Below are positions 1 through 32,000 of a DNA stretch of 32,000 nt, piece by piece. Origin of the DNA: an uncultured archaeon (GTDB taxonomy: Archaea; Asgardarchaeota; Thorarchaeia; Thorarchaeales; Thorarchaeaceae). The position numbers were made by a program, and so were the translations under genes. The notes below the pieces were generated by a model. It had not been told where the DNA came from. It worked only from the letters and a program-made list of their open reading frames with translations, and made no database searches. Numbering within the stretch: the stretch's first letter is position 1; every line of letters begins with the position of its first letter. The stretch spans positions 36,939 through 68,938 of the forward strand of contig CAYHAA010000017.1 in the NCBI GenBank assembly GCA_964354495.1, given 5' to 3'.

Positions 1-1146
1 CTTAGAACCCAACGCAATAGACTCTCAAGAGAAGTTGGCAAACTGAAGAAATCTGGGCAGGATAACCCGCAGCTTGTGAAACAGGCCAACCAAGTGAACA
101 AGAGAATCTCCGAGATTGAGAAAGAAACTGACGAAGTCCAAGCGGAACTGAGGAAAAAACAGATGAGTATTCCCAATATGCTTCATGAGAGCGTTCCGTA
201 TGGAGTAGACGATGAGGGCAATGACGTCGTGCGGGAATGGGGAGGCAGACCAGAGTATGCTTTCAAGGTGCAGAGTCATGTGGACCTACTGCAATCGCTC
301 GACATTGGAGATCTGGAGAGAGCAGCCAAAGTTGCTGGGGCCAGATTCTACTATCTCAAGAATGAACTTGTGATGCTCGATCTTGCTATGCAGCAGATGG
401 CCCTAGAAATGCTCAGGAAGAAAGGATACACTCTCATCTATCCGCCATTCATGATAAGGCGTGAGCCCTACGAAGGAGTGACGGACCTAGCGGATTTTGA
501 AGATGTTATGTACAAGATTGAGGGAGAAGACCTGTATCTGATTGCCACGTCTGAGCATCCGATAGCTGCCATGTACATGGGAGAGATCCTCGAACCAGCT
601 GAACTTCCACTCAAACTAGCAGGAGTCAGCACTTGCTTCAGAAAGGAAGCAGGCTCTCATGGTAAGGACACAAAGGGGATATTTAGAGTACATCAATTCA
701 ACAAGGTCGAGCAATTCGTCTTCAGTCATCCGGACGAATCATGGCAAATCCATGAGGAATTGATTCGAAACGAGGAGGAGTATGTACAAGCCCTCAAGCT
801 ACCGTACCGCATAGTGAATGTCTGTACCGGTGATATTGGGATTGTTGCCGCCAAGAAGTATGACCTTGACTACTGGTTCCCCGGACAGCAAAAATATCGT
901 GAGGGTGGTTCCTGCAGTAACTGCACAGCATACCAGGCAACCCGTCTGGGCATAAAATACAGAGTCAAAAAAGGTGGCACTGAGAAGGCATTCCTACACA
1001 CGCTGAATAGCACGATGATGGCCAATCCTAGAACCTTGGTTGCCATTCTGGAGGTCTACCAGCAGGAAGATGGCAGTGTCAAGATACCTTCTGGGCTTCA
1101 CAGATATCTCCCCTCTGGGATGAAAGAGATTGCACCAAGAGCATAG
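1..1146 (+). CDS. serS: Seryl-tRNA synthetase, 5'-truncated by the window edge
   Basis: Frame is open from position 1 (LRTQRNRLSREVGKLKK...). Class II motifs LIATSEHP, FRKEAGSHGKDTKGIFRVHQFNKVEQF, SCSNCTAYQ and HTLNST are typical of archaeal/eukaryote-type SerRS. Confidence 0.97.
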   Translation, partial: LRTQRNRLSREVGKLKKSGQDNPQLVKQANQVNKRISEIEKETDEVQAELRKKQMSIPNMLHESVPYGVDDEGNDVVREWGGRPEYAFKVQSHVDLLQSLDIGDLERAAKVAGARFYYLKNELVMLDLAMQQMALEMLRKKGYTLIYPPFMIRREPYEGVTDLADFEDVMYKIEGEDLYLIATSEHPIAAMYMGEILEPAELPLKLAGVSTCFRKEAGSHGKDTKGIFRVHQFNKVEQFVFSHPDESWQIHEELIRNEEEYVQALKLPYRIVNVCTGDIGIVAAKKYDLDYWFPGQQKYREGGSCSNCTAYQATRLGIKYRVKKGGTEKAFLHTLNSTMMANPRTLVAILEVYQQEDGSVKIPSGLHRYLPSGMKEIAPRA

Positions 1147-1155
1147 ACTAACTGG

Positions 1156-2385
1156 TCACATGCCACCTTCCAGGCTCATCTTGATGGCATCGTCTATCGA
1201 TTTCTGAAGTGTAGGTGGAAGATCTGGGACCTTCAACTTAACAAAGCCGCGAATGATGAGTGAAGTTGCCTCCTCTTCGTCCAACCCTCGGCTCATGAGA
1301 TAACTGAGTTGTTCCGCTCCGACTTTCCCAATTGTAGCCTCGTGACTGAGCTCAGACCCCTCGGCCAGGGCAGCAAGCATAGGCACGGCTCTAATCACTG
1401 CTGAATTGCTGACAAGCAATCCATCGCACTCAAGCCTACCCTTTGTTTCGCTGGACAGGCCAACCAAATCCCCCCGAGCGGTAATCTCGCACTCATCGGT
1501 CGCTATTGACCTTGAAATGACCTTGCCACTGGACTTGGTCGCTTCGAGACTCAGAGAACCTCCAATATCATACTTCGACTTCTTGCTTCCGTAGACAACC
1601 GAGTATAGGTCAGCCTTGGCTCCTGTTCCAATTAGCTTGACCTTGGGGAATGCTTGGATGGACTTGGGAGAACTCAGTATTGCATAGCTTGAGATGAACG
1701 TGCCATTGTCCTCAACAAGAGTTGCCGTTCGCGGACGTACATCTGTCTTCTCACTCCACCTGTGAACCATGGTGAAAGTGAGCCGAGCCTTCTTCTTGAC
1801 ATAGAATTCTGACACTCCCAAATGCAGTGACTGCTCCACATTGGAGGGCGTCGCGCAACCTGTGATGACATGAAGTTCTGAGCCTTCTTCGGCTATGACA
1901 ATATTATGGACATTCTGAACGAATCGGTTCTTCTTCAGTATCAGGCAACTCTGAACTGGCATTTCGATTCTGGCTCCAGCAGCTGCCCGGACGAAGTAGC
2001 CATTGTACTGCTCTAGCTCACTTCTCGCTGTGTACTTATCTGTATCAACTGGTACAGCGTTCCAGAGATAGTCATGCAGCCAATCATATTTCTGAAGAGC
2101 CAAGTTCGTTGGTAAGACCTCAAGCCCTTTCTGTTGAATAAGAACATCTGCAAGGAGAGCTTCGTTGTCGAACTGTATGAAAGATCCCGAAACCCTCTCT
2201 TGTGAGGGGTCGAATCCCACCTCTCGTACCAGTGTACGATCCTTCTCTGAGAGGTCATCAATTGATTCGAAGGCACCAAGTCTAGAGGAGGAGTATTCAT
2301 ACTTGTCCAGGTCTAAATCACTACCATATGGAGCTGTCTTCTCTTTTGCTGAACGTGCGCGTTTCTTGGTGTCGTCAGATGGCAT
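1156..2385 (-). CDS. sufB: SufB/SufD-family Fe-S assembly scaffold (SmsB-like)
   Basis: VQNVHNIVIAEEGSELHVITGCA, GRLECDGLL and ELSHEATIGKVGAEQLSYLMSRGLDEEEATSLIIRGF motifs; lies directly downstream of sufC. Confidence 0.92.
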   Translation of the reverse strand: MPSDDTKKRARSAKEKTAPYGSDLDLDKYEYSSSRLGAFESIDDLSEKDRTLVREVGFDPSQERVSGSFIQFDNEALLADVLIQQKGLEVLPTNLALQKYDWLHDYLWNAVPVDTDKYTARSELEQYNGYFVRAAAGARIEMPVQSCLILKKNRFVQNVHNIVIAEEGSELHVITGCATPSNVEQSLHLGVSEFYVKKKARLTFTMVHRWSEKTDVRPRTATLVEDNGTFISSYAILSSPKSIQAFPKVKLIGTGAKADLYSVVYGSKKSKYDIGGSLSLEATKSSGKVISRSIATDECEITARGDLVGLSSETKGRLECDGLLVSNSAVIRAVPMLAALAEGSELSHEATIGKVGAEQLSYLMSRGLDEEEATSLIIRGFVKLKVPDLPPTLQKSIDDAIKMSLEGGM

Positions 2386-2398
2386 CAGATGGACCTCC

Positions 2399-3187
2399 TT
2401 ATCCTGTCACTTCAGCCAAGAACTTCTCGTAGCCTTTCTCTTCTAATACAGGAATATCACTCATGTCACCTGTGTAGACAAGTCTACCGCGCTGTAGTAT
2501 GTAGACTGCATCCACCTCCAAGAACTCCAAGATATAGCGATGATGACTGATTATTACGAGGGTGACATCACGCTTCTCTTTGATTGCCTTGAGTTCTCTT
2601 CCGACTGTCTTGAGGGAGTCATAGTCAAGCCCACTGTCCGGCTCATCGAGGAACATTATCTTGGGGCGCATTGATAGAACTTGGAAGAGCTCGCTTCTCT
2701 TTGATTCGCCACCGGAGAATCCATCATTGAGGTCACGGTTTGCAAGATTCCTGATACCAAGTCTTTCAAAATCATCGTACAATATCTGCTTGCATGTACA
2801 TGTTTCACCCATCAGGGCGTCGTGCACATCCGTACATTGGTAGTCAGGACAGACTCTACAGATGAAATCATCGAGCTTGACACCCGATATCCGCGGGGGC
2901 GTTTGAAAAGCGTAGGCAATTCCCATCCGCGCACGCTCGGTAATCGATTTGTTCTGGATTGATGTGCCATTGAAGAGAATATCGCCGCCGGTGACCTTGT
3001 ACTCCGGCAAACCCATGATGGTCTTGGCAAGTGTGGACTTGCCAGAGGCGTTGGGCCCAAGAATAGCATATACCTGCCCAGCTCGAAAAGCAAGATCCAC
3101 TCCGACAAGGATTGGAATGCCGCTTACTTCGACCCGCAGGTCTCGTGTTTCGAGAAGGGGATTATTATCCATTGAGATTGCCACCAT
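2399..3187 (-). CDS. sufC: SufC-type Fe-S assembly ABC ATPase (SmsC-like)
   Basis: Walker A GPNASGKST, Q-loop AFQTPP, signature FSGGESKR, Walker B FLDEPDSGLD, H-loop ISH; adjacent to sufB. Confidence 0.92.
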   Translation of the reverse strand: MVAISMDNNPLLETRDLRVEVSGIPILVGVDLAFRAGQVYAILGPNASGKSTLAKTIMGLPEYKVTGGDILFNGTSIQNKSITERARMGIAYAFQTPPRISGVKLDDFICRVCPDYQCTDVHDALMGETCTCKQILYDDFERLGIRNLANRDLNDGFSGGESKRSELFQVLSMRPKIMFLDEPDSGLDYDSLKTVGRELKAIKEKRDVTLVIISHHRYILEFLEVDAVYILQRGRLVYTGDMSDIPVLEEKGYEKFLAEVTG

Positions 3188-3376
3188 CAGAATCTATGAG
3201 CGTCATCGTTACGGATTGCTTCCATATGCAATTTCAGCCTCTTACTTTCTCGTATATGTACCAATTGTTTGAACTAAGAATCGAGATACAGATCGGTCTG
3301 CAATGTCAGACAGTTTGCTCTTCAAACATTATGCTTAAAACGACCTGCTGAATTCCGTCATTGCGGTGCATCACTA

Positions 3377-3844
3377 ATGAACGTACAACAGACTTTCGAG
3401 AAACTTGTTTCGCTTGCAATTCAGAGAGAGGAAGAATCATACCAGTTTTATATGAAGGCAGCCAAAGGCTCTGAATTCAAGCCATCAGCGAAACTACTCA
3501 AGGATCTAGCTCATCAAGAGGAAATTCATAAGAAGAAACTTCAGTCTGCTCAGAATGAGGGGGTCTGTCAAACATTCAAGTGCGGCACAGTAGAGGAACT
3601 TGAGAAGATGGATCTGAGTAGATATCTTGTCGATATTCCACTGGTGCCATCAGCCACTCCCCAAGAGGTACTCATAGTGGCAATCAAGAGAGAGGCTGCA
3701 GCACACAGTTTCTACAAATCTCTATCAGAACTGACTGGCAGCGGCAAACACCGCTCTGTATTCGAAATCCTGGCCAAAGAAGAGGAAGCACACAAGGATA
3801 GACTTCAGAATATGTATGACGACATCTTCCAGCCGGATATGTGA
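3377..3844 (+). CDS. Ferritin-like / rubrerythrin-family protein
   Basis: Two E...ExxH diiron helix pairs (AIQREEES...EEIH; AIKREAAA...EEAH); no rubredoxin domain. Confidence 0.85.
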   Translation: MNVQQTFEKLVSLAIQREEESYQFYMKAAKGSEFKPSAKLLKDLAHQEEIHKKKLQSAQNEGVCQTFKCGTVEELEKMDLSRYLVDIPLVPSATPQEVLIVAIKREAAAHSFYKSLSELTGSGKHRSVFEILAKEEEAHKDRLQNMYDDIFQPDM

Positions 3845-3893
3845 GGAGAACCCCCAGACATCATGATACGTAATAGCACGTGAGTAATCGTGA

Positions 3894-5174
3894 TTATAGC
3901 TCGTGAAGCTCAGGTGCCGCAATGAACGTCAGTCCACGTTTCGTCAGCTCCTCAGCTGTTCGATTCAGTGCATGGTGCTTATCCAAGTAGTTCTGCAGAA
4001 GCAGAGGCATGTGCCCCGCTTTGAGGATGTCCTCTTTGGTTCGGAAGTAATCAAGGATATCGCTAGGATGTTCACGTACCGTTTCGTTCTCAATAACGCC
4101 GCCCTCGTGTTTTGCACTGATGTTCTTCACGTGATTTGCCAAATCAAGCAGGTCAGAAAGCCGGTCATACGGCTGCCGAACAATGGACTTGTAGGTTTCC
4201 GTAATGTGATGCTCGATTCGCACCACATCTTCAAAATCGAAGGACTTCCGGATTTGCGCGGCCACCTCTATGGTTTCTTTATTGACACTATTGGAGAGGT
4301 TGAATCCGATGAGAGGGCTTGTCCCATTAGGACGACTGAATAGTTTCGCCGTCATTAGCGTCCATAGACATGCATATGGATTGTCGTTGCCCATGAACAC
4401 AGATATCTTGAACCCCATGTCGATACCGAGCTTATGCATCATGTAGCCGACTAGCACACTCCCGGGGTTGATATTGAGAACCTGTTGGACACCATACTTT
4501 GTATAATAATGCAAGAATTCGTCTGCCCACTTCAAGGGAAACTCATTCGGCATCCCAACGCCGCCGAAATAGCCGGTGATTGTCGCAGGACCGCCCAAAT
4601 GGACATTCACTGGTGCTCCATCTGGACCTGGATAGGTGCCCTTGGTATCAAGCGTTTCAACATATGAAGAACCGAATATCTGCATTGCTGCGGCAAACGC
4701 GATGACGTCATCATCTGCTGATTGTTCTGCCATTCGCCGAACCCTGATGAAGCGACTTGGCATTATCTCATCCTTCTCTATAGCCTGTCTGGTTTCTGTG
4801 ATGAGCCATGGAAAGTACTGGCATGCACTGATTTCAAGTGTAACAGCAAAACTATCATCGAATTTCATGGAGTTTGCCTTGTCGCCGAGCACCCGCCGCC
4901 TATACTCAGGAATTGATATGAACACATGATTGTCACGCTGTTCTTGAAGCCACTGAAGATCTCTGATATACGGAGACTTCTTTGAGTCAAGCATTTTCAG
5001 TAGGTTATCGAGTTTGCGTGCCTCGCGTGCCTTTCTATTGATCTCTTTGACTCCTCCATACTTGTCGATCAAGACAAGAACATCGGTCACAAGTTGATTC
5101 TCATCGCTGAGAAAGAAATCATTGATTTCTCTTAGTTTGTCTTCATCAATCAGCAGTTTCTTTCTATTGGTCAT
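3894..5174 (-). CDS. Hypothetical protein of unknown function (426 aa, enzyme-like)
   Basis: Long ORF with globular alpha/beta composition; I cannot assign a family. Confidence 0.8.
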   Translation of the reverse strand: MTNRKKLLIDEDKLREINDFFLSDENQLVTDVLVLIDKYGGVKEINRKAREARKLDNLLKMLDSKKSPYIRDLQWLQEQRDNHVFISIPEYRRRVLGDKANSMKFDDSFAVTLEISACQYFPWLITETRQAIEKDEIMPSRFIRVRRMAEQSADDDVIAFAAAMQIFGSSYVETLDTKGTYPGPDGAPVNVHLGGPATITGYFGGVGMPNEFPLKWADEFLHYYTKYGVQQVLNINPGSVLVGYMMHKLGIDMGFKISVFMGNDNPYACLWTLMTAKLFSRPNGTSPLIGFNLSNSVNKETIEVAAQIRKSFDFEDVVRIEHHITETYKSIVRQPYDRLSDLLDLANHVKNISAKHEGGVIENETVREHPSDILDYFRTKEDILKAGHMPLLLQNYLDKHHALNRTAEELTKRGLTFIAAPELHEL

Positions 5175-5311
5175 TTCAATGCGCCACCTATCTAGTGCGG
5201 CATGCTACGGCAAGCACGATAGCACGAAGTGCTGAGCAGAGTGGAGCCTAAAAACCGTTCTGACCACAGCTGGATTGCTAGGATTGCCCTCTGAACCAAC
5301 ATTCCAATTCC

Positions 5312-5896
5312 TCATTGGTCATGAGACTCCAATTCCTGAGTGTTCTCTTTGCTGTACCTCAAATCTCGAAGGTAAGAGCGAACTATGGGACCTACCGTCA
5401 GCGAACCAAAGGAGCCTACAATGACCTGTATCGAGTTGATGGTCACCAGCTCAGTAAGAGCGACTCCTATAGAATAGCCTAGGACAAGAACTTCTCCCAA
5501 TAGGTAGCCCACCAACATGACACAGGAGGCAACTATGACAGCGATTATGTCCCATGGACTTAACCTTGATTCTCGGCGCGTCCTGCTGCAGATAAGACCT
5601 ACTGCCATTCCTTCAAAACCCTTCACAATCAATGTGATTGGGGCATACCAAGGCGCAAGTATTAGGTCAGCAATGGCAGAACCAATCCCGCCTGCAACAA
5701 AGCCGCCAAGAGGCCCAAGAAGAAGCCCGCTCAGCATCACCAATACATCTCCAAGATTGAAGTAGCCACTCGTAGTTGGAAAGGGCACTACCAACACGAC
5801 TGTTGCCACTGTTGTCAGGGCCGTTAGGATTGCGAGCAATGATAGATAGAGGGTCAAATTCGGATATCTCGGATGAAAGTACTCCATCGATCTCAT
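5312..5896 (-). CDS. ECF transporter S component
   Basis: PFPTTSGYFNLGD...LLLGPLGGFVAGGIGSAIAD...YAPITLIVKGFEG pattern with multiple TM helices. Probable ATG at 5896 or 5887; the track's upstream extension looks non-coding. Confidence 0.88.
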   Translation of the reverse strand: MRSMEYFHPRYPNLTLYLSLLAILTALTTVATVVLVVPFPTTSGYFNLGDVLVMLSGLLLGPLGGFVAGGIGSAIADLILAPWYAPITLIVKGFEGMAVGLICSRTRRESRLSPWDIIAVIVASCVMLVGYLLGEVLVLGYSIGVALTELVTINSIQVIVGSFGSLTVGPIVRSYLRDLRYSKENTQELESHDQ

Positions 5897-6049
5897 CTTC
5901 CATACGCTGGACGTTTCAACGAAACGACAGAAAAGAAACAGCATATAACTCTGAGCCAAGACAAAGAGAAGTATTTTAACAAGAGCTGCGCATAGGAGGG
6001 GATGGGTAGTTGAACAAACTCCCACTTCCTATACGAGAGGTAGGGAAAA

Positions 6050-6430
6050 ATGAGCCAAAAATGGATACAGACTGCTGATTGGAAGACCGAGAAACATATC
6101 CCTGTGATTGAAATAGAGAAGGTCAAAGATGGTCGGGTCAATGTGAAAGTCACCGTTGGAAAGGAGATCCCGCATCCGAATACAACAGCTCATCACATAA
6201 AATGGATTGACTTGTTCTTATGGCCGGACGATGAGAAATTCCCAGTTGAGATAGGTTATGTCAGTTTTGATGCGCACGGAGAATCAGCCAAGGGGGCAGA
6301 TACAAGCTCTGTGTACACAGAGCCATGCGCAGTGTTCACATTCATGACCAAGAAAGCGGGAACTCTGATGGCGACCGCCTACTGCAACATTCATGGGCTT
6401 TGGAAGAGTGAGAAAGAGCTCAAGCTCTAG
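6050..6430 (+). CDS. Superoxide reductase (neelaredoxin / class II SORL)
   Basis: EKHIP, HP-NTTAHHIKWI and YCNIHGLW iron-ligand motifs; no desulforedoxin domain. Confidence 0.93.
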   Translation: MSQKWIQTADWKTEKHIPVIEIEKVKDGRVNVKVTVGKEIPHPNTTAHHIKWIDLFLWPDDEKFPVEIGYVSFDAHGESAKGADTSSVYTEPCAVFTFMTKKAGTLMATAYCNIHGLWKSEKELKL

Positions 6431-6713
6431 TTTCACCAAGTTCAGTGACAGCGGTTGGAGCTTGCTCACAGAATAGAGTGGCAGGCTTCCACTGCTCTGC
6501 TTTTCATCCATACTGGGAGAACCAAATTCAGTTGCCTTCAGAGTCCTCGAAGGCTTCAAATGGGAGAATCATTCCTCACGGGCGTTTCAAGTTCCAAGGA
6601 GCACAATTCCGGAGAGAAGAATCTCCTCCATATCACCATACAGCCCGTCGACAGTGTCTTGAAACTAGTCACATCTTGTGACTTCATCTTGTGTCCCTCA
6701 AGAGTGGCTTCGC

Positions 6714-6721
6714 TATATATA
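6714..6721 (+). promoter_or_regulatory. TATA-box-like element upstream of the micro-peptide pair
   Basis: TATATATA about 30 nt before the ATG at 6751, the spacing expected for a near-leaderless archaeal transcript. Confidence 0.55.
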
Positions 6722-6750
6722 CTCTGTCTGAGCAGTATTTCTCGTGAACT

Positions 6751-6858
6751 ATGATGGCTCTAGCAACTAACAACCGAACGATATCTGCGCTGAAGAACAA
6801 GACCGGTCGAATTCTCTCGACCGAGGCAATCACCTACGCCTACCAGTATAGGAGGTAA
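6751..6858 (+). CDS. Small peptide 1 (35 aa): MMALATNNRTISALKNKTGRILSTEAITYAYQYRR
   Basis: Manual translation; TATA box upstream; paralogous to the next ORF with differences at silent positions. Confidence 0.72.
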   Translation: MMALATNNRTISALKNKTGRILSTEAITYAYQYRR

Positions 6859-6864
6859 AGAATA

Positions 6865-6951
6865 ATGACTCAAGCTAAGAGAACAATCAGGAATTACCAC
6901 GATAAGAGAATCTCCACTGATGCAATCACCTATGCATACATGTACAGGTAG
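6865..6951 (+). CDS. Small peptide 2 (28 aa): MTQAKRTIRNYHDKRISTDAITYAYMYR
   Basis: Manual translation; SD GGAGGT at 6851-6856, 8 nt before the ATG; shares RTI...STxAITYAYxYR with peptide 1. Confidence 0.75.
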   Translation: MTQAKRTIRNYHDKRISTDAITYAYMYR

Positions 6952-6957
6952 ATCACG

Positions 6958-7065
6958 ATGACCCCCGAGAAAATTGTTCTTGAAAATCACTCTAGCTCGC
7001 CCAACGACAATGCCAAGCGTTGTTGCATGACTCCTGAGGAAGTGCTCATGCTCGAAGCAACCTGA
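6958..7065 (+). CDS. Possible third small ORF (35 aa): MTPEKIVLENHSSSPNDNAKRCCMTPEEVLMLEAT
   Basis: Starts 6 nt after the peptide 2 stop and fills the gap to the convergent gene; only a weak SD (AGGT). Confidence 0.25.
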   Translation: MTPEKIVLENHSSSPNDNAKRCCMTPEEVLMLEAT

Positions 7066-7098
7066 GCACTTCATTCTTTGTTTTCCGTACTTCAATCA

Positions 7099-7701
7099 CT
7101 ACATATCTGCCTTCACGATCCAGCTGACAAGCTCAGAATTCAGAGGATTCTCCTTGACGAACTCCTCGCGATAGGTTCCGCTCTTGAAGGCAAGAAGAAC
7201 ATTCTGCATCCCTCCATCGAAACCCACAATTCTCACTGCTCTTGCAAGCGAATTGGATCGGAAGGCAATCACTGTTGCAATCAGAGACACTGCAAAGATT
7301 ACAGTAAAGGTGAATACCCATGGAGAGATAGAAGTCCCTCTTGATATCGAATCGCCCAACAACAACAGACCGAAGAACATGAAAGCCATCGCAAGTCCAT
7401 CTACTATGAGGCACAATGATTTGTAGCGATCTTCCCCCTCGTCGGTGTAGTAATGATCAGCACATACTTGGATAGGCAGAACTCTCAGGTTAGGTTGTGG
7501 AATTCCTTGCTTTCTCCGAACCCGAGGGTCAAAGGAGGGGTCCCATTCACGTCGTAAGTACTGAGGCCTTCCGGATACAATGGTCAGGCGCGATGTTGTT
7601 GTTGCAGGATTTCCGCAGACAGGACATACTCTCGGGAAACGTGCTCTGGAGATGTCTACACGAACAATGGGTTCATCAAGGTAGAACTTCCTCGGGCTCA
7701 T
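7099..7701 (-). CDS. Membrane protein with N-terminal zinc-binding-like motif (CPVC...CADH) and two TM helices
   Basis: CxxC plus distal CxxH, followed by two hydrophobic segments. Confidence 0.8.
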   Translation of the reverse strand: MSPRKFYLDEPIVRVDISRARFPRVCPVCGNPATTTSRLTIVSGRPQYLRREWDPSFDPRVRRKQGIPQPNLRVLPIQVCADHYYTDEGEDRYKSLCLIVDGLAMAFMFFGLLLLGDSISRGTSISPWVFTFTVIFAVSLIATVIAFRSNSLARAVRIVGFDGGMQNVLLAFKSGTYREEFVKENPLNSELVSWIVKADM

Positions 7702-7808
7702 GGCATGTAGACTCCCTCACGGAAGAGGAGAAGAGAAGTGGGATAAAGAGTGTATCGACCTAGGCATTACTGCAGCATTTTTAACTCTCAAGATACGAGC
7801 ATTTCGCC

Positions 7809-8378
7809 ATGTACTACGGAGAGAAGGTTCATCTGAGAGCTCTAGAGCTTGAGGATTTAGACGTCGTCATGGAAAACTGGAACAACCTTGAGATGAGGCA
7901 GTTCCTAGCCACTGCATGGCCTATGTCGAAAAACATAGAGAGAAAATGGTTGGAACGGGTGACTACCATGGATCCATGGAAAGATGGTGGAATGGTGCTT
8001 GCCATCGAGGACAAGAAGACAAAGAAGTTCCTCGGCTCTACGAGTTTCTTTGATATATCAAAACAGAATCAGAGAGCTGAATTCGGTATAGCAATTCATA
8101 GCCCAGATAATTTTGGAAGAGGTTATGGAACTGACGCTGTGAGGCTGATGCTTTGGGTCGGGTTTCATATCCTTGGTCTAAACAGCATATTCCTAGTGAC
8201 GCTGGATACCAATGTGCGAGCTCAGCATGCGTACGAAAAAGCAGGTTTCAAACGGGCTGGGCTTTATAGACAGGCAACCTACATGATGGGAAAGTTCCAC
8301 GATTTTGTAGTCATGGATGCCATTCGGGAAGACTTTCTCAAACAATACCCACCAGGAACACAGATCAGCGGGCCGTAA
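7809..8378 (+). CDS. GNAT N-acetyltransferase, RimJ/RimL family
   Basis: VHLRALELED, AEFGIAI...FGRGYGTDA, N-RAQHAYEKAGFKRAG motifs. Confidence 0.92.
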   Translation: MYYGEKVHLRALELEDLDVVMENWNNLEMRQFLATAWPMSKNIERKWLERVTTMDPWKDGGMVLAIEDKKTKKFLGSTSFFDISKQNQRAEFGIAIHSPDNFGRGYGTDAVRLMLWVGFHILGLNSIFLVTLDTNVRAQHAYEKAGFKRAGLYRQATYMMGKFHDFVVMDAIREDFLKQYPPGTQISGP

Positions 8379-8508
8379 TCCGGCGAAAGAGTGAAAGGCA
8401 GGACAGTTCTGCGAAGCACAAGATGCAAAAGAAGGCTGACCGATACGAGATTATGCCTTTCAGGTGGGCACTCGTCGACGAGTCGACCAAAGCATGGAGC
8501 AGTTTCCA

Positions 8509-10512
8509 ATGACGGACGAATCACTCTTGAACCGTGCAATCAATACAATCCGATTTCTCTCCGCTGATGCGGTACAAAAGGCCAATTCTGGGCATCCCGG
8601 TATGCCAATGGGTGCTGCTGCAATGGCGTATGTTCTTTGGACCCGTCACCTTCGATTCAATCCCAAGAATCCTGACTGGTGGGATCGAGACAGATTCGTA
8701 CTTTCGGGGGGACATGGATCAATGCTCCTGTATTCTCTTCTTCACTTGACGGGGTACGATGTCTCATTAGATGATATCAAGAACTTCAGGCAGTGGGAGA
8801 GTAAGACACCTGGACATCCAGAATGTTTCAGAACACCTGGTGTCGAAGTCACGACCGGGCCGCTGGGACAGGGATTTGCCAACTGTGTGGGCATGGCAAT
8901 AGCAGAGGCACATCTATCGGCTGTCTTCAACAGGGAAGAGTACAAGGTGGTCAATCATAATATCTACGGAATAGTGACTGATGGAGACCTCATGGAGGGA
9001 GTTTCCTCAGAGGCCGCTTCTCTTGCAGGGCATCTACGGCTAGGTAAGATCATACTGATGTATGATGACAATCGAATCTCGATTGATGGCAGCACAGACT
9101 TGACATTCACTGAGGACCGAGGGGCAAGGTTTGAAGCATATGGCTGGCATGTTCAGAGGATTGCTGACGGAAATGATGTTGACCTAGTAGATTCGGCCAT
9201 ATCGAATGCGAAGAAGGATCCTCGTCCATCGCTGATAATCTGTAGAACCCATATCGGTTTTGGATTGCCCAAGAAGCAGGACAGCTCCAAAGCTCATGGT
9301 GAGCCCCCAGGGGAGGAGGAACTGGAGAGTGCCAAGAGAAACCTAGGCTGGCCTCTGCAGCCTCGTTTCTTCATACCTGATGATGTTCTTACTCACTTTC
9401 GAAAGGCTGTCAAGAAGGGAAAGAGCCTCGAATCAGAGTGGCAATCCAACTATTCTGCCTATACAAAGAAGTATCCCGATCTAGCAGAAGAACTCAAGAG
9501 ACGCATGAAAGGAGAGCTAACCTCTGGTTGGGAAGATGCTCTTCCTACATTTCCGGCAGATGCAAAGGGGATGGCAACGCGAGCGGCATCTGGAAAGGTA
9601 ATCAATGCTCTTGCAATGAAGCTTCCCGAACTCATCGGCGGCTCCGCGGACCTCACGCCTTCGAACAAGTCGTGGATTGATGATAGTCCCTCCTTTCAGG
9701 CGGTATCTTTGTCTGGTCGGAACATACACTATGGAGTTCGGGAGCACGCGATGGGAGGTGCCGTGAATGGCATGGCTGCCCACGGAGGAGTCATTCCGTT
9801 TGCAGCCACATTTCTGATGTTCTCAGACTATATGCGGCCAGCAATACGACTCTCTGCGTTGTCAGGGCACCGGAGCATTTGGGTATTCACTCATGACAGC
9901 ATTGGCGTCGGGGAGGACGGTCCTACTCATCAGCCTGTAGAACACTTTGCTGCACTTCGTGCAATTCCAAATCTTACAGTTGTGAGACCCGGTGATGCAA
10001 ATGAGGTGGTGGAAGCATGGAGAGTCGCAATCTCCAATAGAAAGGGTCCAACTCTTCTGGCATTGACCAGGCAAAACGTACCAGTCCTAGACCGGAGTAA
10101 ATATGCTGCTGCTACTGGACTGAAAAGAGGAGCATATGTGCTGGCAGACCTTGGCAAAGAACCAGAAATAGTTCTAATGGCTTCGGGTTCAGAACTGGGA
10201 ATAGTCGTTCAAGCTGGAGAGATGCTCCACTCGAAGGGCACTGCTGTACGTCTTGTGTCATTCCCAAGCTGGGAACTATTCAGAGCGCAGAGCCAAGACT
10301 ACCGTGACTCAGTCCTTCCACCAAAAATGAAAAAACGCCTCGTCGTCGAAGCGGGAGTGGCTCAAGGGTGGGAGCGCTGGGCCGGAGAGAATGCGAGATA
10401 TCTATGCATTGACAAATTTGGTGCCTCTGCGCCAGCAGAAGTCCTCTTTGAGAGGTACGGATTCACTGTTGAGAACGTCGTGAAACGTGCTCAAGAACTA
10501 CTCGCTGAATAA
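8509..10512 (+). CDS. tkt: Transketolase, single-chain bacterial type
   Basis: [40 protein letters not shown] ThDP motif, [16 protein letters not shown]. Probable start 8509 (alternative 8494). Confidence 0.97.
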
Positions 10513-10661
10513 GTGTGATGAAGGCCCCATGAATCTTTAGAAGCATTCATAAAACTTCTATGAGCATTTACAGGTCTTATAGGTCCAATTAGCACCCTAA
10601 AACCCGTTGCTAGTCAATATTGGCTATATATACTGAATTCGCAGTGGTTCTTGGTGATCTA

Positions 10662-11612
10662 ATGGACACTTACAAGAAAACCATCCTAGCAACCCTCGCA
10701 TTGCTGATTGTGGGTATTGGTGTACCCCTAGCAGCTGCTCAGGGGAATAGCGTAGAGTATCAGTATTCAGCAGGTATTGTGACTCTGACTACAGATGATA
10801 TCTCTATCAAAGTAACAGGCAATAATCAGGCTCCACACTTTCACTGGTGGGATCCCAATACGCCGGCAGTCGACTATCACGTCGTCTTTGTGAAGATGTT
10901 TGAGGCCAACGATACCAACGCAGATGGTGTCTACACTAATGGTACAGACAGAATCATCGGTGCTCCACTTGCCCTACCAAGTATCGGATGGGAGTTCAGT
11001 GGCTTTGAAGTTGAAGAGGAGGGTGGAAACACCACGGCTGTTCACTTCAATTTCACGACTATCACAGAGTTCAATCCACGTCCTGAAGGCGCAGGAATGG
11101 ACTATGGCAGTCTGCCGAACCTTCCGTCATTCAATGTTACAATTGAGGTAAGAGTCCATCTCTATTTGTCCACACCGGGCGAGATGAAGTTCGACCTTAT
11201 TGTAGGAGGATGGCAATGGACCTATGAGGACTCCATTCTAGTGCTTCAGTTCAATCTGACTCAGAGCAATCACGGCGAAGTCCAAGGCGACCAGGACCCT
11301 GCTGGATTCCACAAGACAGGTACCAAGTTCCAGTTCGAGAACGGGTACTTCGAGTACAATGAAACTGCTCTGGCAGCCAATAACTCGTTGCAGGTCATGG
11401 CCAGCTATGGAACAAGCACTGGTTTGGAGGCGGGTCAAGCAATCTATCTAGCGTTCGAGAACTTCGGCAGTGACACGCTCGAGTACGATCCTATCCTTGG
11501 TATTGGCTCATCAACATCCACCGCCTTCGTACTGGACCCAATGACTTTGGCAATTATCGGCGGAGCTGTTGTAGTTCTTCTCCTCGTTGCAGTGATTATC
11601 AAGAAACGATAG
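10662..11612 (+). CDS. Secreted, C-terminally membrane-anchored surface protein
   Basis: SD GGTGA before ATG 10662; N-terminal signal-like segment (KKTILATLALLIVGIGVPLAAA); several N-x-S/T sequons; C-terminal TM plus KKR. Confidence 0.85.
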   Translation: MDTYKKTILATLALLIVGIGVPLAAAQGNSVEYQYSAGIVTLTTDDISIKVTGNNQAPHFHWWDPNTPAVDYHVVFVKMFEANDTNADGVYTNGTDRIIGAPLALPSIGWEFSGFEVEEEGGNTTAVHFNFTTITEFNPRPEGAGMDYGSLPNLPSFNVTIEVRVHLYLSTPGEMKFDLIVGGWQWTYEDSILVLQFNLTQSNHGEVQGDQDPAGFHKTGTKFQFENGYFEYNETALAANNSLQVMASYGTSTGLEAGQAIYLAFENFGSDTLEYDPILGIGSSTSTAFVLDPMTLAIIGGAVVVLLLVAVIIKKR

Positions 11613-11626
11613 AAGTAGTCTGTCTT

Positions 11627-11660
11627 GGAAGCAGTTCTCCTGCTTCCTCTCTCCTTTTTC
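11627..11660 (+). terminator. Hairpin plus pyrimidine-tract terminator
   Basis: GGAAGCAG-TTCTC-CTGCTTCC perfect 8-bp stem followed by TCTCTCCTTTTTC, 15 nt after the stop at 11612. Confidence 0.7.
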
Positions 11661-11726
11661 CGAGAAAACTCCTCTTCAGAAGTCTTTAGTATAGACGTAA
11701 TATTCTTACGAGCAAGGGTAGCCCTA

Positions 11727-12152
11727 ATGGATGGTGCTCAAGTGCAAGAATCTTTTGATAGTGTTGTGAAGGGATGGTCTGAAGAGATATGGGATCTTGA
11801 AAAGTTCCATAAAATCACTGATGATATCAACAAAACGCTGATTGACATGGGTCATGGCAGCTCTCAAGTCGGAATCGCACTGAACAAACTCTGGACCTTT
11901 ATGGATCAGATGATGTCCTCTTTTGGACTGATTATGACGGATGAAGAAATGCAAATGGATTTCATTGCATTGCTTAAGAAAGAGAACTTCGATGCGCTGC
12001 ATGAAATCAAGGTTGAAGTCAATGGAAACACTGCAGTCATTGTGAATCTGAGGGAACTGAAGAAGACACACGACCCCGAAGCAGCAAGGCACGCAAGGAT
12101 GAAGAAGTCTTTCGATGATTTCATGCCGACTTCTGGCCGCCGACCAAAGTAG
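11727..12152 (+). CDS. Hypothetical protein (~141 aa)
   Basis: Probable ATG at 11727; the track's 5' extension overlaps the terminator. Helical composition, no family recognised. Confidence 0.7.
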   Translation: MDGAQVQESFDSVVKGWSEEIWDLEKFHKITDDINKTLIDMGHGSSQVGIALNKLWTFMDQMMSSFGLIMTDEEMQMDFIALLKKENFDALHEIKVEVNGNTAVIVNLRELKKTHDPEAARHARMKKSFDDFMPTSGRRPK

Positions 12153-12236
12153 ACATCCTTCGGAGTGGGTGTATACCGAGGTCGATGAGATGCAGTAAAT
12201 CCAAGGAACTAATGTACGCTAAAGGCAAAAGATATA

Positions 12237-12254
12237 TAGTTCGGTACCGAACTA
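12237..12254. promoter_or_regulatory. Perfect 18-bp palindrome TAGTTCGGTACCGAACTA, putative MarR operator
   Basis: Overlaps the end of a BRE/TATA-like AAAGGCAAAAGATATATA and lies 27 nt upstream of the operon containing the MarR gene. Confidence 0.75.
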
Positions 12255-12281
12255 GTTGGACAGTGTCGGAGCTGAGTCATC

Positions 12282-12746
12282 ATGAATGAAAAGGCAATCA
12301 AGGAACTGTGCCGCAATCTCTTGGAAAAGGGTTGGCCAGCCTACGTCACAACAGTTGACAGGAAAGGGTTTCCACAGACAAGGGCTATGTTCAATCTCAG
12401 AAACAGGAGACACTTTCCGAAACTAATGAAGTTCTTTGAGGAACAGAAAGATGATTTCACACTGATATTCACAACCAATACGTCCTCCACTAAAATGGAT
12501 GACATCAAATTGAACAGGGCGGTTTCGGTGTACTACTGCGACCCAGATACATGGAGGGGAGTGATGTTCAGCGGTCTCATCGAGATTGTCAATGATTCTC
12601 TTACCAAGAGAGCAATTTGGCAGCCGGAGTGGAACAAGTACTACCCAGAGGAGTATGACGATCCGGACCACACTGTTCTTCGCCTACTACCAACTATGGC
12701 GAAAGGATGGAGCGCTGCAGAAACGTTCATGCTGGAGTTGAGGTGA
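12282..12746 (+). CDS. Pyridoxamine 5'-phosphate oxidase-like (split-barrel FMN-binding) protein
   Basis: AYVTTVDRKGFPQTRAM, FTTNTSSTKM..IKLN.AVSVYY, W...W.KYYPE..DDPD pattern of the general-stress/PNPOx family. Confidence 0.88.
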   Translation: MNEKAIKELCRNLLEKGWPAYVTTVDRKGFPQTRAMFNLRNRRHFPKLMKFFEEQKDDFTLIFTTNTSSTKMDDIKLNRAVSVYYCDPDTWRGVMFSGLIEIVNDSLTKRAIWQPEWNKYYPEEYDDPDHTVLRLLPTMAKGWSAAETFMLELR

Positions 12747-12752
12747 TCTAAG

Positions 12753-13217
12753 GTGATGTCGCAGAGAGCAGGTGGTTTTCTAATCACACAGATTCACCAC
12801 CTAGGAAGAAGAGTGTTCACAGAACTTCTGAGGAAGCAGGAAATAGAGATAGGACCAGGGCAAGGCAGAATCCTATTTGCACTATGGCAGAGAGATGGTG
12901 TCCCAATCAACGATTTGGTCGAGAGGACCCTCCTAAGGAAATCTACGCTGAGTGAACTACTGGATAATCTAGAGAAAGCAGGATATGTCCGCCGAGAGCA
13001 GTCTGAAGAAGACCGAAGGAAGATTCTGATTAGATTGACAGAGAGAACGCAAAAGCTTCAGAAGGTGTACATCAATCTCTCTGTCGAGATGACAAAACTG
13101 TTCTACAAGGGGTTCACTGATGAGGAGATCGATGAGTTCGAAGCACTCCTCCATAGAATCCTGGACAATCTCCTTCCGCATGATTCCGAAGGGAATCTAG
13201 AGGAGGAAGTGCCCTAA
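12753..13217 (+). CDS. MarR family transcriptional regulator
   Basis: QGRILFALW..DG...L....LLRKSTLSELLDNLEKAGYVRR..S.EDRRKILIRLT. Confidence 0.93.
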   Translation: MMSQRAGGFLITQIHHLGRRVFTELLRKQEIEIGPGQGRILFALWQRDGVPINDLVERTLLRKSTLSELLDNLEKAGYVRREQSEEDRRKILIRLTERTQKLQKVYINLSVEMTKLFYKGFTDEEIDEFEALLHRILDNLLPHDSEGNLEEEVP

Positions 13218-13297
13218 TCGATAGTCTTGGATGAACCTATTGAGACGTCTTTATGTAGCAGTAATGGCAGACGAGATTCCGTCTAGGTGAGTATTAG

Positions 13298-14869
13298 ATG
13301 AGCTCTGACGATGATTCATTGACACAGGACCAGAGAGAACTGGGCCTGCGCAAGATGACATGGCAGGGTATAACATCACAGGTCAGGATGACGCTCACTG
13401 AGAGCGTGTTTCTTGTCGGATTTGCTGTTGTCGTATTGAATGCCCCGAACACACTGATTGGCATACTGGCAGCTATTCCGTTCCTAGCTCAGCTTCTTCA
13501 GATTCCTTCGGTCTACTTAATTCACAGAGCAGGCAAGAGAAAAATCATCAATGTTGTTACTCAACTGGGAAACAGATTAGCAATCTTGGGAATGGTGTTG
13601 ATTCCCTTTCTCTCAGTTTCTGATGTCCGTCTTGTTCTCCTAGTCGTCTTCGTGGCAATTCAAGCCATCTTCAATGCTATAGGATCTCCGAGCTGGAACT
13701 CTTGGCTGAGAGACCTCGTACCAACCGATCGCTTGGGCAGATTCTTTTCGGTAAGGATGGCAGCAACAGGACTGGTCGCAATTATTGTATCTCTGCTTGG
13801 CGGTCAGTTCATCGGACTGTGGAATGAAGCATATAGCCAAGACCCAAGCATAGTATATTCAATCCTCTTCTTTGTTGCCTTTGTATTTGGCATGATCGCA
13901 GTCTACTTCACGGCTACCACGCCCGAACCCAAACTGGTTGTTCCTGATCGGGGAATGAAGTTCTCACAGATTGTAGCAGAACCATTCAAAGATGACAACT
14001 TCAGGCAGCTAATATGGTTCTCAGTCGTATGGACATTCAGTACTGCCCTTGTTTCTCCATTCTTCACAGTCTATCTACTCACTCGCGCTGGACTGGACCT
14101 GCCCGCAATCACGATACTTGTCGCTGTTACCCAGTTTGTCAGCATTGCATTCTTCAGATTCTGGGGGCGACTCTCAGATAGATTCAGTAACAAATCCATT
14201 CTTCAGGTAGCATCCCCTCTCTTCATCATCAGCACAGTGATGTGGACCTTCACCGCAGTCGCGGACTTCTATTCTCTGAAAATTCCACTCCTGTTTCTAA
14301 TACATGTTGTTTCTGGTTTTTCATCTGCGGGCATCAATCTTGCGACAAGCAATATTGGACTGAAACTTGCACCTAGGGGCGAAGCCACATCATATCTAGC
14401 ATCTAGGGGAAGTGTTATGGCTGTAGCCGGAACCGCAGCTCCGCTGATTGGTGGAGCAGCTGCAGATATCTTCACAGAGTACGGATTCAGACTTGATCTC
14501 ACATTTGAGTTTCCGGGGGGAAGCTTCAGCAACTTTCCAGCATATGATATCACAGGACTGGATTTCATCTTCATCATTTCTGCCGTCATTGGATTCTATT
14601 CTTTGTATCGTTTGTCAAGGGTCAAGGAAACAGGTGAGGTGGAGGAACACATTGTAATAGAAGCCATCATGGAAGAAACGAGAAGAAATGTGAGGACACT
14701 ATCGACTGTCGATGGATTACGGCACGCTTTTCACTTTCCAGTGTCCGAAGACTTAGATTCCATAAGAAGAAGACGAAAGAAGAGAAACGTGATACAGAAG
14801 AAGACGGACGAAGAACTGAAGCAGACCTCTGAACATCCAGATGACAAGAATCATTCACAGGGCGCGTGA
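13298..14869 (+). CDS. MFS transporter
   Basis: About 12 TM segments; WLRDLVP.DRLGRFFS and WGRLSDRFSNK loop motifs. Confidence 0.9.
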   Translation: MSSDDDSLTQDQRELGLRKMTWQGITSQVRMTLTESVFLVGFAVVVLNAPNTLIGILAAIPFLAQLLQIPSVYLIHRAGKRKIINVVTQLGNRLAILGMVLIPFLSVSDVRLVLLVVFVAIQAIFNAIGSPSWNSWLRDLVPTDRLGRFFSVRMAATGLVAIIVSLLGGQFIGLWNEAYSQDPSIVYSILFFVAFVFGMIAVYFTATTPEPKLVVPDRGMKFSQIVAEPFKDDNFRQLIWFSVVWTFSTALVSPFFTVYLLTRAGLDLPAITILVAVTQFVSIAFFRFWGRLSDRFSNKSILQVASPLFIISTVMWTFTAVADFYSLKIPLLFLIHVVSGFSSAGINLATSNIGLKLAPRGEATSYLASRGSVMAVAGTAAPLIGGAAADIFTEYGFRLDLTFEFPGGSFSNFPAYDITGLDFIFIISAVIGFYSLYRLSRVKETGEVEEHIVIEAIMEETRRNVRTLSTVDGLRHAFHFPVSEDLDSIRRRRKKRNVIQKKTDEELKQTSEHPDDKNHSQGA

Positions 14870-14982
14870 TACAGCTTAGTCTGGAACCATGTCAAAGTCG
14901 TTTCGCTATCACCCAACATATGAGCGGCTCTCTTACAAAACTGATCGAGAGGATAGGGAGCTTCCACAATGATTCAGGAGAT

Positions 14983-15867
14983 CTATCTTGGATCTAATGT
15001 CCAACTTCGCTCGTCAATCAAGTATTTGGTGTTACGTCCTAGATTGTATACACGTTTCAAGGCCTTGTCAGCATCATAGTACCAGAGAGTCCTTGCAAGA
15101 GTCCATTTGAATTTGAGAATGCGATAACGTCGTAATGCAGCTGCTGACTTCTTCCTGAGACTGTCTGTAGAAACCTCTGGATTCTTGCTCAACTCACGAA
15201 GATTCTGAAGTCTGGATTCAATGGAAAGCAAATCCCTAGTGATAGTTCTCTCAATTGCCTCCTTGATCTGTGCTGCATCCAGTGGATCTACTAACTTTAG
15301 TCGCGACCACCGCTTGGAACTTGCTCCCATCAATTTGAGTTGATGATTGAATTCTTTCGAGTCTAGCAATGAATGCTCTTTTTCCTCATCAAGCACTCTT
15401 CTGCGCTCTTTGGAACGAAGCACGGGGAAGAGGAGAACCCCAGGTCTAAGTCGAATTGCTGCTGACCTTCTTATGAGGCGCTCAACACGCTTCTTCTGTT
15501 TCGCCGTGGGGCTATTGAAATTGTAAGTCACTATCGAATATGCTCGATAAGCATGAGGATCATCGAGCCGATCCTTTCTTCTTGGTATCTCGCGGGTCCG
15601 GATGAAAGAGAGCGTGGGTATGGACTGAAGAATATCTGTGTACGGCCCCGTATTAGACCCTGCGATGAAGAGACCCTTTCTGACTCTCACAAAATCGTTG
15701 TACTGTCTGAGTCTTTTTGAAACTCCTTTGATTCCCTCTTTCGACCCAAGAAGTACAATCAGCTGCGATGTGCCCTTCAGATCCTGCCGTTCAAGATTGA
15801 TGCTCTCAGTGTTTAGCTCGTTCACGACTGCTGAACCATCCATATTGGAGTCCGATTCTTGACCCAT
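14983..15867 (-). CDS. Basic hypothetical protein with a ChrB-N/PaaX-like (Cas2-like ferredoxin-fold) central domain
   Basis: SIVTYNF...KRVERLIRRSAAIRLRPGVLLFP followed by a coiled-coil-like helical region. Start uncertain (15876/15867/15843). Confidence 0.6.
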   Translation of the reverse strand: MGQESDSNMDGSAVVNELNTESINLERQDLKGTSQLIVLLGSKEGIKGVSKRLRQYNDFVRVRKGLFIAGSNTGPYTDILQSIPTLSFIRTREIPRRKDRLDDPHAYRAYSIVTYNFNSPTAKQKKRVERLIRRSAAIRLRPGVLLFPVLRSKERRRVLDEEKEHSLLDSKEFNHQLKLMGASSKRWSRLKLVDPLDAAQIKEAIERTITRDLLSIESRLQNLRELSKNPEVSTDSLRKKSAAALRRYRILKFKWTLARTLWYYDADKALKRVYNLGRNTKYLIDERSWTLDPR

Positions 15868-16096
15868 GAAGTGCACAAAAACCAGAGTGACACATAGATA
15901 GGATAGGCATAGTCGTTAAAATCTTTGTTGTGGCAACCTAATCATCTCAGTTCACGTAAATGAAGTTGATAGACCGTTTATTGATTTCTAATCCCTTCAT
16001 ACCATTCCTTTTAATGATTAGGGGGTTATGAAGTAGGAAATGTGCATTAGACATACTTTACACATGTTGTTCATAACTATGTCAAGAGGTGAAGAA

Positions 16097-16177
16097 ATGG
16101 TCTTCGACGATGATGATTGGGACGACGATGACGAAGACTGGGACGACGATGATGATTTGGACGACGATGATTTCTAG
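16097..16177 (+). CDS. Ultra-acidic 26-aa peptide MVFDDDDWDDDDEDWDDDDDLDDDDF
   Basis: Strong SD GAGGTGA at 16086-16092; GAC/GAT codons are mixed rather than a pure microsatellite. Confidence 0.7.
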   Translation: MVFDDDDWDDDDEDWDDDDDLDDDDF

Positions 16178-16273
16178 TTCCATTCTGCATCGTTTCGTCA
16201 CAGACCAATCAGCGGTCTGTACTAGTCACCTGAGCAACATCAACTAAGTGTACTAATGTATGGAGGTGACACA

Positions 16274-16375
16274 ATGGGAAGCAAGAAACCAATGACTAGA
16301 AAGCCGAAGAAGGGAGCAAAGGCGGCGCATAAAGAAGGACAGCCTGGGCCTAGTGAAGAGAAGCCCGCTGCATAG
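16274..16375 (+). CDS. Lys-rich 33-aa peptide MGSKKPMTRKPKKGAKAAHKEGQPGPSEEKPAA
   Basis: Full-length SD GGAGGTGA at 16262-16269 before the ATG. Confidence 0.68.
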   Translation: MGSKKPMTRKPKKGAKAAHKEGQPGPSEEKPAA

Positions 16376-16547
16376 TGCGGACAACTAGGGACTGGTGAGT
16401 CGGCTTTGTATGAAGTTCCAGTTCGCTGGAGGGACTCATCGGTCACCTTTCTTTTCTTGTGATAGATCTGCAGGAAGTACTTCGTGTTTCTTTGTTTTAC
16501 ATAATGCTAAAATCCTAGCTAGGCAGTCCTGCAGCAGACTGATTGAA

Positions 16548-16883
16548 ATGAACACTAGGAGGTATCCAGATTGTATCAAGGCTCTAGCGAGAGCTAGGGT
16601 TCCTTTGTCAGGAGTGCACGGTTGGGTCGCTCAAGGAAAAGAGTTCCAGATGGTGTTCTTTGAGATAGAATCAGGAGCGCAGGTCTCTCCACATAGCCAT
16701 GGCGAGCAGTTCGGATATGTATTCGAAGGTGAGATAGTTCTCACAATTGGAGAGGACACTCGGACGTACAGAGGGGGAGATTCGTACCATATTCCAGCCG
16801 GAGTAGTTCATCAAGCAAAATTCATAACATTTGTCAGAGTGGTGGACTTCTTCTTGGAGCCGAATCGCTATAGAACTGAGTAG
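16548..16883 (+). CDS. Cupin domain protein
   Basis: PHSHGEQFGYVFEGEI...GDSYHIPAGVVH cupin motifs; probable ATG 16548. Confidence 0.92.
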   Translation: MNTRRYPDCIKALARARVPLSGVHGWVAQGKEFQMVFFEIESGAQVSPHSHGEQFGYVFEGEIVLTIGEDTRTYRGGDSYHIPAGVVHQAKFITFVRVVDFFLEPNRYRTE

Positions 16884-17029
16884 AGTAGACTCATGATGCC
16901 TTGGAGAAATATACCTATGGCATCAATATGACCAGGCTGTTTCGAAATGACAGGTAGAATGAACTTGGTACGGTATCAAAACACTTTAACCAGACAATTA
17001 GACGTAGCGGCAGTAGGAAGGACAAGGCT

Positions 17030-18322
17030 GTGGACTTCAAGGACCAAGACCGCTCTGATCAGAACTTTGCATCAGATGTTCTAAGATACTCCCAATTCGC
17101 CACAGTCCTCAACCTCTCCATAGTGACCTTCTTGGTACTACTAGGATTGAACATGGTTTCACCGATTCTTCCTAGCTATGCAGAGAGATTTCAGGTTTCG
17201 TACACTCTTGTTGGCTTCGTGATATCCTCCTTCGCTGTCGCAAGAATGATATTGGATATTCCGGCAGGGCTCCTCTCAAGAAGACATGACAAGAAGAATA
17301 TCATGATATTTGGCTTAGCCCTGCTTTATGCCTCGTCCATAATGGCAGGCCTTGCACCAGACTACACTACTCTGGTAATAGCAAGGATGATTGAGGGAGC
17401 AGGTTCTGCATGCTACGTCACAGCAGCCACTGTCTTCCTCGCACAGATATCAGGAAAAGAAAAGCGGGGGCAGTGGATGAGCCTCTATTCAGGCATGCTG
17501 TTACTGGGAAGCATTTTTGGTCCAACCTTCGGAGGCCTCATAGCTTCAGCATCCGGAATACGAGCTCCATTCTTTGCCTATGCGGCAGTAGCAGGACTAG
17601 GTGTGATTCCTACTCTCGTCTTGCCTAAGATTGAGAACTCCTCGCGGGCATCTGTGCATGACGGAAACAGATCGACCCTCCAAGACATGTGGCAGGTGCT
17701 GACCCATCCTTCATTCCTCCTCGCAACATTTGCCACCTTTGCTCTGTTCTTCATCCGAACTGGAGTGAGAAGTACCCTTGTTCCGTTGTTTTCTGCGAAT
17801 AACTTGGGATTGGACACAAGCTACATAGGAGGAATTCTTACAGTGGCAGGAGTGGCGACTGCAGCCACCATGGTTCCGATGGGAAAGCTCTCTGATCGAA
17901 TCGGAAGAAGAAATCCTCTGGTGCTATGTCTACTTCTGACAGCAGTCATCACAGTGTGGATTCCCTTCTCTAGTAATCTGCTCGAACTGTCGATTTCTAT
18001 GGCGATCTATGGCTTAATCGTAGGTCTATCAGGGCCGATTGCCGCATACGTAACAGATGTGTCGCCGCAAGACAAGCTCGAGGTCTCGATGGGACTCTAC
18101 CGAATGATAAGCGACATGGGATTCATTGCTGGGCCACTGCTCCTTGGCTACATAGCAGATGCAACAGCAATACCCGTAGCTGGAGCGACCCATTCGGGGC
18201 TCATCGGCATACTGCCTTTTGCAGCAGCTTCCCTAATCTTAGGGATGGCAGGTCTCTCACTTCTAAGAGCTCAGGACCCAATGAGGAAGACAGTTCGACG
18301 CGACTCAGAAGCAGTGGATTAA
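17030..18322 (+). CDS. MFS transporter (DHA1-like)
   Basis: GLLSRRHDKK motif-A variant, ARMIEGAGSA, GPTFGG, GKLSDRIGRR; 12 TM segments. Confidence 0.92.
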   Translation: MDFKDQDRSDQNFASDVLRYSQFATVLNLSIVTFLVLLGLNMVSPILPSYAERFQVSYTLVGFVISSFAVARMILDIPAGLLSRRHDKKNIMIFGLALLYASSIMAGLAPDYTTLVIARMIEGAGSACYVTAATVFLAQISGKEKRGQWMSLYSGMLLLGSIFGPTFGGLIASASGIRAPFFAYAAVAGLGVIPTLVLPKIENSSRASVHDGNRSTLQDMWQVLTHPSFLLATFATFALFFIRTGVRSTLVPLFSANNLGLDTSYIGGILTVAGVATAATMVPMGKLSDRIGRRNPLVLCLLLTAVITVWIPFSSNLLELSISMAIYGLIVGLSGPIAAYVTDVSPQDKLEVSMGLYRMISDMGFIAGPLLLGYIADATAIPVAGATHSGLIGILPFAAASLILGMAGLSLLRAQDPMRKTVRRDSEAVD

Positions 18323-18460
18323 AGATTGAAGAAAGCGGATGACACCCAAAGAATAAGTCAAATAACGGATATGCACAGTTGGAGAAGCAAGTCTAGCGGA
18401 GTACATTCTGCAGAATTCATGATTCGCGGGCAATTGAATTCTCTTGGGAGACTGGCAACT

Positions 18461-20188
18461 ATGAAGTATTCAATAGCAATTGCAGGAGCAGCAGGGCAGG
18501 GAATCGATACCGTAGCAGATTTTCTAGCAGCCATCCTGAAGGAATCGGGTCTACATGTTTTTGTTTGGAGAGAATTCATGTCTAGGATAAGAGGAGGTAT
18601 CAATTCAGTGCAGCTCAGAGTGACAGATGAGAGAACAGGAGCCTATACATTCAGAACGAGTATCGCAGTCGTCCTAGACAGTGGTGCTTCCGAGCATCTG
18701 AACAGACACTCTCGTATTAGCGATGACACAGTCATCGTGGGTGAGCAGAAAAACATCGAAACCATTGACCATGACCCGAGATATGTGATAGCGGCACCAT
18801 TCTCGGAGATTGCCAAGGAGGTTGGTGGTGCAATCTACTTGAACTCGATAGCAGCTGGCGTAGTTGCGGCATACTTCAACGTGAAGGAGTCGATTGTTCA
18901 AGCCTACCTCAGTGAGCGGTTTAGTTCAAAAGGGGAAGAAATCGTCAAAAAGAATACTGATGCGTATACGAGAGGATTTCAAATTGGGCAGAGAATTAGT
19001 GACATTCTGGGCCCCATGCGCATTAGATCAGATTCTGGTGTGCGTTCACAACTTCTGTTGAGCGGTAGCGAGGCCATAGCCTTGGGTGCACTTGCAGGCG
19101 GCTGCAACTTCATTTCCTCCTACCCAATGTCACCCTCAACGGGCGTTCTTACATTTCTAGCACAGCATGCGAGATATTTCGGTGTTCTAGTAGATCAAGC
19201 TGAAGACGAGATAGCCGCAATGAACAAAGGTCTTGGAGCATGGTATGCTGGCGGACGTGCGATTGTGACAACCTCAGGAGGAGGATTTGCCCTGATGACT
19301 GAGGGGCTCAGTCTTGCGGGTATGTTAGAGAGTCCGATGGTGATACATCTTGCACAAAGACCGGGACCCGCAACGGGATTGCCAACAAGAACGGGGCAGG
19401 AGGATCTTAAGCATGCCCTTGGTGCATCTCACGGCGAGTTTCCCAGAGTGATCTATACTCCGGGAACATACGAAGACGCATTCTTTCTCACCCAGAGAGC
19501 GTTCAACACGGCAGACCAATATCAAGTACCAGTCTTTGTTCTAACAGACCAATTTCTCCTTGACTCATTGGGGACTCTTCCAATGTTGAAACTAACAGAC
19601 ACAAAGAGAGAGCAACATGTAGTCAAGACGAGGAGCAATTACAGAAGGTATCTCTTGACAGAAACGGGTATCTCTCCCCGAGGAATTCCCAGTTATGGAG
19701 AGGGCCTCGTCGTTGTAGACAGTGATGAACATGATGAGAGTGGGCACATAACAGAAGACCTGCACCTTCGAACCAAGATGGTAGACAAGAGGCTGAGAAA
19801 GAAGACCATACTGCTGCGCGAGAACACAATCCCTCCGACACTGGTAGGAGCAAAGGAGCCGAACATTCTTGTCATCGCATGGGGATCCAACTATCATGTC
19901 GTCAAAGAGGCGATATCCGAGCTTGGCCAGGACAGTATCGCCATGCTCCACTTTAGCCAGGTCTATCCATTGCATGAGACCTCACTTGCGTATCTTCGTT
20001 CAGCAAAGAGAGTGGCAATCGTTGAGAATAATGCATCAGCTCAGTTCGCCGGACTGATTCAGAGAGAAACGGGATTTGCAATCGCTAGTGACAGCATGCT
20101 CCTGAAGTACAATGGACTTCCCTTTGCTGTGGAAGAGGTGGTGGACTTTCTGCGGGGTATAGCAAAACAGGAGATGATTATGAATTGA
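18461..20188 (+). CDS. 2-oxoacid:ferredoxin oxidoreductase alpha subunit (gamma-alpha fusion)
   Basis: [50 protein letters not shown]; probable ATG 18461. Confidence 0.95.
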
Positions 20189-21072
20189 ACCCGGATGATT
20201 TTGAACTAATGAACGATGTTCAGTACGACATTGCCTGGTGCCCAGGCTGCGGCAACTACCAGATCAGAAGTGCATTGATGCTCGCCCTTGCGGAGCTCAA
20301 TTTGAGGCCCCAAGAGACTGTCATAGTTTCGGGCATAGGTCAGGCTGCAAAGACACCGCACTATGTACGCACAAACGTGTTCAACGGGCTGCATGGAAGA
20401 GCCCTACCAGCCGCAATGGCAATCAAAGCAGCCAATCCGGGGTTGACAGTCATTGCAGAGAGTGGTGATGGATGTATGTATGGCGAAGGCGGCAATCACT
20501 TGATGCATACCATGCTCAGAAACCCAGTTATCACTGTCTTTGTGCATAATAACATGGTCTACGGTCTGACCAAGGGCCAAGCATCTCCCACTAGCCAGAG
20601 AGGCTTTGAAACGCCTGTGCAGCCTGCTGATAGACAAGGCGTGACCTCTGAACCATTCAATCCACTTGCCCTTGGCGTGGCAATGAATGCGTCATTTGTG
20701 GCAAGGGCCTTCATTGGTGACACAGAGCAAACAAAGGAGATAATGAAGAAAGCAATCCAGCACAAAGGGTTCTCGCTTGTAGACATCTTCCAGCCATGTG
20801 TCACATACAACAAGATCAACACATTTCGATGGTTCAAGAGCAACACATACTACTTGGACGATGCATATGATCCTACAGACCGATTGGCTGCATTTGAGAA
20901 AGCCATCGAACGTGATAGGTATCCACTTGGTGTTCTCTACAGAAGTCTTCCAAGGGCCACATTCGAGGAGAATTCAGGCATCTATGATGTGGACAAGAGA
21001 CCTCTGTTTCAGCGTGCCATGGATAAGAAGAAGCTAAAGGATTTGATTCAAACAAAGGTCAGCGGACTATAG
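20185..21072 (+). CDS. 2-oxoacid:ferredoxin oxidoreductase beta subunit
   Basis: [54 protein letters not shown]; TTG start overlaps the alpha stop (TTGA). Confidence 0.95.
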
Positions 21073-21366
21073 AAACGCAGTACTTGCACTGCTCAGGCGT
21101 TAGAAGCGAACAGCTATCACAAAAATAGTAATCCAAGCGGGTCATAGGCCTAGGACGCTCATACAACCCATTCTCGCAATGTCTTTGTGACCCATCACTC
21201 TTCAGTCGTTTTGAGCGATGGGTTCAATGCGTAAATGCTCTGTGTCCTTTGCACACTCATCCGTCTGGACTAATTAACTATAGTGAAAATTATGATTTAA
21301 ACTCTCTGTTATCTGCAGTCCATTCGATCTTTTTCCAGAAGACTAAGGGATTGCTTAAGGCATGAT

Positions 21367-21546
21367 TCACGAAGGAGCATAATAGCAATTCTTTGGGGAT
21401 ACCAGTTTCCCTTCCTTTTGCAGGGTCTTGATGATCTTAGAAACCTCAGCCTTTTCGATGCCTGTGATATCTGCCACCTCTCCGGCCTTCAGGGGTTTTG
21501 TGGACTTCTTGAACGCATTGTAGACGATTTCCTTGTTGTCAGGCAT
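21367..21546 (-). CDS. Small winged-helix DNA-binding protein (59 aa): MPDNKEIVYNAFKKSTKPLKAGEVADITGIEKAEVSKIIKTLQKEGKLVSPKNCYYAPS
   Basis: Manual translation, below the track cutoff; clear HTH plus wing pattern. Confidence 0.88.
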   Translation of the reverse strand: MPDNKEIVYNAFKKSTKPLKAGEVADITGIEKAEVSKIIKTLQKEGKLVSPKNCYYAPS

Positions 21547-21738
21547 TTAACTCTTCACCAGCAACTGGTACTGTACGTTGCCTTTTAAGGAGCCGCTGAA
21601 GCTCTTTCACAGTAATGTTGTACTTATAGCTAGATAGAATCATGAGATTCTCAGGCGTCAAATCTCTTTAGAGGGCAAATCAGAGAATGACCAAGATTGA
21701 AGAAATCGCGGTCCGCCGCACGAAGCTGTGACATATCG

Positions 21739-21825
21739 ATGGATACAAGAGTGTTAGTTGCTGCAATTGTTGTGATGGCCCTGTTCATGGGCAGTATCGC
21801 AACAATCGTCTGCGGTATTTTATGA
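21739..21825 (+). CDS. Possible 28-aa single-TM peptide MDTRVLVAAIVVMALFMGSIATIVCGIL
   Basis: Uninterrupted hydrophobic helix in an otherwise unexplained intergenic region; no clear SD. Confidence 0.3.
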   Translation: MDTRVLVAAIVVMALFMGSIATIVCGIL

Positions 21826-22087
21826 TTGGGTAGAGAGCATGAAACATGTGGATGAATCATGAGCTGGATTGGAAGTGAAAGTATTGATCTCTAAGAGCCA
21901 ATTACTGTGGGGTCGTACTATTGATCCAAGACAAACCCTGATGTCGAAAGAGCCGGATTGTATACTGATTCCATGAAGACAACTGAGGGGCAGTCTTAGA
22001 TAATCCGACAAGCAAAAGCTCTCGCCCATTGTCTATGATACGGGAATTTGTTGATTACAGGTGGGGTGCTTTTGAACAGCTCACCCG

Positions 22088-23071
22088 TCAATGCTTGACA
22101 GCACCAATGAGTCCATTCTCATTGGTCAACTCTGCTTGATTTCTACTTTGTAAGATTCTAAGAAGGTCATGACTCTCAGCCAAGGCTAGGACAAGCGAAT
22201 TCGTATCATAGTCCCCATAGATTATTCTTGAGATCTCGTAGACTGTCTGAGGGCTGTGCGTCAAAGAGTCAGCGGCCTTCTGGAGTTTGCTGTCATATTC
22301 AGCACGCAATGTCTCGACTCTAGATGCAATGTCAAGTATTGGTTCTCTGTGACCAGGAAGTGCGATATAGCCTTCTCTGGATGAGATTCTGTTCAGCGAA
22401 TCAAGGTAGGTTATCATGCCTATTCTTTCAGAACTGTCAAATGAGATACTTGGGTTTGAACTTATATCTCCCAAGACATGGTCTCCACTAAAGATGACTT
22501 GCTGTCCTTCACATACAAAGCATGTTGACCCAGGAGAGTGACCTGGGACCCAGACTGCAGTAACTTCGCCAATACCTGTTTTGAAAGATGCGTTGTCTTC
22601 GAAACAGTGAACTGCTGGAACAGACTCTCCCATTGACTTGAAGAAGGCTGTGCGACCTTTTGCAAGCTTCAGGGCCTCATTCTTTGGGACACCAGATGTC
22701 ATTATTAGCTTCACAATAGGCTCCAAGTAGTGCTCCATGTATCTCTCATAATTGAGAAGCGCCTCTGCATCCCTTCGATGAATCCATACCTCTGTAGCAC
22801 CGCCATGAATACGCGCCCGTTCTCCAACGAATTGCGCCACTAGCCCAATATGATCAATGTGATTGTGTGTTAGGAGAATCTGTTCAATCTCAGACAAATC
22901 ATAGGACAATGCATGAAGTTCTCTCTGCATTGTTTCTAGACCCTTGGAGGTCTTTGGACCGGTGTCAATCAGAGTGAGTGGTTTGCCTTCTATCAAGTAA
23001 CAATTGACGTTGCCAACAGGAAACGGTGTAGGTATCTCAATTCTAGATACTCTATCGATTGGATTCGTCAT
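22088..23071 (-). CDS. MBL-fold metallo-hydrolase
   Basis: LIDTG, THNHIDHIG (HxHxDH), PGHSPGS, FSGDHVL, LPGH. Confidence 0.93.
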   Translation of the reverse strand: MTNPIDRVSRIEIPTPFPVGNVNCYLIEGKPLTLIDTGPKTSKGLETMQRELHALSYDLSEIEQILLTHNHIDHIGLVAQFVGERARIHGGATEVWIHRRDAEALLNYERYMEHYLEPIVKLIMTSGVPKNEALKLAKGRTAFFKSMGESVPAVHCFEDNASFKTGIGEVTAVWVPGHSPGSTCFVCEGQQVIFSGDHVLGDISSNPSISFDSSERIGMITYLDSLNRISSREGYIALPGHREPILDIASRVETLRAEYDSKLQKAADSLTHSPQTVYEISRIIYGDYDTNSLVLALAESHDLLRILQSRNQAELTNENGLIGAVKH

Positions 23072-23188
23072 GAGGGGGAAGACCAATTCAGATACTCTCT
23101 ACATGGGTGATATAAAGAGGGCTGTTCAGCCAATCACTCAACACAGATCAAAAGACGGAGAGTCCATAGTACTAGTTGACTCGATGAG

Positions 23189-23245
23189 AATGAAAGGATG
23201 ACTCAACAGTCGCAGCGAGGGCAAGTTCCCTATCCTAGCGTCGTT
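23189..23245 (+). repeat. Intergenic repeat copy E
   Basis: AATGAAAGGATGACTCAACAGTCGCAGCGAGGGCAAGTTCCC...GCGTCG aligns with the copies at 30399 and 31894. Confidence 0.8.
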
Positions 23246-23311
23246 GGCGGTGCTTACTGTGTTGGTTCGGAGGACGCAAACTTAGCCTCGCAGCATAGAT
23301 CTGTTGATGAC

Positions 23312-25795
23312 TCAGGTAAGCCTCCTTCGTACCACCACAGCGGCAACAACAAGAACTACAACCCCGACTGTCAGGTAGACAAAGTGCGGCACGCCCATTG
23401 TGCTTGCAGTGATCCAATCGAGAATCGGATTGGATGCCAAGACCTCAATCGGTCCGCCTGGTTCTGACATCGAATCATAGTCCCTATACCAAGCCCTTGC
23501 GTCCGGTGCGACAGCGTCTATGCTGGCATTGAACCAGATGCATATGGCCCGCCTCTCTGTGTATACGCCCGGATTAGTAGGCGTAATGTTGTATTGTGTT
23601 GACCAGCTCTCTCCTGGATCAAGTGACGCCAGCTTGAACAGCACTGGAGACGACGCATCGTACGATCTGAGTCCAGGGCAGATTCCGTCAATGATTCTCA
23701 CGTCATAAGCCGTTTCAACGCCCATGTTGGTGACAGTAATGTTGTACCACATAGTGTTCCCTGGGTAAAGTTGTTTCGTGACCTGTCCCAGACTACACGT
23801 CTTGGTTATCTTGAGGTATGACAGTGAAATCTCAAGTGTCGGTTCAGAATCAAGGCTGAACGACATTCCAATGTCTGTGCTCATGAAGAGTTGTGGACTT
23901 GCCTTGTCATATGAGTGGGCAGTTTCATTGTATGTAGTGTCCAGATTGACCGCACAAAAGTCATCAAGACCGTTCACAAGTGTAGGCCGAACATCGAAAC
24001 CGTCACTGATAGTCTGATTGAACAGCAGCCAGAGCTCATCAGGTTCCTTGGCGATCCAAGTGCCATCAATCCGAGCAGACTGTGCCGAGAGACTTGATAT
24101 GAGGCTGCCCGCGAAGACCTGCACAGTTTCATCCCAGTTCTCACTCAGAAACTTTTTCATCTCTTGCCGGTTCCAACCTGTGAGAGCAGGAAGCGATATC
24201 CCATATTCTGTAAACAGGCTATCTATAAAGCCAAAGCCCTTTGAGGCAATCGAAGCGTTGAATTCCGCACCCCAGCTGCCATTCTCCAACAGTGAAATGA
24301 GACCGTAGCTGTCGATGCTCCTGAGCAGCGCGTCGAACAACACTGGGCCGAGCGCACCATCAGGATCTATCCAGTAGACTCCATCACCATTATCGAGATT
24401 CCCGAATATCGCAAGGCTAAGCAGAGGAGAGGGTATATCGAATAGGTGGCCTTGAGGATGAATGAGAATGTCACGAATCATGTGTGAACCGGCTTGGCCT
24501 TCACCCCACGACCAGTCGAACGATGGCCCCCACGCATCATTGAACCACTTGACAATTCCACGACCCTGCACCGTGTAGTTCGTTTCGGAACTGACCGAAC
24601 CAAGTTGATTGACGAGTCTCATCAGGACATCATAGTCTTCAGTTCCAGGCATAATGACCCCTCCATCCTTCTCAAGAGGAATCTCGAACGGATAAGAGGG
24701 CATGTCATCCAATCGAAGCCATTCGTCTGGCACACCTTGGACACTCATGCCATTGGGTCCAGTCGCTCCGATGATTGACAGAGAACACGCAGATGGATCC
24801 TCGTACATCTTATTCATTAGAGGGCCATCATAATCAAGATAGTCGAGCAATGACCAGACTGAAACATCCTCCCAGCTATGGTAATGGTCAAGGTACAATG
24901 AGGCTCGACCCATAATCATACTGTCACAGTCTTCATCAGGACCCGGCGCAGTTTCAGCTTCATGTCGAACAGCAATGGGTCCCGGATAGATGCCTATCCC
25001 GTTCATAAGCGAGGGACTGGCCCTGTCAACGCGCTTCAGAATCAGTCCGCATCCGCTATCATCGACAGGCCATCCGGTCGAGTTTACGATCGACATGAAA
25101 CCTCCCATCGATGCTAGTATATCTAGGAGATGCGCCACATCCTCGTAGTCTCCGATTGTCGAGAACACAATGTCTATGATTCTGTATAGCGTATACGTAA
25201 TCTCTTCAATGTCGCCCTCATTGTCGACAGTGGCGTTCTGGGGTATAGTATAGACTATGGGCACCGAGGACTCCGGCCACGTGATGACACTACCAACGAG
25301 TGCCATCAGGACTTCCTTAGCAAGACTGAACGCCTGCGTCCAGTTGAGGCTGGTCACGTAGGGGTCGCTAGTATCATCTGGGATTACATATATCGGGCTG
25401 ACAACTGCATCGACAATTAGCGCTGGACCCAAGACCTCACCCGTGAGCGCCGTGAACTGGCTCACAGCTTCGATGGCAAGCTCCGTGACATATCCTACGT
25501 TTCCTTCGATCTGCTCGCGAGTCACGATTTGAGCCTCCTTGAAGTGATTCCCAGCAGCACAGGTGGCTCCATAGTAGTGCGACGCATTCTGGACAGACAC
25601 AACATTGACTGAGAGTCCACCCTCTGACCCGATGTTCATGGTGAGCATCTCGAGAGTGCGATACCCATCTTCGACATCAGGCGGCGTTGGGGCGGAAATG
25701 ACAGCAGGAGCAGCCCAGCAGCCGCCTAGCTGTGATGCAATGAGTAGCAGTGCAATTCCTAGTACGTACACCCGGACGAACGAGTCTCTTATCAT
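23312..25795 (-). CDS. Large secreted surface protein with C-terminal Ig-like (DUF11-like) domain and TM anchor
   Basis: Signal-like N-terminus; YNITVTNMG.ETAYDVRI.D...L.PGESW...YNITPT.PGVY; C-terminal TM plus RRR; many sequons. Confidence 0.85.
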   Translation of the reverse strand: MIRDSFVRVYVLGIALLLIASQLGGCWAAPAVISAPTPPDVEDGYRTLEMLTMNIGSEGGLSVNVVSVQNASHYYGATCAAGNHFKEAQIVTREQIEGNVGYVTELAIEAVSQFTALTGEVLGPALIVDAVVSPIYVIPDDTSDPYVTSLNWTQAFSLAKEVLMALVGSVITWPESSVPIVYTIPQNATVDNEGDIEEITYTLYRIIDIVFSTIGDYEDVAHLLDILASMGGFMSIVNSTGWPVDDSGCGLILKRVDRASPSLMNGIGIYPGPIAVRHEAETAPGPDEDCDSMIMGRASLYLDHYHSWEDVSVWSLLDYLDYDGPLMNKMYEDPSACSLSIIGATGPNGMSVQGVPDEWLRLDDMPSYPFEIPLEKDGGVIMPGTEDYDVLMRLVNQLGSVSSETNYTVQGRGIVKWFNDAWGPSFDWSWGEGQAGSHMIRDILIHPQGHLFDIPSPLLSLAIFGNLDNGDGVYWIDPDGALGPVLFDALLRSIDSYGLISLLENGSWGAEFNASIASKGFGFIDSLFTEYGISLPALTGWNRQEMKKFLSENWDETVQVFAGSLISSLSAQSARIDGTWIAKEPDELWLLFNQTISDGFDVRPTLVNGLDDFCAVNLDTTYNETAHSYDKASPQLFMSTDIGMSFSLDSEPTLEISLSYLKITKTCSLGQVTKQLYPGNTMWYNITVTNMGVETAYDVRIIDGICPGLRSYDASSPVLFKLASLDPGESWSTQYNITPTNPGVYTERRAICIWFNASIDAVAPDARAWYRDYDSMSEPGGPIEVLASNPILDWITASTMGVPHFVYLTVGVVVLVVAAVVVRRRLT

Positions 25796-26038
25796 GTGCA
25801 ATCCCTCACTCAAAATCCAAACAGCGCGAACTGCTACTAGATAGCTCTGGGAAGCTTATGAAGCTTCGCTTAACAAATGAGCGTGTTTCTGAGCAGCTCG
25901 TAATCTGAGTGTTCAGATAATCACTCAGCACAGATTGCCAAAGCTCACGCTGACGAATCACGATGCTAATATGCACAGGACGAAGCTTGACTATGAAGAC
26001 CTTAAGTCCGGAGCAAAGGCACAAAGGAATACGGTCAG

Positions 26039-26965
26039 ATGCAGAACATGATCGGAGAACTCAGCAAAAGAATTGCAGATAATCAAAGAAATCCCTATAT
26101 CTTTGGGGCGGTAGCAGGACTCGCTCTATATGTAGTAGTACTGTTTTTCAGAGGGTGGGACATTATTTCATTGATACTCGGGGAGGAGTTCTTGACACTC
26201 GCAGTAGTCACGGGTACAGTCATGCGTTTTTTGGGTGGTCTTGGAATAGCACTGACCTATGCATCCTTTTGCGCATTTGTCTTCAGAGTGTCGTCATCTT
26301 GGATTAGAGGGAATAGAAAAAGGCTCAGACTGACGACCATGTTAGTCCCAATCCCGGCGCTAATCTTGGCAGCATATGGAATCTATACAATATGGAGTGC
26401 CTTCTTCCTTTCAAGGCCGTTGTCCCTCATCGAGTATGCCTCAGGCATCTTTGGTGTATGGTCGCTAATTATCATGGTCTACATATTTCCAATAGTCAAG
26501 AGCGAATATACCCCAGACTTGGATCAAGCTAAGACTGTCGGTGTACATCAAAGAATAGATGCATGGAAGTTCTCAGTCTGGAGAGGATATCAATCCAAGA
26601 TTAGAAAGGACTACGGACGTGTTGCTGAAGAGGAGTTTGAGAGATACGGGGCACGATTGTTCACAATACGTGCAGTCCTCAGCGGCCTCTTATTGCTTCC
26701 AATCTCGTTTGTTTTAATCACTGTCCCCCCGTTAGCGATAATAAGTGCAATACTGTGGGTGCGGATATTCTCATTAGATTATAGATGCTTCTCCGGATTT
26801 GAGAGAGGTATGTTAGTTCTTGTTACTGGATTGGTGGCTCTGCTCACCACTGTTACATTTCCGCCAGCAGAAACACAGGGATTCAACCTCTTCTTTAGTG
26901 TGGCCTCTGGAGTCGGGCTGCTGGTTGGACTGGTTTTGCTACTCATCATTATCAGAAACAAGTGA
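26039..26965 (+). CDS. Multi-pass membrane protein of unknown function
   Basis: About 8 hydrophobic segments with a central charged loop; T-rich tract after the stop. Confidence 0.82.
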   Translation: MQNMIGELSKRIADNQRNPYIFGAVAGLALYVVVLFFRGWDIISLILGEEFLTLAVVTGTVMRFLGGLGIALTYASFCAFVFRVSSSWIRGNRKRLRLTTMLVPIPALILAAYGIYTIWSAFFLSRPLSLIEYASGIFGVWSLIIMVYIFPIVKSEYTPDLDQAKTVGVHQRIDAWKFSVWRGYQSKIRKDYGRVAEEEFERYGARLFTIRAVLSGLLLLPISFVLITVPPLAIISAILWVRIFSLDYRCFSGFERGMLVLVTGLVALLTTVTFPPAETQGFNLFFSVASGVGLLVGLVLLLIIIRNK

Positions 26966-27009
26966 GTCTGAATCAAACTGAGCCTGTTTTGTTTTGAAAA
27001 TGATTGAAA

Positions 27010-27060
27010 AATGAGGGGGTGGCTCAACAGCGAACAGCAACGGCGAGTCCCCTGATTACC
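27010..27060 (+). repeat. Intergenic repeat copy A
   Basis: AATGAGGGGGTGGCTCAACAGCGAACAGCAACGGCGAGTCCCCTGATTACC. Confidence 0.88.
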
Positions 27061-27170
27061 TCCATCCAGCTCCACGTACCGCCCATTGGCTGGTAGCGCG
27101 GGCTCACAGGATTTATTACTTGCAAAGCATGTATTCTCAAGTTAAGATATTGACTGTGGTGCAAGAAACT

Positions 27171-28460
27171 ATGGCCAAGGATTTGGAGAAGACTGAGCAG
27201 GAACGAACCGGTAAGTCGCAACTGAACGCGCGCAGAGTTGGAAGAAGAAAAGAAGTGACAGCATTGCTTCTGGCACTTGTCATGCTGATGGCAATGACAT
27301 CAACGATGTATAGCTTGCCAGCATCTGTAAATGCGTTGGCTCAGCAGCCGCTTATCGAGTTCATACGGACTGTTCAAGTAACGCCCGATGACCAATTCCT
27401 GACCGGCAGCTTCCCCCGCATCAATTATGTTTCAGCAACTGATCGTTTTGTTGTCACATTTGGAACAAAAGCCAGTACTGAACCGAACACATCTCTCGGA
27501 GCAGGATACGCCTACAAGGAGTACAATCTGGAAATGCAGGAAACGGGCGACTCTGGTCTTCTTGAGTGGTACGTCAATGCGAGCGAGGCAGGTGACTCAG
27601 GCTCCTGCATGGTCAACAGCACCTATTACTGCGCGTTCGTGTCGCAGGTCAACCCAGCTTACGGCTGGACTCTGATCAAATATGACGCAACCAACTGGAC
27701 ACGACTAGGAGAAGCGTTCTTCTTACTTGAGGACCCGAATCAGGGAAACTTGGACCCTTGCGTCGCGTATGTTAACGGGCAGCTTGACATCTGTAACCAG
27801 TACAACCCTTCGGGAATCTGGCAGGAGGGAAATTCATCTCGCCACTACTTCTTCACGGCAAATCTCGAACCGATAGGAATGATCACTGTCGGAGATACCC
27901 CACATATCTCCGGAGCATCCATCATCTTTGAAGATGGCATCTATTACTATGTTTCTGCAAACGAGTATGCTGGTGGTTTGGTATTGATGGAATACGATAG
28001 GGACTGGAACTATCTTGGGATGAAGGATCTAATGCCTCAGGCTCATTGGTCGCAAGGACTGGTTTCTGACGGACGGTACTTCTATCTCGCTTATCTGGAT
28101 ACCAGTCTAAGAGACCCGGAGAGCTTCTTTCCAGTCTACCCGAACGTGCGTCTGGCTGTATTTGATCGCAATTGGAACCTTGTGCACACCGAGAATGTCA
28201 CAGATTTCGCTCGTTCAGATTACAGGAAGGGAGGTAGGCCGTGGGTAATTCTTCACGAGAACCTGTTGTATCTGTCCTACGATGTGGACACTGTGAACGT
28301 CACGACAGAAGAGGAGGAAAAGAAGTGGCAGGCCTATGTGAGCATCTATGATATCTCAGGGTTGAGACAAGGAGATGCCTTGATTTGGCCGCTGCTTGTA
28401 GGAGGAGCTGTTGTTCTTGCCGCGGTAGCAGTCACATATGTTATCATGAAGAAACGTTAA
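27171..28460 (+). CDS. Secreted beta-rich (propeller-like) surface protein with C-terminal TM anchor
   Basis: Signal-like RRKEVTALLLALVMLMAM; aromatic beta-strand repeats (YDATNW, YDRDWN, FDRNWN); C-terminal TM plus KKR. Start uncertain (27129/27171). Confidence 0.85.
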   Translation: MAKDLEKTEQERTGKSQLNARRVGRRKEVTALLLALVMLMAMTSTMYSLPASVNALAQQPLIEFIRTVQVTPDDQFLTGSFPRINYVSATDRFVVTFGTKASTEPNTSLGAGYAYKEYNLEMQETGDSGLLEWYVNASEAGDSGSCMVNSTYYCAFVSQVNPAYGWTLIKYDATNWTRLGEAFFLLEDPNQGNLDPCVAYVNGQLDICNQYNPSGIWQEGNSSRHYFFTANLEPIGMITVGDTPHISGASIIFEDGIYYYVSANEYAGGLVLMEYDRDWNYLGMKDLMPQAHWSQGLVSDGRYFYLAYLDTSLRDPESFFPVYPNVRLAVFDRNWNLVHTENVTDFARSDYRKGGRPWVILHENLLYLSYDVDTVNVTTEEEEKKWQAYVSIYDISGLRQGDALIWPLLVGGAVVLAAVAVTYVIMKKR

Positions 28461-28587
28461 CGAATACCTAGTCAAGGAGAGGACAGTGTGAAATCCTCCC
28501 CCGGAACAAGCGTCTGGGCAGCGGGAGCATATGCGTTTCTCTTACAGCTCTCTTCAGGTCCGGTTCTATCCCGAGATGCTTGGCATA

Positions 28588-28749
28588 CTATGAGAGTGAT
28601 AGATTGGACTCTTTTGTCGCCTGTCGAATCATTTCTAGACTGCATGATTTGTGCTCGGTACACCACTGCTCGCACTTCTTTGCCCAGTGCTCTTCATGAT
28701 ACAATAGATGGCATTCCTCATATTCAAAGAGAATTCCATTTCTTTTCAT
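28588..28749 (-). CDS. Small Cys/His-rich protein (53 aa): MKRNGILFEYEECHLLYHEEHWAKKCEQWCTEHKSCSLEMIRQATKESNLSLS
   Basis: Manual translation; resembles a small archaeal family with a CxxC.xxY...WAxxCExWC..H.SC.LEI pattern (first Cys replaced by Tyr here). Confidence 0.7.
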   Translation of the reverse strand: MKRNGILFEYEECHLLYHEEHWAKKCEQWCTEHKSCSLEMIRQATKESNLSLS

Positions 28750-28816
28750 GAGTTAATCCTTCACATTTCCAAATATCACTCAATGATAGAGGAATTTGAG
28801 TAATGCTCTAATGAAA

Positions 28817-28867
28817 AATGAAAGGGGCGGCTCGACAGCAAACAGCAGGGGCGAGTCCCTGATTACC
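28817..28867 (+). repeat. Intergenic repeat copy B
   Basis: AATGAAAGGGGCGGCTCGACAGCAAACAGCAGGGGCGAGTCCCTGATTACC. Confidence 0.85.
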
Positions 28868-29163
28868 AGACTCCACCAGTCTATACTTCTCACTGTCAAG
28901 GTATCCAGTTCCTAGAAACGGCGGAATCTGCTTCTATTACATTTCTAATGCACGATGTCAGCCGTGAAAGAAGACACTCTTGCAGTATGGCTTCTTGCGA
29001 TGCTTGAACATTGTGGAGTATGTGCACATCGCCTGCGCTGAACGCCATTCTTAATTCAATGAGACATCCTGACTTTTGGTGCGTGATTCTATCTTCATGC
29101 AATTTGGAAATCACGGCATTGGGAGTGGAAATTTGTGGAAATCAGTGATAGAGGAAACCTAGA

Positions 29164-30306
29164 ATGAAGAGCAAGCTCATTAGCGTGGCTTGCATTCTAG
29201 TCTTAGTCCTCATTCTAGAGTCTGGAGCAATCTGTTTTGTGTCTGGAGCGAGTACGAGTGGGATTGTACTGACAAAAGCTGGACAGGTTGAAACTGGTGA
29301 TGCCTATGACGTATGGGTCGACACCGACAACGACATTGCCTATGTAACATGTGGTTATTCTGGCGTAAAGGTCTTTGATATGAATGATCCGAGTAATCCG
29401 ATTGAGATAGCAAACGTATCTTCTTCCTCAAATGGATATGCACATCAACTTGTCATGCATGATAATCTAGTATTCATAGGGGATGGTCATGGCGGACTCA
29501 GAATAATCGATTTCGAGAACATATCTAGCCCTGCTGTTCTGAGTCAGTTCACTGGTGATTATGCGTGGGACGTAGAAGTGATAGGAGATGTAGCCTTCGT
29601 TGCCAATGGATTCCCAGGCAGTGGCGGGAAACTGACGATTGTCAATGTGACGGATCCTACCACACCTACACTGCTGAGCAGTCTCATCACGATCGGAGAT
29701 GCAACCGATATTGAGGTTGTGGATAATCTGGCATTTGTGACAACAAGTTACAAAGGGTTCACTGTTTTTGACGTTGGTAACTACACTAATCCAATACTAC
29801 TAGCACAGTACATAGGACAGTCGACTAGCGATACTGACATGGGTGATCTTGAGATCGTTGGAGATTTGGCTTTTCTAAGTTATTGGGATAAGAGCCTCAA
29901 GGTACTGAACATAAGTGATTTATCAAACATCAGAGTTGTATCTGAATTTAATGAGAGTCTGGATGCCTTTTCTGTTCACATTGACACTGAGCGCAATCTT
30001 GCATTTCTCTGCGATCTTGAATTAGGACTACTGCTGCTAGATATTCAAAATCCAATTCAACTTACTGAAGTTACCCGCTACTTCGATGGCGGCAAGCCTA
30101 ACCGTGTTGAAGTGGTTGGTAATCTAGTCTATATGACAGACCAAGATAACGGGTTCGTCATTCTGGAAATCAGAGAGAGTGGTGGACTTAGCATAGACTT
30201 AGAACCGTTCTTACTCGTTGGTGGATTAGCAGCCATTGTTATCCTATACTGGTGGTTGAAAAAGGTAAGAACGCCCGGTGATAGCGTGGAGGGTGTTAAT
30301 GCCTAA
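29164..30306 (+). CDS. LVIVD-repeat surface protein with signal peptide and C-terminal TM anchor
   Basis: Repeated ~42-aa units (DVEVIGDVAFVANG...LTIVNVTDPTTP; DIEVVDNLAFV; VEVVGNLVYMTDQDNGFVILEI). Confidence 0.9.
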   Translation: MKSKLISVACILVLVLILESGAICFVSGASTSGIVLTKAGQVETGDAYDVWVDTDNDIAYVTCGYSGVKVFDMNDPSNPIEIANVSSSSNGYAHQLVMHDNLVFIGDGHGGLRIIDFENISSPAVLSQFTGDYAWDVEVIGDVAFVANGFPGSGGKLTIVNVTDPTTPTLLSSLITIGDATDIEVVDNLAFVTTSYKGFTVFDVGNYTNPILLAQYIGQSTSDTDMGDLEIVGDLAFLSYWDKSLKVLNISDLSNIRVVSEFNESLDAFSVHIDTERNLAFLCDLELGLLLLDIQNPIQLTEVTRYFDGGKPNRVEVVGNLVYMTDQDNGFVILEIRESGGLSIDLEPFLLVGGLAAIVILYWWLKKVRTPGDSVEGVNA

Positions 30307-30398
30307 CAGGAGATTCTGAAATTCCACCCAAGTGATGAATTAGATGGAATCCCCAGATAGTAAATGAAGAATCAACTGGGATGATTAGACGGGTGAAG

Positions 30399-30484
30399 AA
30401 TGAGAGGGTGGCTCAACAGCGAACAGCACGAGCAAGTTCCCCACTTTGGCGTCGGGGCAACCTTACGATTGTACCGCGTTCTCC
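30399..30484 (+). repeat. Intergenic repeat copy C (full hairpin form)
   Basis: GCTCAAC...GTTCTCC (30411-30484) folds as an imperfect long stem; near-collinear with copy D. Confidence 0.9.
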
Positions 30485-30518
30485 GCCGCCGCTACGTCGA
30501 AACTCTATCTGAGGTGAG

Positions 30519-30800
30519 CTACTCCAACCATTTGTATCCTTTACTTCTATGGATTATTTCAGTTACTCTGACGCCATGTTCTATGACGAAGTAAATGGCG
30601 CGATAGTCACCTATGCGTAATCGGTAGAGAGGTGGTTCGCCATGAGTTAGGAGTTTCTTGATGTCCGCGCCAGAACGTCTTCGAAAAATGGCGTCTTCCA
30701 ACTGCTCTAGATTCGATCTGACCCGATTCTTCTGTTTGGGGTCCAGTAAGTCTGACTGTGCAACTGCTGTCCTGGACAGCAAGACCCTATACTTGGTCAA
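30519..30800 (-). CDS. RelE/ParE-family type II toxin
   Basis: YRVLLS..A...DIKKL...LYRLRIGDYRAIY...V.EIIHRSKGY; probable TTG start at 30800 overlapping the antitoxin end. Confidence 0.9.
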   Translation of the reverse strand: MTKYRVLLSRTAVAQSDLLDPKQKNRVRSNLEQLEDAIFRRRSGADIKKLLTHGEPPLYRLRIGDYRAIYFVIEHGVRVTEIIHRSKGYKWLE

Positions 30801-30975
30801 GTGGAACGAACTCCTCTTCCTCGAGAATTCGTCTCTGCCTTCTGGCAAACTCCACTTGTTCGGCTATCTGAAGAAGACGACGAATTAGTTCGTCGTAGGT
30901 CTCTCCCTTCTGACCATATTTCTTCAGGAGATCACGTGTCTCTTTAGTCAGTGGAATCGTAGTGGTCTCGCCCAT
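30787..30975 (-). CDS. Ribbon-helix-helix-type antitoxin
   Basis: TTTIPLTKETRDLLKKYGQKGETYDELIRRLL with acidic tail EEEEFVPLDQV; immediately upstream of the toxin. Confidence 0.88.
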   Translation of the reverse strand: MGETTTIPLTKETRDLLKKYGQKGETYDELIRRLLQIAEQVEFARRQRRILEEEEFVPLDQV

Positions 30976-31028
30976 ATCTATCATAACTTATAATGTTGAT
31001 AACTACTTATAATTTCATTGAAGGGAAG

Positions 31029-31796
31029 TCAATAGTATACCTGCAAACGCATTACAGTATCACGTCCTCGAACAACAACTGGTTGGAATCCACGATTAGT
31101 GTACATACTACGAGGTCCTCGAAAGTGCGCGCCATCTTTACTCTCGTGCTTATTGCGAGGGTAGCCCTCAATCCACAATGCACCACGGGAGGCAGCGTCC
31201 GCAATAACACGATCGAGTAAGGCTGACGCAATTCCATGTCTTCTATAGGGCGGAGCAACCACGAAACACGAGATACCAATTATTGATGCTGACTCAGGAC
31301 CATTCGGATCAGCTTGTTGAAGAAGCTTATACTCACTGCGCAAAGATGCGTTTACCCATCCCACTGGTTTGTTATCAACATAGGCTAAGTACCCATATGT
31401 TTCTCCCTTTAAGAGGCGTTTGACCATGATTGATCGTGATTCACGCCATGGACGATCTAGGTTCTCATCTGTCGTAGGTAAATGTGGTTGGAGGCAGTAG
31501 CAGGATGCCCACCCAGGATTATCGGCGAAACCATCATGATCGAAAAAATGTAACCAATCATCTATGGAGTCCTTTGTGACTGGATGTATCGTGATTTCGC
31601 CGATTTCCTCTTTTCTTGCTGTATCACCTGTGAGTCGCTCTACTGCTTCTGCGTAATTGCAGGCGTAATTTCGTATCGCCCTTTTGGGATACTCCCAAGA
31701 ATGGATCCTTATACCATGTGTCACAAAAACATCTGCTAGCATTTCAAGGCTGTCCGCTTCAATCACTTCATCACAATCGAAACATTTGACTTTCAT
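31029..31796 (-). CDS. GNAT family acetyltransferase with N-terminal putative metal-binding domain
   Basis: GYLAYVDNKPVGW, ISCFVVAPPYRRHGIASALL, IEGYP, GPRSMYTNRGF; N-terminal CFDC...H...H. Confidence 0.88.
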   Translation of the reverse strand: MKVKCFDCDEVIEADSLEMLADVFVTHGIRIHSWEYPKRAIRNYACNYAEAVERLTGDTARKEEIGEITIHPVTKDSIDDWLHFFDHDGFADNPGWASCYCLQPHLPTTDENLDRPWRESRSIMVKRLLKGETYGYLAYVDNKPVGWVNASLRSEYKLLQQADPNGPESASIIGISCFVVAPPYRRHGIASALLDRVIADAASRGALWIEGYPRNKHESKDGAHFRGPRSMYTNRGFQPVVVRGRDTVMRLQVYY

Positions 31797-31893
31797 TGAC
31801 TATTCTCACTTGGTCAAGTTACATTTTTAATCCTGAAAGCAAACGAGAGAGAAGATAAACCTGACTTACACTCATCCGAAATTGACAATAAAC

Positions 31894-31979
31894 AATGGAA
31901 AGGGTGGCTCAACAGCCGCAGCACGAGCAAGTTCCTTGACTTGGCGTCGAGGCAACCTGATGATTGCACCGCGTTCCCC
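31894..31979 (+). repeat. Intergenic repeat copy D (full hairpin form)
   Basis: GCTCAAC...GTTCCCC (31907-31979). Confidence 0.9.
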
Positions 31980-32000
31980 GTCGAAGGCCCTTACCTCTCT

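Follow-up and report, generated by a model that had tools for sequence, protein, structure and literature searches.

A conserved three-cistron microprotein operon of Thorarchaeaceae carries an operator sequence also found at a bactofilin-domain gene

Here, we report a three-cistron operon (positions 6754-7065, + strand; 34, 28, and 35 codons) encoding two basic paralogous microproteins and an acidic third one, found in a 32,000-nucleotide stretch of DNA (the window) from an uncultured member of the archaeal family Thorarchaeaceae. With its operator and terminator, the self-contained operon occupies 6668-7085 (Table 1), and its own genome has four loci of this kind, itself included. The Thorarchaeota, which are related to the archaeal ancestor of eukaryotes, remain uncultured; almost everything inferred about how their cells work comes from known gene families. 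The microprotein family described here is skipped by standard annotation, yet it is multi-copy in almost every Thorarchaeaceae genome and bears clear marks of purifying selection.

Table 1. Features of the micro-operon, in window positions
Feature	Position	Strand	Description
Operator palindrome GTCACA-tct-TGTGAC	6668..6682	.	Exact form at 4 sites in the 3.3-Mb genome
Third half-site	6685..6697	+	CATCTTGTG again, directly repeating 6672-6680 and leading into TGTGTCCC
BRE-like GTGGCTTCGC, then TATA box TATATATA (6714-6721)	6704..6721	+	Nearly invariant between genera
CGTGAAC, TGTGAA-like element	6743..6749	+	At the inferred transcription start; conserved in all promoters
Cistron 1	6754..6858	+	34-aa basic microprotein (pI 10.5, +5), MAL...STEAITYAYQYRR; additional in-frame ATG at 6751
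SD AGGAGGT for cistron 2	6850..6856	+	Inside cistron 1, made up of its two final Arg codons and the first stop base; ends 8 nt before the cistron 2 ATG
Cistron 2	6865..6951	+	28-aa basic paralogue (pI 10.0, +4), ...ISTDAITYAYMYR
SD-like AGGT for cistron 3	6946..6949	+	8 nt 5' of the cistron 3 ATG
Cistron 3	6958..7065	+	35-aa acidic microprotein (pI 4.7, -3), C-terminal EEVLMLEAT
Terminator	7039..7085	+	10-bp perfect hairpin (7039-7048 / 7063-7072) and U-rich run; -19.7 kcal/mol, z -3.75

A first-pass annotation, made from the window alone, had proposed a two-gene operon of tandem ORFs at 6751-6858 and 6865-6951 (+). Both ORFs and the operon arrangement were confirmed, but the conserved third cistron had been missed and the conserved start of ORF1 differs: the window reads ATG-ATG (6751, 6754) where orthologues read ATT-ATG and their proteins start MAL, so the conserved start is 6754, not 6751. 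The last 13 codons of ORFs 1 and 2 form a 38-nt direct repeat (6815-6852 / 6911-6948; 79% identity) with eight base differences, of which five are synonymous (TCG/TCC, ACC/ACT, TAC/TAT, GCC/GCA, TAT/TAC) and three fall in two changed codons (E/D, Q/M), in agreement with the shared S-T-[ED]-A-I-T-Y-A-Y-x-Y-R tail and silent differences noted at first pass. The last codons of ORF1 do supply the SD sequence for ORF2, as had been proposed, and AGGT/AGGTGA is retained there in orthologues even with the Arg codons altered. The next gene downstream (7099-7701) is convergent.

Cistron 3 lies in the same frame as the TAG stop codon of cistron 2 (6949-6951), and several cistron 2-cistron 3 "fusion proteins" were present in the protein library (P0015, P0022, P0032, P0033, and P0036). 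These were judged to be gene-calling artifacts, since the two that were checked translate only with TAG read as Q. Stop-codon read-through or pyrrolysine insertion was dropped because no PylS scored above the cut-off in the same genome and because in some orthologues cistron 3 is out of frame. An antisense ORF (6760-7095, 111 aa) was rejected as a gene; it was retained in only two of the orthologous loci. An Rfam scan of 6000-7800 gave no match at E values up to 1, and neither Rfam nor tRNA scanning turned up anything in the window or in variant loci. In RNA data, the only clear run with a match gave a single contig over the adjoining superoxide-reductase gene (6095-6397) and none over the operon, an outcome that speaks neither for nor against expression.

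The promoter of the micro-operon is almost invariant, combining GTCACA-N3-TGTGAC with fixed spacing to the TATA box, and is a new finding of this analysis; it is among the most rigidly conserved imaginable. Among the family's first-cistron promoters, 33 of 37 contained the exact palindrome, the palindrome-to-TATA distance was 47 nt in all 34 promoters having a palindrome with at most one mismatch, and the TATA-to-ATG distance was 39 to 40 nt. At the third half-site, TGTG(A/T)CCC was conserved in orthologous and paralogous promoters. The TATA box itself, already recognized upstream of ORF1 at first pass, lies 37 to 40 nt before the two candidate ATGs. Searches of the same genome with 16- to 19-nt BRE-like/TATA patterns (core GTGGCTTCGC plus TATATA) gave matches only at three micro-operons; the fourth locus (C16) has a different palindrome, adjoining its TATA box. 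Archaea have a characteristic distance from TATA box to transcription start, by which the start was placed, and the first ATG would accordingly be preceded by a 5' leader of about 8 to 11 nt with no SD.

Basic members of the family share a conserved MAL start and the tail S-T-x-A-[IL]-T-[YH]-A-Y-x-Y-R(R), conservation lying at MAL and over the C-terminal 13 residues, with a variable middle. The 93 distinct basic members have a median pI of 10.5 and a charge of +5 (C-termini: 46 YRR, 14 FRR, and others such as VVR and YQR); the 20 cistron-3 members have the opposite character (pI 4.7, charge -3) and a conserved tail of their own, [DE]-[DE]-V-L-x-L-E-A-T. The basic peptides of the window are hydrophilic (GRAVY, -0.50 and -1.04), with no hydrophobic stretch. 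AlphaFold2 predicted, at low confidence (mean pLDDT, only 66), one helix (residues 7 to 32) that is surest over the conserved tail, although small and aromatic residues alternate there in a way that would also suit a beta-strand. Complex prediction for cistrons 1, 2, and 3 together scored 0.03, a value that weighs neither for nor against binding. PIP-box, PqqA-type E-x3-Y, and WH2-type LKKT readings were examined by eye and dropped because key positions were variable or misplaced.

The search of Asgard genomes suggested at first pass matched the basic-family profile to 72 of the 76 Thorarchaeaceae genomes (Thorarchaeota MAGs; 15 of 16 genera; 1 to 13 matches each) and to 0 of 224 genomes from 29 other Asgard families. 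A scan of 185,579 species confirmed 16 loci, with Candidatus Thorarchaeota as the title for 15, and an HMM search of 1.84 billion proteins retrieved only small ORFs of 29 to 84 aa besides one spurious repeat protein. The cistron-3 family was found in 60 of 80 Thorarchaeaceae genomes, typically directly 3' of basic cistrons. The microproteins had no Pfam or NCBIfam matches at E values up to 10, none in PADLOC or PHROGs, and no copies on viral contigs; an ESM Atlas look-alike search was uninformative (best score, 0.84), and the family turned up nowhere in word searches of the literature. Copies occupy four distinct conserved syntenic contexts whose neighbors are unrelated between contexts: SOR, ECF-S, GNAT, and transketolase (the window's own); methyltransferase and TrmB; EF1A and a beta-propeller protein; and MFS. 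The family is multi-copy, vertically inherited, and so far restricted to Thorarchaeaceae. Its multi-copy nature, its restriction to one family, and the operator common to a bactofilin gene had escaped the first-pass annotation.

Across seven orthologous operons, the minimum changes numbered 49 and 40 at codon positions 1 and 2 and about twice as many, 88, at position 3; pairwise dN/dS, taken over whole cistrons, ranged from 0.18 to 0.44 in the 21 comparisons. The mid-chain residues N6, R8, and S11 and the N-terminal MAL are conserved through synonymous changes. Frameshifts or stops in homologues would have pointed to non-coding DNA; every listed match was instead an open frame free of internal stops, mostly about 30 to 40 aa long. 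Because such frames are open and conserved in hundreds of copies elsewhere, the reality of the ORFs is far beyond chance. The operon is almost certainly protein coding and conserved, and these results fully support the earlier view of the basic microproteins as a real small-protein family under purifying selection.

The exact palindrome was observed four times in the genome of the window, with about 0.4 expected from base frequencies: at three micro-operons and at a gene for a 413-aa protein with a bactofilin domain (C4:55921-57162; PF04519 Bactofilin, 46 bits; cut-off, 27.9). This gene comes directly after an HTH_45 winged-helix gene (C4:55392-55805), whose candidacy as the operator's regulator is a guess from position only. 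No similarity was found between that gene and a Zn-ribbon/winged-helix gene near the MFS-linked locus. The palindrome was upstream of the bactofilin orthologue in 27 of 30 Thorarchaeaceae loci and was also at the bactofilin gene in three other Asgard families (f12, 4/4 loci; f2, 1/1; f27, 2/2). Five further Thorarchaeaceae genomes contained 26 palindromes (16 at micro-operons, 4 at bactofilin genes, 2 at copies of a membrane-protein gene, and 4 at other sites), and the reversed pattern, used as a control in those five genomes, gave 0 to 2 matches per strand per genome. As the same operator, outside micro-operons, sits mainly at the bactofilin gene, the microproteins would be members of that regulon; going by the shared cis-element only, the micro-operons and the bactofilin gene probably share one. 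Co-regulation by itself shows neither a physical nor a functional link. The bactofilin gene and its operator are also present where the peptides were not found (G151 within Thorarchaeaceae; families f2 and f12), and the peptides are therefore at most optional partners.

What the peptides do was weighed against several known systems. As small paralogues in multiple copies that share a conserved Tyr-rich tail, they recall RiPP precursors, a reading raised at first pass; the tail would then be a core for modification by an enzyme whose gene lies elsewhere in the genome. Prochlorosins are a dispersed RiPP precursor family of this kind, PqqA and MftA are conserved-core precursors, and the microproteins resemble them in their Tyr-containing conserved C-terminal segment; one of the four contexts also has an MFS transporter 3' of the operon on the same strand. 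However, no radical SAM, YcaO, P450, peptidase, or other maturase occurs in any of the four contexts (the GNAT is found only in the window's own, beyond a convergent gene), and no precursor model of Pfam or NCBIfam matched. The supposed core is conserved and the middle variable, the reverse of most multi-copy RiPP families, with no leader/core pattern; the PqqA-like Glu position varies freely (E/D/Q/K/F/Y/H/R), the MAL N-terminus is conserved, and the operon encodes its own acidic partner rather than an enzyme. We regard a RiPP role as very unlikely. Much the same holds for exported bacteriocin-like or signalling peptides. Aureocin A70 (aurABCD) and enterocin L50A/B are leaderless, cationic peptides of about 30 aa from tandem paralogous cistrons with tight translational spacing, all features of the present cistrons (28 to 35 aa), and the MFS transporter in the one context is of the MFS_3 "secretion effector" type. 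The peptides of the window are nevertheless hydrophilic and contain no segment, hydrophobic or amphipathic, of membrane-active type; transporter and immunity genes are missing from three of the four contexts; the operon differs in having an acidic partner cistron; and near-universal, syntenic conservation, here on the chromosome throughout one archaeal family, is unusual for bacteriocins. This reading is similarly improbable. A role as proteasome gate-openers or competitors, through the C-terminal HbYX motif of PAN/Rpt/Cdc48-type activators, is fainter still. Cistron 2 ends M-Y-R, which fits hydrophobic-Tyr-X, as do 12 of the 93 distinct basic members; cistron 1 ends Y-R-R, 81 of 93 have no penultimate Tyr, so that the defining feature is not a family trait, and the microproteins have no attached ATPase or other body.

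Co-translated products of opposite charge, an aromatic tail with Arg, and an autonomous, tightly regulated operon would suit a toxin-antitoxin-like or buffering pair, in which the targets of the basic peptides are nucleic acid or ribosomes (Tyr stacking, Arg contacts), the acidic peptide neutralizes the basic ones, and the bactofilin link is one of regulation only. Against this, the loci are syntenic and vertically inherited in 72 of 76 family genomes, with no patchy or mobile pattern and no viral copies, PADLOC, PHROGs, and Pfam gave no match, and many operons have no cistron 3 (60/80 genomes, compared with 72/76 for the basic family); we consider such a pair unlikely. The conserved ends might instead act as nascent chain or RNA, in regulatory upstream ORFs, arrest peptides, or a non-coding tandem duplication. 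Conservation peaks directly before the stop codons, the final codons also serve as SD sites, and the MFS gene in one context follows on the same strand. Yet in the window the operon ends in a terminator of its own and its neighbor is convergent, and a 5'-leader position holds only in the MFS-linked context; at the C3 locus of the same genome, moreover, the YRR end is kept with non-SD codons and no cistron after it. Together with dN/dS well below 1 over whole cistrons and the synonymous changes that preserve MAL, N6, R8, and S11, this leaves the reading hardly credible.

Our overall reading, to which we assign a probability of roughly 45%, is that of a conserved micro-operon that shares its regulation with a bactofilin module and probably serves it in an accessory role. 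Transcription would proceed from the strong TATA box, starting about 8 to 11 nt 5' of the first ATG, under a dimeric transcription factor that reads GTCACA-N3-TGTGAC and further TGTGA-type half-sites. Cistron 1 would be translated from a nearly leaderless mRNA and cistrons 2 and 3 via the SD sites buried in the preceding cistron, so that the three products would be made together, and the hairpin would terminate the transcript. Since the operator is common to micro-operons and the bactofilin gene, the microproteins may work with the cell-shape machinery, most likely as accessories to the bactofilin module. Docking of the basic peptides, a possible role suggested at first pass, would go through their C-terminal Ala/Tyr/Arg segment, with the acidic peptide as their pairing partner or buffer. 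That microproteins and bactofilin act in the same process is plausible at somewhat less than even odds; direct binding to the bactofilin polymer is doubtful.

The operator gives a first handle on the biology of the microproteins, tying them to a bactofilin-type cytoskeletal gene and a candidate regulator. Should the link prove functional, it would define small factors of a new class, associated with the cytoskeleton, along with a tractable regulon (defined operator, candidate regulator, and synthesizable 28- to 35-aa peptides) testable in vitro without culture; should it be regulatory only, the operator would still be a ready-made marker of a conserved Asgard response. For the bactofilin partner, a comparison is available in the Haloferax volcanii halofilins HalA and HalB, HalA homologues being reported in the Asgard group (PMC11459167). 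The likeness concerns the regulon partner, as an archaeal bactofilin-domain protein, and not the microproteins; a word search of that paper found no small-protein partners or shared operator ("small protein" and "operon," zero occurrences).

A similar circuit with different microproteins was found in another Asgard family (f27), where the same palindrome/TATA promoter type drives tandem pairs of basic microproteins of 28 to 30 aa. These have no detectable homology to those of Thorarchaeaceae (hhalign probability, 0.4%) and, unlike them, no acidic third cistron was seen; one lies within the bactofilin operon, between the promoter and the bactofilin gene. A broader and distinctly speculative proposal, improbable as a whole, would be a dedicated Asgard circuit present in several families, in which a winged-helix regulator reads GTCACA-N3-TGTGAC and co-controls a bactofilin-type (halofilin-like) protein and fast-evolving, lineage-specific tandem basic microproteins that bind the polymer directly and tune its assembly, capping, or bundling, acting on bactofilin filaments as thymosin- or profilin-sized factors act on actin; in Thorarchaeaceae this layer would have expanded, to a maximum of 13 profile matches (cistrons) in a genome, and the acidic partner would have been added. 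The palindrome also precedes the membrane-protein gene in two genomes and is found within genes too. Its N3 spacer is uniform within a genome (G144, 7/7; G180, 4/4; G071, 6/6) and different between genomes.

The window holds a conserved, protein-coding operon of three microproteins. The first-pass annotation had described a pair of paralogous ORFs, a TATA box ahead of the first and an SD site for the second within the end of the first, and all of these lie where it placed them. The C-terminal likeness of the pair covers the last 13 codons, which form a 38-nt direct repeat of 79% identity (5 of 8 differences synonymous). Absent from that annotation were an acidic third cistron, with AGGT 8 nt 5′ of its ATG, and a perfect 10-bp hairpin (−19.7 kcal/mol; z, −3.75), which with the U-rich run behind it closes the operon immediately ahead of a convergent gene. 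An Rfam scan of the operon region gave no match. Because a comparable ORF occurs in only one other orthologous locus, the antisense ORF that spans the entire operon is probably not a gene.

Features and loci in the window, in the source genome (contigs C2 to C17) and in other Asgard genomes (G, genome; L, fetched locus)
Feature	Location	Strand	Remarks
TATA box	6714–6721		TATATATA
Cistron 1 (ORF1)	6751–6858	+	Basic; conserved start at 6754
SD site of cistron 2	6850–6856		AGGAGGT, from final codons of ORF1, 8 nt 5′ of ATG
Cistron 2 (ORF2)	6865–6951	+	Basic
Cistron 3	6958–7065		35 aa, acidic, 6 nt after cistron 2
Hairpin arms	7039–7048/7063–7072
Antisense ORF	6760–7095	−	111 aa; kept in two orthologous loci
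Convergent gene	7099–7701	−	200 aa; N-terminal CPVC-type zinc ribbon, hydrophobic segments, no Pfam match; conserved in nine genomes
426-aa protein	3894–5174	−	Synteny kept in seven genomes; no Pfam match
Variant micro-operon (L061)	C9:about 82000–82353 (− strand)		Basic cistron ends ...AYAFLSSLR
Winged-helix (HTH_45) gene, palindrome promoter and bactofilin-domain gene in direct succession	C4:55392–57162; L060:2393–4163
Different palindrome, methyltransferase/TrmB context	C16:about 45050–45110; L041, L046		GTTTGTG-A-CACAAAC type
~365-aa membrane protein behind palindrome	L113 (G013:C7); L112 (G071:C29)		Two genera
Its source-genome orthologue	C2:116866–117804		No palindrome upstream
Family f27 microproteins	L098:131–223; L101, L120, L127, L134	− (L098)	Genomes G247, G143
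Sole exact palindrome of family f6	L135 (G029:C59:4269–4283)		Between divergent Cdc48-like and ArsR-type winged-helix genes

Seven orthologous copies of the whole unit were aligned. Over the three cistrons together, the minimum number of changes was 49 at first, 40 at second and 88 at third codon positions, and pairwise dN/dS was 0.18 to 0.44 in 21/21 comparisons, so the purifying selection first read from silent differences between the paralogues is borne out across genomes. The conserved start of cistron 1 is the second ATG, since orthologues read ATT-ATG-GCT for the window's ATG-ATG-GCT and family members begin M-A-L. Among cistron-1-type members, M1, A2, T23, A25, A29 and R34 are invariant and L3, N6, R8, S11, S22, Y32 and R33 nearly so.

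The proposal of a real small-protein family also holds, with homologues in open frames in other genomes. In the source assembly (51 contigs, 3.3 Mb), a six-frame motif scan detected this tandem layout on contigs C3 and C16 as well, and an operator search added a fourth locus, on C9. Cistron 1 as query matched 24/24 genomes of the genus searched, always in stop-free frames. A profile of the basic cistrons (A1, 32 members) matched 72/76 genomes and 15/16 genera of the Thorarchaeaceae, with 1 to 13 matches per genome, and 0/224 genomes across 29 other families of the phylum. A pattern scan of 185,579 prokaryotic species (one genome each) confirmed 16 loci, titled Candidatus Thorarchaeota (15) or "uncultured archaeon" (1); viral contigs yielded no match. 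In 1.84 billion proteins, an HMM search returned 36 representatives, all ORFs of 29 to 84 aa save one spurious repeat protein, and the motif is therefore no part of a larger protein family. The family is thus multicopy and, as far as searched, restricted to Thorarchaeaceae.

Micro-operons usually comprise one to three basic cistrons (median, 33 aa; pI 10.5; net charge, +5; 93 distinct members in fetched loci) and then one acidic cistron (pI 4.7; charge, −3; n = 20) with the tail [DE]-[DE]-V-L-x-L-E-A-T. By coordinate comparison, the acidic cistron nearly always lies 100 to 250 nt downstream of the basic ones on the same strand; its family is present in 60/80 Thorarchaeaceae genomes. A second architecture has a basic cistron ending ...AY-x-TVVR, a ~41-aa cistron with S-G-H-R-x-G and further basic cistrons, often with an MFS transporter after them. 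Its source-genome representative is the C9 locus, where a ~42-aa cistron (S-G-H-R-C-G-H) follows the basic one, that strand also carries the transporter farther downstream, and the palindrome/TATA promoter is the same. Four syntenic contexts, each conserved between genomes, account for the loci: that of the window (superoxide reductase, ECF S-component, Zn-ribbon membrane protein, GNAT and transketolase), a methyltransferase with a TrmB regulator, EF1A with a beta-propeller protein, and an MFS_3 transporter with a Zn-ribbon/winged-helix protein close by. With contexts conserved between genomes and different neighbors in each, the family is autonomous, old and inherited vertically. A stretch on the downstream side of the C3 micro-operon, about 450 nt away, resembles the 3′ end of a tRNA (T-arm and acceptor).

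The promoter is rigid. When 37 first cistrons (paralogous loci, six or more genera) are compared, the noncoding DNA between −90 and the ATG hardly varies, whereas sequences farther upstream are unrelated. The promoters share, in this order, a palindrome (TAGTCACA-N3-TGTGAC; exact in 33/37), a further TGTG(A/T)CCC after it, GTGGCTYCGC immediately 5′ of TATATATAC, and GAGCAGTA followed by TTCTTGTGAA about 5 nt 5′ of the ATG. The palindrome starts 47 nt 5′ of the TATA box in 34/34 promoters with at most one palindrome mismatch, and TATA start to ATG measures 40 nt in 30 promoters and 39 nt in 4. Archaeal promoters have a usual TATA-to-start distance, by which the transcript is predicted to begin inside the TGTGAA element, with a leader of about 10 nt that should lack an SD; internal cistrons have SD sites. 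The distinct palindrome of the methyltransferase/TrmB context contains a GTCACA/TGTGAC core and abuts a TTATATG TATA box.

A bactofilin-domain gene shares this operator. Base frequencies predict about 0.4 exact palindromes in the 3.3-Mb source genome, which has four; three belong to the micro-operons on C17 (the window's contig; window at 36939–68938), C3 and C9. The fourth (C4:55832) belongs to a promoter of similar build, in which a TGTGAC half-site is present and the TATA box stands nearer by about one helical turn. The gene behind this promoter encodes 413 aa with a Bactofilin domain (PF04519; E = 5.5e-12; 46 bits; cutoff, 27.9). Directly upstream of that gene is one for a winged-helix protein of 137 aa (HTH_45; 29 bits; cutoff, 25.5), possibly the palindrome-binding regulator and its obvious candidate; the pair appears syntenic, since a conserved gene end, read by eye, stands shortly 5′ of the palindrome in many orthologous loci. 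The bactofilin gene has orthologues in 55/60 family genomes, with the palindrome at 27/30 loci examined. Five further family genomes hold 26 sites (reversed-pattern control, 0 to 2 per strand per genome): 16 at micro-operons, 4 at bactofilin genes, 2 at copies of a ~365-aa multipass membrane protein with an acidic N-terminus, and 4 elsewhere (two intragenic). The N3 spacer is uniform inside a genome (7/7, 4/4 and 6/6) and differs between genomes, as expected from coevolution with a single regulator or from gene conversion.

Bactofilin orthologues range beyond the peptides, to 16/19 genomes of Asgard family f12, 5/5 of f27 and one each in f2, f6 and f25, and the palindrome stands at the bactofilin promoter in 4/4 f12, 1/1 f2 and 2/2 f27 loci; genomes of f15, f5 and f25 have no exact palindrome. 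In f27, promoters of this type also stand ahead of other basic microproteins arranged in tandem pairs (28 to 30 aa; M-x-x-K-K-...-K-Q-V-K-K-E-I-E-Q-...-G-C). No homology between these and the Thorarchaeal family was detectable; one of the ORFs sits between promoter and bactofilin gene, the latter preceded by an SD. In one f12 genome, a 29-aa candidate follows the palindrome and ends ...Y-T-F-A-C-R-R. The putative regulatory circuit is older than the Thorarchaeal microproteins.

The Thorarchaeal family has no curated counterpart: Pfam, NCBIfam, PADLOC and PHROGs had no match for any of the three cistrons, and literature word searches found no account of it. The RiPP-like precursor suggested at first pass was set aside, as none of the four contexts has a linked maturase. 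The M-Y-R end of cistron 2 fits an HbYX peptide; across 93 members, a penultimate Tyr occurs in only 12, the end being YRR in 46 and FRR in 14. Fusion of cistrons 2 and 3 was also considered. In the window, the TAG of cistron 2 shares the reading frame of cistron 3 and stands two codons 5′ of the latter's ATG (6949–6960), and five library proteins resemble such fusions ("fused" products of 69 to 84 aa in public protein sets). Both of the two traced translate only with TAG read as Gln, the TAG is out of frame in other orthologues, and the source genome has no PylS above cutoff. No known kind tested fits, whether RiPP precursor, HbYX peptide, leaderless bacteriocin, toxin-antitoxin, leader peptide or RNA.

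From operator and cistron layout we infer, with fair confidence, that a single factor binding the palindrome, perhaps the neighboring winged-helix protein, would control micro-operons and bactofilin gene in common, and that two basic products and one acidic product would be translated in coupled fashion. In Haloferax, archaeal bactofilins (halofilins) control how cells change shape, and the Asgard group has been noted to have homologues of HalA (PMC11459167). More tentatively, the microproteins might act in a bactofilin (cell-shape or scaffold) module, docking via their conserved tail; because the bactofilin gene and operator also occur without the peptides, the latter would be a lineage-specific accessory layer and no core part. 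AlphaFold2 predicted a single helix (residues 7 to 32; mean pLDDT, 66) with the conserved tail as its better-defined end; this tail combines a Tyr/Arg cluster with an A-x3-A spacing that is invariant. Its residues are also compatible with a beta-strand that has a small face and an aromatic face.

Follow-up and report, generated by a model that had tools for sequence, protein, structure and literature searches.

Displaced copies of the 16S rRNA 3′ trailer bound the modules of an accessory-gene array in a Thorarchaeaceae archaeon

The window, by which we mean the whole 32,000-nt stretch of DNA analysed here, covers positions 36,939–68,938 of the forward strand of contig CAYHAA010000017.1 (C17) from assembly GCA_964354495.1, the 3.3-Mb, 97.7% complete genome of a Thorarchaeaceae archaeon (study genome, G000). 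As determined by nhmmer and alignment, it contains five repeat copies (A–E), all intergenic and all on one strand, which alternate with small gene modules:

23124–23148, no strand assigned: left 25-nt direct repeat (GTTCAG..AATCACTCA.CACAGAT; regex match), just outside copy A and upstream of the promoter of an MBL-fold gene
23154–23247, minus: copy A (nhmmer E 5.5e-10, profile positions 9–103), core GACTCAACAGTC
23312–26965, no strand assigned: module 1, surface-protein and membrane-protein genes
23312–25813, minus: module 1 surface protein, 833 aa, secreted, DUF11-like (Pfam)
25911–25935, no strand assigned: right 25-nt direct repeat (regex match)
26039–26965, plus: module 1 membrane protein, 308 aa
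26981–27057, minus: copy B, core and short-form arm (nhmmer E 6e-12; aligned to native trailers)
27120–28806, plus: module 2, gene for a 446-aa protein (27120–28460) and small-ORF region (28488–28806)
28807–28905, minus: copy C, short-form arm native to G005 and G017 (nhmmer match 28807–28861; breakpoint alignment)
29164–30306, plus: module 3, LVIVD-repeat surface protein (PF08309, E 1.5e-29)
30355–30499, minus: copy D, long-form, with left arm, core and processing-stem arm with hairpin (nhmmer E 1.5e-41)
30519–31796, minus: module 4, ParE, DUF7557 antitoxin and GNAT (Pfam)
30519–30848, minus: module 4 ParE toxin (Pfam)
30853–30975, minus: module 4 DUF7557 antitoxin (Pfam)
31029–31796, minus: module 4 GNAT acetyltransferase (Pfam)
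31850–32000, minus: copy E, long-form, cut by the contig end (nhmmer E 5e-40)

Pfam confirms the gene calls for the LVIVD protein, the ParE toxin with its DUF7557 antitoxin, the GNAT enzyme and the DUF11-like surface protein; the secreted or anchored 446-aa protein of module 2 has no Pfam match. The 25-nt direct repeats bracket 2.8 kb, comprising copy A and the surface-protein gene, that are absent from the same-genus genome G012. There, the membrane-protein gene likewise adjoins the MBL gene, and the surface-protein gene is missing. The difference may stem from an insertion in the study genome or from a deletion in G012, and comparison with the outgroup G005 is compatible with both.

The first-pass annotation had described five co-oriented, intergenic repeats that delimit gene modules at one locus and are lacking from the housekeeping-rich first 21 kb. 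Our data bear this out, as an 18-nt core pattern yields 3 matches at ≤3 mismatches versus 0.06 expected in shuffled sequence, and nhmmer detects no copy in window positions 1–23000. The ~50-nt unit assumed earlier is too short: the conserved unit spans ~150 nt and reaches ~290 nt where a 3′ fragment of 16S is retained. Across the entire assembly, nhmmer returns 16 copies, which lie co-oriented at a single locus (the end of C17 and contigs C30 and C31) and are not scattered. Thus, copies continue past position 32,000, where the window stops inside copy E at the contig break.

The last 55 nt of C17 are identical to the first 55 nt of C30, and the end of C17, C30 and C31 join into a ~35-kb array, of which the window covers the far 9 kb. 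This array terminates at the 16S rRNA gene, the only one detected in the genome. By direct cmscan of the contigs, which detected the truncated gene that an RF01959 genome search had missed, the right end of C31, immediately beyond the last copy, matches SSU_rRNA_archaea positions 1232–1478 (minus strand), and the 5′ part of the gene lies at the start of contig C15. Array modules measure 0.8–3.8 kb and carry genes in both orientations, and the GC content of the array (0.44–0.49 versus 0.477 genome-wide) does not distinguish it from the chromosome. Among the ~35 array ORFs, Pfam reveals neither a site-specific integrase nor a replication module. The giant protein adjoining the 16S gene in the study genome is not homologous to the 16S-adjoining giants of family f5.

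What is repeated is the 3′ trailer of this 16S rRNA gene, with 15 displaced copies and one native copy. Each comprises the 3′ strand of the pre-16S processing stem and an oligo-T terminator, and some add the last ~95 nt of 16S. The ~30-nt core corresponds to the 3′ strand of the outer processing helix together with the terminator; in four genomes, its pairing partner is the 16S leader (GGCUCAACAG with CUGUUGAGCC). On the 16S side, the arm is formed by processing-stem hairpins, in some copies with the 16S end attached, while the far-side arm is short. The native sense of the copies in the window is the minus strand. Copy E runs on into C30, where a spacer is followed by a 16S 3′ fragment that stops at the base of helix 45, and its homology to the native copy reaches master coordinate 289. 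The 16S-side ends of the copies fall at master coordinates 129–138, 168–169, 212 and 277–291, the last group lying inside 16S, and the junction sequences at these ends differ between copies. Hence, an irregular junction on one side is paired with shared homology on the other, as in gene-end displacement, and the modules are bounded by partial 3′ copies with an intact 16S at the array end, as in islands built at the end of a stable-RNA gene.

The two repeat subtypes recognized in the first-pass annotation are real and represent long-form and short-form 16S trailers, native to different species of the genus. Within a single array, the arms match native trailers of at least three species groups and are thus of mixed species origin. 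Copy C, for instance, scores 20/18 in arm typing versus 10 for the genome's own type; the right arm of copy A, the copy most distant from 16S and the most decayed, is not typable. The most decayed copies (A–C) are those farthest from 16S, although two diverged copies, 2095 and 3397, are found close to it and the arms alternate in type.

We considered whether the repeats are small structured RNA genes or REP/MITE-type elements unrelated to gene mobility, and regard this as very improbable. Their hairpins show compensatory changes between copies, as a structured RNA would, but these changes are explained by pre-rRNA trailer hairpins inherited from the functional 16S genes of different species. 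The Rfam gathering search of the window matched no family, a tRNA scan of the window found no tRNA, the folding of individual copies is no more stable than that of shuffled sequences (z −0.8 to +1.3), and the consensus fold of nine long copies is weak on either strand (about −12.6 kcal/mol). Moreover, REP/MITE elements would carry terminal inverted repeats and be dispersed genome-wide in both orientations, whereas the copies occupy a single strand of a single locus. A coding function on either strand is ruled out by 1-nt indels between copies, which break every frame. Downstream of three copies lies an apparent shared Shine–Dalgarno motif with start codon, which is in fact the anti-SD end of 16S in reverse complement.

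An attC site consists of RYYYAAC and GTTRRRY as an imperfect inverted repeat in cis, is 55–141 nt long and forms a hairpin with extrahelical bases; IntI is not required for a CALIN. We judge the earlier proposal of a canonical integron array without integrase, in which the repeats would be attC sites, to be extremely improbable. The heptamer GCTCAAC does fit RYYYAAC, its other strand GTTGAGC fits GTTRRRY, and archaeal CALINs have been reported, with enrichment in Asgard lineages (PMC9668308). Each copy contains a single core-like heptamer, however; the complement of GCTCAAC resides in the 16S leader, and no GTTRRRY partner exists in cis. Further, the copies show no significant hairpin in the shuffle comparison, the 150–290-nt unit exceeds attC size, genes are found in both orientations, and the sequence is that of the 16S trailer. 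Nor does the core occur in supplementary text from that archaeal integron study (PMC9668308). The integrase check suggested in the first-pass annotation gave no match to TIGR02249 (IntI) or PF00589 in the 97.7%-complete study genome; across the family, PF00589 is patchy (15/38 genomes).

Comparison with relatives demonstrates module turnover at the core. The repeat is present in 26 of 36 family genomes searched and in none of 24 outside the family. Copies are located downstream of a same-contig 16S gene in G012, G005, G002, G029, G030, G017, G077, G082 and G076, in most of them directly after it. Downstream copies of the genome's own trailer occur in 13 of 33 Asgard genomes that have a full 16S gene with its flank, with 40 same-strand versus 0 opposite-strand matches. 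Measured core to core, the LVIVD module spans 1582 nt versus 1585 nt in G012 at 93.7% identity, and the ParE/GNAT module (1495 nt) is 95.7% identical to its G012 counterpart, while the flanking housekeeping DNA shares only 88.9% identity with G012. Module neighbours and order differ in G012, G017, G002 and G030. The ParE pair and the GNAT gene reside in separate modules in G002, the homologue of the 446-aa gene forms the module adjoining 16S in G017, and the small-ORF region of module 2 precedes a different module in G012. All mapped module breakpoints fall within the conserved ~30-nt core. In G012, the left arm of copy D accompanies the LVIVD module, and the right arm accompanies the ParE/GNAT module. 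The first-pass annotation had named coincidence of module boundaries with the repeats in related genomes as support for a cassette model, and this is what we observe: a co-oriented array of small cassettes that differs between relatives at its repeats, as in integrons. Among the sequencing runs listed as matching, none is of RNA, and those of DNA share at most 0.17 of words; four wetland runs yield short unitigs only, which break at the core and follow the G012-type order.

Confinement of all breakpoints to one ~30-nt core would also be expected from a site-specific enzyme, so that homologous and site-specific exchange would leave the same trace in the sequence. In a dedicated cassette system of this kind, a recombinase, encoded in the genome or provided in trans by a mobile element, would act on the core, and modules would be released in circular form and could integrate again at any of the cores, comparable to integron cassettes or to integrase-less satellites of tRNA-targeting elements. 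Several observations are consistent with such a system: the breakpoints lie in the core without exception, the same modules (LVIVD and 446-aa protein) occupy different internal positions in different species, co-orientation is strict, the cargo is rich in toxin–antitoxin and restriction genes and resembles that of chromosomal integrons, and a second locus in G012 harbours a 2-copy mini-cassette. We nevertheless consider it unlikely. The tyrosine recombinase and IntI searches of the study genome are negative, as is a search for recombinase domains in trailer-bounded islands of other Asgard families, which covered the 17 largest ORFs. Moreover, the core is under no extra constraint, its conservation in orthologous displaced copies (0.89–0.94) being no better than that of the arms. 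Each lineage repeats its own trailer and not a common recognition sequence, and homology extends to the arms and even to 16S fragments, which a pure site-specific system would not need.

Sequential displacement combined with homologous exchange, both anchored on the 16S flank and without the need for a dedicated integrase, is the explanation we favour, with somewhat better than even confidence. New DNA would enter beside 16S through recombination anchored in the highly conserved 16S gene and trailer, whereas its second junction would be irregular. The incoming piece would bring a working gene end and trailer, thereby shifting the old ones downstream. Later, core-based homologous recombination between related archaea would lead to loss, reordering and exchange of modules. 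We infer this recombination pathway; the identity of the repeat, the array layout, module turnover at the core and the mixed origin of the arms are demonstrated. Of the readings offered in the first-pass annotation, its fallback, scars of tandemly accreted modules, agrees best with the evidence. Several observations weigh against the favoured explanation. As modules occupy differing internal positions, insertion at internal cores, for example by circular intermediates, would be required in addition to growth at the 16S side. The clustering of the 16S-side copy ends at few places, instead of a scattered distribution, hints at preferred cut sites, and an enzyme may be involved, as suggested by the 16S-matching sequences at the guide position of a conserved TnpB beside 16S.

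A single-copy TnpB orthologue is encoded 4–11 kb downstream of 16S, in the same sense, in the study genome, G015, G029, G030 and G076. The orthologues share 62–80% amino-acid identity, and the array TnpB contains a PF07282 domain. No TnpA was found for the 16S-adjacent TnpB. In 7 genomes, the TnpB stop codon is followed by a conserved scaffold and then by 14–27-nt segments derived from 16S. In insertion-free 16S genes, each of these segments begins right after CGGAT or AGAAT (NGRAT, TAM-like), and the resident 16S genes carry ~30-nt insertions within the four segment-matching sites. A search for exact 14-mers common to TnpB flanks and array found none; the matches between flanks and 16S are shorter and mismatched, and surfaced only on alignment to a full 16S gene.

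These sequence relationships raise the possibility of RNA-guided homing as the driver of the hotspot, a scenario to which we assign a low probability. TnpB guides would target four uninterrupted sites in the 16S 3′ domain; the carrier 16S would be protected by insertions at these sites, while naive alleles would be cut, and repair from the carrier would copy the protected 16S end with its linked modules. Such breaks, recurring at the gene end, could thus generate displaced copies and a trailer-bounded array. In agreement with such a cycle, the TnpB orthologue is retained near 16S in the same sense in five genomes, 16S-derived segments occupy the guide position and follow NGRAT in the insertion-free gene, and the resident insertions fall inside the four predicted target sites. 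In addition, an intact 3′-end guide accompanies an interrupted own allele in 3/3 genomes, and displaced copies E, 1980 and 8578 start ≤5 nt from one target site. Arrays are, however, also present in G012, G017 and G005, where the TnpB orthologue was not found, and in other families whose islands lack TnpB. The full scaffold abuts the first unit only, so that the units in tandem could represent remnants of former insertion sites and not guides, and two guide–site pairs match uninterrupted own alleles with mismatches past position 10–12.

The proposed displacement and exchange at the 16S flank have counterparts in known systems. The tycheposon-built islands of Prochlorococcus arise by tandem accretion of integrative elements at tRNA/tmRNA 3′ ends (bioRxiv 10.1101/2020.12.28.424599). 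In our reading of the 16S array, as in those islands, incoming DNA would land at the end of a stable-RNA gene and leave part of that end behind, older modules would move deeper into the island, and integrase-less cargo modules occur. Here, however, the target is the 16S trailer with its processing stem and terminator and not a tRNA, an integrase or replication module was not found in the array modules or the genome, up to 16 copies bound very small modules of 0.8–3.8 kb, and exchange takes place at internal copies. Integron cassette arrays, above all sedentary chromosomal integrons and CALINs, reported in Asgard archaea (PMC9668308), share with our array co-orientation, small, promoter-poor and toxin–antitoxin-rich modules, their occurrence in several species in different order, and junctions in a conserved repeat. 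In contrast, our repeat lacks attC anatomy and IntI, has its crossover region in the middle of the 150-nt unit, separates genes of both orientations and derives from the host rRNA flank.

Displacement arrays at gene ends, such as the orphan modules of rhs/CDI loci, and rRNA-flanked hypervariable islands such as SAR11 HVR2, located between the 23S and 5S genes with rRNA genes as proposed homologous recombination sites (PMC2217521), likewise use conserved gene sequence as homology anchor for variable DNA, retain old gene ends downstream and need no dedicated recombinase. They differ in that the unit duplicated here is a non-coding rRNA trailer, repeated many times, and in that our island is subdivided into single-gene modules. 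A selfish element directly at a 16S end in an Asgard archaeon has a precedent in HeimM2, inserted between 16S and tRNA-Arg in Heimdallarchaeum (PMC8813620). With TnpB/IS200–IS605 omega-RNA elements, the locus shares a nuclease gene whose downstream guide position holds flank-derived sequence; unlike in those elements, TnpB is a stable single-copy neighbour of 16S across genera, the guide-position segments match four sites inside 16S, and most array modules lack a nuclease. Our literature search found no description of trailer-bounded cassette arrays, and papers on the ANME-1 hotspot and Asgard mobile elements describe no such array.

The accessory-gene array works like an integron, but without integron sites or an integrase. 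Repeats of the trailer type must consequently not be labelled attC sites. Trailer arrays also account for poor assembly of 16S genes in these lineages, and contigs of several relatives stop just after 16S. If the proposed origin is correct, rRNA gene flanks would join tRNA genes and integrons as sites at which prokaryotes collect and exchange accessory genes. Should the TnpB lead hold, a single selfish system would unite cassette accretion with an RNA-guided nuclease and the small insertions found in an essential rRNA, and some of the unusual insertions in the rRNA genes of Asgard archaea would thereby have an explanation.

The first-pass annotation described five intergenic repeats toward the end of the window (copies A to E, with copy E at the contig end), and all five are present on the plus strand between genes. 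The repeated unit, claimed to be ~50 nt, measures about 150 nt and consists of a ~30-nt conserved core and flanking arms. An 18-nt core pattern matches three copies at ≤3 mismatches, compared with 0.06 expected from shuffles. Searched with a profile, the entire 3.3-Mb assembly, including positions beyond 32000, where the annotation had advised looking for further copies, has the element only at the end of the window contig C17 and on contigs C30 and C31. It lies on one strand throughout rather than being scattered genome-wide in random orientation, and is absent from the housekeeping part of the window, as first noted.

C31 terminates on the right in the 3′ third of an archaeal 16S rRNA gene, carried on the minus strand (Rfam RF01959, positions 1232-1478, 85 bits) and directly adjoining the last repeat copy; the 16S 5′ third is found at the start of contig C15. 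Several copies have, alongside the core, helix 45 and the anti-Shine-Dalgarno sequence of the 16S 3′ end in reverse complement, which identifies the repeat as the 16S 3′ trailer read on the opposite strand. In RNA sense, the core, CUGUUGAGCC, pairs with the conserved GGCUCAACAG of the 16S leader in four genomes and is followed by UUUUCAUUUUUC. Thus, it corresponds to the 3′ strand of the outer processing helix together with an oligo-U terminator, which explains why GCTCAAC has no partner in cis and why single copies fold no more stably than shuffled sequence. The compensatory changes in the arm hairpins likewise follow from the trailer identity.

C17 ends with the window inside copy E, and its final 55 nt match the 55 nt at the start of C30 exactly; C30 in turn terminates in the left arm of a copy, and C31 begins in the core of one. 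Because no other contig has the repeat, the order is C17, C30, C31, and the joined array holds 16 copies across about 35 kb with the following cargo.

Toxin-antitoxin: four to five PIN pairs, two ParE, HicAB
Restriction and methylation: two restriction nucleases, one DNA methylase
Enzymes and transport: GNAT, MFS, methyltransferase
Surface proteins and peptidase: BNR and LVIVD surface proteins, S9 peptidase
Further cargo: TnpB-like gene, 1630-aa protein

Where BNR-repeat proteins and the 1630-aa protein end immediately ahead of a trailer copy, they have in common a C-terminal motif (..DYD..L.E..DLL.RIKKGLPP; L021, i.e., C31, 12680-12749; L020 13150-13323; and L053, the module adjoining 16S in the same-genus relative G012). 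In these modules, the repeat homology therefore continues into a coding 3′ end converging on 16S.

Within the family, 26 of 36 genomes have the repeat, versus 0 of 24 genomes outside it. On a 120-kb contig of G012, 12-13 co-oriented copies are spread over the 15 kb immediately after a complete 16S and are succeeded by membrane-protein and MBL-fold genes and by housekeeping genes syntenic with window positions 15886-23135. Copies downstream of a 16S on the same contig, mostly directly adjoining it, are also found in G005, G002, G029, G030, G017, G077, G082, and G076.

In comparison with G012, the modules between two cores behave as units. From core to core, the LVIVD module spans 1582 nt versus 1585 nt in G012 (93.7% identity) and the ParE/GNAT module 1495 nt in both (95.7%), while flanking housekeeping DNA is 88.9% identical; between these modules G012 has two additional ones. 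A further 2.8 kb present in the genome under study (G000) comprises copy A and the gene of an 833-aa surface protein, bracketed by a 25-nt direct repeat (window 23124-23148 and 25911-25935). In G012, the MBL-fold and membrane-protein genes are adjacent without it, and the difference may represent an insertion or a repeat-mediated deletion. Across the genus the same genes appear in differing order, e.g., the 446-aa-protein module adjoins 16S in G017, and the three 16S-proximal modules of G030, a member of another genus, mirror those of G000. G000 and G012 combine the ParE pair with the GNAT gene in a single module, but G002 has them in separate modules, with trailer copies and another module in between (window 30519-31796 versus L058, G002 C139, 2487-5031); loss or gain of a core can therefore merge or divide modules. 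A mini-cassette of ~0.5 kb, encoding a small membrane protein between two trailer-core copies in inverted orientation, lies 13 kb upstream of 16S in G012 (L052 13890-14521; G012 C81:53890-54521). This spot is variable and flanked by its own TATATAGTCATTT-type repeats, and the orthologous G000 spot has other DNA.

In a five-way junction alignment, the sequence left of the core goes with the left module and that right of ...CAGCA with the right module. Module boundaries in related genomes meet the repeats, as the first cassette proposal required. Breakpoints that all fall within the core, as well as modules at differing internal positions, would also suit a site-specific system of unknown enzyme, which we consider rather unlikely. 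Neither an IntI model nor the tyrosine recombinase profile PF00589 finds a match in the 97.7%-complete G000 genome, while the same searches are positive in 14 of 14 control genomes. PF00589 is patchy in the family (15/38 genomes), whereas the repeat is present in most of its genomes. For practical purposes, a canonical integron is excluded. Published archaeal integrons are mostly CALINs and are enriched in Asgard archaea (PMC9668308); the repeat core is absent from the accessible portion of that paper's supplementary text.

The 16S-side ends of the copies differ. In master coordinates, three copies stop at about 130-138 and two at about 168, one extends to 212, where the mature 3′ end lies, and three extend to 277-291 at the base of helix 45, with junctions that differ by a few nucleotides.

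The arms in the G000 array match native 16S-adjacent trailers of several species groups, i.e., its own type, the G012 type, the G005/G017 short form, and the G002/G029 type. It follows that every displaced copy once served as a functional trailer, in many cases in a different lineage. Between orthologous displaced copies of G000 and G012, core identity is 0.89-0.94, no better than that of the arms, and displaced cores are thus under no special constraint; they resemble each other through descent from constrained native trailers.

The TnpB-like gene belongs to a single-copy orthologue group (62-80% aa identity), located 4-11 kb downstream of 16S in the same sense in G000, G015, G029, G030, and G076 (at least four genera) and present too in G007, G024, and G034; other TnpB copies in these genomes are dispersed and only 43-58% identical. 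After its stop codon, a conserved scaffold precedes 1-3 units that terminate in GGTCGG; a 16S-derived segment of 14-27 nt comes after each unit.

C31 5937-7673, minus strand: TnpB-like gene (PF07282), outside the window
L021 5650-7676, minus strand; L107:5861-7950; L123:719-2800; L108:4228-6280; L128, L129, L130: orthologue loci
ACTAGGGATTCC.GGTT, antisense: 16S-derived segment
ACGTCCCTGCTTCTTGCA..., sense: 16S-derived segment, 27 nt in G030
ACCTTGTTACGACT, antisense: 16S-derived segment
GGATCACCTCCT plus trailer start, sense: 16S-derived segment
L021 12945-13317, minus strand: G000 16S 3′ domain with four insertions, located after GTCCCTGC, within GTCGTAAC/AAGG, within CCTGGA/TCCCTAGT, and between GGAT and CACCTCCT

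In the insertion-free 16S of G017, each segment starts directly after CGGAT or AGAAT, as a TAM-adjacent TnpB target would be expected to look. Resident 16S genes carry ~30-nt hairpin insertions inside the same four sites, patchily among relatives: at all four in G000 and G029, at two in G015, G012, and G028, at one in G030 and G076, and at none in G017, G005, G077, and G070. In three of three genomes with an intact 3′-end segment, the own allele is interrupted; the segment is degenerate where the own allele is uninterrupted (G030) and continues into a whole displaced trailer copy in G007. Three displaced G000 copies start ≤5 nt from the helix-45 site. RNA-guided homing by TnpB as the driver of the arrays would be compatible with this pattern, which also fits mere relics of earlier insertion sites. 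Because arrays occur in genomes where the orthologue was not found, we regard homing as a doubtful driver.

Of 33 Asgard genomes in which 16S is complete and its downstream flank spans 3-16 kb, 13 have copies of their own trailer farther downstream; these represent at least three to four families, with 40 same-strand and 0 opposite-strand matches at the same threshold. As each lineage repeats its own trailer, the phenomenon tracks the local 16S flank and not one recognition sequence. Trailer-bounded islands of other Asgard families contain defence-type genes (SIR2-STAND, HEPN, AbiV, LRR) and, among their 17 largest ORFs, no recombinase domain. In two such islands of family f5 (G040 and G172), a conserved ~1630-aa protein beside SIR2-STAND and HEPN genes converges on 16S (L099 10969-15843 and L113 10886-15826; 31% identity to each other); the G000 protein of 1630 aa in the corresponding place is unrelated. 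Contigs of the family members G081, G078, G063, G035, and G014 (L103, L104, L110, L112, L119) stop 1-290 nt past the 16S 3′ end, a pattern that assembly breaks at trailer repeats would produce, and array frequency is therefore underestimated in draft genomes.

In the literature searched, we found no description of trailer-bounded cassette arrays. Related precedents are an element inserted between 16S and a tRNA gene in Heimdallarchaeum (PMC8813620), tandem accretion of tycheposons at tRNA genes (bioRxiv 10.1101/2020.12.28.424599), and a hypervariable island of SAR11 with rRNA genes as its proposed recombination anchors (PMC2217521). The most economical account, which we favor with moderate confidence from these sequence comparisons, is that DNA would enter at the 16S end through homology-anchored recombination, because no stretch is better conserved for interspecies recombination than 16S. 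The old trailer would be displaced by an irregular second junction, and modules would later be lost, reordered, and exchanged via homologous recombination in the nearly identical core.
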